A stretch of DNA of 64,000 nucleotides from an uncultured Rhodobacterales bacterium (GCA_964472855.1 CAYYMJ010000003.1:26933-90932), one strand, 5' to 3'; counted from the first letter of the stretch, positions 1 through 64,000 are shown. The notes: generated from the letters alone by a model not told the origin. Numbers and translations: made by a program.

Positions 1-1624
1 ACTCGGACGCGACCAGGCATACCTTGCGACGGTTGGCCTCGTCCCCACGCCGGCGGAAATGGCCGCGCACCCAGCTTTCCAGGTTATCTTCGGTATCCAG
101 GCTGCGGGCCGCGACAAGGCGCGACCAACCGTTATCAAGCCGGGCCCTTGTTTCCGCCGCTTCGCCGAAATCGACGACCCGACCCGCCTGCATCACGATC
201 AGCCGGTCGCACATTTCCATCAAGCCGCGGTTCTGGCTGACGATCACCACCGACCGGCCCAGCCGTACCTCGTGGCGCAGCCGCTCTTGCAGCGCGGTGA
301 TCTGGCGGTCATGCAGACCGTCTTCGGGCCGGTCGAGCAAATAGACATCCGGGGCCAACAGCAGCGCACGTGCCAGGGCAAGAGATTTTTTCTGCATGTC
401 TGGCAGCAGGTCGGCCGGTCCGTCGCAGATCCGGTCGACCAGGTCGGCCGAAAACACCAGCTTTTCCAGAATTTGCCGCCCACGAGCCTTTGCCGTGCTG
501 TCGTGGAAACAGGCGAGATTGTCTTCGCCGGATGCGGGAAGCACAAGGGGAGCGGGCGGGAGATAGACCGCCGTGACGCGGCGCGGCCCGCGGCCGCGCT
601 GCCACAGATCGTCGCCATGAACCGACACGTGGCCCCTGACCTCGGCCATGGCAATCGAGAATGGATCGGCCAACACCTGCAGCAGCATGGATTTTCCGGC
701 GCCGCTGTCCCCCACCAGGCCGGTGATCGACCCTGCCGGAACGGCGAATGACACGTCGGACAACAACTTTTGCGCGCCGACCGACAGATCCAGCGCCGAC
801 ACCAGCAACCCGCCGGCTTCAATCTCGTCCGGCTCGTCCAGTTCATGGCGCAAAACGCGGGCCGGCGCGTCTGCCCCGGCGCTGGCTGACCGCATCGTGC
901 GCAGCGCTTTCAGCGCGCTGCCGGCGGCCCAATAGGTGATCAGGCCAATGGCCGCCACCGCCGCCGGTTCCAGCACGCCGGTCGCCGAAAGCCAGCTGCC
1001 CGCCGCCAAAGACGCGGCCACTGACAACCATGTCAGCGAAGTCTGAACCGCCCCCGCGAGCGTGTGTTCGTCAAAATCGGTCCGGGCAAGCCTCAGACCT
1101 TCAAGATCGCGCCCGGCAAGCACTGGCACCGCCTCGGCCGGCCGAAAATCCCACGCGGATTCGCGGCCACCAAACCGGCTCAGCAGCCAGAAGACCGCCA
1201 CCCCAAGCAGACCGGCGACCAGAACGGGAAACAGCAACAGCGGATGCACCAGCCCGAAGGCCAAGGCAACGATCAGGCCCATCCATCCCTGCACGCGGAC
1301 AAAGGTCTTGCGCCGCTCGCTGCGGAACCCTGCCATGGCCCGCGCATGGGCATAATCCAGGCCGATGGCGCCAAGGATCGGCACCGCGACGATGGCCAGA
1401 AGCACCGGCGCAAGCCCCAGCTCGCCCTGTTCGGCCACCAGCGACTGGAAGAACAGCGCCGACAGGGCCGCGGCCAGCCAGCAAAGCCCGATCAGCACCG
1501 CAAAGATGCCGCTGATTGCGCGCGCCCAACCGGGCGAACGCCGATCGACGCCCTCAAGGTTCAGTTGTCCCGCCTCTTCCATCGGAAAGAGATTGCCGGG
1601 TGTTTCGGAATCGCCGTGTGCCAT
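1..1624 (-). CDS. Membrane-anchored ABC-type ATP-binding protein with degenerate NBD and extra C-terminal domain (3' end runs off the window)
   Basis: Absent from the ORF track because no stop lies in the window. My translation of the minus strand from ATG 1624-1622 stays open to base 1 (541 codons). About 250 aa hydrophobic N-terminus (roughly 6 TM helices). Walker A is GDSGAGKS. The signature is LPDMQ instead of LSGGQ, the Walker B region is VYLLDRPEDG (Arg where the catalytic Glu sits), and the switch His is replaced (VVIVSQNRG). The frame then continues SRLVAARSLDTEDNLESWVRGHFRRRGDEANRRKVCLVASE, resembling the N-terminus of RsbW/SpoIIAB-type kinases. Confidence 0.75.
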   Translation of the reverse strand, partial: MAHGDSETPGNLFPMEEAGQLNLEGVDRRSPGWARAISGIFAVLIGLCWLAAALSALFFQSLVAEQGELGLAPVLLAIVAVPILGAIGLDYAHARAMAGFRSERRKTFVRVQGWMGLIVALAFGLVHPLLLFPVLVAGLLGVAVFWLLSRFGGRESAWDFRPAEAVPVLAGRDLEGLRLARTDFDEHTLAGAVQTSLTWLSVAASLAAGSWLSATGVLEPAAVAAIGLITYWAAGSALKALRTMRSASAGADAPARVLRHELDEPDEIEAGGLLVSALDLSVGAQKLLSDVSFAVPAGSITGLVGDSGAGKSMLLQVLADPFSIAMAEVRGHVSVHGDDLWQRGRGPRRVTAVYLPPAPLVLPASGEDNLACFHDSTAKARGRQILEKLVFSADLVDRICDGPADLLPDMQKKSLALARALLLAPDVYLLDRPEDGLHDRQITALQERLRHEVRLGRSVVIVSQNRGLMEMCDRLIVMQAGRVVDFGEAAETRARLDNGWSRLVAARSLDTEDNLESWVRGHFRRRGDEANRRKVCLVASE

Positions 1625-1775
1625 CTTGCCCATCCATTGCTGACGGCTCCACTCCTAGGTGCTTCCAATTAACAGACACTTATGCCCGGCCAGGAATTCC
1701 CCTGTCTCCGATTGTCCGTTTCTTAACCCGGACCGGCCTATGAGTTGGGTATTCGCCGCAATGACCGGGTGAGAC

Positions 1776-3464
1776 ATGACGAAGAAAACCGGCTCTTCTC
1801 GCAGGGGCGCCCAATTTGGACTGGCCGCCCTGTGCGGCTCCGCCGTCCTGCTTGCGGGCGCCACCTGGAGCGTCGGTTCAGTGGCCCGGACAATGCTGCT
1901 GAAGCAAGAGGAAGAGATTACGCCAATCATCGCCGGCGGCGACCTTGACCGTATTCCCGCCCTGATGCGCGGCAATCTGGCCACGATGACCACGTCGATG
2001 GTGGACGAGACCGAAAGGCGTGTAAAGCCGCCCCGCATGTGCGAGATGCCCGACAATTATTTTGAACGGCTGGATCGCGGGCTCGACCAGCGCGTCGGCT
2101 ATACCCGCCGCAACGAATATGTCCGCCCCTATCGCGACCGGCGCGGCTTTCTGAACGAGCGCGAGCTTCGCGCCGCCCGCGTTGCCTGGCACTATTTCGA
2201 ACAATTCACTCAGGAAACCACCGGCCTTGCCAATTCGGTTGGCAATTATCCGTCGACCACCATGTGGGACACCGCCAGCTATGTTGCCGGCGCTGTGGCC
2301 GCTTACGAGTTGTGCCTGATCGAAAAGCCCGAATTCGACCAGCGAATTCTGCAGCTTTTGACAACGATCAAGGGGCTGGAACTGTTCCGAAAGGAATTGC
2401 CCAACAAGGTTTATCACACGAAGACCGGCGAAAAGGTCGACTATACCAACAAGCCCGGTGAAATCGGGTTTTCGGCGCTGGATATCGGGCGGTTTCTGGT
2501 CTGGATGCGAATTCTGAAGAATCGCTATCCGCATTTCAGCAACACAATCGATTCGGTACTGTTGAAATGGGATTTCAGTAATGTCGTTGACGACGAGGGC
2601 CTGCTTCACGGCTCTTATGTCGATCGGGAAACCGGCAATACCGTCTACGCCCAGGAAGGGCGGCTGGGTTACGAGGAATATGCCGCCAAGGGTTTTGCCT
2701 TGTGGGGGTTTCAGCCCATTCTGGCGCACCGGGCGGAACCGTTTCTGACCGCGTCGATCTTTGGTGTATCCGTGCCCTATGACGGGCGCGATCCGCGCAT
2801 TTTCCATTCACAGAATTACGTGGTGACGGAAAGCTACCTTCAGGACGGGATGGAGCTGGGCTTCAACCTGCCCCAGGACGACTCCAGCCCCGATTGGCTG
2901 CATTCCGATGGCTGGCGCGCCGAATTCGCCGACCGCATCTACGAGGTTCAGGAAAACCGCTGGCGGCAAACCGGCTATATGACGGCGCGGTCGGAACATA
3001 ACGTCAAGGGGCCGCCGTATTTCACATATGACACGATCTTTTCCGACGGCTATCCCTGGAACACGGTTACGCCGCGCGGGGATTATGTGCCCGACCATGC
3101 CGCGGTTGCCGCCAAGGCGGCGCTCGGGCTGTGGGCTCTTTGGGACACCGACTATACCGATGTCCTGTATGAAGCGATCATCGAGCTTTATAATCCCGAA
3201 AAGGGCATGTTCGAGGGGCTGTATGAACGCGGCCAGGGTCGTGTCGAGATCTTCACCGCCAATAACAACGGCATCATCCTGACCGCGCTGCTGCACAAGG
3301 TGCAGGGCACGATCCTGACGCCCTACACCGGCGAAACCGAGGTCTGGTATACCGCGTTCCGCGATCAGGACCTGCGCCGACGGCGCAACTATCCGGATCC
3401 GCCGCAGGAAGCCGACTGGCTGCCTGCCCTGCGACACTCTCTTCCTATCGAGGTGGACTACTGA
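1776..3464 (+). CDS. DUF3131-like protein (putative glycan-active enzyme) with N-terminal membrane anchor or signal
   Basis: 562-aa ORF with hydrophobic N-terminus (FGLAALCGSAVLLAGATW). Shares blocks with the paralogue at 5040-6359: GNYPSTTMWDTASYV/AGYPAATLWDQGSYV, LPNKVYHT/LPNKVYNT, IGFSALDIGRFL/IGWSAIDIARLL, YAQEGRLGYEEYAAK/YVQEGRIGYEQYAAR. The DUF3131 name is from memory, not a search. Confidence 0.8.
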   Translation: MTKKTGSSRRGAQFGLAALCGSAVLLAGATWSVGSVARTMLLKQEEEITPIIAGGDLDRIPALMRGNLATMTTSMVDETERRVKPPRMCEMPDNYFERLDRGLDQRVGYTRRNEYVRPYRDRRGFLNERELRAARVAWHYFEQFTQETTGLANSVGNYPSTTMWDTASYVAGAVAAYELCLIEKPEFDQRILQLLTTIKGLELFRKELPNKVYHTKTGEKVDYTNKPGEIGFSALDIGRFLVWMRILKNRYPHFSNTIDSVLLKWDFSNVVDDEGLLHGSYVDRETGNTVYAQEGRLGYEEYAAKGFALWGFQPILAHRAEPFLTASIFGVSVPYDGRDPRIFHSQNYVVTESYLQDGMELGFNLPQDDSSPDWLHSDGWRAEFADRIYEVQENRWRQTGYMTARSEHNVKGPPYFTYDTIFSDGYPWNTVTPRGDYVPDHAAVAAKAALGLWALWDTDYTDVLYEAIIELYNPEKGMFEGLYERGQGRVEIFTANNNGIILTALLHKVQGTILTPYTGETEVWYTAFRDQDLRRRRNYPDPPQEADWLPALRHSLPIEVDY

Positions 3465-4969
3465 TGAAATCTCTCAGCTTTTTTGCGCTGGCGCTCTTGC
3501 CTCTGGCCACGTCCGCTGCCGCCCAGGTCGCACAGTCCGCCAGTGGCGCCGATGCCTTCACGTCCGAGAATGCGATCCTTGACACATCCGTGCCCTTCGC
3601 AATTGGCGCCAGCGAGGCGCGGCAAGACCTTCGCGGGTCGTTCGGCTGGCCCACGTTTCAAGAGGGTCTGGTCGAAGGCGTCTATTTCCGTTTCGATCCC
3701 GACGGTTACGCCCGCTTCGCGCCCACGCCCAGGCTGGACAGCGACGTCTTCGAGGTCATCTGCCGTCCGCGCACCTTCAGCTGCATTGCCCGCAAGGGCG
3801 CGCTGACGCTCTTGCTGAATACGCGCGGCCAGCTTGAGATCAACCTTGAGGGCGTGGTCCCGGGCGACACGCTTTACGTCATCGAAGGGGTCACCGAGCT
3901 TCAGATCCCCGACCGGATCCTGCAGCCGCTGGACTGGCATCTGGAAGCGCTGCTGTCCGCAGGGGGCGAACTTGTGGCCCGCCGCGGCCCTGACAATGAA
4001 ATCACCCGCGTGTCTCTGATCGGGTTTCCGGCCGTGACCGCCTATCTGCGCTGGATCACGGCCCGGCAGGACTATACCGTGTTGCCGCGCGGCTGGCCGG
4101 TGCCGAATGCCGGTGGCGGCGCGTCGGGCGCCCTGACCCAGGCGACAGGATGGCCCAACACGTCCGGCCCCGCACAGATTGTCGGCGCTCAGGAGTTTCA
4201 GGCGCAGGCCGCGGAACCGGTCGCCGAAGATTCCGAAGTGGAACTGCTTCGCGGCGATATCGCCCGGCTCAAGCAACTGCTGGAGGGCCGCGGCAGCGTC
4301 GAAACCGGCGCCACCGAGGCGGTGACAATCGCAGGGCCCGCCGCCGCAAGCCAGCCCGCGCCGTCTGCGGATCAGCTGAGCAATCTTGAAACGGCAACGG
4401 CCGCGATATTGCGCGAGTTGGAAGACCTGCGCGGCAAGATACTCGTCATCGAAGACTCGGCCCGCGCCGAGGCTGCGCCCGACCCGGCCGCCTTGCCGGT
4501 CGAGGCGGCCGAGGCCGCCCCGGAAGCCACCGATGCGGTCCAAGAAGCCCCTACGATTTCGCTGGCCGACAAGTTGGACTTTCTCATCACCGAGATCGGC
4601 ATCGATCCGCAATTGGCGGTTGTTCTTGTAGAAATCGGACATCCCGGTGAGACCGAGGGTTACCAGCTTCCCGTCGCCCTGAACGAGGCGTCGACGCTGA
4701 GTTCGGACGAGATTCTGTCGCAGCTTCTGTCGGGCCTGAACGCGGTCGGGCAACTGCCGCTGGCGCAGGCGGAAACGTCGGACGTTGCGGCCGAGCAAGA
4801 GCCGCAGATGATCGCGGAGACATCCGAGCCGGAGGAGGCACCGGTCGCCGAGGCAACCGACGCCGCCGAGGCCGAAGAAACGCCACAGGTTCCCGAATTG
4901 CAGCCCGGCGAATATGTTCTTATTGCCGACTATTTCGCGTCAGTCTTCGGTGACAAGTCCGAAGAGTGA
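3464..4969 (+). CDS. Secreted protein of unknown function with acidic Ala/Glu/Pro-rich C-terminal half
   Basis: 501-aa ORF. Its start ATG overlaps the upstream stop (TGATG at 3462-3466). Clear signal peptide MKSLSFFALALLPLATSAAAQ. C-terminal third is low-complexity and acidic (EAAEAAPEATDAVQEAP, EPEEAPVAEATDAAEAEE). I recognise no family. Confidence 0.7.
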   Translation: MKSLSFFALALLPLATSAAAQVAQSASGADAFTSENAILDTSVPFAIGASEARQDLRGSFGWPTFQEGLVEGVYFRFDPDGYARFAPTPRLDSDVFEVICRPRTFSCIARKGALTLLLNTRGQLEINLEGVVPGDTLYVIEGVTELQIPDRILQPLDWHLEALLSAGGELVARRGPDNEITRVSLIGFPAVTAYLRWITARQDYTVLPRGWPVPNAGGGASGALTQATGWPNTSGPAQIVGAQEFQAQAAEPVAEDSEVELLRGDIARLKQLLEGRGSVETGATEAVTIAGPAAASQPAPSADQLSNLETATAAILRELEDLRGKILVIEDSARAEAAPDPAALPVEAAEAAPEATDAVQEAPTISLADKLDFLITEIGIDPQLAVVLVEIGHPGETEGYQLPVALNEASTLSSDEILSQLLSGLNAVGQLPLAQAETSDVAAEQEPQMIAETSEPEEAPVAEATDAAEAEETPQVPELQPGEYVLIADYFASVFGDKSEE

Positions 4970-4994
4970 TAGTGACGGTCTGACGCCAGGATGA

Positions 4995-5027
4995 CAGCCG
5001 ATCGCCCCAAGCCGGGGCGATCGGCTG
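4995..5027. terminator. Perfect 14-bp-stem hairpin between convergent genes
   Basis: cagccgatcgcccc / ggggcgatcggctg with a 5-nt loop, lying between the stops at 4969 (+) and 5040 (-). No U-tract on either side, so intrinsic-terminator function is uncertain. Confidence 0.5.
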
Positions 5028-5039
5028 AACCGTAACAAC

Positions 5040-6359
5040 TCAGTTTGCCAGTGACGCGTGGGCCTGCATGAAGGGCCCGTATTGCACCCGGTGCAGGGCT
5101 TCCAGGACAACCGCATTGGTGTTGAGCGACAAGACCGCGTTATCCTCGCCGGTGGCCTCATAGCGACCGGCCATCCATCCGCCCGGATCCTGACCAAGAT
5201 CGGCCAGCCCCGACACCACCATCTCAGTGTATTCGGTGCCAAAGATCGCGTCCCAGCCAAAGGCCGCCTTGACGCTGACGGTTCGCAATTCGGGATAGTT
5301 GCCGCCGCCTTCGGTCAAGGCCGGCCAGTCCTTGCCGTCACCCCGCACCGCTGCGTAAAGAAAATAGGGGTCGCGGTCGAGGTGATCCTCGGTGACGGCG
5401 GTGATGATGCCCTTGTTTTCATAGCGGGCCTCTTGCGCGCGATAGACCTGCTGGGCAAGACGATGACCGTCGGCATCGAAACCCAGCTCCAGACCTTGCA
5501 GGACGAAGGGCTCGCTCAGCACCGGCGTGATGGCACCAAACCGCAGGTGAGACCTGCGGTCCTTTGGGATATCCACGCCTTCCGTGCTGGTCCAGGCCAA
5601 CACGCGCCGTACCGATATGGCCGCGCCGACGTCGAGCCCCCAAAGCGCGGCGGCCCGGGCGGCATATTGTTCATAGCCGATCCGGCCTTCCTGCACATAG
5701 TTGGTTTCGTCGTCGGACACGTTGGCACCGATAAGCTCGCCGCTGCCGCCGATGTCGGCGACCTTCCAGTTGCCGATAACAACGCGAATGGCCGGGCCGA
5801 AACGGGGAAAATGCCGCTCGGCGCTTCGCAGGGCCAGCAGCAGACGCGCAATATCAATGGCCGACCAGCCGATGCCGCCGTCAACAACTTCGTTGCCATA
5901 ATTCACCATGGCCAGCGTCATGGTGTTGTACACCTTGTTGGGCAGGCGTCCCTCGAACAATGGCAAAAGGGAAAGGCTGGTCAGAAAGCTCGTCAACCGC
6001 TCGTCGAAGTCGTCATCGTCGATGATATCCAGCCGCCGCGCCGAGATCAGCGCGAACACGTAACTTCCCTGGTCCCAAAGCGTTGCTGCGGGATAACCGG
6101 CCACGGAATCGACGAACCCGGTTTCGGGGCGCGTATTCTCTTCGAAATATCGCCATGCCGTCCGCGCGGCCGCGCGTTCCGGCTGCGTCAGCCCACGCAG
6201 GGGCGCGACGGGCAAAAGATCGTTGTCAATTGTCACCGGCGTGTCCATCCTCGTGTTGACCAACTCGCCACCTTCGATCCACAGCGAAACAGAGGCCGCC
6301 AACGCAAGCCCGGACACAAGCAAGACGCTTGATCTGTATTTGGCAACAACATCGGACAT
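5040..6359 (-). CDS. DUF3131-like protein, paralogue 2, N-terminal membrane anchor
   Basis: Start moved from the track start 6440 to ATG 6359 (MSDVVAKYRSSVLLVSGLALAASVSLW), preceded by AGGAGAAGA. Shares motif blocks with 1776-3464 (see that feature). Confidence 0.8.
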   Translation of the reverse strand: MSDVVAKYRSSVLLVSGLALAASVSLWIEGGELVNTRMDTPVTIDNDLLPVAPLRGLTQPERAAARTAWRYFEENTRPETGFVDSVAGYPAATLWDQGSYVFALISARRLDIIDDDDFDERLTSFLTSLSLLPLFEGRLPNKVYNTMTLAMVNYGNEVVDGGIGWSAIDIARLLLALRSAERHFPRFGPAIRVVIGNWKVADIGGSGELIGANVSDDETNYVQEGRIGYEQYAARAAALWGLDVGAAISVRRVLAWTSTEGVDIPKDRRSHLRFGAITPVLSEPFVLQGLELGFDADGHRLAQQVYRAQEARYENKGIITAVTEDHLDRDPYFLYAAVRGDGKDWPALTEGGGNYPELRTVSVKAAFGWDAIFGTEYTEMVVSGLADLGQDPGGWMAGRYEATGEDNAVLSLNTNAVVLEALHRVQYGPFMQAHASLAN

Positions 6360-6384
6360 GTCTTCTCCTGTTTGGGAATCGTTC

Positions 6385-8124
6385 CTATCGGGCAGGCGCG
6401 TGGCGTGCCAGAAACCCGGTGGTAAGCGTCCCGACGGCAACCGACAAAAGGCCCCAGGAATTCCAGACGATCCAGGCGGTATTGACGGTCAGGAACGAGG
6501 CGTCATAGCCATCGCGCCCAACACTTGCCGACCAGACGCCCACGGCTATGGCGGAAAAACCCGCGGCAACAATCAAAAGCCCGGGCAGGGCAAGACGCAG
6601 ATCATCCCCCTTCGTCGGAATCTTCGGGGTCGCGACAAAGCGGATCGGCAAACGCCGCCACGCAACCCACAGGCCGCGGAGGTTGGTGACCAGGCCCGAC
6701 AGGGCCAGCCTGCGTCCGGCATCGTGGGCGTGGGACTTGCTGCCAATTGCCAGCGCAATCTCGGCCGAAACCAGAAACGGCAGCAGGTGGGCAAAAAAGG
6801 ACGACGCGTAATTCCCGACCGGCGCGACACCTGTCATGAGCGCAATGATCGGTGCGGCGATCAGAATTGGTGCCCAGATCGCCGAAAGGTAGGACCAGAA
6901 TGTCGCCAGATAATGCAATCTGGTCGCCAGCGGCATTCCGTTCTGCGCAACCCCCGGCTCGTTGAAAAACAGGTCAAACGATCCGCCGGCATATTTGAAA
7001 CTTTGCAGCGTCCAGGCCCTGTAGGACCTTGGCGACAGCATCTTGGCCTCGACCCTGGGGTGATAAACCGATCGCCAGCCCAAGCCGTGCTGAATGCGTG
7101 ACGTGCAGATATCTTCGGAAACATGAAAGCGAAAGGGCTCGACCTGCGGGGTTGCGCGGCCGCGGGCCAGCCCCGGGTCGCCGTCGACCAGCGTCTGCAG
7201 GCGGCTGCGCCGGGCCAGAGCCGACGCAAACAGGGCGTCGCGGCGATGAACCGAACCGGCCCCACAGCAGAATGACGCATGATTGCGGTCGCGGCGGCGC
7301 TGGATCACGTCAAAAAACAGCAGGGACGAGGCAAAGAACGGATCCCCGCCAACCTTTACCTTTTCCAGACGCCGCAAAACACCCAGCGGCAGCAACTGCG
7401 CACATTTTTGCGACATCGAGCGTAGCAGACTGGCCAGGGTCACACCCTCGGGGACCTCGTAGAACCAGTGTGGGGTCTGAACCCAGCCAACCCGGGAATC
7501 GTTGAAATAGCCCAGCGTATTTTCCAGAAACCCCGGGAAAAGCCGGGTGTCGGCGTCGCAAATGACCAGAAATGCCCCATTGGTCCGGAACAGCACATGA
7601 CGCAGGTTCCCGGCCTTGTAGCCCAGGTTGTCGGGGCGGTCGAAGTAACCGATGCCATATTCGGTGGCCAGCGCGGCGGCTTCGGGGCGGCAACCGTCGT
7701 CGGCAAGGTGGATCATGGCGCGAAAGCCCGGCGGCACCCGAACCGACAGCGCATCGCGAATGGTCGGCCGCAATATTTCAGGCGGTTCGTCAAGGCTGGC
7801 GATGACGATGTCGACGACAACCTCGTCGTCCGGACCATGGCCAGCGCCGACCGGGGCCGGGGACAGGGGGCGCGACGGCTCTTTCCAGATGTCAAAAATG
7901 AACAAAGCCAGCCCGGCATAGGCCAGCGTTTCGGCCGACGCGGTTGCGACCGAGAACAAGGGGGCGGCGTCGTTCAGCCCCGCGCTCCAACGCCACCACA
8001 GATACCAGGCACCAAAGCCCAGCGCCATGGACGCGACAAGCTGCCAGGCGGTGCTGCGCGCCGTGCTCATCAAGGTCAGCTCTGGCGGCTGAACATGTTC
8101 AAAGTCTTCGAAATAAGCTGTCAT
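6385..8124 (-). CDS. Processive family-2 glycosyltransferase, cellulose-synthase (BcsA)-like catalytic core, no PilZ domain
   Basis: 579-aa ORF with BcsA-type blocks in order: DIVIASLDEP, HLADDG, ICDADT, VQTPHWF, FCCGAGSVHRRDAL, SEDICTS, then QSFKYAGG where QxxRW is expected. TM helices at both ends. The C-terminus shows no RxxxR/DxSxxG PilZ signature. Confidence 0.9.
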   Translation of the reverse strand: MTAYFEDFEHVQPPELTLMSTARSTAWQLVASMALGFGAWYLWWRWSAGLNDAAPLFSVATASAETLAYAGLALFIFDIWKEPSRPLSPAPVGAGHGPDDEVVVDIVIASLDEPPEILRPTIRDALSVRVPPGFRAMIHLADDGCRPEAAALATEYGIGYFDRPDNLGYKAGNLRHVLFRTNGAFLVICDADTRLFPGFLENTLGYFNDSRVGWVQTPHWFYEVPEGVTLASLLRSMSQKCAQLLPLGVLRRLEKVKVGGDPFFASSLLFFDVIQRRRDRNHASFCCGAGSVHRRDALFASALARRSRLQTLVDGDPGLARGRATPQVEPFRFHVSEDICTSRIQHGLGWRSVYHPRVEAKMLSPRSYRAWTLQSFKYAGGSFDLFFNEPGVAQNGMPLATRLHYLATFWSYLSAIWAPILIAAPIIALMTGVAPVGNYASSFFAHLLPFLVSAEIALAIGSKSHAHDAGRRLALSGLVTNLRGLWVAWRRLPIRFVATPKIPTKGDDLRLALPGLLIVAAGFSAIAVGVWSASVGRDGYDASFLTVNTAWIVWNSWGLLSVAVGTLTTGFLARHAPAR

Positions 8125-8133
8125 GGAATCCGT

Positions 8134-8868
8134 TTATCCGCCGCCGTTGGCGCGAAGAAAATCATCGACAAAGGCATCGGCCACGCCGACCACAAGCTCG
8201 CGTTCGGAAAGCCACGCCTCGGCGGTCGGGCGGCTGGAATAGCTCCAGACGCCAACCGACAGTTTCGTGCTGAGATCACGCGACAACAGCGCCGTCTGTG
8301 TCAGGCTGGCGAAGACCGAATAGGTATAATCACAGCTGCTGTCGGGGTCGGTGAAGGAAAAGAACACGCCAAGCTTGGGTTGCCCCGGCAATCGCGCGGC
8401 TTCGGCCGGGTCAAGCACCAAGAGACCGGCCGCGCGCAGCCTGGTTTCGAATTCTTCCTGAAGCTCGGTCCCGAAGCTCGAACTGTATCCCGGCGGCGGA
8501 CGCATGTTCCGCAAATCGACGCCCACACCGATCAGACCGCGCAGGGCATCCAGCTTGTCGGACAGAAACTGACGCTCGGTGTCATATTCGGGGGCGCCAG
8601 GCTCCAGATTGTTCTGGCAAATGCGCGGGGCATCCGGGTTCTGCCCCTCGTCGATCGCGCCATGATCGGCAGGCCCGAACATGCGATACAGCCATTCGTC
8701 GTTTTCCGGCGTGAAAAGACGGCTGCGATACGCGCTTTCGCAGGCAGCGCCGTCACAGTCTTCGTCGGTCTGGCGATGCTCCCACAGCAGCCAGAACCGG
8801 TCTTCCGGCGCGGCCTGAGCCGATGCTGCAACCGCCAGGAACAGCCCCAGGATTGCGGCGCGTTTCAT
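8134..8868 (-). CDS. Periplasmic or secreted protein of unknown function
   Basis: 244-aa ORF with signal peptide MKRAAILGLFLAVAASAQA. Lies 9 nt downstream of the GT2 stop (GT2 ends 8124, this stop is at 8134) and overlaps the next upstream gene by 4 nt. No family recognised. Confidence 0.7.
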   Translation of the reverse strand: MKRAAILGLFLAVAASAQAAPEDRFWLLWEHRQTDEDCDGAACESAYRSRLFTPENDEWLYRMFGPADHGAIDEGQNPDAPRICQNNLEPGAPEYDTERQFLSDKLDALRGLIGVGVDLRNMRPPPGYSSSFGTELQEEFETRLRAAGLLVLDPAEAARLPGQPKLGVFFSFTDPDSSCDYTYSVFASLTQTALLSRDLSTKLSVGVWSYSSRPTAEAWLSERELVVGVADAFVDDFLRANGGG

Positions 8869-10343
8869 GCCCGCCGCGCCTGCCGCCGCGCGCTTTGCAG
8901 TGGACCGACATTGTCCAGCGGTCCGGCCGGAACCACGCCGGCATGGGCGAAGGCATAGTCAAATGCCCAATTCGGGCCGGTGATCTTGCGATCGACCAGC
9001 GCGCCGCGCCCGACCACCGTGTCGGGCAGGATGATGCTGTTACGCACGACCGAGCCGCGGGCAGCCACCGCGCCACTGCCCAGCACCGACGGACCAATCA
9101 TCTGGGCGCCGCGTTCCACCCGGGCGCCACGGCCCACGTAGCAAGGGCCATCGACGGTCGCCAGCCGCGAGAATTCGGCGCCGTCTTCGACCCAGATGCC
9201 AGGGTGGATCTGCCGGGCGTCGGGCAAGAGGATGCCGTCGACGCCGCGCAGGCCCTTTTGCAGAACGCTCGCATAGTCACGCCCGCACCCCACGTCATGC
9301 CAGCTGAAGTCGGGCGCCCAGCATTGCACGTGGCCCCCATGTTCAAGCAGTCGCGGCAAGAGATCGGTCGCGATGTCCTGGCCCGCACCCTCGGGCAGAT
9401 AGGAAACCGCCTCGGGGCTGAACACGTAGATCCCCGTGTTGGCCAGTCTTGACCGCGCCTGCGTCTGGTCGGGCTTTTCCTGAAAAGACGTGACCCGGCC
9501 TTCGCCGTCACGGCAAATGATGCCGTATTTCGAGACCTGGTCTTCGGGCACGGTCTGGGCGGCGATGGTGGCAATGGCCCCGGTGTCGCGGTGGTGGGCG
9601 ATCAGTTGGGCGATGTCGAGGTCAACGACCGCGTCGCCGCAAAGCACCAGAAACTCGCGATCGAACAGGGCATGGTCACGGTCGAGCTTTTGCAGGGTCG
9701 AGGCCGACCCAAGCGGCCGTGCACACCAGCCATCCGGGCCGTTATGACCTTCGCGCAGAAACAGCAACGACCGGGTGTCGGACGGTCCCTGGCGGAAGTG
9801 GTCGATGATCTGCTGGCCCAGGTGGCCGGGGTTCAGCGCAAAGTCACGAATGCCAAAAGTTTCGAGGTGACGGACAATGCGCTCGACCACCGGGCGCCCG
9901 AGAATGTCGAGCATGGGCTTGGGATAGATCTCGGACAGGGGCGCAATGCGCGAGCCACGCCCGGCGCAAAGAACCACGGCGCGCACGCCGCGCAAACGAA
10001 ACCGGCGAATGGCGATATCCGACAGGGCCGCGTCGACCGACGGGTAGATCGGCAGGCCCGGGCGCAGGCTGACGCGGTCGACCAGTTGCAGAACCTGCTG
10101 GCCCAGCGCACAGAAGCCGAAACAGATGGATTTGTTGATGGCCATCAGTTCGACCAGGCCGGCAAGCCCGCCGTAGGTCACGCGCCTGACGCGGCTGAAA
10201 TCGATCAGGATCGCGCGCTTGCCCTGCAGGCTCAGCCGGGCGCTGATTTCGGTCAGCGGACCGAAAAGATCGGCCTCGAGCTTGCGGGCCCGCAATTTCA
10301 GCACCGCGATATTGTCGTTGCGGGGTTCGACATCAACCAACAT
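8865..10343 (-). CDS. STAS-domain / sugar-1-phosphate nucleotidyltransferase fusion protein
   Basis: N-terminal ~110 aa look STAS-like (NIAVLKLRARKLEADLFGPLTEISARL...ILIDFSRVRRVTYGGLAGLVEL). This is followed by the nucleotidyltransferase motif VVLCAGRGSRIAPLS..YPKPML and a C-terminal hexapeptide-repeat-like region (GARVERGAQMIGPSVLGSGAVAARGSVVRNSIILPDTVVGRGALV). The start is either ATG 10343 (abuts the upstream stop at 10345) or the track start 10382. Confidence 0.85.
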   Translation of the reverse strand: MLVDVEPRNDNIAVLKLRARKLEADLFGPLTEISARLSLQGKRAILIDFSRVRRVTYGGLAGLVELMAINKSICFGFCALGQQVLQLVDRVSLRPGLPIYPSVDAALSDIAIRRFRLRGVRAVVLCAGRGSRIAPLSEIYPKPMLDILGRPVVERIVRHLETFGIRDFALNPGHLGQQIIDHFRQGPSDTRSLLFLREGHNGPDGWCARPLGSASTLQKLDRDHALFDREFLVLCGDAVVDLDIAQLIAHHRDTGAIATIAAQTVPEDQVSKYGIICRDGEGRVTSFQEKPDQTQARSRLANTGIYVFSPEAVSYLPEGAGQDIATDLLPRLLEHGGHVQCWAPDFSWHDVGCGRDYASVLQKGLRGVDGILLPDARQIHPGIWVEDGAEFSRLATVDGPCYVGRGARVERGAQMIGPSVLGSGAVAARGSVVRNSIILPDTVVGRGALVDRKITGPNWAFDYAFAHAGVVPAGPLDNVGPLQSARRQARRA

Positions 10344-10344
10344 T

Positions 10345-11478
10345 TCAGGTGATCTCCGCTGTCTGGGTGTTGCGACGGCCAAGGCGCGGCAGGGGGCCCA
10401 GCCCGATGGTCCAGGCGATCAGGGGAATTCGGCCCATGATGGCCACCAGGATCGACGTTGTCGTAAGCGTCCAGACGATCTTGATCAGCACTTGCAGGGT
10501 CGGCGTCAGCGCGACGTTGCTTAGCGCGATTTCCGCCAGGTCGAGGAAGATCGGGTGACACAGGTAGATGCCGAATGAATAGGGTGCCAGCCGGGACAGG
10601 ATGGGCGGCCAGCGGCGATGCGCCAGCGACATGCAGCCGGCAAACAGCGCCACCGGCATCAGGAAATCGGCCCAGTAACCGGCGGTATAGTTGAAGGGCC
10701 ACGCACCGGATTCGATGGTCTTGTAGCTGGCCACCAGTTTGAGCGTGAACAGCGCCAGGCCGATGTAAAGCGCCGGCAGAAACCACTCTCGCCCGTCGGT
10801 GGCGCGCAAGCGATCCCAAAGGCCCAGCGCCGCGGCGGCGGCAAAGCCATAGCCCGCATAGGTCAGAACCTTGACGGCCCGAACCGCGAATTCCAGCCAG
10901 GCGGCGTCGTAAAATGTGCCATAAAGAAAGCCGTCGAGCTCGCGCTTGACCAGCAGGCAGACGATCACGGCCATCCCGAATTGCGGATACTTCCGGGCCA
11001 CGCGGAACAGCGGATACATCAGCACCAGAAGAAACAGCGTCGGAAGAAAGTGCATGTGGAATTTCACGCTGCCCAGCGTGGCATATCCCAACAGGGCGAC
11101 CGGGTCCGTCAGGTCGGCCAGCCGCGCGTCAAGATACCCAAAATAGTCTGCCTTTATAAGGGTGTAAAAGACGTAAAACACCGTCCAGAATGCGAAGGGC
11201 ACCAGCAGCCTGCGCACCTGAACAGCGATGGTCTGGCGATAGGTGGCGGGGCGCCGGTCCAGCGACATCAGCAGCAGGAAGACCGAGATCATCAGAAACA
11301 GCTCGGTCCGGGCGGTATAAAGGACCGCCCGCAGCAGGATCGGGCCGGTTCGCTCGGCCAGAGAATAGTCGACCCATGGCAAACCGCTGGAATCCGCCGT
11401 CGAATGCAGCCCGACCATTGACAGCCCCGCCGCAAGGCGCAGGGCATCGAGCCAAACCAGTCTTTCTTTTTCAGCCAT
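10345..11478 (-). CDS. Acyltransferase family 3 (OpgC/OafA-like) integral membrane protein
   Basis: Start chosen at ATG 11478 (MAEKERLVWLDALRLAAGLSMVGLH, typical acyltransferase-3 N-terminus) rather than the track start 11685. About 10 hydrophobic helices across 377 aa. Confidence 0.8.
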   Translation of the reverse strand: MAEKERLVWLDALRLAAGLSMVGLHSTADSSGLPWVDYSLAERTGPILLRAVLYTARTELFLMISVFLLLMSLDRRPATYRQTIAVQVRRLLVPFAFWTVFYVFYTLIKADYFGYLDARLADLTDPVALLGYATLGSVKFHMHFLPTLFLLVLMYPLFRVARKYPQFGMAVIVCLLVKRELDGFLYGTFYDAAWLEFAVRAVKVLTYAGYGFAAAAALGLWDRLRATDGREWFLPALYIGLALFTLKLVASYKTIESGAWPFNYTAGYWADFLMPVALFAGCMSLAHRRWPPILSRLAPYSFGIYLCHPIFLDLAEIALSNVALTPTLQVLIKIVWTLTTTSILVAIMGRIPLIAWTIGLGPLPRLGRRNTQTAEIT

Positions 11479-11621
11479 CAGGGTTCCCGTTCCGTTTTCC
11501 GGCAACCTGTCAGCCGACTCCCAAAAATTGGTAAACCGCGCCCCAACTTTTTCACCCGGCCGACCACAACGATTCCTTAAGCCTTCCCGGTCATGACTTG
11601 GCCCGAAAGGGATGCCCGCGA

Positions 11622-12149
11622 ATGAGCAGAATTGCCTTGATCCTGTTGCTGGTGCTTGCACCCGACAGCCTTGCCGCCCAGGCACTTTCGGCCAATGACT
11701 GCGCCGAAATCCGCGCCGCCTATGGCATAATCCCCCAAGGGTGCCCGGCTGTCGCCGACGTGGCCGCCCCGGTGCGCGCGTTGTCAGAACCGGCCCCGTC
11801 GGATCGCGAAAGCCATATCTTCTTTCCGCACGGCGGCAGCCGGGTCGACCCGGCCGGCGCGGCCCAGATCGAACGGTTGGCCGCGGTTCTGGAATCGCCT
11901 CCTGTGGCGGGCCTGTGCATCCGCCTGACCGGGCACTCTGACGTCTCCGGCGCGGCGGCGGTCAACGTGCGGATCTCGCGGCGCCGGGCCGAGGCCGTGG
12001 CGACCGCGCTGCGGCCGCTGATGGCCGACAATACCCGCATAACCGAGGTGCGGGGCCTGGGCGAAGCCGAACCGCTGCCCTCGATCGACCCGACCAGTTC
12101 CTGGCAACGCCGCGTGGCAATCGAACTGGGGCGCTGTCCGCCGGTCTGA
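11622..12149 (+). CDS. OmpA-like (peptidoglycan-associating) domain protein with signal peptide
   Basis: Start moved to ATG 11622 (MSRIALILLLVLAPDSLAAQA). OmpA C-terminal motif LTGHSDVSGAAAVNVRISRRRAEAVATAL. Divergent from the glycan operon. Confidence 0.75.
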   Translation: MSRIALILLLVLAPDSLAAQALSANDCAEIRAAYGIIPQGCPAVADVAAPVRALSEPAPSDRESHIFFPHGGSRVDPAGAAQIERLAAVLESPPVAGLCIRLTGHSDVSGAAAVNVRISRRRAEAVATALRPLMADNTRITEVRGLGEAEPLPSIDPTSSWQRRVAIELGRCPPV

Positions 12150-12207
12150 CCGCGAAACCGTTGGACCGTTCCGCGCGCCATGCCTAAGCTGGCGGCGGAG
12201 GACGCAG

Positions 12208-13002
12208 ATGACCGACACCAAACCCGCTGTCGAGCTTGACGCCGCAGAAGAGCTTGTCGACCTGCCGGAAATTGGCGACCGCGAACGGTATGACCAGTTG
12301 ATGCAGACCATCCGCAACCGGGTGACGGTGCGGAAATTCGACCCCGAATTCACGGTGCCCGACGACCATTACACCCTGATCCTTGAAGCCGCGCGCCACG
12401 CCCCGTCGGGGGCCAATGCGCAGCCATGGCAATTCATCGTGGTGCGGGAACAGGCGACCAAGGACGCCATCACCGAATATTTCGTGGCCGAGCAGCGATT
12501 TCGCGCCAAGGCCAAGATGAAATTTCCCACGCCCGACTATCGCGGGCTGGCCAGCGCGCCCGGGTTCGTCGTGGTGTGTTCCGACATGCGATGGGTCAAT
12601 GCCTTTCCGGTGCTGAACGACGGCAGCGATCTGGACCGCATGTATCGCGAAAACGCCGAACGCATCTTGCTGCAGTCGGTGGCCGCGGCAACCATGTCGG
12701 CGCATCTGGCGGCGGCGGCGCTGGGCTATAACGTCTGGTGGGTGACCGCGATCGGGCAGGAACAGGCGCAGGCGGCCATGCGCCCCCTGCTGGGCATCCC
12801 CGATGAGATCTCGGTGCTCGACATCTTCCTGTTTGGTCCGCCGGCCGCCCGGCCCTACAAGCGGTTCCGCCGCGCGATGGGGGAAATCGCGCATTTCGAC
12901 CGCTACGACGCCAGCCATTTCATGTCGGACGCCGAGCTTGACGACTGGATTCGCAAGCGCCGCCACCGGGTCATGTACAAGGATGCCAGCCGGATCGACT
13001 GA
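12208..13002 (+). CDS. Nitroreductase family protein
   Basis: 264-aa ORF with VRKFDPEFTVPDDHYTLILEAARHAPSGANAQPWQFIVV, typical of the NAD(P)H-flavin nitroreductase fold. Confidence 0.85.
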   Translation: MTDTKPAVELDAAEELVDLPEIGDRERYDQLMQTIRNRVTVRKFDPEFTVPDDHYTLILEAARHAPSGANAQPWQFIVVREQATKDAITEYFVAEQRFRAKAKMKFPTPDYRGLASAPGFVVVCSDMRWVNAFPVLNDGSDLDRMYRENAERILLQSVAAATMSAHLAAAALGYNVWWVTAIGQEQAQAAMRPLLGIPDEISVLDIFLFGPPAARPYKRFRRAMGEIAHFDRYDASHFMSDAELDDWIRKRRHRVMYKDASRID

Positions 13003-13048
13003 ACCGCGCGCCCGCGCGTTGCAGCGTTTCACGTTCAACCCGATCCCA

Positions 13049-13174
13049 GTGGATCGAATCTGACGTTTCGAGCCACCGGTATTTTCACTATGCATCAACT
13101 AATCAAAACATTTGAATGGTTTATGATCAAAGCCTGCGCCCGGAGGCGGGATTCAAATGTTTCGGTCGATCCAC
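13049..13174 (+). repeat. 126-bp MITE-like element, copy L, with its own perfect 9-bp terminal inverted repeats
   Basis: Aligns without gaps to the reverse complement of 17521-17646 with 10 mismatches over the 125 compared positions (hand alignment). Ends are GTGGATCGA...TCGATCCAC. AT-rich core (tcactatgcatcaactaatcaaaacatttgaatggtttatgatcaaa) with an internal inverted repeat aaacatttgaat / attcaaatgttt. Confidence 0.9.
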
Positions 13175-13250
13175 TAGGAGGCATCGGCTGACGCGATGGA
13201 ATCGGCGGTTTCAGGCGGCGTCGGGCGGGTTTGCTTCACCGCGAAACGCG

Positions 13251-14558
13251 TCAGCCAAACATCGTGTCGGGCAGCAGCAGGGCCAGGGCCGGGAACAGCA
13301 GCACCAGGATGACGGCAGCCAGCATCGCAAACCAGAATGGCCAGATGCCGCGAAAGATCGTGCCCATGGGCACGCCCGGGGCTATGCCTTTGACCACGAA
13401 CACGTTCACGCCGACGGGGGGCGAGATCAGCCCCATTTCCAGCACGATCACCATCAACACGCCGAACCAGATCATGTTGATGCCAAGCGGTTCCAGGATC
13501 GGCTGGATCAGCGGCACCGTCAGCACCAGAATGGCGAAACCGTCCATGAACATGCCAAGCACGATGAAGATGCCCAGGAACGCAACGACCACCTGCATGC
13601 CCGACAGGCCCAGCCCCTCGACCCACAGCGACAGCGCATAGGTGATGCCGGTAAAGCCGATGAAGGTCTTGAACACGAAGGCGCCGAACAGGATCAGGAA
13701 CACCGTCCCCGACGATTTCAGGGTGCTGGCGAACACCTCTTTCATGTTGGCCCAGGTCACGGCCCGGCGGATGGCGGTGACGATGAAGGCCAGAAAGGCG
13801 CCGATGCCCGCGGCCTCGACTGCCGAAAACACGCCGGTATAGATGCCGCCGATGGTCAGCAGGATGATGGCGACGATCCAGCCGGCCCGCGCCAACGCAC
13901 GCAGACGCGCCGCCATGTCGGCCCGGCTGTTGTCTTGCGGTGCCTTGGACGGATCGCGGCTGACGGTGATCCAGATGGCAAGGATGAACAGCGACGTCAG
14001 CACCAGGCCCGGAATGATCCCGGCCATGAACAGCCGGCCAATCGATTCCTCGGTCAAAATCGCATAGATCACAAAGCCCGCCGACGGCGGGATCAGGATG
14101 CCAAGCGTTCCGCCGGCGGCAATGGCACCGGTGGCCAGCCCGTTGTCATAGCCAAAACGCTGCATCTCGGGCAGGCTGACCCGCCCCATGGTCAGCGCCG
14201 CCGCCAGCGACGATCCCGAAAGCGCCGAGAAGCCGGCGCAGCCCACCACGGTGGCCGAGGCCAGCCCGCCCTTGAGATGACCCAGCCAGCTGTGGGCGGC
14301 GTCATACAGGTCGCGGCTCATCCCCGAAACCCCGGCCAGATTGCCCATCAGCACGAACAGCGGGATGATGGTCAGCGGATAATTCGACGCCTCGTTGAAT
14401 ATCTCGCCGGCCAGCTTGGGTATAGCGGCCTGCGACCGCACCATCCAGATGCCCAGCGTGCCCACCAGCAGCATGGCGATGCCAACCGGCATGCGGATGA
14501 ACAACAGCAGAAACAGCAGGCCGAAACCGGCCAGGGCAAGGGTTGCACCGTCCATCAT
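13251..14558 (-). CDS. TRAP transporter large permease (DctM family)
   Basis: Highly hydrophobic ~435-aa product. Start set at ATG 14558 (MMDGATLALAGFGLLFLLLF), overlapping the DctQ stop in an ATGA. Typical DctM blocks (GIAMLLVGTLG, PPSAGFVIYAILTEESIGRLFMAGIIPG). Confidence 0.9.
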   Translation of the reverse strand: MMDGATLALAGFGLLFLLLFIRMPVGIAMLLVGTLGIWMVRSQAAIPKLAGEIFNEASNYPLTIIPLFVLMGNLAGVSGMSRDLYDAAHSWLGHLKGGLASATVVGCAGFSALSGSSLAAALTMGRVSLPEMQRFGYDNGLATGAIAAGGTLGILIPPSAGFVIYAILTEESIGRLFMAGIIPGLVLTSLFILAIWITVSRDPSKAPQDNSRADMAARLRALARAGWIVAIILLTIGGIYTGVFSAVEAAGIGAFLAFIVTAIRRAVTWANMKEVFASTLKSSGTVFLILFGAFVFKTFIGFTGITYALSLWVEGLGLSGMQVVVAFLGIFIVLGMFMDGFAILVLTVPLIQPILEPLGINMIWFGVLMVIVLEMGLISPPVGVNVFVVKGIAPGVPMGTIFRGIWPFWFAMLAAVILVLLFPALALLLPDTMFG

Positions 14559-15088
14559 TCTTCCAATTCGTTGGGGTCGCGAGGTTGCCGCCAATGGGCA
14601 AGCCCCATCAGCAGATGCACAAGCATCTGCAACCCATAGATACCCATGGCCACCCCAAGGACATAGTAATACGGCCGGTGCACGATGCTGAAATTGCCGG
14701 TTATGCAGGCCTTTTCCATGCCGCAGGCCCGGGTGAACAGGCCCCAGACGGCCAGCGCGCAGATCGCCACCGTCAGCGTGCGCATGGCAGCATCGGTATA
14801 GCGGGTGACGCCGCGGCCGGCGAAATAGGTCAGAAGATTCACGCTGACATGGGCGCCGGTGCGCCCGCCATAGGCCACGGCGCCGGCAACCACGATGGTC
14901 AGCGTGATGATCGAAAGATCCTCGATCCCGAAGATCGGGTTGTTCAGGCCATAGCGCCAGACCACGGCCACGATGGTGATGCCAACCAGCCCCACCGCCG
15001 CCAGCGACCCCACGACAGCAAGCAGCCCGGCCATGCGGCCGAGCTGCCTGTCACACCAGACCAGATAAGCCGGTGTGTCTTTGCCCAA
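14555..15088 (-). CDS. TRAP transporter small permease (DctQ family)
   Basis: 177-aa ORF with 4 TM helices, positioned between the DctP and DctM genes. Confidence 0.85.
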   Translation of the reverse strand: MGKDTPAYLVWCDRQLGRMAGLLAVVGSLAAVGLVGITIVAVVWRYGLNNPIFGIEDLSIITLTIVVAGAVAYGGRTGAHVSVNLLTYFAGRGVTRYTDAAMRTLTVAICALAVWGLFTRACGMEKACITGNFSIVHRPYYYVLGVAMGIYGLQMLVHLLMGLAHWRQPRDPNELEE

Positions 15089-15091
15089 GGC

Positions 15092-16072
15092 TTACTGGCC
15101 CATCATCAGCGACATGACATCGCCCACGGTGGTGTCGCCGATCGCTTCGTCCTTGGCGGCGGCGATGGCCGGGGCCAGAGCCGCGTTCCAGCGGGCCTTT
15201 TCTTCGTCGCTGAGGTCGATGATCTCGACGCCGCCTTCGGCCGCGATCTGCAGACCACGGGCCGCGGCCCGGTCATAGAATGTGCCGCCGGCCATGGACA
15301 ACGACGCATCCGACGCGGCGCTGACCCAGCCTTGCTGTTCTTCGCTCAGGCTGTTCCAGACATCGTTGTTCATCAGCAGCACGAACGCCGACCCCGAGCC
15401 CGGGAACCATGTGGTCAGGTAATTGGCGGGCTCGTGCAGCTTGAACGAACCGATGGCCGACGGCCCGATGGCGATGGCGTCGATCACACCATTGGCTAGG
15501 TTCTGGTTGATCACGTTGACCGGCTGGGCCACGGCCGAGGCACCCAGCGCCTCGACAAAGGGCACGTCCTGCTTCGAGGTTACCCGCACCTTCATGCCGG
15601 CCAGATCCTCGAGCGTGCGCACAGGCGTGTCGCGCGTCAGCAGGATCGGCGGAGCATTGGCCCAGATCGCCAGCAGCTTGGCGTTGTATTCGCCTTCCAG
15701 CAGGTCGCGGGCCCGCAACAGCGCCTCGGTACAGGCGACCGAACTGGTGCAGACGTCCGGCAGCGTGACGACATTGGTCAGCGGGAACACGTCACCGGTA
15801 TAGCCGGGCAGCGTGAAAACGATGTCGGCGACGCCGTCCAGCAGAATCGCATACTGTTTCGGCGGAACCGAATTCAGCGCCCCGCCCGGAAACTGGCGAA
15901 CCGTCATTTCGCCGCCCGACACTTCGGCCAGCTTGTCCGCGAACGGTGTGAACACGGCGGCGTTCATCGGGTGTTTCGGTCCCATGAAATAGGCCAACGA
16001 CAGTTCCGACGCGCCGGCCGCGCCCCCGAACGCCAAGGCGGCGCCGACGGCAAGCCCCAGGAATTTCCGCAT
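15092..16072 (-). CDS. TRAP transporter substrate-binding protein (DctP family)
   Basis: Start moved from 16366 to ATG 16072 (MRKFLGLAVGAALAFGGAAGASE signal peptide). DctP-type sequence LSLAYFMGPKHPMN...QFPGGALNSVPPKQY. Confidence 0.9.
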   Translation of the reverse strand: MRKFLGLAVGAALAFGGAAGASELSLAYFMGPKHPMNAAVFTPFADKLAEVSGGEMTVRQFPGGALNSVPPKQYAILLDGVADIVFTLPGYTGDVFPLTNVVTLPDVCTSSVACTEALLRARDLLEGEYNAKLLAIWANAPPILLTRDTPVRTLEDLAGMKVRVTSKQDVPFVEALGASAVAQPVNVINQNLANGVIDAIAIGPSAIGSFKLHEPANYLTTWFPGSGSAFVLLMNNDVWNSLSEEQQGWVSAASDASLSMAGGTFYDRAAARGLQIAAEGGVEIIDLSDEEKARWNAALAPAIAAAKDEAIGDTTVGDVMSLMMGQ

Positions 16073-16322
16073 GGTCGATTCTCCCTTTTGTCCTGACCGT
16101 TGACACTTGCCATCAGGCGGACACGGTCGATTGCAGGCCAAGGTTACGCGGGAAAATGCGGTCCACAAAGCAAATTGGCGTGCGCCGTTGCGTAGACAAC
16201 CAGCCGTTTGCGCACGCGCACCGGCGCAGATGCGGGGCCGGTCGCGCCCGGCAGCCCCGGTTTCAGGCCCCGACGCCAGCGGCCACCACGCGCGCAAAAG
16301 GGTGGCCGGAACGCCGGCCGGA

Positions 16323-17267
16323 TCAGCCGCGCGCCGCCCGCTGCCGCGCCACGTCGCGCGCAACAAGGTCGCGGTAAAGTTCGCGCAATTTCAGCGTCAC
16401 GGGCCCCGCCCCCTGCCCGTTGCCGATGGTCCGGCCGTCGATTTCGGCCACCGGGGTCTGGGCGCCGAAGGTGCCGGTCAGAAAGGCTTCGTCGGCGCCA
16501 TAGGCTTCGTAGAGCGAGAAATTCTTCTCGCGCACCGCAATGGCGTTTTCCCGGCAAAGGTCGATGATCTTCTGCCGGGTCACACCGTTCATGCAATAGT
16601 CGCCGGTCGAGGTCCAAACCTCGCCACGGCGCACGATGAAGAAGTTGCAGGCGTTGGTGGTGTTCACAAAGCCATGCGGGTCCAGCATCAGCGCCTCGTC
16701 GGCGCCGGCCTGCTCGGCCTGCAGGCAGGCGATGACGCAGTTCAGCTTGGAATGGCTGTTGAATTTCGGATCCTGGCTGGTGGGCAACCCGCGCACCTGC
16801 GGCACCGACGCCAGCCGGATACCGCTGTTCAGAAGATGCGCCGCCGGCCTTGAATGCTCGACAATCGCCACGACGGTCGGCCCGAACCGGCTGAGCGCCG
16901 GGTGCTGAAACGGCTTGGCCTTGCGCCCGCGCGTGACCATCAGGCGGCAGTGGGCGTCGGTCGTGATGCCGTTGGCCCGGGCGGTGCGGTCAAGAATGGC
17001 GCGCAGCCCGTCCCGGCCATGCCCGATGTCCAGCGCCACCGCCTTGCAGCTGTCAAACAGCCGGTCCATGTGGTCGTCGAAAAAGGCCCACTGGCCATCG
17101 TAAAGGCGCAGCCCTTCCCACATGCCGTCGCCCAGCAGGAAGCCGCTGTCATAAACCGACACCACCGCCTGCGCCTTGGGAACGATGTCACCGTTCACAT
17201 AGATCACGATGTCGTCGTTGCGCGGGTCGGTGTCCGCGTCATGGGTGCTGGGGGCTTGATCGATCAT
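16323..17267 (-). CDS. Class IV aminotransferase (branched-chain / D-amino-acid aminotransferase fold)
   Basis: 314-aa ORF with VSVYDSGFLLGDGMWEGLRLYDG...FFDDHMDRL, typical of fold-type IV PLP enzymes. Confidence 0.85.
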   Translation of the reverse strand: MIDQAPSTHDADTDPRNDDIVIYVNGDIVPKAQAVVSVYDSGFLLGDGMWEGLRLYDGQWAFFDDHMDRLFDSCKAVALDIGHGRDGLRAILDRTARANGITTDAHCRLMVTRGRKAKPFQHPALSRFGPTVVAIVEHSRPAAHLLNSGIRLASVPQVRGLPTSQDPKFNSHSKLNCVIACLQAEQAGADEALMLDPHGFVNTTNACNFFIVRRGEVWTSTGDYCMNGVTRQKIIDLCRENAIAVREKNFSLYEAYGADEAFLTGTFGAQTPVAEIDGRTIGNGQGAGPVTLKLRELYRDLVARDVARQRAARG

Positions 17268-17344
17268 GCAGGCTCACCGTTGGGCTTTGGCCCGACGTGA
17301 CGCCATTTGCGCGCAACCGTCCAGCGAAAACCCGTGCCGGTCCG

Positions 17345-17503
17345 TCAGGTGCGCAGACCAGTCGCGTTGTCAAAGGTGTGAATCAGCGCCGGGTCGATGT
17401 TGAAATGCATCGCGTCGCCCATCTTCCCGGCCCGGGGCCCTGCCGTCCCGGTGATGAATTCCCGGCCCTCGCGGCCTGCCACCAACGGCGGCGCGAGGTG
17501 GTC
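17345..17503 (-). pseudogene. 3' remnant of a MalK/UgpC-type sugar ABC ATPase (C-terminal regulatory/TOBE region only)
   Basis: My translation gives DHLAPPLVAGREGREFITGTAGPRAGKMGDAMHFNIDPALIHTFDNATGLRT*. Compare the C-terminus of the intact ATPase at 60886-61965 (...KSGDKITIGFDPAQASMFDDKTEHRL*). Two in-frame stops lie immediately upstream and the fragment abuts repeat copy R. No Walker motifs or 5' part are nearby. Confidence 0.5.
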
Positions 17504-17520
17504 TCATCAGGCATCAACTC

Positions 17521-17646
17521 GTGGGTAGACCGAAACATTTGAACCCCGCCGCCGGGCGCAGGCTTTGACCATAAACCATTCAAATGATTTGATCAGTTGA
17601 TGCATAGTGAAGATAGTGGTGGCTCGAAACGTCAGATTCGATCCAC
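17521..17646 (-). repeat. 126-bp MITE-like element, copy R (inverted relative to copy L)
   Basis: Its reverse complement aligns base-for-base with 13049-13174. The outer end TCGATCCAC is intact; the inner end is degenerate (GTGGGTAGA versus GTGGATCGA). Confidence 0.9.
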
Positions 17647-17744
17647 CAGGTCGAGGTCGTCGCCTCGCGCGGCCAAGCGCCGGGCACAGGCATTCCTGAT
17701 GGCTGATTGGGCCCGGTCAGGGCGTTAACCATGCTCGCCCGCGA

Positions 17745-18584
17745 TCAGTCCCATTCCGGGGCCCAGACAACCTTGTCCGAGGTGACGATGCGGTGACCTG
17801 TCCGGCCCAGTGCGTCGATCCGGGCCATGTCGACGTTGGACAGCGCAAAGTCCATGATGTCAAAATTGGCGCGGATATTGGCCGGCTTGGTGGACATGGT
17901 GTTCATGCTGACCCCCTTTTGCAGGATCCAGCGCAGCGTGACCTGCGCCGCCGACTTGCCGTGCGGCGCGCCGATATCGGCAAACAGCGGATGGTCAAAC
18001 ACCGCCCCACGCGCCACCGAGCAGTAAGACGAGATCGGCACACCCATCGCGCTGGCCGCGGCCAGCAGGCGGCTTTGGTCCAACAGCGGATGAAATTCGA
18101 TCTGGTTGGTAGACAGCGGCGTCGCGAGCGTATCCAGTGCGGTGCGCAACATGGCGCTGGTATAGTTCGACACGCCGATATGGCGCGCCAAGCCGCGGTC
18201 GTGGGCCGCCTGCAGCAGTTTCAGCGACGCCGCGACCACGCCATCCTCGGGCGGCCAGTGCAGCAGCAGGACATCCACCTGCGCCAGCCCCAGGTCTTTC
18301 AGGCTGCGTTCGACCGACGGCAGAAACCGGGTTTGCGAAAAATTGTCCGGGTGCACCTTGGTCGTGACGCAAAAGGCGTCACGCGGCAGGCCCGCGTTGC
18401 GCAGCGCCTGCCCGGTCTCGGCCTCGTTTCCATACATCTGGGCGGTGTCGATCGCGCGATACCCGGTCTCGATCGCGGTTTCGATGGTCGCGATGCCGTC
18501 CTTGCCCGTCAGCGGATAGGTGCCAAACCCGCGTTGGTTCACGCCCTGAAAATATACGCTCATCATATGCTCCGTTGACGGCAA
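17745..18584 (-). CDS. Aldo/keto reductase
   Basis: 279-aa ORF with GFGTYPL...GYRAIDTAQMYGNE...HWP..., typical of the AKR family. The true start may be ATG 18566. Confidence 0.9.
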   Translation of the reverse strand: MPSTEHMMSVYFQGVNQRGFGTYPLTGKDGIATIETAIETGYRAIDTAQMYGNEAETGQALRNAGLPRDAFCVTTKVHPDNFSQTRFLPSVERSLKDLGLAQVDVLLLHWPPEDGVVAASLKLLQAAHDRGLARHIGVSNYTSAMLRTALDTLATPLSTNQIEFHPLLDQSRLLAAASAMGVPISSYCSVARGAVFDHPLFADIGAPHGKSAAQVTLRWILQKGVSMNTMSTKPANIRANFDIMDFALSNVDMARIDALGRTGHRIVTSDKVVWAPEWD

Positions 18585-18589
18585 GATTT

Positions 18590-18707
18590 GTAACTCATTG
18601 GTTACTTACCAGCACCGCCCGCCGAACGCAGCCATGTTTTTCAACATTTTTTCCGCCTTGATTCCGCGCCCCACGCCGGGCATATCTAATAACCATCCGG
18701 TTACTTA
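18590..18707. promoter_or_regulatory. Divergent promoter region with two related inverted repeats sharing the 9-mer GGTTACTTA
   Basis: GTAACtcattgGTTAC at 18590-18605 and TAACCatccGGTTA at 18690-18703. GGTTACTTA occurs at 18600-18608 and 18699-18707. The region lies between the divergent AKR and CoA-transferase genes. Confidence 0.35.
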
Positions 18708-18722
18708 GACCGGCGCGACACG

Positions 18723-20309
18723 GTGGAAGCGGCCATGACATCAAAGCTGATACCAGCCGCCGCCGCGGCCCTGCAGGTGCCCGACAACGCCACCGTGGCC
18801 GTCAACTCGTCCAGCGGGCTTTGCTGCCCCGACGCCGTGCTGGCCGCGATTGGCCAGCGTTTCGACACCACCGGCACGCCGTGCAACCTGACCATGGTGC
18901 ACCCGATCGCCGCCGGCGACTTTTTTGGCACCAAGGGGGTCGACCATCTTGCCCGGCCGGGCTGTATCGGCCGGATCATTGGCGGCAGCTATCCCTCGGG
19001 GCCGACCGCCGCCGAACCGCCGCTGATCTGGCAGATGATCGCGGCCGAGCAGGTGCAGGCCTATAACGTGCCTTCGGGCATCGTGTTCGACATGCTGCGC
19101 GAAGGCTCGGGCAAGCGCCCGGGCGTTCTGACCAAGGTAGGCATGGACACATTCGTCGACCCCGCTCTTGAAGGCTGCGCCATGAACCGGTCTGCCCGCG
19201 CGGCGCCGATCGTCGAGCGCTGCGAATTCCGGGGCGAGGACTGGCTGTTCTTCCCCGCGCTGCACCCGGACGTGGCGATCATCCGCGCCTCGACCGCGGA
19301 CCATCGCGGCAATCTGAGCTTCGAATCCGAGGGCGCCTATCTGGGCGCCACCGAAATGGCGCTGGCGGCCCGCAACTCGGGCGGTATCGTGATCGCGCAG
19401 GCGCGCCGGGTGGTCGAAAACGGAACGATCCGGCCCCATGACGTGCGCGTTCCCGGCATTCTGGTCGACCACGTGGTCGAAACCCCCGATATGCTGCAAA
19501 CCACGGCCACCGAATATGACCCCGCCATTTCCGGTCAGCAGACCCGGGCGCTGGACAGTTTCGACATCCCCGAATTCGGTATCCCAAAGGTCATCGCCCG
19601 GCGTGTCGCGCAGGAATTGCACGCCGGCTGGGCGGTCAATATCGGCTTTGGCGTCTCGGCCAACGTGCCGCGCATATTTCTTGAGGAAGGCCAGCACGGC
19701 AGCGTCACCTGGGTGATCGAGCAGGGGGCCGTCGGCGGCGTGCCCCTGCTGGGTTTCAAGTTCGGTTGCGCCGCCAATGCCGAGGCCTTCGTCGCCTCGC
19801 CGCACCAGTTCGCCTATTTCCAGGCCGGCGGCTTTGACTGTTCGCTGTTGTCCTTTCTCGAGGTCGGATCGGACGGGTCGGTCAATGTCTCGCGGTTGGC
19901 GGCAACGCCGCATCGCACCGCCGGCGCCGGCGGTTTTGTCGACATCACCGCCCGGGCCCGGCGCATCGTGTTTTCGGGCACCTTCAACGCCGGGGCCCGC
20001 ACGCATGTCGCTGACGGCAAGCTGGTGATCGAAAAAGAGGGGCACATCGCGAAATTCGTGGACCGGGTCGACCAGGTCACCTTTTCCGGACCGCGTGCCG
20101 TGGCGCAGGGCCAAAACGCGCTTTATGTGACCGAGCGTTGTGTGATCCGGCTGGGCGATGACGGGCTGACGGTCGAGGAAATTGCCCCCGGCATCGACCT
20201 TGGGCGTGATGTCATCGACCGGTCCCCTGCCCGGCTGAACGTTTCGCCCAATCTGCGCGAGATGGACCCCGCGCTGTTTCGCCCCGATCCGATCGGATTG
20301 CGGCCATGA
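18723..20309 (+). CDS. Acyl-CoA:acetate/3-ketoacid CoA-transferase (family I, fused alpha-beta, YdiF-like)
   Basis: 528-aa ORF with GGSYPSGP, STADHRGNLSFE, VIEQGAVGG and GAGGFVDI blocks typical of fused family I CoA-transferases. Confidence 0.85.
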   Translation: MEAAMTSKLIPAAAAALQVPDNATVAVNSSSGLCCPDAVLAAIGQRFDTTGTPCNLTMVHPIAAGDFFGTKGVDHLARPGCIGRIIGGSYPSGPTAAEPPLIWQMIAAEQVQAYNVPSGIVFDMLREGSGKRPGVLTKVGMDTFVDPALEGCAMNRSARAAPIVERCEFRGEDWLFFPALHPDVAIIRASTADHRGNLSFESEGAYLGATEMALAARNSGGIVIAQARRVVENGTIRPHDVRVPGILVDHVVETPDMLQTTATEYDPAISGQQTRALDSFDIPEFGIPKVIARRVAQELHAGWAVNIGFGVSANVPRIFLEEGQHGSVTWVIEQGAVGGVPLLGFKFGCAANAEAFVASPHQFAYFQAGGFDCSLLSFLEVGSDGSVNVSRLAATPHRTAGAGGFVDITARARRIVFSGTFNAGARTHVADGKLVIEKEGHIAKFVDRVDQVTFSGPRAVAQGQNALYVTERCVIRLGDDGLTVEEIAPGIDLGRDVIDRSPARLNVSPNLREMDPALFRPDPIGLRP

Positions 20310-21067
20310 CCGAACGTGTGCGGCTGACCCAGGACAACGGCGTGGCGCTGCTGCTGCTGGACCGGGCCGACAAGCTGAACGCGCTTGACCTCGACATGGT
20401 GCGCGCTCTGGGCGACCGCTGCCGCGAGATCGAGCGCAGCAATGCCCGCGTCGTGCTGCTGTCAGGGGCCGGCAAGGCCTTTTGCGCCGGCGGAGATATC
20501 GCGGCATGGTCGGCCCTGTCACCCGAGGAATTCGGCCGTTTCTGGCTGCGCGAGGGGCACGCGGCGTTCGACGCGCTGGCGCGGCTGCGCCAGCCGGTGA
20601 TCGCGGTGCTCGATGGCCACGCGCTGGGCGGGGGGCTGGAACTGGCCGCCTGTGCCGACCTGCGCATCGCCGAGGCACATATCCGCGTCGGACAGCCCGA
20701 ATCCGGGCTGGGCATCGTGCCTGGCTGGTCGGGCACGCAGCGCGCGGTGCGCCGCTTTGGCGCCCAGACGGTGCGGCGCATGGCGCTGATGGGCGAGGTA
20801 TTCTCGGCCGACGCCGCCCTGCAACTGGGTATCGTCGACCGGGTTGTGCCCACCGGCACGGCCATGGCCGCCGCCCGGGGCGTGGCGCAACAGCTGTTGC
20901 AGCGCGGCGGCCGGGCCAGCGAACTGATCAAGATGATGATCAACGCAGCCGAGGGCGAAGACCGTGAGCGGGTCATCGACACGCTGGCCGGAACGGTGGC
21001 GGCGGGCTCGGCCGAGCTGGCCGAAGGGCTGGACGCCTTCCGCCAGCGCCGCCCGCCGCAATTTTAG
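20306..21067 (+). CDS. Enoyl-CoA hydratase/isomerase (crotonase) family protein
   Basis: 253-aa ORF that overlaps the upstream stop by 4 nt. Crotonase motif LSGAGKAFCAGGDI and GHALGGGLELA. Confidence 0.9.
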   Translation: MTERVRLTQDNGVALLLLDRADKLNALDLDMVRALGDRCREIERSNARVVLLSGAGKAFCAGGDIAAWSALSPEEFGRFWLREGHAAFDALARLRQPVIAVLDGHALGGGLELAACADLRIAEAHIRVGQPESGLGIVPGWSGTQRAVRRFGAQTVRRMALMGEVFSADAALQLGIVDRVVPTGTAMAAARGVAQQLLQRGGRASELIKMMINAAEGEDRERVIDTLAGTVAAGSAELAEGLDAFRQRRPPQF

Positions 21068-21073
21068 AATTCC

Positions 21074-21126
21074 CCGGCCCGCGCCCGGCCCTCGCCCGGC
21101 CCTCGCCCCGCCCTCGCCTGCCCGCG
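21074..21126. repeat. Tandem 11-bp repeat (CCGGCCCTCGC), about 4.8 units
   Basis: ccggcccgcgc ccggccctcgc ccggccctcgc cccgccctcgc ctgcccgcg, starting 7 nt after the enoyl-CoA hydratase stop. Confidence 0.85.
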
Positions 21127-21258
21127 ATATGACAAAGCCCGCCCATTTTGGTTCATTTTTGGGCTAAAAAAACAATTTTGGCGAAAAATTGGTTCAGTGT
21201 AGCCTGCACGCGGGCCAAGGCCCGAAAAAAACGCAATGGGACAAGACAGGGTAGATAA

Positions 21259-22635
21259 ATGGAACAGCAACTCGCTGAACTCGCCGCGAAGGTGGCGGAG
21301 TTAGAGGCGCAAGCCAGTGTGACGAACACCATGTTCGCCGAGACCTATTACTACATAACCATCCCGCTGATGGTGATGATCCATGCGGGTTTCCTTGCCT
21401 ATGAAATGGGCGCGTCGCGGCAAAAGAACGCGCTGGCGTCGGGGATCAAGAACATCCTTGCCTTCGCCTTCATGATGCCGACCTTCTATTTCTTCGGCTG
21501 GTGGATCTACTGGGGTCTTCCGACGGGCATTACGCTCAGCGCCGGCGCCATGGGCATTTCGGGCGCCGAATATGCCGCCTTCGCCTGGCCCTGGTCTGAA
21601 AGTGCCGGTCCGAACCTGGCCGATCAGGCCACCGGTGTGTTCTGGGGCGCCTTTGCCCTGTTCGCCGCGACGACAGCGTCAATCTTTTCGGGCGCGGTCA
21701 TCGAACGCATCCAGACCGCCGGCTTCATCATCCTCGCGGTGGTTCTGGGGTCGTTTGCCTGGGTCGTGGCGGCGGCATGGGGCTGGCATGCCGATGGCTG
21801 GCTGGTCACCAAGTTCGGTGTCCATGACTTCGGCGCCGCCGGGCTGGTGCACGCGGTTGCCGGTTTCTTTGCCCTGGGCGTGCTGATCAACCTCGGCCCG
21901 CGCATCGGCAAGTTCAACGCCGACGGCAGCGCCAATCACATCGGCGGGCACAACATGCCCTTCACCGTGACCGGCCTGATGATGATCATCGTCGGCTTCT
22001 TCGGCTTCCTGATGGCCTGTATCATCGTCCCCGGCGAAACCTGGAGCTGGTATGCCGACAAGGCGACGTCCATCTACGGCACACCGATGACCCTGTCATC
22101 GCTGGCCTTCAACGTCCTGATGGGCATGTCAGGCGGCATCATCGGCGCCTATGTCATCGCGCGCGAGCCGTTCTTCATGATGTCGGGCGCTCTGGCCGGT
22201 ATCATCGCCACCGCCTCGGGTCTTGACGTCTACGATCCGTCGCTGGCCTTCATCATGGGCTTTGGCGGCGGGCTGTTGCTGGTTCCCTGCTACAACTGGC
22301 TGGAACGGCGCGGCATCGACGACGCGGTCGGCGCGGTCACGGTGCATGGCACGGTCGGCATTTTCGGTGTCATCATGTTCGGCATCTGGGGCGCGGGGCT
22401 TCCGGCGCTTCAGGGTGAAGGCGCGGCGACCGTGTCGCTGATCGGCCAGATCGTCGGCGCGATCGTCTTCGCGCTGCTGGGATTTGTGCCGGGCTATGTG
22501 GTCAGCTGGATCCTGAATGCGGTTGGCATGCTGCGGGTCAGCGAAGAGGCCGAAATTGCCGGTCTCGACCCGACCAAGGTGCCGATGCTGGCCTACCCCG
22601 AGGGCATAACGGCCTCGGCCGCGCACAACCAGTAA
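21259..22635 (+). CDS. Ammonium/methylammonium transporter, Amt family (AMT1/MEP-like signature), N-terminal coiled-coil-like extension
   Basis: 458-aa ORF. IHAGFLAYEMGASRQKN resembles the AMT1-type MQxGFAxLxxGxxRxKN block rather than the AmtB-type block. Twin-His regions GLVHAVAGFFALG and VTVHGTVGIFG. N-terminus MEQQLAELAAKVAELEAQ. No glnK gene is adjacent. Confidence 0.9.
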   Translation: MEQQLAELAAKVAELEAQASVTNTMFAETYYYITIPLMVMIHAGFLAYEMGASRQKNALASGIKNILAFAFMMPTFYFFGWWIYWGLPTGITLSAGAMGISGAEYAAFAWPWSESAGPNLADQATGVFWGAFALFAATTASIFSGAVIERIQTAGFIILAVVLGSFAWVVAAAWGWHADGWLVTKFGVHDFGAAGLVHAVAGFFALGVLINLGPRIGKFNADGSANHIGGHNMPFTVTGLMMIIVGFFGFLMACIIVPGETWSWYADKATSIYGTPMTLSSLAFNVLMGMSGGIIGAYVIAREPFFMMSGALAGIIATASGLDVYDPSLAFIMGFGGGLLLVPCYNWLERRGIDDAVGAVTVHGTVGIFGVIMFGIWGAGLPALQGEGAATVSLIGQIVGAIVFALLGFVPGYVVSWILNAVGMLRVSEEAEIAGLDPTKVPMLAYPEGITASAAHNQ

Positions 22636-22660
22636 CAGTCAAGCACAGGAGTAATCTGAA

Positions 22661-22828
22661 ATGGGATTCAGTCTCGCAAGCACCGAAGAAATGGCCGGTG
22701 CGATCTTCATGGGTGCCGGCGGCAGCATGCCGGTCATCTGGGCCCTGATCGCGGCGGCGATTTGCGTCTTCGCCATCTGGTCGGGTAACAAGCATGAACA
22801 TGACGCCTACAAGAAGCTGAAAAAGTAA
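22661..22828 (+). CDS. Small (55 aa) single-pass membrane protein, hypothetical
   Basis: Below the ORF-track length cutoff. My translation gives MGFSLASTEEMAGAIFMGAGGSMPVIWALIAAAICVFAIWSGNKHEHDAYKKLKK. AGGAG lies 7 nt upstream. It starts 26 nt after the Amt stop and is followed directly by a strong terminator. Confidence 0.45.
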   Translation: MGFSLASTEEMAGAIFMGAGGSMPVIWALIAAAICVFAIWSGNKHEHDAYKKLKK

Positions 22829-22848
22829 CGGCCCAGCCGTTTCTTGAA

Positions 22849-22877
22849 GGGCCACCCGGGCGGGTGGCCCTTTTTTT
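22849..22877 (+). terminator. Rho-independent terminator
   Basis: GGGCCACCCG gg CGGGTGGCCC followed by TTTTTTT. Confidence 0.8.
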
Positions 22878-22891
22878 GACCGCGCACGAAA

Positions 22892-24211
22892 ATGGGGATC
22901 GACATGACGACAGACCTTTCAAGACTGGCCCGCGAGCGGGGCATCAAATTCTTCCTGTTCAACTTTACCGATCTCTTCGGCATGCAGCGGGCCAAGCTGG
23001 TGCCGGCCGCCGCCGCCGGCGACATGCAGAAATCAGGCGCGGGCTTTGCCGGGTTTGCCGCCTGGCTGGACATGACCCCGGCGCATCCGGACATGTTTGT
23101 GATGCCCGACCCCGAAAGCGTGATCCAACTGCCGTGGAAGCCCGAGGTCGCCTGGGTGGCCGGCGACCCGTGGATGAACGGCGCCCCGGTGGCGCAGGCG
23201 CCGCGCAACGTGCTGAAGACGCTGCGCGCGCAGGCCGCCAAGGCCGACATGACCCTGATGACCGGGGTCGAGCCCGAGTTTCACCTGATCAATGCCGACG
23301 GCTCGGACATTTCCGACGGCCGCGACACCCAGTCAAAGCCCTGCTATGACCAGTCGGCGCTGATGCGCCGCTACGAGGTGATCGCCCAGATCTGCAACAC
23401 GATGGCCGAGCTGGGCTGGGGCCCCTACCAGAACGACCACGAGGACGCCAACGGCCAGTTCGAGATCAACTGGGATTATTCCGAGTGCCTGACCACCGCC
23501 GACCGGCTGGCATTCTTCAAGTTCATGGTCAAGGAAATCGCGGCGCTGCACGGGCTGCGCGCGACCTTCATGCCAAAACCGTTCGCGCATCTGACCGGCA
23601 ATGGCTGCCACGTCCATATCTCGCTGTGGTCCAACGATCGCGCTACCAACCGCTTTGCCGACGAGGCCGACGAGATGGGCTTGAGCGGCGCCTGCTATCA
23701 TTTCATCGGCGGGCTGATGAACCACGCGCCGGCGCTGGCGGCGCTGACCAATCCGACGGTGAACAGCTATAAGCGTATCAACGCGCCGGCCACGCGGTCG
23801 GGCGCGACATGGTCACCCAATACGGTGACCTTCGGCGGCAACAACCGCACGCACATGATCCGCATACCCGACCGGGGCCGCATCGAGTTTCGGCTCGGCG
23901 ACGGGTCGGCCAACCCCTATCTGCTGATGGCCGGTCTCATGGCCGCCGGAACCGACGGGATCGAACACGGCACCGACCCCGGCAAGCGGCTGGATATCGA
24001 TGCCTATGCCCACCCGAGCAAGGCCCGCGGCGGGCGCAAGCTGCCGCTGAACATGCTGGATGCCGTGCGCGAGCTTGGCCGCAGCAAGATGCTGCGCGCG
24101 CGGCTGGGGGCCGAGTTCATCGACGCCTATCGCAAGCTCAGAACCGACGAGTGGAACGACTATGCCCGGCACCTGACGGATTGGGAGCGCGAACGCACGC
24201 TCGACTGTTAG
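22892..24211 (+). CDS. Glutamine synthetase family protein (GlnT/GmaS/PuuA-type gamma-glutamyl ligase), 439 aa
   Basis: GS catalytic blocks VEPEFHL, NDHEDANGQFEINW, FMPKPF...GNGCHVHISLW, NSYKRI, NNRTHMIRIP. Its size matches rhizobial GlnT-type enzymes. It is one of two candidates for gamma-glutamylmethylamide synthetase. Confidence 0.9.
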   Translation: MGIDMTTDLSRLARERGIKFFLFNFTDLFGMQRAKLVPAAAAGDMQKSGAGFAGFAAWLDMTPAHPDMFVMPDPESVIQLPWKPEVAWVAGDPWMNGAPVAQAPRNVLKTLRAQAAKADMTLMTGVEPEFHLINADGSDISDGRDTQSKPCYDQSALMRRYEVIAQICNTMAELGWGPYQNDHEDANGQFEINWDYSECLTTADRLAFFKFMVKEIAALHGLRATFMPKPFAHLTGNGCHVHISLWSNDRATNRFADEADEMGLSGACYHFIGGLMNHAPALAALTNPTVNSYKRINAPATRSGATWSPNTVTFGGNNRTHMIRIPDRGRIEFRLGDGSANPYLLMAGLMAAGTDGIEHGTDPGKRLDIDAYAHPSKARGGRKLPLNMLDAVRELGRSKMLRARLGAEFIDAYRKLRTDEWNDYARHLTDWERERTLDC

Positions 24212-24360
24212 CCGGGTCCTGGAAGCCCCCCTGCCGACAAGCGCCGCGTCGTGACGGTGGCGCCGCCGGTCGGCGTCGCGCGGGGGGGGGCGCTGCCCCC
24301 TCTGCGCCTGCCGGCGCATTCACCCCCGAAGTATTTCGAGAACGATGAAGGGTGCCGGCG

Positions 24361-26736
24361 TCACGCTGGGTAGTTGCCCTTGACGCGGTCCTTGCCGGGA
24401 TCGAAATGCGGGAAGGGCACCACGCGCGCCCTGAGCCGTTTTTGTTGCCCGTCGAGTTGCCCGATCTCGATGGCGGTGCCGGGGGCGGCGCAGGTCACGG
24501 CGACCCGACCAAGCGCGATGACCTTGCCGAGGATCGGGGATTTCATGGCCGAGGTGACCTCGCCCACCTGGGCCTTGCCGACGCGGATACAGTCGCCGGG
24601 GCTGGGGACGAGGCCGCTTTCGATCTCGATCCCGACCAGTTTGCGGTGCGGGTGGGCCTTGCGGTGTTCGAGCGCGGCGCGGCCGATGAAGGGGTCGGTC
24701 TTGGATTTGAGCGGCACGGTAAAGCCGATGCCGGCCTCCATCGGGTCGGTCTGGTCGTCGAACTCGGAGCCCGCGAAGATAAGCCCGGCCTCGATACGGA
24801 TCATGTCGAGCGCGGACAGCCCGAGGGGCAGCATGCCTTTTGGTGCGCCTGCGGCCCAGACCTTGTCGAATATTTCCACGGCGTCGCGCGGGTGGCAGAA
24901 GATTTCGTACCCAAGCTCGCCCGAATAGCCGGTGCGGCTGATCACCACCGACGTGCCTGAATAGTCGCCGACCCGGGCCACGGTCAGGCGGAACCACGCC
25001 AATTCGTCGATGGTGGGCTGGGGCGGCGGGGTCCAGAAGATTTCGGACAGGATTTCGCGCGACAGCGGGCCCTGGACGGCGATGTTGTGCAAGTGATCGG
25101 TCGAGTTCCGCACCCAGGCGTTGAGCCCGCGTTCCTGCGCCTGCTGGCGCAGCCACAGGCCGCTGGTGTCGTTGCCGCCGATCCAGCGGAAATTGGTGTC
25201 GCCGAGGCGATAGACGGTGCCGTCGTCGATCATGCCGCCATGGTCGTAGCACATGGCGGTATAGACCACCTGGCCCACCGCCAGCTTTTTCATGTTGCGG
25301 GTGACGCAAAGCTGCAGCAGGGCCTCGGCATCGGGGCCGGTCACTTCGTATTTGCGCAGGGGTGACAGGTCCATCACCGCGGCCTTTTCGCGGCAGGCCC
25401 AGTATTCGGCGATGGCGCCGTGGCTGGTCATCTGGTTGGGCAGCCAATAGCCGTTGTATTCGACAAAGTCGCGGGTGTGCCGGGCGAAGCAATCATGAAA
25501 CCCGGTTTTCCTGGTGTCTTCCACGTCTGCCTCCGCAGATTTTCTGTAGCCGATGGAGCGCTGGAAATCCTGTTGCGCGCCATAGGTGCGCACCTGGATG
25601 TCCGTGGGGTTCCAGGCGTTGGCCGGATCGATGTCGCAGGGACAGGCGGTCGAGATGCACACAAGGTCGGTCAGGGCCCTGAGCAGCACGAAATCGCCGG
25701 GGCGGGACCAGTTGTCGTCCATTCCCAGCGCGTTGGTGTCGTCCAGCATGGTGTTGAAAAAGAAGTTGATGGCCGGCCAGCCGGCGCGGGGCCGGATATC
25801 CCACTGGGCCAGTTCGACGTTCATGTTGTCGGAACAGTTCACGTGCCCGGGATAGCCGAGGTCTTCGTAATAGCGCGCCGTGCAGGCCAGCCCGAAGGTG
25901 TCGTGGCGCCCGCAGGTGTCTTGCACGATCTCGATCAGGGGGTCCTGGTCCACCGACCAGTATTTCGAGAAGATGCCCGGCTGGGGATACAGTGTCCCCA
26001 TCAGGCTGCGCGTGGTGGTCGGGTCGATGTTACGTTCAAGGCCACGGTCAAGATCGCGCAGGGAAAAGGCCTGGAAATCCGAACATTCGCGGCCCTGAAT
26101 GTCCATCACCTGGACATATTCGCCGGCCCGCACCTGGTAGGCAAAGGCCTGGCCGGGCTGGATATTGTGGTCAAGCAGCGGGTCGGCCAGCGGGTCGGCG
26201 GGGCCGGTTCCGGGCCGGGCGGCGGCCGGGTTGGCGCGCCGGACATACAGGATCAGCCCGGTCGGGGCATTCTGCGCCTCGGGGCGCATGGGTTCGCCCG
26301 GTGCGGCGACGATGACAAGCCCGTCGCAGTCGGCGGCAAAACGGGCCTGATCGCCGGCTTTCGAGCCTTCGGCGAAAACCGCGATGCCGTCGCCGGTTTC
26401 GATGTCGAAGCCGGCCGCCGCCAGCGCCCTGAGAACCCGCGCCCCCGACAGCCGGCCGCTGGCCAGCGTCTCGATCGTGCGGGCCGGCCGGCCGTGGCCG
26501 CGGGCGCCCAGCATCGCGGCGTCCGAGCTGCGGTCGGGCGCGAAGAACACCAGTTCGCCGGGTTGCAGGCCCTCGCGGTCGAGCACGATGATCTCGTCAC
26601 CTTTGTCGATACGCACCGCCCGCGATCCGCCGCCGGGCACCGGGTGGCGTTCGACGCCCGGCGGCAGGATCGGCAGGCCCGGCGCGATGACGCCCGAGCG
26701 TTCCCAGGGAACCTCGAATACCGGTTGGATGGTCAT
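24361..26736 (-). CDS. tdm: Trimethylamine-N-oxide demethylase-type protein (DUF1989-like N-terminal domain fused to GcvT-like folate-binding aminomethyltransferase domain)
   Basis: 791-aa ORF. The N-terminal half looks DUF1989-like (GEYVQVMDIQGRECSDFQAF). The C-terminal half is GcvT-family (AAVMDLSPLRKYEVTGPDAEALLQ...GYSGELGYEIF). The architecture and the position next to tmoV/tmm match published Tdm. The start overlaps the tmoV stop (TGATG). Confidence 0.8.
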   Translation of the reverse strand: MTIQPVFEVPWERSGVIAPGLPILPPGVERHPVPGGGSRAVRIDKGDEIIVLDREGLQPGELVFFAPDRSSDAAMLGARGHGRPARTIETLASGRLSGARVLRALAAAGFDIETGDGIAVFAEGSKAGDQARFAADCDGLVIVAAPGEPMRPEAQNAPTGLILYVRRANPAAARPGTGPADPLADPLLDHNIQPGQAFAYQVRAGEYVQVMDIQGRECSDFQAFSLRDLDRGLERNIDPTTTRSLMGTLYPQPGIFSKYWSVDQDPLIEIVQDTCGRHDTFGLACTARYYEDLGYPGHVNCSDNMNVELAQWDIRPRAGWPAINFFFNTMLDDTNALGMDDNWSRPGDFVLLRALTDLVCISTACPCDIDPANAWNPTDIQVRTYGAQQDFQRSIGYRKSAEADVEDTRKTGFHDCFARHTRDFVEYNGYWLPNQMTSHGAIAEYWACREKAAVMDLSPLRKYEVTGPDAEALLQLCVTRNMKKLAVGQVVYTAMCYDHGGMIDDGTVYRLGDTNFRWIGGNDTSGLWLRQQAQERGLNAWVRNSTDHLHNIAVQGPLSREILSEIFWTPPPQPTIDELAWFRLTVARVGDYSGTSVVISRTGYSGELGYEIFCHPRDAVEIFDKVWAAGAPKGMLPLGLSALDMIRIEAGLIFAGSEFDDQTDPMEAGIGFTVPLKSKTDPFIGRAALEHRKAHPHRKLVGIEIESGLVPSPGDCIRVGKAQVGEVTSAMKSPILGKVIALGRVAVTCAAPGTAIEIGQLDGQQKRLRARVVPFPHFDPGKDRVKGNYPA

Positions 26737-29021
26737 CAGCTCAGGCCCAGCGCCTGACGCCGCCGCTCGGCCCAGGCGTTGGTTGCGATGTCGAAGGTCA
26801 GCGCCATGAAGACCACCGAGAAGCCAAGGACGAAATTCTTGCCCAGAAGCGTGCCGGCCATGGTGCGCTGCAATTCCTGCCCAAGGTCGCGGGTGCCGAT
26901 GAACGCGGCGATGATGACCATGAAGAAGGCGAACATCAGCGCCTGGTTCAGGCCCACCGCGATGATCGGCATGGCCAGCGGCAGTTGCACCTTGAACAGC
27001 TTTTGCATGCGGGTGGCGCCCGACATTTCGGCCGCCTCGACCATCTCGGGCGGCACTGCCCTGAGCCCCTCCATCGTATAGCGAACCACCGGCACCATGG
27101 TGTAGATCAGGATCGACAGGATCACCGTGGTCGAGGTGATGCCGAACAGCATGATCGCCGGCAGCAGGTAGATAAAGCTGGGGAAGGTCTGGGCCGTGTC
27201 GACGACCACCATCATCACCCGGTCACGCGACATGTTGCGCACTCCCAGCCACAACAGCGCGAAGGCCACGCCATACACGTACAGCGACGGGCTGCGCGGG
27301 CTGAGAAACGCGGCAGCGCCTTCGGTAGCCGTGCCGTAATGGATGACCCCCGACAGGATAAGCGCGCCAACCGCGATGGGAATGCGCCTGAAGATCAGGC
27401 CGATGATGCCAATTGCCAGTTCGTCGAAATCATTGCGCAGGCTCATCCTTGGCGCGTCGCCACGGCTGACCCATATCCCCAGCGGAATGCCCAGAACCAG
27501 GCTGAGCAGCACCGCGATCAGCGTGGAATGCATGGTCAGCATGGCGCGGTCCCACCAGCCAAACTCGGCAACGATGGCGAAAAAGATCAGCGAGATGATG
27601 GCCGGTCGGCGGCCACCAAGGCGGAAACAGGCGGCGGTGATCAGGGCCATCACCGCCAGCGTCGGCAGATAGACCAGAAAACGCTCGGTCGGCAGCAGGA
27701 CATACAGGTTCAGCGTGACCCGGATCGCCCCGGTCACCGCCTTGACGCCGTCCAGGCCCAGCCAGTGTTTCATGCCGCTGTCGATGGGTTTGCCCATCGA
27801 CCAGTCCTGCGATCGGTGCACCTCGCCCAGAACCGAAAACGTGTATTGCCCGATATTCTTGACCCAGGCCGCAGCGTGGCCGATGGCGCCGCCTTCATAT
27901 TCGAAATCGCCCAGCTTGTAGTGCGGGGCCAGATCCGACAGGCGGCCAACGATCACGAAGACCACGAACAGGCCCAGCGTCGACAACAGCGGCAGGTTGC
28001 GCTTCCACCATGGGGTGCCACGCTCGAAATGCACCGGCTGTTTCAGCACCCACGCCTTGGTCAGCCGGTCCAGCACCACTGCGACCAGCACGATGGTGAT
28101 GCCGATCTCGAGGCTGCGGCCCAGCTTGAAGCTGTTCATCATCGCCAGCAGCTTGGCGCCAAGGCCCGGCATGCCGATGAAGGCGGTCAGCACGACCATG
28201 GCAAGGCTGAGCATGATGACCTGGTTCAGGCCCACCAGAATCTCGGTTCGGGCCGAGGGGATATAGACATGGCGCAGCATCTGCCAGCGCGAGCAACCGG
28301 CCATCTTCCCGGCTTCGACCACCTCGGGCGGAACCTTTTTCAGGCCGATATTGGTCAGCAGGACCATGGGTGGCAGCGCATACATGATGGTGGCCACGGC
28401 GGCGGCGGTGGGGCCGACCTTGAAAAAGATGACCGCCGGCAGAAGGTAGGACAGGAAAGGCAGGGTTTGCAGCACGGCCAGCGCCGGGCGCACCACGCGT
28501 TCGAACCGCTTCCACTTCCAGGCCGCGATACCGGCCAGCAGGCCCAGCGTGAAACTGACGGGCGCGGCGACGACGATGACGCTCATCATCTCCATCGTCC
28601 ATTTCCACTGGCCCATCATGGCGGCGTAGACGCAGGTTCCGGCCGCCAGAAGCGCCAGACGCCAGCCGCCCAGGTGATAGCCGATCATGCCGGCCACAGC
28701 GGCGACGGCCGACCACGGGATCGCCTCGAACCGCGGCCAGCGCGATTTGCCGTAAAGCAGGTTGGCGGCCGCATTGATGAGAAAGCCCAGCCAGTCGGCG
28801 ATTGTGCGGGTCACCTCCATCAAGCCCAGATCGTTCTGAAGCCAGGAAAAGATCGCGTCGATCCAGGGTTCCCACGGCAGGACGGCGGCTTCGGGCAGCC
28901 GGATCAGCCAGTCGGGCAGGAACGGGCGCAGAAGCAGCAGCAGTGCCGCAAAGCCCAGCAGGCCCCAGGTAATCTGGCGGTGACGCCGGGCCAGGCCCTC
29001 GATGGCGGCGGTGTCGCTCAC
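26736..29021 (-). CDS. tmoV: ABC transporter permease, fused double-module (glycine betaine/choline family; TMAO transporter TmoV-type)
   Basis: 761-aa very hydrophobic ORF with two permease modules. It overlaps both neighbours by 1-4 nt. The gene order tmm-tmoX-tmoW-tmoV-tdm matches the marine TMAO uptake system as I recall it. Confidence 0.75.
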   Translation of the reverse strand: MSDTAAIEGLARRHRQITWGLLGFAALLLLLRPFLPDWLIRLPEAAVLPWEPWIDAIFSWLQNDLGLMEVTRTIADWLGFLINAAANLLYGKSRWPRFEAIPWSAVAAVAGMIGYHLGGWRLALLAAGTCVYAAMMGQWKWTMEMMSVIVVAAPVSFTLGLLAGIAAWKWKRFERVVRPALAVLQTLPFLSYLLPAVIFFKVGPTAAAVATIMYALPPMVLLTNIGLKKVPPEVVEAGKMAGCSRWQMLRHVYIPSARTEILVGLNQVIMLSLAMVVLTAFIGMPGLGAKLLAMMNSFKLGRSLEIGITIVLVAVVLDRLTKAWVLKQPVHFERGTPWWKRNLPLLSTLGLFVVFVIVGRLSDLAPHYKLGDFEYEGGAIGHAAAWVKNIGQYTFSVLGEVHRSQDWSMGKPIDSGMKHWLGLDGVKAVTGAIRVTLNLYVLLPTERFLVYLPTLAVMALITAACFRLGGRRPAIISLIFFAIVAEFGWWDRAMLTMHSTLIAVLLSLVLGIPLGIWVSRGDAPRMSLRNDFDELAIGIIGLIFRRIPIAVGALILSGVIHYGTATEGAAAFLSPRSPSLYVYGVAFALLWLGVRNMSRDRVMMVVVDTAQTFPSFIYLLPAIMLFGITSTTVILSILIYTMVPVVRYTMEGLRAVPPEMVEAAEMSGATRMQKLFKVQLPLAMPIIAVGLNQALMFAFFMVIIAAFIGTRDLGQELQRTMAGTLLGKNFVLGFSVVFMALTFDIATNAWAERRRQALGLS

Positions 29022-30034
29022 TTTGCTGACCCCAGCAGGACGTCCAGCGCCGCCTGACGCGGCATGGCGCCGATGACCTTGCCGTCACGGGCAACCGGAA
29101 TGGCCGCCGCGTCGCCTTCGATGACCCGGCGGGCCAGCGACAGAACCGTTGCGTCGGCCTCGACCGGTTCGCCTTCGCCGGCCAGCCCGTCCTGGACCAG
29201 GACTTCGGCATGCACGACGCGCGACTTCTCGATCTCTTCGGTGAATTTTGCGACATATTCGGTCGCCGGGTTCAGCACGATCTTGTCCGGCGTGTCGCAT
29301 TGCTCGACAGCGCCATCCTTCATGATGGCGATACGGTCAGCCAGGCGCAACGCCTCGTCGAAGTCGTGGGTAATGAAGACAATGGTCTTGCCCAGCATCG
29401 CTTGCAGACGCAGGAATTCGTCCTGCATTTCGCGGCGGATCAGCGGGTCGAGCGCGGAAAATGGCTCGTCCAGAAACCAGATGTCGGGCTCGATCGCCAG
29501 CGAGCGGGCGATACCGACACGCTGCTGCTGGCCGCCGGACAATTCGCGCGGGAAATAGTCCTCGCGCCCCTCAAGCCCCACCAGCCGGATAACCTCTAAC
29601 GCGCGGGCGCGCCGGTCGTGGCGGTCCTGCCCGCGCATTTCCAGCGGGAAGGCCACGTTCTGCAACACCGTGCGGTGCGGCAGCAGGCCAAACGACTGGA
29701 ACACCATGCCCATTTTCGACCGACGCAGCGCGATCAGTTCCTTTTCGGACAAGGACATGACGTCTTGCCCGTCGACCTCGATCGTGCCGCCGGTGATGTC
29801 GTGAAGCCGGGAAAAGCAGCGCACAAGCGTTGACTTGCCCGACCCGGAAAGTCCCATGATCACAAGTATTTCGCCGGTATGCACCTCAAGAGAGACGTCC
29901 TTGACCCCGGCGATATAGCCGTCGGCGCGGATCTGATCGAACGAATGCCCCTGTGGCATCCGGTCGAGATAGGCGCGCGGATCGGCGCCAAAAATCTTCC
30001 ACACGTTGCGGGCGGAAATCACCGGCGAGGTCAT
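29018..30034 (-). CDS. tmoW: ABC transporter ATP-binding protein (ProV/OpuAA-like with C-terminal CBS-like region; TmoW-type)
   Basis: Start moved to ATG 30034 (MTSPVISARNVWKIFG), preceded by GGGAGA. Walker A GLSGSGKST, signature LSGGQQQRV, Walker B IWFLDEPFSALD. Confidence 0.8.
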   Translation of the reverse strand: MTSPVISARNVWKIFGADPRAYLDRMPQGHSFDQIRADGYIAGVKDVSLEVHTGEILVIMGLSGSGKSTLVRCFSRLHDITGGTIEVDGQDVMSLSEKELIALRRSKMGMVFQSFGLLPHRTVLQNVAFPLEMRGQDRHDRRARALEVIRLVGLEGREDYFPRELSGGQQQRVGIARSLAIEPDIWFLDEPFSALDPLIRREMQDEFLRLQAMLGKTIVFITHDFDEALRLADRIAIMKDGAVEQCDTPDKIVLNPATEYVAKFTEEIEKSRVVHAEVLVQDGLAGEGEPVEADATVLSLARRVIEGDAAAIPVARDGKVIGAMPRQAALDVLLGSAK

Positions 30035-30116
30035 GTTATCTCCCTTGTCACCCTTGCAGTGATGCTGCCCCGAAAACATCCTTCGGGGCAGCACATCTTG
30101 TCAACCAGACCGGGTA

Positions 30117-31121
<1,005 letters not shown>

Positions 31122-31170
31122 TCACCTTGTTTGCCGACGCCCGCTTGTGCGGGATGCCGGCCGATTTCGC

Positions 31171-32514
31171 CTAGATATCGAGATAGCTCTCCAGGCTGTC
31201 GTCCAGCGCATCCTTCCATTTGGTATGGTGCGGTGGTGCCTTGGTTCCGGTCATCGGGCTGACATAGCCGTTGTCGCGGAACGTCATGATGTTGCTTTTC
31301 TTGTGCTTCTTCCATTCGTAAAAGGCCTGACAGGCAGCCTTGACGTCGAAGCTGGGGTAATCGGTGTCGTCGATCAGCTCTTGCGTATAGTCGCCCTGAT
31401 AATCGATGCAGCCATAGTCATCGGCCAGCGCGGCCTCGGCATCCTTGCGGGCCTGCACATCGGCCTCGCGCGCCGCCAGATCGGGCACGGCGATACGGCC
31501 CATGATGACGTCGCGCACATACCAGGCCTGCGCGTCGAACATGTTGAAGGTGAACCACTGGTCCTGCATGGCAAGGTAAAACAGGTCCGGATTGCGGTTC
31601 CAGACCACGCCCTTGTACAAATCGTCCGACGCCAGCACGTTGGCCGTTTTCAGCCGCAAATCGTCGGGCAGGAACGGGAAGTGATGCTTGTAGCCGGTGC
31701 ACAGGATGATCGCGTCGACCTGTCTGGATGAGCCGTCGGTGAAATGGGCCGTCTTGCCCGCGACACGCTCGAGCCGTGGCTTGACCTCCCAGTTGTCTGG
31801 CCACGAATAGGGCATGGGCGCGGTGCGATAGCAGTTGGTGATGGATCTGGCGCCGTATTTCCAGCACTGCGACCCGATGTCCTCGGCCGAATAGGACGTG
31901 CCCATGATCAGCAGGTCCTGGCCTTCGAATTCGCGGGCGTCGCGAAAGTCGTGGGCGTGCAGGATGCGGCCGTTGAAGCTGTCAAAGCCGGGATACTCGG
32001 GCACGTTGGGAACCGAGAAATGCCCCGAGGCCACGATCACCTGATCGAAATGCTCGGTCGTCTCGCTGTCGCGGGCCTCGTCCCGTGCGGTCAGGGTAAA
32101 GCCGCCGCCTTCGGCGGCACGCACGTCGCGCACGATGGTGTCAAAGCGGATCTGGTCGCGCACCCCGGCCTTTTCGACCCGCCCCTTGATGTAATCCCAC
32201 AGCACAGCGCGCGGCGGGTACGAGGCGATGTTGCGGCCGAAATGTTCCTCGAAGGTATAGTCGGCAAACTCCAGCCCCTCTTTGGGGCCATTCGACCACA
32301 AATAGCGATACATCGACCCGTGGCACTGGTTGCCATGCTCGTCGACACCGGTGCGCCAGGTGTAGTTCCACAGACCGCCCCAATCGCCCTGTTTCTCGAA
32401 ACACACGACCTGCGGCACGTCGGCGCCCTTGGCGGCGGCCGACTGGAAGGCCCGCAACTGTGCCAGCCCCGAAGGCCCGGCCCCGATGATCGCTACGCGT
32501 CGGCTCATGGTCAT
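31171..32514 (-). CDS. tmm: Trimethylamine monooxygenase (bacterial flavin-containing monooxygenase)
   Basis: 447-aa ORF. FAD motif [15 protein letters not shown] motif [16 protein letters not shown] motif [12 protein letters not shown]. Size and sequence are typical of marine Tmm. Confidence 0.85.
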
Positions 32515-32569
32515 TCTCCTTCAACGATCGGCGGGGCGGACAAGGTGGCCCCGTTTTGCACGCCCCGCG

Positions 32570-33169
32570 TCATCGGCGCGGTCCCACGATGTCGGGGCTC
32601 GACCCGGACGCGGCCCAGTCGGGTTCGAACCCCAGAACCTCGGTTCCGGCGGGAATGGCGGGGTTGAACAGGCGGTTGTGGGCCAGCGTGGCGCGGTGAA
32701 GCGGATTGTGCGGCGCCAGTCGCCAGACCTTGCAGGCCAGGTCGAACCGCTGCGCGTAGGCTTCGAATACCAACGTCACACGCCCGGCGGCATGCAGTTG
32801 CGCCGCCCCGGCCGAGCCCGGCGGAAAGGTCGCCGTCAGGATATCCGAGAAATCGCGGTGCTTCTGGTAATAGCTGGCCGACAGGAACCGCAGCGCCGTT
32901 TCGCGCACCTGCGCGGGGTCGTTGGTCTTGCGGAACATATGCTCAAGCTCGGGCAGGTCGCTGTGACCGGGCACCTTGTTGAGGATGGTGATGACATGGC
33001 CCATGGGCTGGGGCTGGCCCGGCAGCGTCACCGCCGGCGTCACCGCATCAGACGGGCGGCCATCGTGATCACGCAGCATCATCAGCCGGGCATGGCACTG
33101 CCATTTCAGAAAGCCGTCGCGCAGCGGGTGGTGCGCATGGCTTGCGCCCAAGGTCGCCGCGACGCTCAT
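32570..33169 (-). CDS. Hypothetical protein (199 aa), embedded in the methylated-amine operon
   Basis: The start overlaps the upstream C-N hydrolase stop in an ATGA (33166-33169). Non-repetitive, balanced composition unlike the Arg/Gly/Pro-rich antisense frames. No family recognised. Confidence 0.65.
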   Translation of the reverse strand: MSVAATLGASHAHHPLRDGFLKWQCHARLMMLRDHDGRPSDAVTPAVTLPGQPQPMGHVITILNKVPGHSDLPELEHMFRKTNDPAQVRETALRFLSASYYQKHRDFSDILTATFPPGSAGAAQLHAAGRVTLVFEAYAQRFDLACKVWRLAPHNPLHRATLAHNRLFNPAIPAGTEVLGFEPDWAASGSSPDIVGPRR

Positions 33170-34014
33170 GCCACGTCCCTTTGCGTGCCGTCCGCCGCCC
33201 GATAGGCGCGGTCATGGTCCAGCGAGGGGATGCGGGCGCGCGCAGCGTCGGCATCGTCAAGGTCGATGCGCGCCTGCACCACGCCCGGCAGGTCGCCGCC
33301 GTCGGCAATGACATCGCCCCAGGGCCCGACGATCAGGCTGTGACCATAGCATTCACCGCCGCCGGGCACGGCGCCGACCGCGCAGGCACTGACCATGAAG
33401 GCGCCATTCTCGATGGCCCGCGCCCGGTTCAGAACATGCCAGTGCGCGGCACCGGTGGTCTTGGTAAAGGCCGCCGGGGCGGTCAGGATATTGGCGCCCG
33501 ACTGTGCCAGCGCGCGGAACAGATGCGGAAACCGCAGGTCATAGCAGATGGTATGGCCGATCACCGCGTCGCCAGCCCGATGCGTGACCGCAACCCGCCC
33601 CGGGCTGACGGTGGCGCTTTCGCAATAGCTCTGGGATGCCGAAAGCCTGATGTCGAACAGGTGGATCTTGTCATAGCGCCCGGTGATGTTGCCCGATGGG
33701 TCGATCATCAGGCCCCGGTTCAAAAGCTTGCCCTCGGGCCCCGGGACCGCGACCGACCCGACCATGACCGCCACGCCGTGGCCGGCGGCAAGGTCGCGCA
33801 GAGCGGCAACGACCGGATGGGCGTTTTCGGGCGCGGCCGGCGGAACCAGCCGCGCGCCATCGGACCGCAGGCCACCGCAATATTCGGGCAGGAACAGCAT
33901 CTTTGCCCCCGCCTGAACGGCGGCCGTGGCCAATGGTATCGCCTCGCCGATCGCGGTTGCGAAATCGGGCATCGGCCTTGTCTGAAGGCAAGCGATATCC
34001 AGTAGCCGTGCCAT
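33166..34014 (-). CDS. Carbon-nitrogen hydrolase (nitrilase superfamily; omega-amidase/Nit-like)
   Basis: 282-aa ORF with LFLPEY (Glu), RYDKIHLF (Lys) and ICYDLRFP (Cys) catalytic-triad contexts typical of C-N hydrolases. Confidence 0.85.
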   Translation of the reverse strand: MARLLDIACLQTRPMPDFATAIGEAIPLATAAVQAGAKMLFLPEYCGGLRSDGARLVPPAAPENAHPVVAALRDLAAGHGVAVMVGSVAVPGPEGKLLNRGLMIDPSGNITGRYDKIHLFDIRLSASQSYCESATVSPGRVAVTHRAGDAVIGHTICYDLRFPHLFRALAQSGANILTAPAAFTKTTGAAHWHVLNRARAIENGAFMVSACAVGAVPGGGECYGHSLIVGPWGDVIADGGDLPGVVQARIDLDDADAARARIPSLDHDRAYRAADGTQRDVA

Positions 34015-34427
34015 CAGAACTTCATGTAGGCCTTTCTGAGGGTCGCCAGCGGGTGCCTGTCGGACATCTGGAACTTGATCAGCAACTCGCGCGCGATCAT
34101 GTCGCGGTCTTGCTGGTTGTCCGGCAAGGCGATGCTGTCGGGGATACGCACCCAGCCATTGTTGTTGCGATCGAAGACGGCGGGCCGGCTTTCTTCATAG
34201 CCCATGTGAACGTCTTCCAGCCAATTCAGATCGTTCCAGCCCATGACCTCCATGTATTTGGCCAGGAAAGGCGTGATGCGCGCGTAATCGGGCACAAGGT
34301 TGACGTCATAGCGATAGCCGATGTGCTGGCCGATTTCCTTTTCACGTTCCGACGCCAGCCCGTCGGCATCGTTGATGAACTGGTCGACATCCGTGATTTC
34401 AGAGCCGCGATACTGTTTTCCAGCCAT
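34014..34427 (-). CDS. Hypothetical protein (137 aa), embedded in the methylated-amine operon
   Basis: Its stop shares one base with the C-N hydrolase start (TGATG at 34016-34012). It starts 13 nt downstream of the mgsC stop. Soluble, Trp/Asp-rich; no family recognised. Confidence 0.65.
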   Translation of the reverse strand: MAGKQYRGSEITDVDQFINDADGLASEREKEIGQHIGYRYDVNLVPDYARITPFLAKYMEVMGWNDLNWLEDVHMGYEESRPAVFDRNNNGWVRIPDSIALPDNQQDRDMIARELLIKFQMSDRHPLATLRKAYMKF

Positions 34428-34439
34428 GTCCAGTGCTCC

Positions 34440-35801
34440 TTACAGGTGGTGGTAGTCTTCGACGCCGACGGTATGGCTGGTGCCTGCCAACGGAACGCCG
34501 GCCATGGCCGAGGCTTCCATCGTCAGGGCCGCCAGATCCTCGGGTTCGAGGCTGTGCAGATGCGTCTTGCCGCAGGCTCGGGCGAAAAGCTGGGCCTCGA
34601 TCGTCAGCGTGTGCAGGAAGTTATAGACCCGCTCGGCCGCTTCGTCGGGGTCAAGCCGCGCGCGCAGCACCGGGTCCTGCGTTGCCACGCCGACCGGGCA
34701 GCGCCCGGTGTGGCAGTTATAGCAATGGCCCGGTTCGGCCCCGATTTCTTCGGGATAGTTGGCCTCGGGGATGTCCTTGTTGCAGTTCAGCGCCATCATC
34801 ATCGAATGGCCCAGCGCGATGGCGTCGGCCCCAAGCGCGATCGCCTTGGCCACGTCGGCGCCGTTGCGGATACCGCCGGCATAGACAAGGCTGACTTCGC
34901 CGCGCTTGCCCAGGTCGTCGATGGCCTTGCGGGCCTGACGAATGGCCGCCATGCCGGGAACGCCGGTTTCTTCGGTGGCAAGGTGCGGACCGGCGCCGGT
35001 CGACCCTTCCATCCCGTCGATATAGATCGAGTCGGGATCGCATTTCACCGCCATGCGCACATCGTCATAGACCCGCGCCGCGCCCAGTTTCAGCTGAATC
35101 GGGATCTGCCAGTCGGTGGCCTCGCGGATCTCCTGGATCTTCAGCGCCAGATCGTCGGGGCCCAGCCAGTCGGGGTGACGGGCCGGCGACCGCTGGTCGA
35201 TGCCGGCGGGCAGACTGCGCATCTCGGCAACCTGGTCGGTGACCTTCTGGCCCATCAGGTGCCCGCCAAGCCCGACCTTGCAGCCCTGACCGATGAAAAA
35301 CTCGCAACCGTCAGCCAGCACCAGGTGGTTGGGGTTGAAGCCATAGCGCGACTGGATGCACTGATAGAACCATTTCGAGCTGAAGCGACGTTCGTCCGGG
35401 ATCATGCCGCCTTCGCCCGAACAGGTGGCGGTGCCGGCCATGGTGGCGCCACGGGCCAGCGCGGTCTTGGCCTCGTAGCTGAGCGCGCCAAAGCTCATGC
35501 CGGTGACATAGACCGGGATGTCCAGTTCCAGCGGGCGCTTGGCCCGGGGGCCGATCACGGTCTTGGTTTCGCATTTCTCGCGATAACCCTCGATGACAAA
35601 GCGGGTCAGCGTGCCGGGCAGGAACGTCAGATCGTCCCAGTGCGGGATTTTCTTGAACAGCGAAAAGCCACGCATCCGGTAACGGCCAAGTTCAGACTTG
35701 ATATGGATGTCGTCGATGACGCGGGGCGGGAAAATGAAGCTGTCGCCGATGCGGTTCACATCGCGGTCCAGCGGTTTCTTGATTGGGCTTCCGTCAGCCA
35801 T
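34440..35801 (-). CDS. mgsC: FMN-binding glutamate-synthase-like subunit (GltB domain 2 / GlxD-like); N-methylglutamate synthase subunit C by context
   Basis: 453-aa ORF with TCSGEGGMIPDE, IQLKLGAARVYDD and IYIDGMEGSTGAGP blocks of glutamate synthase FMN domains. Confidence 0.8.
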   Translation of the reverse strand: MADGSPIKKPLDRDVNRIGDSFIFPPRVIDDIHIKSELGRYRMRGFSLFKKIPHWDDLTFLPGTLTRFVIEGYREKCETKTVIGPRAKRPLELDIPVYVTGMSFGALSYEAKTALARGATMAGTATCSGEGGMIPDERRFSSKWFYQCIQSRYGFNPNHLVLADGCEFFIGQGCKVGLGGHLMGQKVTDQVAEMRSLPAGIDQRSPARHPDWLGPDDLALKIQEIREATDWQIPIQLKLGAARVYDDVRMAVKCDPDSIYIDGMEGSTGAGPHLATEETGVPGMAAIRQARKAIDDLGKRGEVSLVYAGGIRNGADVAKAIALGADAIALGHSMMMALNCNKDIPEANYPEEIGAEPGHCYNCHTGRCPVGVATQDPVLRARLDPDEAAERVYNFLHTLTIEAQLFARACGKTHLHSLEPEDLAALTMEASAMAGVPLAGTSHTVGVEDYHHL

Positions 35802-35871
35802 GTCGTTCTCCTTGCGGGGATGAGTGAAACCACCCCTCCTGCGCGTGCGCAGAACGGGCGTTCGCGCCCAT

Positions 35872-36741
35872 CTAGAGGATCAGCTTCTTCTCAGAAGGCT
35901 CGAGATTGTCGTAGTTCCACAGCTGCTTGCCGGCGACGATCTTGGTGAAGTGATCGACACCCTTGTCCGGCATCATGCCGTATTGCGTCAGCTTGCGGGT
36001 CAGCCAGTCCTTGTCGCGCTGGGTCATCTCGGCCTTGACCGCGTCGACACCGCAGGACTTGATGCTGCCGCCCACGAAGATCGTGCCGTCATACATCGAA
36101 TCGCCAAGGTTCTTGCCGGCATTGCCGCATACGACCATCCGGCCGCGCTGCATCATGAAGCCCGACAAGGCGCCGGTGTCGCCGCCAACCAGGATCGTGC
36201 CGCCCTTCATGTCGATCCCGGTCCGGGACCCGACCGAGCCACGGCAGACCAGGTCGCCACCGCGCAGTGCCGCGCCAAAGGTCGACCCGGCGTTCTTTTC
36301 GATGACGATCGTTCCGGCCATCATGTTTTCGCCGCACGACCAGCCGACCCGGCCGGTGATGCGCACGTTGGGGCCGTCGATCAGCCCGACCGCGAAATAG
36401 CCGGTCGAGCCTTCGATGATCAGGTTCAGCCGGTTCAGAATGCCGACGCCCAGCGAATGCATGCCGCGCGGGTTCTGCAGAACGATGGTGCCGAAGCCTT
36501 CGTTCATCAGGTCGCGGATCGAGGCGTTGACCTCGGTCGTGGTCTTGCCGTCGCAGTCCAGTTCGGTCCGCTTGTTATAGTCGACCGTGGGCGCCCACGG
36601 GTAGGTGAACCGCTCTTCCGCGTCGCGGTCGAACTCGACATACAGCGACTTGCCGGTCAGCTGTTCGGTGCGCATGCCAAGCGCGGTCACGCGCTCTTCC
36701 TGCGACATCGCCTTGAGATCGGCGTCGCTCACGCTTGCCAT
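35872..36741 (-). CDS. mgsB: GXGXG-motif glutamate-synthase-like subunit (GltB domain 3 / GlxC-like); N-methylglutamate synthase subunit B by context
   Basis: 289-aa ORF with a repeated beta-helix pattern (GSTGYFAVGLIDG, GENMMAGTIVIEKNAGSTFGAALRGGDLVCRGSVGSRTGIDMKGGTILVGGDTG). Confidence 0.8.
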   Translation of the reverse strand: MASVSDADLKAMSQEERVTALGMRTEQLTGKSLYVEFDRDAEERFTYPWAPTVDYNKRTELDCDGKTTTEVNASIRDLMNEGFGTIVLQNPRGMHSLGVGILNRLNLIIEGSTGYFAVGLIDGPNVRITGRVGWSCGENMMAGTIVIEKNAGSTFGAALRGGDLVCRGSVGSRTGIDMKGGTILVGGDTGALSGFMMQRGRMVVCGNAGKNLGDSMYDGTIFVGGSIKSCGVDAVKAEMTQRDKDWLTRKLTQYGMMPDKGVDHFTKIVAGKQLWNYDNLEPSEKKLIL

Positions 36742-37664
36742 ACACGGACCTCCTCATCATACGGGTCATAAGTGTCGATTTCTTCGGGAAGGATCGCCCG
36801 GATCGCCACTTCTTCCGAAGCCATCGCGATCAGGTCGTCGCTTTCGTAAAGCACCAGCGGTTTGGCCGCCATCGTGTCCTTGGCCATGCCCAGCTGGTCC
36901 TTGGTGCAGACCAGATAGGTGAACACGCCGTCGATTTCCTCGATCGAGCGGCGCAGGCTGTCTTCAAGGCTGACACCGTTGGCCAGATTGTGGGCGGTGT
37001 AGACCGCCAGCAGTTCACTGTCGCAATCCGACTGGAACCGGTGGCCCTTGCGCTCCATCTGTCGGCGCATGGTCCAGTAATTGGTGATCTGCCCGTTATG
37101 GACCACCGAAATGTCGTTATAGGGGAAGGCCCAGTAGGGGTGAGCCGACTTGATGTCGACATCGGATTCGGTGGCCATGCGGGTGTGGCCGATGCCGTGG
37201 GTGCCGTTAAAGTCGTTCAGGCCATAGTCGCCCGCGACATCGGCCGCATCGCCAAGGTCCTTGATCAGCTCCAGCCCCGAGCCCATCGACAGAATCTCGG
37301 TCTGGCCGTCTTCCTCGATATGGGCGGCCATGGCGCCGGTGTCGCCGTCGTGGCGGATGACATAGCGCAGCGCATGTTCCTGCGGCGCGTCCTTCGATTT
37401 CACCTCCGCGCCATGCTCGGCGAGGATGGCGTCGACCCGCGCCACGCGGTCGGCCATCAGCCGCGACGCGCCATGCCCGATGGCGCGGTCCTCGGCCTCG
37501 GCGACCTTGATGCGCATGACATAGTCTTCGGCGTTTCCTTCGCTATACAGCGCGTAGCCGGTCGAATCCGGCCCCCGATGCTTCAGCGCCTGCAACATCG
37601 CGGTCATCTCGCCGCCGACGTTCGCGCTTTTGCCTTTGTGAATTATTCCAGCGATTCCGCACAT
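36729..37664 (-). CDS. mgsA: Class II (Ntn) glutamine amidotransferase subunit (GlxB-like); N-methylglutamate synthase subunit A by context
   Basis: Start moved to ATG 37664 so that the product begins MCGIAGI (N-terminal Cys nucleophile). AAGGAGG lies 9 nt upstream. Confidence 0.8.
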   Translation of the reverse strand: MCGIAGIIHKGKSANVGGEMTAMLQALKHRGPDSTGYALYSEGNAEDYVMRIKVAEAEDRAIGHGASRLMADRVARVDAILAEHGAEVKSKDAPQEHALRYVIRHDGDTGAMAAHIEEDGQTEILSMGSGLELIKDLGDAADVAGDYGLNDFNGTHGIGHTRMATESDVDIKSAHPYWAFPYNDISVVHNGQITNYWTMRRQMERKGHRFQSDCDSELLAVYTAHNLANGVSLEDSLRRSIEEIDGVFTYLVCTKDQLGMAKDTMAAKPLVLYESDDLIAMASEEVAIRAILPEEIDTYDPYDEEVRVWQA

Positions 37665-37756
37665 TTGGCAGAGCCTCCTTTCGCAGGATGGGTGCTGTTG
37701 CACCCATCTCCGTTAACCAGATGCCGTCGGGACGGCGGGCGACGATCACCCGTGCG

Positions 37757-39232
37757 TCACGGCAGGCATTCCATGTAGGTGTCGTTGTCCCAGTCGGTCA
37801 CGGTGGACATGAAGCGGGCATATTCGTCGCGCTTGTATTCTTCATACAGACGATACATCTCGCCCGGCATGCCGCGCTTTACCACCTCGTCGGCGGCCAG
37901 ATGGTCCAGCGCCTCGCCCAGCGACATCGGCAGTTTCTTGACCTGCTTGCCGGCCTTGATCGCGTCGTAGATGTTGCGCTCTTCCGGCTCGCCCGGGTCG
38001 AGCTTGTTGTCGATACCGTCGTCCATGGCCGCCAGCAGGGTCGAGCCCATGATGTAGGGGTTCACCATCGAGTCGACCGAGCGGTATTCGAACCGACCGG
38101 GCGCCGAAACGCGCAGGCCGGTGGTGCGGTTCTGGAACCCCCAGTCGGCAAAGACCGGCGCCCAGAAACCGGTGTCCCACAGCCGGCGATACGAGTTGAC
38201 GGTGGAACAGCCGACCGAGGTCAGCGCCTGCAGGTGCTGAACCACGCCGCCGATCGCTTCCAGCCCGTCCTTGCCCGGCATCTGCGGGTCGTCGTCATCG
38301 GGCATGAAGGTGTTCTCGCCACCGCGAACATACATGTAGTTGTCGCGCATCCCCGGCAGGCTGTCGGGGTCGTTGCCGCAGCGGACGAATTCGTCCGCGC
38401 CGCCGCGCCACAGCGACATGTTGTGGTGACAGCCCGACGCCGACACGCCCATGAAGGGCTTGGTCATGAAGCAGGCGAAAATGCCGTTTTCCCGGGCCAC
38501 CTGCGCGCAGATCTGGCGGTAGGTGGTCAGACGGTCGGCGTTGCGCAGCACGTCGTCGAACATCCAGTTCAGCTCCAGCTGGCCGGGCGCGTCTTCGTGA
38601 TCGCCCTGGATCATGTCCAGACCCATCTGGCGGGCATATCTGATCACCTGCATCGACACCGGGCGCAGCGATTCAAACTGGTCGATGTGATAGCAGTAGG
38701 GCTTGGAATAGCCCGGCCCCGGCTTGCCGTTTTCGTCGAACTTCAGCCACATCATCTCGGGCTCGGTGCCGATGCGCAGACGGCGGCCGTGCTTTTTCTC
38801 GAACTCTTCGTGCATCCGGCGCAGGTTGCCGCGCCCGTCCGATGTCAGATAGCCGCCGGGATTTTCCCGCTCTTCGCGGTTGCGGAACAGGGTCGAATAC
38901 ATCCGGCCGATCTGCGGCGCCCAGGGCAGCTGCATGAAGGTTTCCGGCTCGGGGATACCAACCAGCTCGGCCGCTTCGGGGCCGTACCCCAGATAGTTGC
39001 CGGCCCGGTCGGTGAACAGGTTGACGGTGGCGCCGTAAACCAGCTGAAAGCCCTTCTTGGCGATGCTCTCCCAATGGTCGGACGGGATACCCTTGCCCAT
39101 GATCTTGCCGGTGACCGACACGAACTGCAGATAGAGATACTCGATCCCCATCCGGTCGATCATCTCGCGGACTTGCTTGATTTTCTCGTCGCGTCCCGGC
39201 GCCTCTACGAAACGTTCAAGATCGGTGGCCAA
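37757..39232 (-). CDS. Glutamine synthetase family protein, 491 aa, directly upstream of mgsABC (candidate gamma-glutamylmethylamide synthetase)
   Basis: GS blocks TEPEMMWL, GDHEDAPGQLELNW, FMTKPF...ASGCHHNMSLW, NSYRRL, QNRTTGLRV. Adjacency to mgsA favours a GmaS role, but it is longer than the GlnT-type enzymes I remember. Confidence 0.85.
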   Translation of the reverse strand: MATDLERFVEAPGRDEKIKQVREMIDRMGIEYLYLQFVSVTGKIMGKGIPSDHWESIAKKGFQLVYGATVNLFTDRAGNYLGYGPEAAELVGIPEPETFMQLPWAPQIGRMYSTLFRNREERENPGGYLTSDGRGNLRRMHEEFEKKHGRRLRIGTEPEMMWLKFDENGKPGPGYSKPYCYHIDQFESLRPVSMQVIRYARQMGLDMIQGDHEDAPGQLELNWMFDDVLRNADRLTTYRQICAQVARENGIFACFMTKPFMGVSASGCHHNMSLWRGGADEFVRCGNDPDSLPGMRDNYMYVRGGENTFMPDDDDPQMPGKDGLEAIGGVVQHLQALTSVGCSTVNSYRRLWDTGFWAPVFADWGFQNRTTGLRVSAPGRFEYRSVDSMVNPYIMGSTLLAAMDDGIDNKLDPGEPEERNIYDAIKAGKQVKKLPMSLGEALDHLAADEVVKRGMPGEMYRLYEEYKRDEYARFMSTVTDWDNDTYMECLP

Positions 39233-39288
39233 TGGTCATACTCCCTTTGGATTCGGGGTCTTGCGGCCCCTTTTTCGGATGTCTTGGA

Positions 39289-40632
39289 TCAGCTCCACGG
39301 ATAGGGGCTGTTGGAAACCGGATGAAGCTCGCCCTTGGCGAAACGGTCGAACCGGAAAGGTTTGAGCAGGTCCTGGGGCGTGCCCAGCACCTCGTCGGCG
39401 ATCAGATGCCCGACACCGATCATCTTCCAGCCATGGTTGGAATCGGCGATGACGGTGGCGTTGTCGTGAAAATGGTCGAAGACCGGAAAGCTGTCGGCGG
39501 TAAAGCAGCCGATCCCGCCCGAGGCTTCGCGGTGATACCGGGGCATCTGCCCTTCATAGCGTTTCTGGCAGTGCGCCAGCGCCGACACCCACATATGCGC
39601 GAACGCGTCCGATGACACGAACTCGGGGCTCGACGGGCCGTAGGGGTCGATCTGGACCTCGTAGGTCGGCGTTTCGACCACATAGGGCGACGCACCGCCC
39701 TGGATGCCGCCAAAATGCCAGTCGGGCTTGTAATAGATGCCCCACATCTCGTCGGTGATCAGCGATCCGTCGACGGTTGATTTCAGCGGCGCGTCGGTAT
39801 CGACATGAATGACCGGCGGCAGCGAGCCGTCGTCGGCCTTGCCAAGCGCCGGGTCGATCTGCAGCACACCCTCTTCCAGTTGCCAGAACCGCCACATGTC
39901 GACATTGCTGACCAGCGTTCCGTCGGGCTGTTTGATGTCGATCTGGCGCGGCATGCCCAGCATGTCCCAGAAATCCCGCACCCAGGGCCCGGCGCCGATA
40001 ATGACACGTTCGCAGCCGATCGTGCCCTTGTCGGTCTCGACCGCCTGAATACTTTTCGATCCGCTCTCGGTAACGAATCCCTTGACCGTGGCGCCGGTCA
40101 CGATGCGGACGCCCAGCTTTTCAACCTTGTCCGCCAGCGCATAAAGCGTCTTGGTCTGGTTCGAAAAGCCGCCACGCTTTTCATGCAGGACCGAGGTGAT
40201 GCCCTGCGCCTGCCAGTCGCCGAAGATACCGCGCATATAGCTGGTCGCGGCATTCCCGCCCTCGATAAAGACGCTTTCGTAGCCGATTTCCTGCTGCTGG
40301 GCATGGATCGTGCCCACGTCTTCGCGCATGGATTCCGATGAAATCTGCATATAGCCGACCGGGTGAAAGGCCAGTCCCGCCGGATCGCTTTCCCAGACAT
40401 CAGCCGAATGCGCCATCAGGCGGCGCATGGCCGGCTGGAAATAGTTGTTGCGCACCACGCCGCAGGCGACGCCGCTGGCCCCGGCGGCAAGGCCGGTCTT
40501 GTCGAGAATCACCACCTGCCCCTCGACCTGGTCGCCGCGTTCGAGCAGGCGCTCGGCCAGCTTCCAGGCCGTCGACAGGCCGTGAATGCCACAGCCGATG
40601 ATTACAAATCGCGCAGTTTCCGGGATGGCCAT
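39289..40632 (-). CDS. FAD-dependent oxidoreductase (SoxB/DadA-like, stand-alone)
   Basis: Start moved to ATG 40632 (MAIPETARFVIIGCGIHGLSTAWKL, a dinucleotide-binding motif). 447 aa. First gene of the long minus-strand array. Confidence 0.85.
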   Translation of the reverse strand: MAIPETARFVIIGCGIHGLSTAWKLAERLLERGDQVEGQVVILDKTGLAAGASGVACGVVRNNYFQPAMRRLMAHSADVWESDPAGLAFHPVGYMQISSESMREDVGTIHAQQQEIGYESVFIEGGNAATSYMRGIFGDWQAQGITSVLHEKRGGFSNQTKTLYALADKVEKLGVRIVTGATVKGFVTESGSKSIQAVETDKGTIGCERVIIGAGPWVRDFWDMLGMPRQIDIKQPDGTLVSNVDMWRFWQLEEGVLQIDPALGKADDGSLPPVIHVDTDAPLKSTVDGSLITDEMWGIYYKPDWHFGGIQGGASPYVVETPTYEVQIDPYGPSSPEFVSSDAFAHMWVSALAHCQKRYEGQMPRYHREASGGIGCFTADSFPVFDHFHDNATVIADSNHGWKMIGVGHLIADEVLGTPQDLLKPFRFDRFAKGELHPVSNSPYPWS

Positions 40633-40684
40633 GGGCTGACGTGCCTTCTTGCAGATATCGGTTCGGGATTCCCCACTCGCCGCA

Positions 40685-40745
40685 TAATTCCAATTGTGAG
40701 CCAAAAATCAATCCCAATTGAACCAAAGGGGGTAGCAATTTGCTG
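40685..40745. promoter_or_regulatory. Divergent promoter region with repeated CCAATTG boxes and an AGCAAtTTGCT palindrome
   Basis: CAATTG at 40691-40696 and 40715-40720 (24 bp apart, each within a tCCAATTG context). The 11-bp palindrome is at 40734-40744. This AT-rich segment lies between the FAD oxidoreductase and the GntR gene. Confidence 0.3.
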
Positions 40746-40796
40746 GCGGCCTGTTATTTTGGATCAACTTTGGCTCAGACAGGCGGAAAAGGCGAC

Positions 40797-41471
40797 ATGA
40801 GCAGGCTTGGCGCGTCGGGCGTCGCGGACCAGATCCGACGGGGAATCATGCAAGGGCAGTTTCGCCTGCACGACCGGCTTCCGCCGTCACGGGATCTCGC
40901 CGCCAACTATGGGGTAGCCCGCAATACCCTGCGCGCGGCACTGCACACACTGGAACGCGAGGGGCTGGTCGAAACCCGCTCGGGCAGCGGCACCTATGTG
41001 GTGCACAACGGCGACCAGACCGCGCCGCGTGACCTGATCAACGCCAGCCCGCTGGCCCTGATGGACGCACGTTTCGCGCTGGAGCCACATATCTGCCGGC
41101 TGTGCGTGATGCATGGCGGACAGGCCGATTTCGACGAACTGGACCAGCTTTGCCGGACGATGGAGGCCGCCACCCGCGACGCCAACACCTTTTCCGACGC
41201 CGACGCGCAGTTTCACCGCAAGCTGGCGATGACCACGCGCAACGACCTGCTGATCTGGATCATGGCCCAGATCAACAGCGTGCGGCTGCGCGAGGAATGG
41301 ACGCTGATGCGCGGCCTGACCCTGACCGAGGACGTCATCGAGCTGTATAACGAACAGCACCGCCGGCTGCTGGGTGCGATCCGGTCGCGCCAGCCCGAAG
41401 CCGCCGCGACCTATATGAAGGCGCATCTGGAAACCGCGCGCCTGTCGCTGACGCGTGTGGCCGAAACCTGA
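40797..41471 (+). CDS. GntR family transcriptional regulator (FadR/FCD subfamily)
   Basis: Start moved to ATG 40797 (MSRLGASGVADQIRRGI). wHTH LPPSRDLAANYGVARNTLRAALHTLEREGLV. The C-terminal helical domain is FCD-like. Confidence 0.85.
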   Translation: MSRLGASGVADQIRRGIMQGQFRLHDRLPPSRDLAANYGVARNTLRAALHTLEREGLVETRSGSGTYVVHNGDQTAPRDLINASPLALMDARFALEPHICRLCVMHGGQADFDELDQLCRTMEAATRDANTFSDADAQFHRKLAMTTRNDLLIWIMAQINSVRLREEWTLMRGLTLTEDVIELYNEQHRRLLGAIRSRQPEAAATYMKAHLETARLSLTRVAET

Positions 41472-41475
41472 CCGT

Positions 41476-42195
41476 TCAGCGCCGCGCGGTCATCTGCAAC
41501 CAGTTGATATAGAAACGTTCCGCCATCTCGTTGAACGCGGCCAGGTGCCGGCTCACGGCCTGTTCCAGCAGCGCGTCGCCGCCGGCGCCCAGCGCCGTTT
41601 CCAGCGCCGTGGCATAGGCCGGAATCCGGGTCCAGTTGCGCACCGTGTCGGCCTCGACCTCAAGGTGAAACTGGACCGACGCCGCGCGGGTCTGCCAGAT
41701 CATGGCCTGCACCGCACAGGCTGGCGACGTGGCAAGGCAACGCGCCCCGGCGGGCATTTGCGTGACCTCGGCGCTGTGCCACTGAAGGCAGGGAAACGAA
41801 TCGGGCAGACCGTCGAACAGCACGCCCTCGGCCCCGGTCTCGGTCAGGCCAACGTCCATCACGCCGATCTCGGGGCGCTCGGCCGGGCCAACCGTGCCGC
41901 CCAGTGCCTCGGCCAGCAACTGGTGCCCAAGGCACAGGCCCAGATACGGAATGCCACGTTCGGCCACTGCGTCGCGGATAAGGGCCTTTTCCGCCGCGAG
42001 CCATGGAAACTGCTCTTCCTGCCACGTGTCCATCGGCCCGCCCAGCACCCACAGCGCGTCATAGCCTTCCAGCGGGCGCAGCGGTTCGCCCGCGTCCAGC
42101 TCGATCGCGTCATACTGGTGCCCGTCCTGCGACAGGAACTCGCGAAACACGCCGGGATGTTCGGCAGCGGCATGCTGAAGCACGAGAATCTTCAT
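41476..42195 (-). CDS. Class I glutamine amidotransferase-like protein (GATase1)
   Basis: This is the real C-terminal part of the spurious 1022-aa track ORF. It starts at ATG 42195 (MKILVLQHAAAEHPG), in an ATGA overlap with the upstream regulator stop. Nucleophile elbow GLCLGHQLL. Confidence 0.8.
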   Translation of the reverse strand: MKILVLQHAAAEHPGVFREFLSQDGHQYDAIELDAGEPLRPLEGYDALWVLGGPMDTWQEEQFPWLAAEKALIRDAVAERGIPYLGLCLGHQLLAEALGGTVGPAERPEIGVMDVGLTETGAEGVLFDGLPDSFPCLQWHSAEVTQMPAGARCLATSPACAVQAMIWQTRAASVQFHLEVEADTVRNWTRIPAYATALETALGAGGDALLEQAVSRHLAAFNEMAERFYINWLQMTARR

Positions 42196-43190
42196 CGGGT
42201 CTCTCCCTGATTGCGCAGACCATCCAGCCCGAGGCGCCGGTGCTCGGACGGCGAATGTCCGAACTGTTCCTTGAAGGCAAATGAAAAATGCGCCGCGTTG
42301 CTGAAGCCGGTGGCCGAAGCGACCTCGGCAACCCGCAGCGGCGAACGGTTCAGCAGGTCGCGCGCCAGGGTCAGGCGCATGCGCCGGTAATAGGCCATGG
42401 TGCTTTCGCCCAACCGGTCGCGGAACAGGCGGTTCAACTGCCGGCCCGTCACCCCGGCCAGTTGGGCCAGCTGTTCCAGCGTCAGGGGGTCGGACAGGTG
42501 ATCGTCGATGGCGCCGACCACGTCCAGCAGCGGCCCCGGCGGCAGGCCCGTGCGCTCGGACAGGCCGCCGCGCTGGGGGGCGCCGGCCTGCCGGATCTCG
42601 GTATGCAGGAACCAGTCGCTGACCAGCCGCGCAAACCCGGCCCCCTCGCGTTGGGCCATCAGCGCGTGGATCATGTCCAGCGGCGCGGTGCCGCCGCCAC
42701 AGGTCACGCGGTCGCGGTCGATCACGTAAAGCCGCCGTTCCAGCAGAAGCTCGGGCGCGATCTCGGCCAGCGCGGTGGCATGTTCCCAATGCACCGTCAT
42801 GCGCCGGCCCTGCATCAGCCCGGCCAGCGCCAGAACCACCGGCCCGCCCGACACCCCGCCGATCTGCGTGCCGTCCAGTGCCATCTGGCGCAACCACGCG
42901 CCAAGCTCGCCGCCGGTGTGCACGAACGGATCGCCCCCGGACACGACCACCAGCAAATCCAGCCGCGGCCGCGCCGTTTTCGAGATGACCTCGGCCGCCA
43001 CGCTGCCCGCGCCCGAGCTTTGCACCGTCGCCCCCAGACCAAAGTGACGCACCCGGTAAAGATCGCGCTGGCCCAGCAGGTTGGCGGCCCGGAACGGTTC
43101 GACACAGCAGGCATACGACATCATCGCGAACCCCGGCAGCGGCAGGATCCCGACCTCGAAAGCCGGCTGGATGGGCGCGTGGATGTCCAT
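42192..43190 (-). CDS. GlxA-family transcriptional regulator (DJ-1/PfpI domain + AraC-type HTH)
   Basis: Start moved to ATG 43190 (MDIHAPIQPAFEVGILPLPGF). C-terminal AraC HTH LTLEQLAQLAGVTGRQLNRLFRDRLG...FSNAAHFSFAFK. Divergent from the sarcosine-oxidase-family operon. Confidence 0.85.
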   Translation of the reverse strand: MDIHAPIQPAFEVGILPLPGFAMMSYACCVEPFRAANLLGQRDLYRVRHFGLGATVQSSGAGSVAAEVISKTARPRLDLLVVVSGGDPFVHTGGELGAWLRQMALDGTQIGGVSGGPVVLALAGLMQGRRMTVHWEHATALAEIAPELLLERRLYVIDRDRVTCGGGTAPLDMIHALMAQREGAGFARLVSDWFLHTEIRQAGAPQRGGLSERTGLPPGPLLDVVGAIDDHLSDPLTLEQLAQLAGVTGRQLNRLFRDRLGESTMAYYRRMRLTLARDLLNRSPLRVAEVASATGFSNAAHFSFAFKEQFGHSPSEHRRLGLDGLRNQGETR

Positions 43191-43266
43191 TTTCCGAACA
43201 TAGATGTCCGGTTCTCGAATAGGCAAGGTGCGGCTTTGCTGAAATGGTCGCCCGCAACCATCGGAG

Positions 43267-44523
43267 TTGGGCATGCGCTATTCGGCACTGAAGATCCTGA
43301 AAGAGGGGCTGACCGGCAACAAGGGCTGGAAACCCGCCTGGCGCGAGCCCGAGCCCAAGGCGGAATATGACATCATCATCATCGGCGGCGGCGGTCACGG
43401 GCTGGCCACGGCCTACTACCTGTCGAACCGCTTTGGCATCTCGAACGTGGCGGTCATCGAAAAGGGCTGGCTGGGGTCGGGCAATATCGGGCGCAACACC
43501 ACGATCATCCGCTCGAACTATCTGCTCGAGGGCAACCAGCCGTTTTACGAGTTGTCCATGCAGCTGTGGGAAGGGCTGGAACAGGATTTCAACTATAACG
43601 CCATGGTCAGCCAGCGCGGGATCCTGAACCTGATCCACTCGGACCCGCAGCGCGACGCCTTTGCCCGCCGCGCCAACGCCATGCAGATTTCCAACGCCGG
43701 CTCGGTCCTGCTGGGGCCGGACGAGATTCGCCGCAAGGTGCCCTTCCTCGACTATGACAATGCCCGCTTTCCCATTCAGGGCGCCCTGTGGCAGCCGCGC
43801 GGCGGCACGGTGCGCCACGATGCGGTGGCCTGGGGTTATGCCCGCGGCGCCGACCGCAAGGGTGTGGACATCATCCAGAATTGCGAGGTCACGGGCATCG
43901 ACGTCGAAGACGGCGTTGTCCGGGGCGTGCAAACCGCCCGCGGCCCGATCCGCGCCAGGAAGGTCGCCATGTGCGCCGCCGGCAACTCCAGCCGGGTCGC
44001 CGCCATGGCCGGTATGCGCCTGCCCATCGAATCCCACGTGCTGCAGGCCTTCGTGACCGAGGGGCTGAAGCCCACCCTGCCCGGCGTCATCACCTTCGGG
44101 GCCGGTCATTTCTATGTCAGCCAGTCCGACAAGGGCGGGCTGGTGTTTGGCGGCGATATCGACGGCTACAACACCTACGCCCAGCGCGGCAACCTGCCGG
44201 TGGTTGAAGACGTGTGCGAAGGCGGCATGGCCATCATGCCGATGATCGGGCGGGCCCGGCTGTTGCGCATGTGGGGCGGGCTGATGGACATGTCGATGGA
44301 CGGCAGCCCCGTCATCGACCGCACCCATATCGACGGGCTCTACGCCAATTTCGGCTGGTGCTATGGCGGCTTCAAGGCCACGCCGGCCAGCGGCTTTTGC
44401 TATGCCCACCTGCTGGCACGCGACGAACCCCACGCTACCGCGCGCTTCTTCCGGCTCGACCGGTTCCGCCGCGGCGGCATGATCGACGAAAAGGGCGTTG
44501 GCGCCCAGCCGAACCTGCACTGA
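43267..44523 (+). CDS. mgdA: Sarcosine oxidase beta-subunit family protein; probable N-methylglutamate dehydrogenase subunit A by context
   Basis: 418-aa ORF with FAD motif DIIIIGGGGHGLATAYYL. First of four genes in the beta-delta-alpha-gamma order typical of heterotetrameric sarcosine oxidase relatives. Confidence 0.8.
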   Translation: MGMRYSALKILKEGLTGNKGWKPAWREPEPKAEYDIIIIGGGGHGLATAYYLSNRFGISNVAVIEKGWLGSGNIGRNTTIIRSNYLLEGNQPFYELSMQLWEGLEQDFNYNAMVSQRGILNLIHSDPQRDAFARRANAMQISNAGSVLLGPDEIRRKVPFLDYDNARFPIQGALWQPRGGTVRHDAVAWGYARGADRKGVDIIQNCEVTGIDVEDGVVRGVQTARGPIRARKVAMCAAGNSSRVAAMAGMRLPIESHVLQAFVTEGLKPTLPGVITFGAGHFYVSQSDKGGLVFGGDIDGYNTYAQRGNLPVVEDVCEGGMAIMPMIGRARLLRMWGGLMDMSMDGSPVIDRTHIDGLYANFGWCYGGFKATPASGFCYAHLLARDEPHATARFFRLDRFRRGGMIDEKGVGAQPNLH

Positions 44524-44533
44524 GGACAGCGCA

Positions 44534-44821
44534 ATGATCATCAATCACCCCCTTCTTGGGCCCCGCGACGGTTCGGAGTTTGTGGTCCTTGGCGACGCCT
44601 CGCTGATCGACCGGCCGAATTGGCAGGCCGAGGACGCGCAGGCGCAGTTCCACGAGTATCTCTATCTGCGCGACAACCCGGCCGGCGAGCATCGCGAGCT
44701 TTGGTATCACGAACAGGGCGACCGGTCGTGGCTGGTGGTGACCCGCAACACGCTGACCCACGCCGTCACCTCGGTTGAACTGGCCCGGGATGTCGCGCGC
44801 GCAAGGGGGCGGTCGAGATGA
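44534..44821 (+). CDS. mgdB: Sarcosine oxidase delta-subunit family protein; probable MgdB
   Basis: Start moved to ATG 44534 (MIINHPLLGPRDGSEFV). 95 aa. The stop overlaps the alpha-subunit start (ATGA). Confidence 0.7.
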   Translation: MIINHPLLGPRDGSEFVVLGDASLIDRPNWQAEDAQAQFHEYLYLRDNPAGEHRELWYHEQGDRSWLVVTRNTLTHAVTSVELARDVARARGRSR

Positions 44822-47757
44822 GCCAGTCACATCGCATCACCGGCGGTCTGGTCAATCGCGACCAGACGCTGACCTTCGACTTCAACGGCCGAAAGTTGCA
44901 GGGTTATCAGGGCGATACCCTGGCGTCGGCCCTGCTGGCCAACGGGCAGACGCTGGTTGGCCGGTCGTTCAAATATCACCGGCCGCGGGGCATCTTTTCC
45001 GCCGGTTCGGAAGAGCCCAACGCCCTGGTGCAGTTGCGCCGCGGCGCCCATCAGGAGCCCAACACCCGCGCCACCGTGGCCGAGCTGTTCGACGGCCTGT
45101 CGGCCACCAGCCAGAACCACCGCGGCAGCCTGGAACACGACCTGATGAGCGTGACCGACCTGTTCGCGCCCTTCCTCAGCGCCGGCTTCTACTACAAGAC
45201 ATTCATGTGGCCGCGGGCGTTCTGGGAAAAGCTCTATGAACCCGCGATCCGGATGTCGGCCGGGCTTGGGCGCCTGTCGATGCAACCCGACCCCGACATC
45301 TATGACCACGGTTTTCTGCACTGCGACCTGCTGGTCATCGGCGCGGGCCCGGCCGGGCTGTCGGCGGCGCTGGCGGCCGGGCGGTCGGGCGCGCGGGTGA
45401 TCCTGGCCGACGAAGACTTTTGCATGGGCGGGCGCCTGCTGGCCGAAACCCACGCCATCGACGATGCGCCGGGTCACGCATGGGCCGATACCGCGCTGGC
45501 GGAACTGGCGGCGATGCCCAACGTGCAACTGATGACGCGCACCACGGTTTACGGCGTCTACGACCACGGCGTGCACGGTGCGCTGGAACGCAGGACCGAC
45601 CATCTGCCCACCAGTGGCGGCAAGCCGCGGCAGGTGCTGTGGCGCATCTTTGCGCGGCGGTCGATCCTGGCTGCCGGCGCCACCGAACGCTCGGTCGCGT
45701 TCCGCGACAACGATCGCCCCGGCATCATGCTGGCCGGCGCCGTGCGCGCCTATGCCAACCGCTTTGGCGTGGCCCCGGGCAAGCGGGTGGCGGTGTTCAC
45801 CAACAACGACGACGGCTGGCGCACGGCCGCGGACCTCAGGGCGCTGGGCGTGCATGTCACGGCGGTTGTCGACGCCCGGCCCGACTGCGCCATGTCGCTG
45901 GACGGTGTGACGTCATTCAAGGGCGCGGTGGTCACCGGCACGCAGGGGCGCAAGGCGCTGACCGGCGTCACCGTTGACGGCGACCGGCGCATCGCCACCG
46001 ATTGCCTGGCCGTCGCCGGGGGCTGGAGCCCCAATGTCCACCTGACCTGCCACCAGCGCGGCCGGCCCGCCTGGCGCGACGACATCGCCGCCTTTGTGCC
46101 CGGCGGCACCCTGCCCGAGGGCCAGCATGTCGCCGGCGCCGCCAATGGCCGGATGACGCTGGCCGCCGCAATGGCCGAAGGCCGCGACGTCGCGGCCTCG
46201 GTCGTTGCCGACCTGGGCCTTGCCCCCGCCGCCGCCGACGTGCCCCGCACCAGCGACGAACCGTCGGCCATCAGCGCCTTCTGGCACGTCAGGGCCAAGG
46301 GCCGCGCCTGGGTCGACCTGCAGAACGACGTGACCGCCAAGGACATCTACCAGTCGCGGGCCGAGGGCTATCGGTCGGTCGAATTGCTCAAGCGCTATAC
46401 CACGATGGGCATGGCCACCGATCAGGGCAAGACCGCCAACGTGCTGGGGCTGGCGATCCTGGCCGAGGCCGCCGGGCGCAGTATTCCCGAGACCGGGACA
46501 ACCATCTTCCGCCCGCCCTACAACCCGGTGCCCATCGGCGCCTTTGCCGGGCGGGCGCGCGGCAAGGATTTCCGCCCCTACCGCCTGACCCCCAGCCACG
46601 ACTGGGCCACCGAACAGGGCGCGACCTTTGTCACCACCGGCGCATGGCTGCGGGCCCAGTGGTTCGCCCGGCCGGGCGAAAAGGGCTGGCGCGACAGCGT
46701 TGACCGCGAGGTCATGCAGACCCGAGCCTCGGTCGGGGTGTGCGATGTCTCGACCCTGGGCAAGATCGACGTTCAGGGCCGCGACGCGGCCGAGTTCCTG
46801 AACAAGATCTACGCCAACGGTTTCGCCAAGCTGGCGGTCGGCAAGGTGCGCTATGGCCTGATGCTGCGCGAAGACGGCATCTGCTATGACGACGGCACCA
46901 CTGCGCGCCTGTCGGAAACACATTTCGTGATGACCACCACCACCGCCAACGCGGTCACGGTGTTCCGCAACATGGAGTTTGCCCGTCAGGCGCTGTGGCC
47001 CGATCTTGACGTTCACCTGATTTCAACCACCGATGGCTGGGCCCAGTTTGCCGTGGCCGGGCCGAATGCGCGCGCGCTGCTGTCGAAGGTTGTCGACGAT
47101 CTCGACCTGTCGAACGACGGCTTTCCGTTCATGGCCTGTGGCGAATGCACGGTCTGCGGCGGCACGCCGGGGCGGCTGTTCCGCATCTCGTTCTCGGGCG
47201 AACTGGCCTACGAGGTCGCGGTTCCGGCCCGCTTTGCCGATGCCATGATCCGGGCCCTGATGGCGGCGGGCGAAGAGTATGACGTCGTTCCCTATGGCAC
47301 CGAAGCTCTGGGCGTGATGCGCATCGAAAAGGGCCACTTTGCCGGTAACGAGCTGACCGGGCAGACCACCGGCCAGATGCTGGGCCTGGGCAAGATGATC
47401 TCGAAGAAGAAGGATTCGATCGGCTCGACCCTGTCCGAGCGTGAAGACATGAACAGCGACGCCATGCTGCATTACGTGGGCTTCCGCCCGGTCGACCGCA
47501 GCGTTGTGCTGAACGCCGGGGCGCATTTCTTTACCACGGGCGACAGCATCACCATGGCGACCGATCAGGGCTGGATGACCTCTGTCGCCTACAGCCCCGA
47601 GCTTGGGCATTCCGTGGGGCTGGGCTTTCTCAAACAGGGCCGGTCGCGCAAGGGCGAAGTGGTGCGGGCGCATGACCCGGCGCGCGGCAAGGACACGCTG
47701 GTCGAAGTTTGTTCGGCCCATCACATCGACCCTGAAGGAGCGCGCCAACGTGGCTGA
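44818..47757 (+). CDS. mgdC: Sarcosine oxidase alpha-subunit family protein (FAD/NAD-binding N-terminus, GcvT-like folate-binding C-terminus); probable MgdC
   Basis: 979-aa ORF with DLLVIGAGPAGLSAAL and a C-terminal aminomethyltransferase-like region (VGVCDVSTLGKIDVQGRDAAEFL...SFSGELAYEV). Confidence 0.85.
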   Translation: MSQSHRITGGLVNRDQTLTFDFNGRKLQGYQGDTLASALLANGQTLVGRSFKYHRPRGIFSAGSEEPNALVQLRRGAHQEPNTRATVAELFDGLSATSQNHRGSLEHDLMSVTDLFAPFLSAGFYYKTFMWPRAFWEKLYEPAIRMSAGLGRLSMQPDPDIYDHGFLHCDLLVIGAGPAGLSAALAAGRSGARVILADEDFCMGGRLLAETHAIDDAPGHAWADTALAELAAMPNVQLMTRTTVYGVYDHGVHGALERRTDHLPTSGGKPRQVLWRIFARRSILAAGATERSVAFRDNDRPGIMLAGAVRAYANRFGVAPGKRVAVFTNNDDGWRTAADLRALGVHVTAVVDARPDCAMSLDGVTSFKGAVVTGTQGRKALTGVTVDGDRRIATDCLAVAGGWSPNVHLTCHQRGRPAWRDDIAAFVPGGTLPEGQHVAGAANGRMTLAAAMAEGRDVAASVVADLGLAPAAADVPRTSDEPSAISAFWHVRAKGRAWVDLQNDVTAKDIYQSRAEGYRSVELLKRYTTMGMATDQGKTANVLGLAILAEAAGRSIPETGTTIFRPPYNPVPIGAFAGRARGKDFRPYRLTPSHDWATEQGATFVTTGAWLRAQWFARPGEKGWRDSVDREVMQTRASVGVCDVSTLGKIDVQGRDAAEFLNKIYANGFAKLAVGKVRYGLMLREDGICYDDGTTARLSETHFVMTTTTANAVTVFRNMEFARQALWPDLDVHLISTTDGWAQFAVAGPNARALLSKVVDDLDLSNDGFPFMACGECTVCGGTPGRLFRISFSGELAYEVAVPARFADAMIRALMAAGEEYDVVPYGTEALGVMRIEKGHFAGNELTGQTTGQMLGLGKMISKKKDSIGSTLSEREDMNSDAMLHYVGFRPVDRSVVLNAGAHFFTTGDSITMATDQGWMTSVAYSPELGHSVGLGFLKQGRSRKGEVVRAHDPARGKDTLVEVCSAHHIDPEGARQRG

Positions 47758-48322
47758 TCTTACCCTGACCGCCGCCCCGCTGCTGGGCGGATACCAGCGC
47801 AGCTTTGGCGCCACCGACCTGCGCGAGGCAACGGATCTGGCCATCGTGTCGCTGGCCGTGCCGCAAGGAGACGAGGCACGTTGCGCCACGGCGCTCGACA
47901 CCGCCTATGGCTGCGCGATCCCGGACAGCGGCCGCTATGTTCTGTCGAACGACGGGCAGACCCGGGTCATCCGCACCGCACCCGACCAGTTGTTCGTGCT
48001 GTTCCCGCACGCGGCGCCGGATGCCCGCGCCGTGGTGGCCACGGCCACGGGCGATGCCTTCTGGTCCACCGACCAGACCGACAACTGGTGCGCGCTGGAA
48101 CTGTCGGGCCCGCAGGCGCGCGCGGCTCTGGCGCGCATCTGCATGCTGAACCTGCACCCGCAGGCCTTTGGCCCCGATCACGCGGCCCGCACAGTGATGG
48201 AGCATATGGGCGCCATGATCCTGCGCAGCGGCGACGATGCCTTCCTGCTGCTCAGCGCCCGGTCGTCGGCCAAAAGCTTTCTGCACGCCGTCGAAACCTC
48301 GGTTACCAACGTCTCGGACTAG
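47750..48322 (+). CDS. mgdD: Sarcosine oxidase gamma-subunit family protein; probable MgdD
   Basis: I place the start at GTG 47750 (VADLTLTAAPLLGG), overlapping the alpha stop (GTGGCTGA), with GAAGGAG 10 nt upstream. The track ATG at 47603 would overlap mgdC by 155 nt. Confidence 0.65.
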   Translation: MADLTLTAAPLLGGYQRSFGATDLREATDLAIVSLAVPQGDEARCATALDTAYGCAIPDSGRYVLSNDGQTRVIRTAPDQLFVLFPHAAPDARAVVATATGDAFWSTDQTDNWCALELSGPQARAALARICMLNLHPQAFGPDHAARTVMEHMGAMILRSGDDAFLLLSARSSAKSFLHAVETSVTNVSD

Positions 48323-48346
48323 GCCGGGCACCGCCGCAAAACGAAC

Positions 48347-48378
48347 GGGGCGCCGCATCGACTGCGGCGCCCCTTTTT
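48347..48378 (+). terminator. Rho-independent terminator between convergent operons
   Basis: GGGGCGCCGCA tcgac TGCGGCGCCCC followed by TTTTT. Confidence 0.75.
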
Positions 48379-48416
48379 GTCTTGGGCCGGGCCATAGCGC
48401 CGAGAAAGGGCCGGCG

Positions 48417-50345
48417 TCAGCCCTTGCCGCGCCAGGGGATGGTCTTGTGGATCACCCAGCGCATCATCAAATCAAAGCACAGGCCCAGAACGCCCATGAT
48501 CAGGATGGTCACCCAGATCAGTTCGTAATCCGACACGGTCCGGGCGATATTCTCGATAAAGCCGATCCCGGTGGTGCCGGCCAGCATCTCGGCGGCAACC
48601 AGCGTGCCCCAGCAGACGCCAATGGCAATGCGGATACCCGTCAGGATTTCCGGCATCGCGTTGGGCAGGATGACGTTCCACATGATCTGCCGGTCGCTTG
48701 CCCCCAGCGAATGCGACGCGCGGATCTTGGTTAGCTGCACGCCCGATGCCCCGGTCCGGGCCGAGATGACCATGATCGCAAAGGCCACCATGAACAGCAG
48801 GAAGATCTTGCCGTCGTCCTGAATACCGAAAATGGTCAGGATCAGTGGTGCCCAGGCCAGTGGCGGCACGGGGCGATACAGCTCGATCAGCGGGTCGAAG
48901 AAGGACTTGAAAAAGCGCGACACGCCCATGAACAGCCCCAGCGGCACCCCAAGGAAGATACCCAGCGAAAGCGCCACCAGCACCCGCAGCAGCGAATGCC
49001 AGATATGGCCATCGAGCATCGGGACATAGCCAAACGAGACCTCGCCCTGCGCAACGGCAAGGATCTTGTCCTTGACGTTCGGCGTGATGGTTCCGTCGTC
49101 GCCGTGGCGGGCGTATTCACCCGGCCAGACATCGGCGATCCAGTCGGGAACGATAAAGGCGACGACGTCGGACACCGGCAGCCATTTCCACCAAAACAGC
49201 GTCACGCCGCGATAGCCACCGCCGCCGGCAACGTCAGGGTTGGCCAGCCGCAGGAAGGTGGCAACCACGTCCGTCGGTTTGGGCAGCCAGCGGGCCGAGC
49301 CCTGTTCGGTGCACTGGGTCCGCGACTTGACGATGCCGGGGCCCGGGAAGAACAAGGCGTCGACGACCCTCAGCCCGCCCTGGGCGCGGCTGGATGCCTT
49401 GTCGAGCCCGGCGATTGCCGTGTCGACCCCTTCCAGCGCCGCCGCCGGGAAGATGAAACCGTCATCGAGCCGCTTGAAGATCCGCTCGACCGCCTTGACA
49501 TAGTCAACGCGCGCCGCCGTGGTCTGTTCGTCCAGCCCGGCATTGGCCGTTGCGTCCTTCATCACGCCGACCCTGGCCTTGATGTCGGCGATCAGGATGT
49601 CGTTTTTCGGGAAATGGTTGCGGATCTTGTTGAAGTCCGATGCGATATCGGCGGCTTCCAGCGAAGATTCGTCAAACAGCATGCCCCGCGCGGTGATCGG
49701 CTGCACCGGGATCTCGGTGTATGTCGTTCCCCAGGCCGGCTGGGCCAGCGCCTCGGCCGTCGGGTTCAGACCATCGGTGCCCGCAGCGAGATGCGCGCTG
49801 ATGTCGTCGAGACGCGCGGACATCTCGTCAAGCGACGCCAGCGCCGCCGGATCAAGGTTGGCCGGGTTCGACGAATTGGCGATCAGCGTGCGGATCTGAA
49901 CGACAAGATCGTCCAGCTCCGCCTCTTCCACGGCGGTGAACACGCCCGCCGGAACCGACGATTGCAGCCGGTCAAGCTGGTCCGAGTTCCGCGACGCCAG
50001 CAGCGTTGACTTGTAATAGCGCGACCCGATGGGCAGGGCCGCCTTGATCGGCGAGACAGCCTCTTCCAGCTTGGCGATCTGGCACATCTCGTTGGCGGCA
50101 TCGGGAAAATAGGCCCGCCCGGCGCCCCAGGAATAGTAGAACCAGACCAGCATCAGCGCCGACAGGCCGCACACGGCCCAGTACCAGCCGCCCTTGGTGC
50201 GCACCGGGTCGCCGAAAACCTCGTCCTTGGCCTTCAGCGCCGCCTGGCGCCGGCCAACAACGATGGAATAGATGAATGTGCCGATCAGGATGATGACCAG
50301 CGCGGCCGCGATCATGGCGCGGTTTTCAGAAAGCCACTCAAACAC
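48417..50345 (-). CDS. ABC transporter permease (NitT/TauT family) with ~380-aa N-terminal extension
   Basis: 642-aa ORF. The last ~250 aa form a standard SsuC/TauC-type permease (LRVLVALSLGIFLGVPLG...ASHSLGASDRQIMWNVILP). The first ~390 aa contain two TM helices and a long Ala/Asp-rich soluble region not normally present. Confidence 0.85.
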   Translation of the reverse strand: MFEWLSENRAMIAAALVIILIGTFIYSIVVGRRQAALKAKDEVFGDPVRTKGGWYWAVCGLSALMLVWFYYSWGAGRAYFPDAANEMCQIAKLEEAVSPIKAALPIGSRYYKSTLLASRNSDQLDRLQSSVPAGVFTAVEEAELDDLVVQIRTLIANSSNPANLDPAALASLDEMSARLDDISAHLAAGTDGLNPTAEALAQPAWGTTYTEIPVQPITARGMLFDESSLEAADIASDFNKIRNHFPKNDILIADIKARVGVMKDATANAGLDEQTTAARVDYVKAVERIFKRLDDGFIFPAAALEGVDTAIAGLDKASSRAQGGLRVVDALFFPGPGIVKSRTQCTEQGSARWLPKPTDVVATFLRLANPDVAGGGGYRGVTLFWWKWLPVSDVVAFIVPDWIADVWPGEYARHGDDGTITPNVKDKILAVAQGEVSFGYVPMLDGHIWHSLLRVLVALSLGIFLGVPLGLFMGVSRFFKSFFDPLIELYRPVPPLAWAPLILTIFGIQDDGKIFLLFMVAFAIMVISARTGASGVQLTKIRASHSLGASDRQIMWNVILPNAMPEILTGIRIAIGVCWGTLVAAEMLAGTTGIGFIENIARTVSDYELIWVTILIMGVLGLCFDLMMRWVIHKTIPWRGKG

Positions 50346-51135
50346 GACCCATGATCTCCTCTTCCATATTCCAGATCATGGTCAGGATTTCCTCGCGAAC
50401 TTCGGAAAAATACGGATCGTGCTTGATCTCTCGCAGCGATTCGCTGAGCCCGCGTTCGGCAAAGGGCAGCCGGTATTCCTTGTGAATGCGGCCCGGACGC
50501 GGCGCCATGACGAACAGCCGTTCGCCCAGCAGCAGCGCCTCTTCGACCGAGTGCGTGATGATCATGATGGTCTTGCCGGTCTCTTTCCAAAGCTCCAGCA
50601 CCAGTGATTGCATCTTTTCCCGCGTCAGCGCGTCCAGCGCGCCAAGGGGCTCGTCCATCAAGATGACATCGGGGTCGTTGACCAGGCAGCGGGCCAGGGC
50701 CACGCGCTGCTGCATCCCGCCCGACAACTGGTAGGTGGGCGTATCGCCGAACCCCTGAAGGCCAACGATATCCAGCCACTTTTCTACCAGTTCGGCAGAA
50801 ACCTTCGGGTCGGTCTTTTTCATGCGCAGGCCGAAATCGACATTCTTCGACACCGGCAACCATTCGAACAATGCGCCCTGCTGGAACACCATGCCGCGTT
50901 CGACGCCGGGTGCGTCGATGACATTGCCGCCCAGCTTGGCCTCGCCATCGGTGGCATTGATGAAGCCGGCGATCAGGTTCAGCAAGGTCGTCTTGCCACA
51001 GCCCGACGGGCCCAGGACAGCCAGAAGCTCGCCCTTTTTCAGGTTGAAGTTGATGTCTTTCAATGCCTCGACCGCTGCGCCGGTCTGAGGGTTGGTGAAC
51101 GTCATGTTCAGATGTTCGCAAACAAGATCTGCCAT
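50338..51135 (-). CDS. ABC transporter ATP-binding protein (NitT/TauT family)
   Basis: Start moved to ATG 51135 (MADLVCEHLNMTF). Walker A GPSGCGKTT, signature LSGGMQQRV, Walker B ILMDEPLGALD. Confidence 0.9.
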   Translation of the reverse strand: MADLVCEHLNMTFTNPQTGAAVEALKDINFNLKKGELLAVLGPSGCGKTTLLNLIAGFINATDGEAKLGGNVIDAPGVERGMVFQQGALFEWLPVSKNVDFGLRMKKTDPKVSAELVEKWLDIVGLQGFGDTPTYQLSGGMQQRVALARCLVNDPDVILMDEPLGALDALTREKMQSLVLELWKETGKTIMIITHSVEEALLLGERLFVMAPRPGRIHKEYRLPFAERGLSESLREIKHDPYFSEVREEILTMIWNMEEEIMGRV

Positions 51136-51291
51136 CGCCTGCTTCTTTTCGGGTTGGGGCCGGAGTTGCTGGTTTCGTCGCGCGCCCGGCCTGCCAAAGG
51201 CCCCAAGACCACAAACGGTCAGGCGGCCCACGCCGGGAATGAGTCAAGAGCGGGCCCGATCAGGCCCGCTCTCGTTTCGTACAAACGGCGG

Positions 51292-52260
51292 TTACTCCAG
51301 GAAGGAACCGTCGATGGTTTTCGCGATCTGCGAGCCGTCCGAGTCGCCCTGGAACACCAGGCCAAGCGAGGCAGCGGCCGACGCGGCGACGCCACCGTCG
51401 TTGAAGTAGTTGGCCAGCTGGTCGGCAGCGGTCGGCATGATAAAGGCGTCAACCTGCGCTTTCGCCGCTTCGACGCTCATGCCGGATGCGACTGACAGCA
51501 TCTGATATTCGTCAGCGCTGCTACTGAACGCGGCGTTGGCCTCGGCCGTGGCTTCCATGAACGACTTGACCAGTTCGGGGTTTTCGGTCGCGAACTTTTC
51601 GGTCACCGAAACCACGTCGAACGAACCGATACCGGCCGCGACCTTTTCTTCCGACGTCATGATCGGGTTACCGACCTCGGCGCCAGCAGCCGACGAGACA
51701 CCGCCGAACAGACAGGCCATGTCGACCGCACCGTCAGCCAGCGACTTGGCGCCATCGGGCGGAGCCTGGTCGACGATGTTCATGGTCGAGATGTCGACGC
51801 CATAGTGGGTCATGTAGCTGCGGAACGCAAAGTCGGCCATCGTGTTCAGCGGAACGGCAACGGTCTTGCCTTCCAGTTCCGAAGCGTTCGAACCGTCGAT
51901 GCCCAGTTCGCTGCGGACAAAGCAGTCGTTGGCTTCGTAAACCACGGCGATGCCGACCATTTTCAGGGGCGCACCCTGCTGAATGGCGGTCACGAACGGG
52001 GCGAGGCCCTGCGAATATGAAATGTCGATGTCGCCGGCCAGCATGGCTTCGGTCATCGCGGTTCCGGTGGTGAAGTCGACCCAGTTCACGTCGACACCCA
52101 TGGCGTCGGCATAGGCGCCGGTGGTCTTGGCGATCAGGTTGGGCGTGGCCCATTCCAGAAAGAATGCCACGTTGACTTCATCGGCATGGGCGACAACGGG
52201 GCTTAGGCATGCCATTGCGCCGGCGGTCGCAATTGCCGCCGTCTTAATCATTGATTTCAT
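51292..52260 (-). CDS. ABC transporter substrate-binding protein (NMT1/TauA-like)
   Basis: Start moved from 52485 to ATG 52260 (MKSMIKTAAIATAGAMACLSPVVAHA signal peptide), preceded by GGGAGGA. Confidence 0.85.
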   Translation of the reverse strand: MKSMIKTAAIATAGAMACLSPVVAHADEVNVAFFLEWATPNLIAKTTGAYADAMGVDVNWVDFTTGTAMTEAMLAGDIDISYSQGLAPFVTAIQQGAPLKMVGIAVVYEANDCFVRSELGIDGSNASELEGKTVAVPLNTMADFAFRSYMTHYGVDISTMNIVDQAPPDGAKSLADGAVDMACLFGGVSSAAGAEVGNPIMTSEEKVAAGIGSFDVVSVTEKFATENPELVKSFMEATAEANAAFSSSADEYQMLSVASGMSVEAAKAQVDAFIMPTAADQLANYFNDGGVAASAAASLGLVFQGDSDGSQIAKTIDGSFLE

Positions 52261-52366
52261 TGATTTCCTCCCAGTGATTCCCGCCCGCAAAACCTCGGGT
52301 CGCAACGACAGACTGGTCGCCGGAACCAAAATTCGAGCGGCTTTGAGCCTTGCAGCGAATCGCATC

Positions 52367-52415
52367 GTTTGCAAACAAATTCTTCGCATCGCAATATTCC
52401 GGTTTCGTATTGCGA
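52367..52415. promoter_or_regulatory. Two palindromes upstream of the NitT/TauT transporter operon (candidate operator sites)
   Basis: A perfect 10-bp palindrome GTTTGCAAAC at 52367-52376. An 8-bp inverted repeat TCGCAATA-N11-TATTGCGA at 52389-52415. Both lie in the AT-rich leader between the binding-protein start and the IclR gene stop. Confidence 0.4.
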
Positions 52416-52513
52416 AACTTTTGGGTGGCCCGATGTTTGCCGATCCCGACGCCAACAAGCCCCCGGGCGCGGGGCCACTCCACAAGGCGGGGCCGCCGGC
52501 GGTCGATTTGGTT

Positions 52514-53317
52514 TTACGATTTTATTTCAACGTGTTGTTCAGGCCTTGTCGCGGGAAAGCCCGGGGCAATGCCGCCGATCTGTTCAGTGACCCGGGCCGC
52601 GCTGGCTTTCAGTTCGTCGGCCCAGCCGTAAAGGTCCTGCATCTGATGCCGGGGATAGACCGACCAGATATTCAGCACTGCCACGGGATCGCCGACATAA
52701 TTGAAGACGGGGGCTGCGATGCCCAGGCAATGGTCGAATTCCTCGCGGTCGTTGCGGCCAAATCCGTTTTCGCGGGCAAAGGCCAGCGCGTCCGCGAAAT
52801 CCGCGTGATTGTCGATGGTGCGCGACGTGAATCGCTCGAACGTATAGCCGCGCATCTTTGACCGGATCATTTCTTCGGGCAGAAAGGCCAGCAGCGCCTT
52901 GCCCGAGGCCGAGCAGTGGACCAGTTCGCGCCGGCCCGGGCGCCGGACTCCGCCGATCGAATGCGGCGATTCCAGAATCCGCAGATAAATCACTTCCAGC
53001 CCGCTAGGCACGCCAAGCGTGACATTGGCGTCGCAAAGCTCGAACAGCCGGATCATTTCGTCCAGCGCGATGGCCTGAATATCAAAGCCGCTGTAGGCGT
53101 TGCGGACCAGATCGAACACCCGCGGACCCAGCGAATAGGCCCTGTGCTGATCGTCATGGCGCACCATGCGTTCGTCCATCGCAATGGCCAGCAGGCGGTG
53201 AACCGTGCTTTTGTTCAGGTCGCTCTTGCGAACGATTTCGGTAAAGGTCAGCGGGCGGCGCGCCTCGCTGATCACGGTCAGAACGGTCAGCAGTTTCTGA
53301 ACAATCGAACTTTGCAT
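52514..53317 (-). CDS. IclR family transcriptional regulator
   Basis: Start moved from 54055 to ATG 53317 (MQSSIVQKLLTVLTVISEARRPLTFTEIVRKSDLNKSTVHRLL). The upstream 246 codons of the track ORF are Ala/Arg/Pro-rich antisense to the next gene. Confidence 0.85.
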   Translation of the reverse strand: MQSSIVQKLLTVLTVISEARRPLTFTEIVRKSDLNKSTVHRLLAIAMDERMVRHDDQHRAYSLGPRVFDLVRNAYSGFDIQAIALDEMIRLFELCDANVTLGVPSGLEVIYLRILESPHSIGGVRRPGRRELVHCSASGKALLAFLPEEMIRSKMRGYTFERFTSRTIDNHADFADALAFARENGFGRNDREEFDHCLGIAAPVFNYVGDPVAVLNIWSVYPRHQMQDLYGWADELKASAARVTEQIGGIAPGFPATRPEQHVEIKS

Positions 53318-53543
53318 GGCCCGGGCCGCCCCCAAGGCGCCGGTCCGCCGGCGAGCGCGGCCGGGATTGTCCCAACCAGGTTGCAATATGAAACAATTTT
53401 CCAGAAATCCAAAACCATTTGCGGCAGAGCGTCGCGCCGCGCCCTGAACCGCCGCCAAATCGGCTTGGCCGGTATCAGTTGACCGAACCGAAGCCGGATA
53501 ATAGTTTTTCCGTTGCGGAATGTCGGTTTCATAATTCAAAACC

Positions 53544-54872
53544 GTGAGGCGGATCATGACATCTTCAGCCGTCAGGGATGAAATCCACTGGGCCTTTACA
53601 GCGCCGGACGCGCCACCCAGCCAGCGGCTGGACGGGCGGGTCAAGGCCGACGTTCTGGTGGTGGGTGCCGGGCTGACGGGGTGCCGCACCGCCCTTGGCC
53701 TGGCCGACGCCGGCACCTCGGTGGCGCTGATCGATGGCCGCGACATCGGCTGGGGTGCCTCGGGGCGCAGCGGCGGCCAGTGCAACCCGATCTGGCGCCA
53801 GACCCCGGACCAGTTGGTCGCCATGCTGGGGGCGACCCACGGCGAGACGCTGGTAAACACCACGCTGACCGCCGCCGACGACCTGTTCGCCGACATCGCG
53901 ACGTTCAAGGTCGATTGCGACCCGGTGCAAAGCGGCTGGATACAGGCCGCCCACACGCAAAAGGCCAGCCGGAAAATGGCCGGCCTTGGCCGCGCCTGGG
54001 CCGCGGCGGGCGCCGATATTGTCGAACTCGACGGCGCCGCTGTCCGGGCCGCCACCGGATCGCCGGCTTACGGGTTTGCCCTGCGCCACGCTGCCGGCGG
54101 CAACGTTCAGCCGCTGTCGCTGACGCGCGGCTATGCCCGCGCGGCGGCGGCCCGCGGGGCGCAGCTGTTCGACAATTCGCCCATCACACGGCTGAAACGG
54201 GTTGACGGAAGGTGGCGCGCGCAGTCCGAAAATGGCGAGGTGGTGGCCGAAAATGTCGTGCTGGCCACCAACGCCTATACCGACGGCCTGTGGCCCGGGC
54301 TTGCGCAGACCTTTCACCCGCTGGTCAGCATCGTGGTTGCCACCGCGCCGCTGTCGCGCGCGCAGCAGACCGAGATCCTGCCCGGCCGTGTCACCATCTC
54401 GGATTCGCGGCTGGCCATCTATTTCGCCCGTTACGACCGCGACGGCCGGCTGATCTTCGGTTGTGTCGGCAGCAGCGAAAATGTCGACAGCCTGGGCGGT
54501 TATGGACGCATCCGCCGGGGGCTGAAAACCGTGTTTCCGCAGATCGGCGGCATCGCTGCGCAGCGCAAGTGGGGCGGCCGGATCGCGGTGACGCCCGAGA
54601 TGATGCCGCACATGCACGAACCGGCGCCGGGGGTCCTGGCCGGGCTGGGTTACAGCGGACGCGGCATCGCCATGACCTCGGTCATGGGGCGGGCGCTGGC
54701 CGCGCGGGTGCTGGGTGCGCCGCCAGCCGCGTTGCCGTTTCCCCTGTTACCGGTCACGCCGCTGCCGCTGCATGGCATCACGCGGCGGCTGATCCCGCTG
54801 GGCGCCCCGGCGATGGCGGCCAAGGATGGGCTGGACGTTGTGCTGAACAGGCTGGTCCCGGGCGGGCGGTAA
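53544..54872 (+). CDS. FAD-dependent oxidoreductase (DadA / gamma-glutamylputrescine-oxidase-like)
   Basis: 442-aa ORF with DVLVVGAGLTGCRTALGLADAG and GWGASGRSGGQ. The start may be ATG 53556. Confidence 0.85.
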   Translation: MRRIMTSSAVRDEIHWAFTAPDAPPSQRLDGRVKADVLVVGAGLTGCRTALGLADAGTSVALIDGRDIGWGASGRSGGQCNPIWRQTPDQLVAMLGATHGETLVNTTLTAADDLFADIATFKVDCDPVQSGWIQAAHTQKASRKMAGLGRAWAAAGADIVELDGAAVRAATGSPAYGFALRHAAGGNVQPLSLTRGYARAAAARGAQLFDNSPITRLKRVDGRWRAQSENGEVVAENVVLATNAYTDGLWPGLAQTFHPLVSIVVATAPLSRAQQTEILPGRVTISDSRLAIYFARYDRDGRLIFGCVGSSENVDSLGGYGRIRRGLKTVFPQIGGIAAQRKWGGRIAVTPEMMPHMHEPAPGVLAGLGYSGRGIAMTSVMGRALAARVLGAPPAALPFPLLPVTPLPLHGITRRLIPLGAPAMAAKDGLDVVLNRLVPGGR

Positions 54873-54977
54873 GTCGGCGGTCGCCGGCCCGCCTGCGTTT
54901 TCATCTGCGCCCGTCAGATCGGCCAGTTTCAGCGGCTGGGTCATGCCGGGCAGCGGCCGAGGGCGCGGCTTATCTGA

Positions 54978-55913
54978 TTGGCAACGGGACGGTTCATGGG
55001 CATGCTATCCAGCATGACGTATGGTGTTTTCATCCATCGGGCAGATTCCAACTATGATGACATCCCTTGGGAACGGTATCAGTTTCCGAGGCAATATCTT
55101 TCCCGCGCCAAACAGTGTGTGGGTGACTGGATTGTCTACCTCGAACCCAGCAAGGTCAGGGACACAAAAGGCTACTTTGCGGTTGCCAAGGTCCAAGAGA
55201 TCATAGCCGACCCGCGAAGCGCCGATATGCATATCGCCGTCATAGAACGCGGGACATATCTACCTTTTGGCGACCCGGTGCCGTTTCGCGATGAAGATGA
55301 AGTCGTCGAGCAAGGCCTGTTGAACGACCACGGAAAGATCTCTGGACGTGCACAGGCCGCGGTGCGGACTCTCGCAGCGGAAGACTTGGGGCGCATCTTG
55401 AAGCGCGGTCTCGTGCAGGATGACGACATTTTGCCCCGTGTTGATCGTAGCGCGCCGAACAGTGGCTTTCACGAAACGCAGGCACCATTCCAACACCTGT
55501 CGAACCGCGAGCGCATCAACCAATTGACCAACCGCGCTGTGAGGGACCGCAACTTCAGAAAAACCGTGCTCGGCGCCTATGATGAACGATGTGCGATCTC
55601 TGGTCTGCGCCTGATCAACGGCGGCGGGCGTGCGGAAGTTGAGGCTGCTCATATCAGACCGGTCGAATTCAACGGGCCAGATATCGTGAGCAACGGGCTG
55701 GCGTTGTCGGGCACTGCACACTGGATGTTCGACCGCGGGATTGTTGGGCTCGCCGACGATTTGACAATAATTGTCTCTCGGCAAAGCAACGACTTGGATG
55801 CCGTCAAGGCGATGATCAACTCTTCCGGCAAGCTGCTGGCACCGGCACGTGCCGCCAATCGACCGAGGGCCGAGTTCGTCGCTTGGCATCGAGAGAACTG
55901 CTTTAAGTCTTAG
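54978..55913 (+). CDS. HNH endonuclease (HNH_2/COG3440-like) with unassigned ~190-aa N-terminal domain; possible type IV restriction enzyme
   Basis: 311-aa ORF. C-terminal motif RCAISGL...AEVEAAHIRP...NGLALSGTAHWMFDRG. Clearly lower G+C than the flanks. Several alternative start ATGs lie between 54978 and 55014. Confidence 0.8.
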   Translation: MATGRFMGMLSSMTYGVFIHRADSNYDDIPWERYQFPRQYLSRAKQCVGDWIVYLEPSKVRDTKGYFAVAKVQEIIADPRSADMHIAVIERGTYLPFGDPVPFRDEDEVVEQGLLNDHGKISGRAQAAVRTLAAEDLGRILKRGLVQDDDILPRVDRSAPNSGFHETQAPFQHLSNRERINQLTNRAVRDRNFRKTVLGAYDERCAISGLRLINGGGRAEVEAAHIRPVEFNGPDIVSNGLALSGTAHWMFDRGIVGLADDLTIIVSRQSNDLDAVKAMINSSGKLLAPARAANRPRAEFVAWHRENCFKS

Positions 55914-56057
55914 GCAGCCCGTCGCGGCCAATCACCAATGGTGGGCCCGCCGCAGTTCATCCGAAAATCTTGGTGGGTTTGGGTCGGGCGACAGCCGATC
56001 AGACCGTTGCGAGATACCGATGCGCGGGGCTTCCCACGCGTTTCGTTCCATTGAACG

Positions 56058-56133
56058 TGGTGCCCCCAGAGAGACTCGAACTCCCGACCCCCTGATTACA
56101 AATCAGGTGCTCTACCAGCTGAGCTATAGGGGC
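56058..56133 (-). tRNA. tRNA-Thr (anticodon UGU)
   Basis: The reverse complement GCCCCTATAGCTCAGCTGGTAGAGCACCTGATTTGTAATCAGGGGGTCGGGAGTTCGAGTCTCTCTGGGGGCACCA folds as a cloverleaf: 7-bp acceptor, D arm GCTC/GAGC, anticodon stem CCTGA/TCAGG with loop TTTGTAA, T arm GGGAG/CTCTC with TTCGAGT, encoded CCA. Confidence 0.95.
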
Positions 56134-56168
56134 ACTGGCGTGGTCAGTATGCCAGCCGATGCGCGTAT

Positions 56169-57194
56169 TCAAGAGCGTGGCGCCGCGGTCGTTGCGCGCA
56201 CGACCAGCGACACCGGAACGTGGATCGCCGGGGCGCCGTGCGCCCTGCCAAGGATGCGGTCCAGCAGCAATTCGGCCGCCTTGCTGCCCAGCGTCTCGCG
56301 CGCTTGCCGGATGGTCGTCAGCGGCGGCCACAGATATTCCGAAACCTCGATATCGTCGAACCCGACAACCGACACGTCCTGCGGCACCCGGATATTCATG
56401 GCCCGCCACTGGCCGATCATCGCGTGCGCCATCAGATCCGAGGCGCAGAACACCGCCGTGGGCAGGCGGGCCCCTTGGGCGAAAAACAGCGCCGCGTCGC
56501 GCCCGGATTCAAGCGAGAAATCGCCGCGGAACATCCAGTTGTCCTGCACCGCCAGCCCCTGCGCGGCCATCGCGGCGGCGAAAGCCTCGGTCCGCGCGGC
56601 TGTCAGCACGTTGCCCCTTGGCCCCTGAACCAGCCCGATGTCGCGATGCCCCAGCGCAAACAGATGATCCATGGCCATACGCACGCCATGGGCATTGTCC
56701 GACCGCACCGACGGAAAGGGGCTGCCGTCGACCCATTCGCAGGCGAAGACAATGCGCGCGGCGTGGCGCGACTGCGCAACCTCGTCCAGCGCCGCAGGGT
56801 CGAAATTGCCATCAAGGCAGATGATGCCGTCGGCATGGCCGTCGCGCATGGGCTCGGTCAGCGCCTGCGCCCCTGCCCCCGGTCCGGTGTCGGTCACGAC
56901 AACCTTCAGCCCGGCGGCGGAAAGCCGCGATTCGATGCCTGCGATGATCTGGCTGAAAAACGGGTTCGAAAGATTGGGCACCAGCACCAGCACCGACCCG
57001 GCCCGCCGCGTTCGCAAAGACCGCGCCGCCTGATTCACGCGATAGCCGGTGGCCTCGACAGCGGCCAAAACCGCCTGGCGCGTGGGTTCGCTTACCTTTT
57101 CCGGGGCCGACAGCGCCCGGCTGACCGTGGCGGTAGATACGCCGGCGGCTTTTGCAACATCTTGGATTTTCGCCGCTTTATCGGACACAGTCAC
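56169..57194 (-). CDS. LacI family transcriptional regulator
   Basis: 341-aa ORF with N-terminal HTH IQDVAKAAGVSTATVSRAL and a periplasmic-binding-protein-like C-terminal domain. Divergent from the sugar ABC operon. Confidence 0.9.
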   Translation of the reverse strand: MTVSDKAAKIQDVAKAAGVSTATVSRALSAPEKVSEPTRQAVLAAVEATGYRVNQAARSLRTRRAGSVLVLVPNLSNPFFSQIIAGIESRLSAAGLKVVVTDTGPGAGAQALTEPMRDGHADGIICLDGNFDPAALDEVAQSRHAARIVFACEWVDGSPFPSVRSDNAHGVRMAMDHLFALGHRDIGLVQGPRGNVLTAARTEAFAAAMAAQGLAVQDNWMFRGDFSLESGRDAALFFAQGARLPTAVFCASDLMAHAMIGQWRAMNIRVPQDVSVVGFDDIEVSEYLWPPLTTIRQARETLGSKAAELLLDRILGRAHGAPAIHVPVSLVVRATTAAPRS

Positions 57195-57266
57195 ATTTCC
57201 GAGCAGGAATTGGGCCTTGAATTCAGAATCACTATTGACACGAATCTGCTTCCCGGCAAACTGTTA

Positions 57267-57282
57267 ATGTAATCGTTTACAT
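57267..57282. promoter_or_regulatory. LacI-type operator palindrome
   Basis: ATGTAATCGTTTACAT: 7 of 8 symmetric pairs with a central CG, fitting the TGNAANCGNTNNCA LacI-family pattern. It lies 98 nt upstream of the binding-protein start. A weaker second site, TGTTAGCGGTTGACA, is at 57311-57325. Confidence 0.6.
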
Positions 57283-57379
57283 GTGTTGGCGCCCCGACTG
57301 CGCCCGAAAATGTTAGCGGTTGACATCGTCCCGGGCGCACCGGGTGAAGCGCGGTTGATCCGCAATGGGAGGAAGATTT

Positions 57380-58609
57380 ATGAAACTTGCTAAGGCGCTT
57401 TTGGCGGCTACCTTCATGACGTCGGCAACGGTCGCGGCAGCGACCGAGCTGGAAGTCACCCACTGGTGGACCTCGGGTGGCGAAGCCGCCGCGGTTGCAG
57501 AGTTCGCAAAAGCCTTTAACGCATCCGGCGACACCTGGGTCGACGGCGCGATCGCCGGTTCCGGCGGTGTTGCGCGTCCGATCATCATCAGCCGCATCAT
57601 CGGCGGCGAGCCGATGGGTGCCACCCAGCTGAACCACGGCCGCCAGGCCGAAGAGCTGGTCGCCGCCGGTCTGATGACCGACCTGACCGACCTTGCCGAG
57701 GCCGAAGGCTGGCACGACATCGTGAACCCGGTCCGCCTGCTGGATGCCTGCACCCTTGACGGCCACGTCTATTGCGTTCCGGTCAACATCCACTCGCCCC
57801 AGTGGCTGTGGCTCAGCCATGCTGCCTTCGCCAAGGCCGGCATTCCGGTTCCGAGCGACTGGTTCGAATTCGTGGCCGACGCCCCCGCCCTGGAGGCAGC
57901 CGGGATCATCCCGCTGGCCATGGGCCAGCAGTCGTGGCAGACCAACCTTGCCTTTGGCGCCATCATGGTTGCCGTCGGCGGCACCGACCTTTATCTCGAC
58001 GTGCTGACCAACAAGAACGCCGACGCCGCGGCCTCGCCCGAGATGACCAAGGTCTTCGAAGCCTTCGACGCCGCACGGCATCTGTCGAACGGCTCGAACG
58101 TCAACGACTGGAACCAGGCCACGAACCTTGTCATCACCGGTCGGGCCGGCGGCCAGATCCACGGTGACTGGGCGCAGGGCGAATTCCAGGTGGCCGGACA
58201 GGTCGCAGGTGAAGACTATACCTGCCTGCCGGGTCTGGGTGTGAACGAAGTCATCGCCACCGGCGGTGACGCCTTCTACTTCCCCAAGAACGACGACCCC
58301 GAAATCACCGCGGCCCAGAAGCGTCTGGCCTCGCTGCTGATCTCGAAGGAAGTTCAGGTGGCGTTCAACCTCAAGAAGGGCTCGCTGCCCATTCGTGGCG
58401 ACGTGGACCTTTCGGCGGCCAACGACTGCATGCAGAAGGGTCTGGCGATCCTTGCTGCCGGCAACGTGCTGCCGGACGGCGTGAACAGCTTCTCGGCTGA
58501 CACCAACACGCAGGTCGACACGCTGATGACCGAGTTCTGGAACGACAAGTCGATGACTGTCGCAGAAGCCCAGGCTGAATACACCAAGATCATCGCCAGC
58601 GCCGACTAA
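57380..58609 (+). CDS. Sugar ABC transporter substrate-binding protein (family 1, CUT1)
   Basis: Start moved to ATG 57380 (MKLAKALLAATFMTSATVAAA signal peptide), preceded by GGGAGGAAG. Confidence 0.9.
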   Translation: MKLAKALLAATFMTSATVAAATELEVTHWWTSGGEAAAVAEFAKAFNASGDTWVDGAIAGSGGVARPIIISRIIGGEPMGATQLNHGRQAEELVAAGLMTDLTDLAEAEGWHDIVNPVRLLDACTLDGHVYCVPVNIHSPQWLWLSHAAFAKAGIPVPSDWFEFVADAPALEAAGIIPLAMGQQSWQTNLAFGAIMVAVGGTDLYLDVLTNKNADAAASPEMTKVFEAFDAARHLSNGSNVNDWNQATNLVITGRAGGQIHGDWAQGEFQVAGQVAGEDYTCLPGLGVNEVIATGGDAFYFPKNDDPEITAAQKRLASLLISKEVQVAFNLKKGSLPIRGDVDLSAANDCMQKGLAILAAGNVLPDGVNSFSADTNTQVDTLMTEFWNDKSMTVAEAQAEYTKIIASAD

Positions 58610-58628
58610 GCGCGACGCGAAGCAAAAT

Positions 58629-58666
58629 CCGCCAGCCCCCTCTGCGGGGCTGGCGGAACTCTTTTG
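58629..58666 (+). terminator. Intra-operon hairpin/attenuator after the binding-protein gene
   Basis: CCGCCAGCCCC ctctgc GGGGCTGGCGG, followed 5 nt later by CTTTTG. This is the typical position for differential expression of binding protein versus permeases. Confidence 0.45.
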
Positions 58667-58676
58667 TTCTCCCTAC

Positions 58677-59987
58677 TTGCGAGGTGATCTGGCCATGTCG
58701 TCCCTAGCCGAACGTGGTTTCCTTTGGTGTATCGGGCTGGCGAGTATCACCTTTGTCCTTGCGACCGTTGGTATCAGCTTTACCCCCCTTGCCTGGCTGC
58801 CCTGGGCCTTTTGCGCGCTGGCCGCTGTCATGGTCGCCGCACTGGCGACCGACCGGGGATTTGCCCTCGGCTCGAACCAGTTTCGCCGCCATATCCTTGG
58901 CTGGGTCATCGGCGCCGTCATTGCCGTGGTGCTGTGGTCGCTGGCCCAGAAGGGCCTGCAAGACGCGCTTCCCTGGCTGAAAGAGCACAGAAAACTGTGG
59001 AATGTGTTCGAGCCCTTCGCCCTGTTCGCGGCGTCCATTTTCATCTTGTTCGCCGGCGTTCTGGCGGTTTCCGGCGCCAAGGGCGGCGCGCGGGCCAAGC
59101 CCGGCCGGATCGAAGGCCTGTTTGTCAACAACCTGCCGGCCAAGATCGCCGCGGTTCCCATGGCCTTTACCGCGGTCGGCGTATTCGTGATCGCCACCAC
59201 GTGGACGATCTATCACTCGTTCACCAACTCGAAACTGCTGCCCAACAGCAAATTCATCGGCCTCGACCAGTACGAGCGTCTGTGGTCCGCCAACCGCTGG
59301 CTGGTGTCGATCGAGAACCTGTTGATATTCGGCATCTGCTCGCTGGTGTTCAGCCTTGTGGTGGGCTTTGTCCTTGCCGCGCTGCTTGACCAGAAGATCC
59401 GCTTTGAAAACACCTTCCGGACCATCTTTCTGTATCCCTTCGCGCTGAGCTTCATCGTGACCGGTCTGGTCTGGCAGTGGATCCTGACCCCGGAATTCGG
59501 GGTGCAGAAGATCGTGCGTGACATCGGCTTTTCCAGCTTTACCTTCGACCCGCTGTTCAACGCCGACATCGTGATTTTCGGCGTGCTGTTCGCGGCGCTG
59601 TGGCAGGGCACCGGCTTTGTCATGGTGCTGATGCTGGCCGGTCTGCGCGGCATCGACCAAGAGGTCTGGAAGGCGGCGCGGGTCGACGGCATTCCGCAAT
59701 GGAAAGCCTATATCTTCATCGTGATCCCGATGATGCGCCCTGTCTTCATCACGACGCTGGTGATTATCGCGGCCGGGATCATCAAGGTTTACGACCTCGT
59801 GGTTGCCCAGACCTCGGGGGGGCCGGGCATCGCGTCAGAGGTGCCGGCGAAATATGTCTACGACTACATGTTCGGCGGACAGAATCTCGGCCAGGGTTTT
59901 GCGGCATCGACCATGATGCTGGTCAGCGTTCTGGTGGTGCTGATCCCCTGGGCCTATCTCGAATTCGGAGGACGGAAGCGTGGCTGA
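58677..59987 (+). CDS. Sugar ABC transporter permease (MalF/UgpA-like) with ~150-aa N-terminal extension carrying extra TM helices
   Basis: 436-aa hydrophobic ORF. The conserved permease core runs from about residue 150. EAA-loop region AARVDGIPQWKAYIFIVIPMM. Confidence 0.85.
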   Translation: MRGDLAMSSLAERGFLWCIGLASITFVLATVGISFTPLAWLPWAFCALAAVMVAALATDRGFALGSNQFRRHILGWVIGAVIAVVLWSLAQKGLQDALPWLKEHRKLWNVFEPFALFAASIFILFAGVLAVSGAKGGARAKPGRIEGLFVNNLPAKIAAVPMAFTAVGVFVIATTWTIYHSFTNSKLLPNSKFIGLDQYERLWSANRWLVSIENLLIFGICSLVFSLVVGFVLAALLDQKIRFENTFRTIFLYPFALSFIVTGLVWQWILTPEFGVQKIVRDIGFSSFTFDPLFNADIVIFGVLFAALWQGTGFVMVLMLAGLRGIDQEVWKAARVDGIPQWKAYIFIVIPMMRPVFITTLVIIAAGIIKVYDLVVAQTSGGPGIASEVPAKYVYDYMFGGQNLGQGFAASTMMLVSVLVVLIPWAYLEFGGRKRG

Positions 59988-60882
59988 TGTAACTGCGACC
60001 CTCGAGGGTCCGCGCGGACCGCGACCGCAACGCCGCTTTTCGCGCCGCAACATCTTTCTGTACGGCACGCTTATCCTGGTCGGCGTCTACTATCTGTTGC
60101 CGCTGTATGTGATGGTGATGACCTCGCTCAAGGGGATGCCGGAAATCCGGCTGGGCAACATCTTTGCCCCGCCGCTCGAGGTCACGTTCGAGCCCTGGAT
60201 CAAGGCGTGGGCGCATGCCTGCACCGGGCTGAACTGCGACGGGCTGAGCCGTGGTTTCTGGAACTCGGTGCGCATCACCGTGCCGTCGGTCATCGTTTCG
60301 ATCGCCATCGCGTCGGTCAACGGCTATGCGCTGGCCAACTGGCGGTTCAAGGGTGCCAACGTCTTTTTCACTATCCTGATCTTTGGCGCCTTCATCCCCT
60401 ATCAGGTGATGATCTATCCCATCGTGATCATGCTGCGGGAAATGGGCCTTTATACCAAGCTGTCGGGGCTGGTGATCGTGCACTCGATCTTCGGCATGCC
60501 GATCCTGACCCTGTTGTTCCGCAACTATTTCACGTCGTTGCCGGAAGAGCTGTTCAAGGCGGCGCGCGTCGACGGGGCCGGGTTCTGGGGCATCTATTTC
60601 CGGATCATGCTGCCGATGTCGATCCCGATCTTTTCGGTGGCCGTCATCCTGCAGGTAACCGGCATCTGGAACGACTTCCTGTTCGGCGTCATCTACACCA
60701 AGCCCGACACCTACCCGATGACGGTTCAGCTGAACAACATCGTCAATTCGGTGCAGGGCGTGAAGGAATACAACGTAAACATGGCCGCCACGATCCTGAC
60801 AGGTCTGGTGCCGCTCGCGATCTATTTCTTCTCGGGCAAACTCTTCGTGCGCGGCATCGCCGCTGGCGCTGTGAAAGGATAA
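59980..60882 (+). CDS. Sugar ABC transporter permease (MalG/UgpE-like)
   Basis: 300-aa ORF that overlaps the upstream gene by 8 nt. EAA loop AARVDGAGFWGIYFRIMLPMS. Confidence 0.9.
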   Translation: MADVTATLEGPRGPRPQRRFSRRNIFLYGTLILVGVYYLLPLYVMVMTSLKGMPEIRLGNIFAPPLEVTFEPWIKAWAHACTGLNCDGLSRGFWNSVRITVPSVIVSIAIASVNGYALANWRFKGANVFFTILIFGAFIPYQVMIYPIVIMLREMGLYTKLSGLVIVHSIFGMPILTLLFRNYFTSLPEELFKAARVDGAGFWGIYFRIMLPMSIPIFSVAVILQVTGIWNDFLFGVIYTKPDTYPMTVQLNNIVNSVQGVKEYNVNMAATILTGLVPLAIYFFSGKLFVRGIAAGAVKG

Positions 60883-60885
60883 CAA

Positions 60886-61965
<1,080 letters not shown>

Positions 61966-61975
61966 CGAGGTAAAC

Positions 61976-62716
61976 ATGTCCCTGTCTTTCCAACTTTACG
62001 GTTCGCGCGATGTTGCGAGCCAGATCGCCTTTTTGCCCGAGCTTGCGGCAATGGGCTATGAACATGTCGAGGGCTATGGCGGCGTCTACGACGACCCGGC
62101 GGCCCTGCGCGCGGGCCTGGACGCTGCCGGTCTGACCATGCCGTCGGGCCACATCGGTCTGGATGCCGTGCAGGATACGCCCGACAAGGTGATCGAAATT
62201 GCCCGGACGCTGGGCATGCGCGACGTGTTTGTGCCCTTCACCGACCTGCGGTCCAGCGACGACGCCGACTGGACGGCCTTTGGCAAGGCGCTTGCCGCCG
62301 CCGGCCAGCCGCTGTGGGACGCCGGCCTTACCTTTGGCTGGCACAACCACTGGTTCGAGTTTGACGCAACCGCGTCGGGCGCCATGCCGCTTGACCTGAT
62401 GCTGGCCGCCGATGACCGGCTGGCGCTGGAACTGGACATCGCCTGGGTGTTCGTCGCCGGGCAGGACCCGGCCGAATGGCTGCGCAAGCACGCCGGGCGC
62501 ATCGCGGCGGTGCATGTCAAGGACAAGGCGCCCGAGGGCGAGAACGCGGACGAAGATGGCTGGGCCGACGTGGGCCATGGCATCATGCCCTGGGGCGCCC
62601 TGAAGGCGCAGCTAGCCGCCGAGTTGCCCGACGCGCTGCAGGTCATGGAACATGACAAACCGGCTGACGCGGTCCGCTTCGCCCGCCGGTCGATCGCGGC
62701 CTATTCGGCCCTCTGA
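61976..62716 (+). CDS. Sugar phosphate isomerase/epimerase (xylose-isomerase-like TIM barrel)
   Basis: 246-aa ORF. Pattern GYEHVEGYGG...FGWHNHWFEF...LELDIAWV...VHVKD is typical of the AP endonuclease 2 / XI-like TIM family. Confidence 0.8.
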   Translation: MSLSFQLYGSRDVASQIAFLPELAAMGYEHVEGYGGVYDDPAALRAGLDAAGLTMPSGHIGLDAVQDTPDKVIEIARTLGMRDVFVPFTDLRSSDDADWTAFGKALAAAGQPLWDAGLTFGWHNHWFEFDATASGAMPLDLMLAADDRLALELDIAWVFVAGQDPAEWLRKHAGRIAAVHVKDKAPEGENADEDGWADVGHGIMPWGALKAQLAAELPDALQVMEHDKPADAVRFARRSIAAYSAL

Positions 62717-62731
62717 TCCCAGGAGACAGAC

Positions 62732-63850
62732 ATGACAGACACCAAAGGCATCGGCATCCTTGGATGCGGGAATATCTCGGCTGCCTACATGCGGCTGGGG
62801 CCGGTCTTTGAGGGTATCGAGGTTCGGGCCTGCGCCGACCTCGTTCCCGCGGCCGCGCAGGCGCGCGCCAGCGAATTCGGCCTGCGCGCCGACAGCGTCG
62901 ACGACATGCTGGCCGCCGACGATATCGACATCGTCGTCAACCTGACCATCCCTGCGGCGCATTTCGAAAGCTCGAAAGCCGTGCTTGAGGCCGGCAAGAA
63001 TGTCTATTCCGAAAAGCCCTTTGTGCTGTCGCTGGACGAGGCCGAGGCGCTGTCGGCCATCGCCGGGCCGCGGGGTCTGCGCATCGGCTCGGCCCCCGAT
63101 ACATTCATGGGCGGCGCCCACCAGCAGGCCCGCAAGCTGATCGACGACGGCGCCGTTGGCCGCATCACCGGCGGCACGGCTCATGTCATGAGCCACGGGA
63201 TGGAGCATTGGCACCCCAACCCCGATTTCTTCTTTCAGCCGGGGGCGGGCCCCATCCTTGACGTCGGGCCCTATTACGTCACCAACCTCGTGCAGCTGAT
63301 CGGGCCGGTGAAACGCGTCATGGCCATGGCGTCGACCCCGTCGCCCACCCGCACCATCCTGAGCCAGCCGCGCAAGGGCGAGAAGATCCCCGTTGACACC
63401 CCCACTACAATTCACGCCCTGCTGGAATTCGCAAACGGCGCCATCGTGACCATGGGCGGCAGCTGGGATGTGTGGTCGCACGGGCATCACAACATGGAGC
63501 TTTACGGCGAAGATGGCACGCTGTTCGTGCCCGACCCGAACTTTTTTGGCGGCGACCTGCGCATGACGGCGGGCGAAGCGGCGACAGACCTGCCGGCCTA
63601 CAGCCATCCGCTGGCGGTGGCCAATGACGGCGACAATGCCAATTATCGCGGCATCGGGCTGGCCGACATGGCGCGCGCCATCGCGGAAGGCCGCGACCAC
63701 CGCTGCGATCACCGGCTGGCGACCCACGCGGTCGAGGTGATGACAGCGATCCTTGCCGCCGGCGAAAGCGGCGACGCGATCACGCTGAAATCCACCTGTC
63801 CGCGCCCGTCCCCGCTGAGCCCGGAAGAAGCCGCCAGCTTCATGAAGTGA
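62732..63850 (+). CDS. Gfo/Idh/MocA family oxidoreductase
   Basis: 372-aa ORF with N-terminal Rossmann GIGILGCGNISAAY and the EKP motif (VYSEKPF). Confidence 0.85.
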   Translation: MTDTKGIGILGCGNISAAYMRLGPVFEGIEVRACADLVPAAAQARASEFGLRADSVDDMLAADDIDIVVNLTIPAAHFESSKAVLEAGKNVYSEKPFVLSLDEAEALSAIAGPRGLRIGSAPDTFMGGAHQQARKLIDDGAVGRITGGTAHVMSHGMEHWHPNPDFFFQPGAGPILDVGPYYVTNLVQLIGPVKRVMAMASTPSPTRTILSQPRKGEKIPVDTPTTIHALLEFANGAIVTMGGSWDVWSHGHHNMELYGEDGTLFVPDPNFFGGDLRMTAGEAATDLPAYSHPLAVANDGDNANYRGIGLADMARAIAEGRDHRCDHRLATHAVEVMTAILAAGESGDAITLKSTCPRPSPLSPEEAASFMK

Positions 63851-63901
63851 CCGGTGCCGGCGGGGGGACGTTTCTCCCTTTCCCCCGCCGCATCGTCACG
63901 C

Positions 63902-64000
63902 TCAGGCGATCAGGATCAGCCCTAGGATCGACGTCAGCAGCAGCGCGATGCCCAGATATTCGCGCCGCGACACGGTCTCGCGGAAAAAGAACACCGAGGC
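63902..64000 (-). CDS. C-terminal fragment of a probable EamA/DMT-type membrane protein (5' part outside the window)
   Basis: Minus-strand translation in frame with the window edge gives ASVFFFRETVSRREYLGIALLLTSILGLILIA*, which resembles the last helix of EamA-domain transporters. Only 32 codons are visible. Confidence 0.4.
   Translation of the reverse strand, partial: ASVFFFRETVSRREYLGIALLLTSILGLILIA

Follow-up and report, generated by a model that had tools for sequence, protein, structure and literature searches.

The window, a stretch of 64,000 nucleotides from an uncultured Rhodobacterales bacterium, carries two inverted copies of a short repeat, termed copy L and copy R, on either side of a set of TRAP transporter genes, a class IV aminotransferase gene and a gene remnant. 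Genes were assigned by Pfam. The features of the region are the following:

12208-13002, plus strand: nitroreductase gene, left flank (Pfam)
13046-13177, plus strand: copy L, 132 nt, three differences from the family consensus
13046-13057, plus strand: left terminal inverted repeat of copy L, CCAGTGGATCGA (family consensus CTAGTGGATCGA)
13106-13162, plus strand: internal hairpin of copy L, a 12-bp inverted repeat with a 33-nt loop
13166-13177, plus strand: right terminal inverted repeat of copy L, TCGATCCACTAG
13251-16072, minus strand: dctP-dctQ-dctM TRAP transporter genes, orthologous to and colinear with the set that adjoins the nitroreductase gene in the relative L007
13251-14555, minus strand: dctM, encoding DctM (Pfam)
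14555-15034, minus strand: dctQ, encoding DctQ (Pfam)
15092-16072, minus strand: dctP, encoding DctP (Pfam)
16323-17267, minus strand: class IV aminotransferase gene (Pfam), between the copies and not part of the repeat
17345-17503, minus strand: UgpC/MalK-type ABC ATPase gene remnant, comprising the final 52 codons with the stop
17518-17649, minus strand: copy R, 132 nt, inverted relative to copy L, 11 differences from the family consensus
17745-18563, minus strand: aldo/keto reductase (AKR) gene, right flank (Pfam)

This gene content, dctMQP and a class IV aminotransferase gene without a transposase, is as the first-pass annotation of the sequence had described it, and neither the interval nor the roughly 10 kb to each side of it was found to contain a transposase gene. 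Copy L occupies the spacer in which the nitroreductase gene (at 44 nt) and dctM (at 74 nt) meet with convergent 3' ends. Copy R is located 96 nt beyond the AKR stop codon and 250 nt upstream of the aminotransferase start; the AKR gene is part of an AKR, CoA-transferase and enoyl-CoA hydratase block that is conserved in Sagittula and Paracoccus plasmids. The fragment next to copy R had been taken for a truncated foreign gene. It is truncated and UgpC-like, but nothing shows it to be foreign. The reading frame of the fragment opens at 15 nt from the copy's inner end, similarity to UgpC proteins starts 7-12 codons further, and a search for a full-length relative in a set of 5.8 billion proteins returned only the same locus. 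Since this 5'-truncated ABC-ATPase gene abuts copy R, the copy may mark an old deletion or rearrangement breakpoint.

A repeat search over the 64-kb window delimited inverted arms at 13049-13177 and 17518-17646, 129 nt each, 91% complementary and separated by 4340 nt, and detected no third copy in the window. Direct comparison of the copies gave 11 mismatches over 129 ungapped positions (BLAST E-value 4e-49), compared with 10 mismatches in 125 positions in an initial hand alignment. The copies are AT-rich, as first noted, with a G+C content of 0.46 and 0.50 in a window of 0.64. The perfect 9-bp ends of copy L (GTGGATCGA...TCGATCCAC) and its internal 12-bp inverted repeat (AAACATTTGAAT, 13106-13117, and ATTCAAATGTTT, 13151-13162) are likewise present, and alignment of the repeat family lengthens the ends from 9 to 12 bp (CTAGTGGATCGA), which sets the element spans at 13046-13177 and 17518-17649. 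The copies share perfect blocks of 29 and 17 nt. Their outer 29 nt are identical, the inner end of copy R is decayed (GTCTACCCACGAG), and the outer flanking dinucleotide of both is CA on the plus strand.

One exact 20-mer scan of JGI metagenomes revealed, besides contigs matching the window's own two copies, full-length copies at seven further loci (L031=L028, L019=L032a, L032b, L032c, L029=L033, L020 and L023=L035) with 87-98% identity to copy L. This gives nine distinct loci, located on metagenome contigs from the same habitat. The first-pass annotation had regarded restriction of the element to two places as evidence against a mobile repeat; its occurrence beyond these places favours the mobile-repeat reading. 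The host contigs of the further copies have a Rhodobacterales-like composition, and tetranucleotide similarity, at r = 0.87-0.98 for all Rhodobacterales loci, does not place these copies in the window's genome. Three Logan contigs from the same sample end 22-28 nt inside a copy, as repeated ends in that genome would lead one to expect.

The consensus of the nine loci is 132-133 nt long, with 12-bp terminal inverted repeats (CTAGTGGATCGA / TCGATCCACTAG) and a 12-14-bp internal inverted repeat. The family alignment has sharp ends and a mean column identity of 91%, and the G+C content of the consensus (45%) is A+T-rich only relative to the 64% of the host. The sole open reading frame is a 29-codon read-out without homologue, and no match to it was obtained by tblastn. 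Self-complementarity is limited to the terminal repeats, the remainder being no more palindromic than shuffled sequences (inner score -7 versus -10 +/- 7), which fits inverted ends around a unique core and not a REP-type hairpin. Copies L and R show 14 differences to each other over 133 aligned positions, and 3 and 11, respectively, to the consensus. Each copy of the family is nearer to the consensus than to any other copy, and this star-like relationship indicates spread from a master sequence and not local duplication.

All nine loci are intergenic, and most copies are situated at the 3' ends of genes. The copies occur in either orientation relative to adjacent genes, at start codons as well as stop codons, and contig L032 holds three of them within 8.3 kb, around rnhB, ccrM-like methyltransferase and glycosyltransferase genes. 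In L019 and L023 the adjacent gene has its stop codon in the terminal CTAG/TTAA of the element. Within the window, the tetranucleotide CTAG is 21-fold rarer than expected (10 occurrences versus 212). The consensus carries two GANTC sites, each missing from some copies, and GANTC is 2.7-fold depleted in the window.

Searches beyond these metagenomes returned no further members of the family. In PLSDB plasmids, blastn with the whole element and with each end gave only chance or coding matches, and three exact-pattern scans of IMG/VR gave no match. One exact 19-mer from the element end detected no other species among 185,579 GTDB species representatives, and the two matches that it yielded share nothing past the 19-mer. 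The family is therefore narrow or fast-evolving, and the source species evidently has no GTDB representative or its region is masked there. A profile HMM of the family, run against 46 sequences, revealed no diverged copies in the relatives' loci. A literature search with the end sequences brought up unrelated primers only.

[quoted passage not shown] As in MITEs, the element is shorter than 500 bp and contains no transposase gene, its terminal repeats fall within 4-30 bp, it is A+T-richer than its host, non-coding, multi-copy and intergenic, and its transcripts are predicted to form a stable stem-loop (PMC10969869). Moreover, its copies are dispersed in unrelated contexts over metagenome contigs. 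Unlike typical MITEs, it showed no parent IS or transposase, no clear target duplication and no insertion polymorphism. No autonomous IS or transposase with matching ends was detected in the window, in the retrieved loci, or among PLSDB plasmids and IMG/VR sequences. TA flanks both ends at three of the nine loci, and the remaining flanks are single-transition variants (CA, TG) or unrelated bases; these TA flanks are palindromic and could equally be part of the inverted repeat. No target duplication beyond TA was seen under 20 boundary definitions with k = 2-9. A comparison with related strains for an empty site, proposed at the outset, revealed neither such a site nor any presence/absence polymorphism: the strain variants all carry the copies, and the databases contain no close relative, the homologues after the 99-100% matches dropping to at most 85% amino acid identity and having different neighbourhoods. 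The initial description as MITE-like is thus borne out in the dispersal, conserved ends and intergenic position of the element, though not by a transposase partner or an empty site. No described MITE in Rhodobacterales was found in the literature.

Judged from sequence, copies L and R probably belong to an undescribed family of small non-coding repeats of the MITE type and represent separate insertions beside resident genes and not a cassette. The carrier of the family is an uncultured marine Rhodobacterales population. The element would be moved in trans, by a transposase that has its gene at another place in the genome and recognises the CTAGTGGATCGA ends, into intergenic TA or CTAG target sites, which in this genome would be nearly restricted to stop codons and spacers. 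The two copies would have arrived separately, one downstream of the aminotransferase-dctPQM string and the other upstream, copy R being presumably older or more decayed than copy L. The 4.3-kb segment between them would then be resident chromosomal DNA and not a moved unit. A rare RecA-dependent inversion by the pair may be possible in principle; no sign of it was found.

It is conceivable, if unlikely, that the element is a dispersed intergenic repeat that does not depend on a DDE transposase, either REP/REPIN-like (Y1: RAYT, IS200/IS605-type) or a relative of the Caulobacter CcrM-associated intergenic repeats (CIRs) that serves the host, for instance in methylation-dependent regulation or in stabilising transcripts. 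A target duplication no longer than TA and the lack of a transposase partner would agree with this, as would the position of the majority of copies at gene 3' ends and the two GANTC sites in the consensus in spite of the depletion of this motif. The left end can also be read as a GTGG-headed imperfect palindrome (GTGG-A-TCGAA...TTCGA-G-CCAC) and the right half as a second hairpin, giving two arms and a linker on one strand, as in CIR (PMC2229807). However, a REP/REPIN consists for the most part of two similar inverted hairpins, whereas the ends of this element share 12 nt only and its interior palindromy is at chance level. REP-like single half-copies were not seen, and the loci examined contain no RAYT gene. 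Every GANTC site is lost in some copies, and CIRs are described as conserved between genera, whereas the present element has no match in rhizobial or Rhodobacterales plasmids and, by the one 19-mer, in no other species among the GTDB representatives. The CIRs are alike in being about 110-130 bp long, alphaproteobacterial and strictly intergenic, with GANTC sites and a two-arm fold (PMC2229807); in this comparison, made by description only, the element differs in its clear 12-bp terminal inverted repeats and in having been found in a single narrow lineage.

A stronger version of this idea, to which we give little credence, is that the element is a CIR-like host-function element, CcrM-methylatable at its two GANTC sites and with CTAG ends, which would have spread among the gene boundaries of a marine Rhodobacterales lineage and act there by providing stop codons, by insulating or co-regulating operons and by promoting rearrangements. 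One such rearrangement might have been the deletion that truncated the ugpC-like gene and joined the aminotransferase gene to the TRAP genes, and the pair in the window might still be able to invert the 4.3-kb segment or mobilise it in trans. The Correia repeat-enclosed elements (CREE) of Neisseria offer another comparison, being of similar length (about 100-155 bp), intergenic and present in many copies, with TA junctions and no known cognate transposase. Both elements have ends starting with TAGTGGAT (tatagtggatta... in Correia, PMC5039591, and CC-TAGTGGATCGA here), a likeness that stops at 8 nt and could be due to chance. CREE differ in having 26-bp terminal repeats versus 12 bp here, and the present host is an alphaproteobacterium. 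Neither a match to the IHF consensus WATCAANNNNTTR nor TATAAT-forming ends were found in the element.

The first-pass annotation had proposed that the two copies delimit a mobile insertion cassette. As a composite unit without transposase, the two copies would serve as the outer ends of a 4.6-kb segment that was, or can be, moved as a whole in trans. This is very unlikely. Both outer ends are the same left end of the element, with their first 29 nt identical and the inner end of copy R degenerate; CA stands on the plus strand at both outer flanks, the interior is a mosaic and contains a gene remnant, and pairs of MITEs around mobilised integrons are on record (PMC10969869). However, an identical run of 29 nt is about what chance would give at 11 mismatches per 129 nt. 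The 2-bp CA/CA match, the only one between the flanks of the composite, lies within chance expectation, at about 1/16 or more because CA or TG forms the left flank at five of the nine loci. Furthermore, the three copies on contig L032 bracket core genes in a comparable way.

Comparison with relatives also speaks against a moved unit. In L007 the nitroreductase gene and dctMQP are adjacent in the same convergent order, with identities to the window of 84% for the nitroreductase, 84% for DctM and 78% for DctP at the amino acid level and 73% at the nucleotide level over 2.8 kb. As L007 shares the nitroreductase/dctMQP block, with the adjacency that spans copy L, at a divergence equal to that of the flanking gene, copy L lies inside an inherited block. 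A TRAP system on a Yoonia plasmid is far more distant (73, 46 and 51% amino acid identity for DctM, DctQ and DctP). No remnants of the OsmC-domain gene of L007 were found in the spacer between the nitroreductase gene and dctM. The closest relatives of the aminotransferase have the gene in unrelated contexts, and the present arrangement is the only one in which the exact aminotransferase, DctM, AKR and nitroreductase proteins were seen. The 4.6-kb unit was found in no second context. Known MITE-flanked units, such as class 1 integrons in Acinetobacter and mobile insertion cassettes in Bacillus, are alike in that a pair of small elements brackets a few kilobases without a transposase. They differ in that their two copies are identical or almost identical and the unit recurs in different contexts with a flanking duplication (PMC10969869), whereas the pair in the window shows 14 differences in 133 positions, a single context and a left boundary inside a block shared with a relative. 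The cassette proposal is thus not supported, in view of the synteny with L007 across copy L, the non-sister relationship of the copies, the bracketing in L032 and the single arrangement in the population.

The same annotation had also suggested a segment invertible by recombination between the copies, so that the aminotransferase-dctPQM string would be flipped as a switch. With 91% identity and perfect blocks of 29 and 17 nt the copies are a RecA substrate in principle, yet this possibility is extremely slight. Contigs spanning the junctions (JGI 3300024344, JGI 3300009703, JGI Ga0114932, ENA ERZ27249630 and ENA ERZ27251152) all have a single arrangement, both at the junction of nitroreductase gene, copy L and dctM (L002, L005, L006, L017, L026) and at that of AKR gene, copy R, remnant and aminotransferase gene (L017, L018, L027). 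In a sixth dataset, Logan SRR5211068, the contigs end inside the copies and are uninformative on orientation. No contig of the population has an alternative junction. Moreover, dctMQP and the nitroreductase gene are oriented to each other as in L007, no site-specific recombinase gene is nearby, and an inversion would carry the whole gene string together with its upstream region, so that no obvious regulatory effect would follow.

Just as improbable is a small-RNA gene or cis-regulatory RNA duplicated at both ends of the operon. Three of the four strand/copy combinations do fold somewhat more stably than shuffles (z -2.1 to -3.1), and 40 pairs form in the alignment fold, but the fourth combination, a strand of copy R, shows no gain over shuffles (z +0.85). 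Double-sided changes are confined to a single lineage (L023/L035), and the copies stand in both orientations to the neighbouring genes, at stop and start codons. Rfam, searched at gathering thresholds and at E<=10, matched only a tRNA elsewhere in the window, the best E-value around copy L being 0.78, far below gathering scores. The RNA structure prediction recommended in the first-pass annotation yielded folds of some stability. The element contains neither a consensus promoter nor a consensus terminator.

The repeats L and R, read as separate insertions, add an undescribed small repeat family for Rhodobacterales. Copies of this repeat break short-read assemblies, and knowing the family helps to finish metagenome-assembled genomes of the lineage. 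Where such a repeat is dense and synteny with relatives is retained, inverted copies around metabolic genes need not denote a mobile cassette.

The small repeat and the truncated gene beside it occupy these positions in the window:

13046-13177, plus strand, copy L of the repeat
17345-17503, minus strand, UgpC-like remnant, 52 residues ending in a stop
17518-17649, minus strand, copy R of the repeat

A repeat search of the window delimited inverted arms of 129 nt each (13049-13177 and 17518-17646), 91% complementary and 4340 nt apart, and direct comparison of copies L and R gave 11 mismatches and no gaps (BLAST E-value 4e-49). The inverted pair described in the first-pass annotation is thus real. 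The perfect 9-bp ends and the internal 12-bp inverted repeat that it reported for copy L are both present, and the copies are A+T-rich relative to the host, as it had stated (46% G+C in copy L and 50% in copy R vs 64% in the window). No third copy was detected within the 64-kb window by BLAST with 7-nt words, by a two-sequence profile or by the family profile.

The JGI metagenome collection, scanned once with an exact 20-mer, gave 19 loci, comprising five with the window's own region, six chance 20-mer matches and eight full-length copies in other contexts. Merging of strain variants left nine distinct loci: window copies L and R, L031 (=L028), L019 (=L032a), L032b, L032c, L029 (=L033), L020 and L023 (=L035), L032a to L032c being three copies on one contig. 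The host contigs have 60-70% G+C and tetranucleotide profiles resembling that of the window, but this measure does not tell one Rhodobacterales genome from another. The family alignment has a mean column identity of 91%, and similarity breaks off sharply at both ends. The family consensus is CTAGTGGATCGAATCTGACGTTTCGAGCCACCAGTATTTTCACTATGCATCAACTAATCAAAACATTTGAATGGTTTATGATCAAAGCCTGCGCCCGGCGGCGGGATTCAAATGTTTCGGTCGATCCACTAG, from which terminal inverted repeats of 12 bp were derived (CTAGTGGATCGA...TCGATCCACTAG). Without these ends, the interior scored -7 against its own reverse complement (shuffles, -10 +/- 7). The element therefore consists of inverted ends and a unique core, with self-complementarity limited to the ends, and it is not a REP-type palindrome. 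Distances to the consensus were 3 positions for copy L, 4 for L031, 5 for L019, 11 for copy R and 18 for L023. Each copy is nearer to the consensus than to any other copy, and copies L and R differ at 14 positions, exactly what their two distances to it add up to. This star pattern fits spread from a master sequence, and shows that copies L and R are no local duplication of each other.

A prokaryotic MITE is shorter than 500 bp, carries terminal inverted repeats of 4-30 bp, is A+T-richer than its host, intergenic and multi-copy, and has stem-loop potential (PMC10969869); the element agrees with this structural definition. With nine loci, sharp ends and 12-bp terminal inverted repeats, the earlier MITE-like assignment is supported and is widened to a family, and we consider it probable that a MITE-type element inserted twice independently in the window. 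Mobility of a MITE is proved by a duplicated target site, an empty site or a matching transposase; for this element no clear case of any of the three was found. Under 20 boundary definitions, the only flanking direct repeats were TA/TA, at three loci. An autonomous partner was found neither in the window and the fetched loci nor in PLSDB and IMG/VR. Beside the window's only tRNA gene (56061-56133), a gap of slightly lower G+C holds an ORF whose product has an HNH_2 endonuclease domain (window 54978-55910); the four low-GC3 gaps that were examined showed neither integrase nor transposase. The literature search yielded no prior paper on this sequence or on a MITE family in Rhodobacterales.

Movement of the repeat by something other than a DDE transposase, in a REP/CIR-like manner, is unlikely but is the best-surviving alternative. 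Alphaproteobacterial CIR repeats contain GANTC sites and fold as two arms plus linker (PMC2229807). The element has such sites and can fold in this way, and so recalls the CIR repeats of Caulobacter and Brucella, a likeness compared by description only and taken as a lead. Its consensus has two GANTC (CcrM methylation) sites, at positions 11-15 and 105-109 (window 13056-13060 and 13150-13154 in copy L), each missing from a few copies; GANTC is depleted 2.7-fold in the window (79 observed vs 212 expected). A second lead is the Neisseria Correia repeat (PMC5039591), whose start (tatagtggatta...) is the same as the first 8 nt of the element's end (TAGTGGAT); there is no likeness past these 8 nt, and the match may be due to chance. 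That the repeat is an RNA gene appears very improbable. Single-strand folds are predicted to close the ends and to form the internal hairpin, but double-sided pair changes occur only in the single diverged lineage L023/L035, so that they give no independent sign of selection for an RNA structure. Moreover, no Rfam family matched the repeat, and no consensus promoter or terminator was found within it.

Between the copies, Pfam confirmed the reported dctMQP and aminotransferase genes (DctM, DctQ, DctP and class IV aminotransferase, each encoded on the minus strand); the flanking genes are those for a nitroreductase on the left and an aldo/keto reductase (AKR) on the right. The earlier proposal that this whole bracketed segment moved as a unit, as a mobile cassette, is unsupported and has little probability. 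The outer 29 nt are identical in copies L and R while the inner end of copy R is decayed, and CA stands at both outer flanks, as would favour such a unit. However, both observations lie within chance, since 11 mismatches spread over 129 nt should leave a longest identical run of ~30 nt, and the left flank is CA or TG at five of the nine loci. In a relative (L007, a 3.75-Mb contig), nitroreductase is followed convergently by dctM-dctQ-dctP, colinear with the window at 73% nucleotide identity over 2.8 kb; protein identities are 84% for nitroreductase, 84% for DctM, 61% for DctQ and 78% for DctP. The TRAP system that ranks next lies in a different context on a Yoonia plasmid and is far more distant (73/46/51% for DctM/DctQ/DctP). 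The nitroreductase/TRAP adjacency, which spans copy L, thus looks inherited, and the left boundary of the supposed unit falls inside this block. Where the window has copy L, the spacer of L007 holds an extra gene for a 396-aa OsmC-domain protein (10804-11994), no remnant of which was found in the window. The remaining genes have their own histories: the block of AKR, CoA-transferase and enoyl-CoA hydratase is conserved in Sagittula and Paracoccus plasmids, and the surroundings of the aminotransferase gene in Thalassovita, Ruegeria, Paroceanicella and Mameliella are unrelated. Between the aminotransferase stop and the start of dctP lies a non-coding spacer of 250 nt (window 16073-16322). The similarity to L007 stops within dctP, ~30 nt from its 5' end (window 16039), and the aminotransferase may therefore have joined the TRAP genes secondarily.

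Bracketing is commonplace for this repeat family. The L032 contig carries three copies in 8.3 kb. Two of them, inverted to each other, flank genes for a DUF1989 protein and a glycosyltransferase; two in direct orientation flank a GT2 gene, a gene resembling a response regulator, rnhB and a ccrM-like methyltransferase gene. The enclosed genes belong to the core and are not cargo. Of them, rnhB and the methyltransferase gene (N6_N4_Mtase and RAMA domains) lie side by side at 5660-7643.

Exact-protein look-ups placed the region on contigs of ENA ERZ27249630 (65 kb), ENA ERZ27251152, JGI 3300024344, JGI 3300009703 and Logan SRR5211068, to which the metagenome scan added JGI Ga0114932 contigs. Every population contig that spans a junction has the same arrangement: nitroreductase, copy L and dctM in L002, L005, L006, L017 and L026, and AKR, copy R, remnant and aminotransferase in L017, L018 and L027. 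This uniformity argues against the cassette and equally leaves the suggested inversion of the segment by recombination between the copies unsupported and most doubtful. The three Logan contigs (L001, L047 and L049) stop 22-28 nt inside a copy, as a k-mer assembler would at a repeat; orientation is not readable from them, and the family evidently fragments k-mer assemblies of this organism. The next homologues of nitroreductase and aminotransferase are only 84-85% identical (Rhodobacterales, e.g., Marivita, Thalassovita and Shimia), which points to an uncultured marine Rhodobacterales host with no close sequenced relative and limits every empty-site test.

The gene piece next to copy R had been called a truncated foreign fragment. 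Truncation was borne out, as the remnant is a C-terminal UgpC-like piece, but it bears no mark of foreign origin. In tblastn against plasmids, all four annotated matches were extreme C-termini of UgpC-type ABC ATPases, the best of them (E-value 5e-3) stopping four codons short of the target's stop codon. The frame begins 15 nt away from copy R's inner end, UgpC similarity starts 7-12 codons further in, and 77 nt separate the remnant's end from the aminotransferase start. A full-length relative for rebuilding the ancestral state was not found in a 5.8-billion-protein set, which returned the same locus only. Among the copies of the main group, copy R has decayed furthest, and it keeps TA on neither flank. 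In the simplest reading, copy R would mark the place where an old deletion or rearrangement took away the remainder of a sugar ABC operon, possibly through adjacent deletion by transposase or recombination between two copies.

All nine loci of the probable MITE family are intergenic. Copy L has convergent stop codons on its two sides, at 44 and 74 nt, and L032c likewise at 43 and 38 nt. In L029, L032b and L020 the left end is ~15 nt or less from a start codon. Adjoining the copy in L031 is a ~2.9-kb stretch of lower G+C (0.55-0.60; 764-3650) which resembles an inserted islet and carries OsmC-like, HxlR-like and alpha/beta-hydrolase ORFs; at ~2541-2756 it contains a duplicated 3' piece of the aminotransferase gene that comes next (3650-4831). 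The element's ends even supply stop codons: the terminal CTAG provides the TAG of an ABC permease gene in L019 (4001-4004), and the terminal TTAA provides the TAA of a 789-codon ORF in L023 (2667-2670). CTAG is depleted 21-fold in the window (10 observed vs 212 expected from base composition), so that an element ending in or targeting CTAG/TA would land mostly at gene boundaries.
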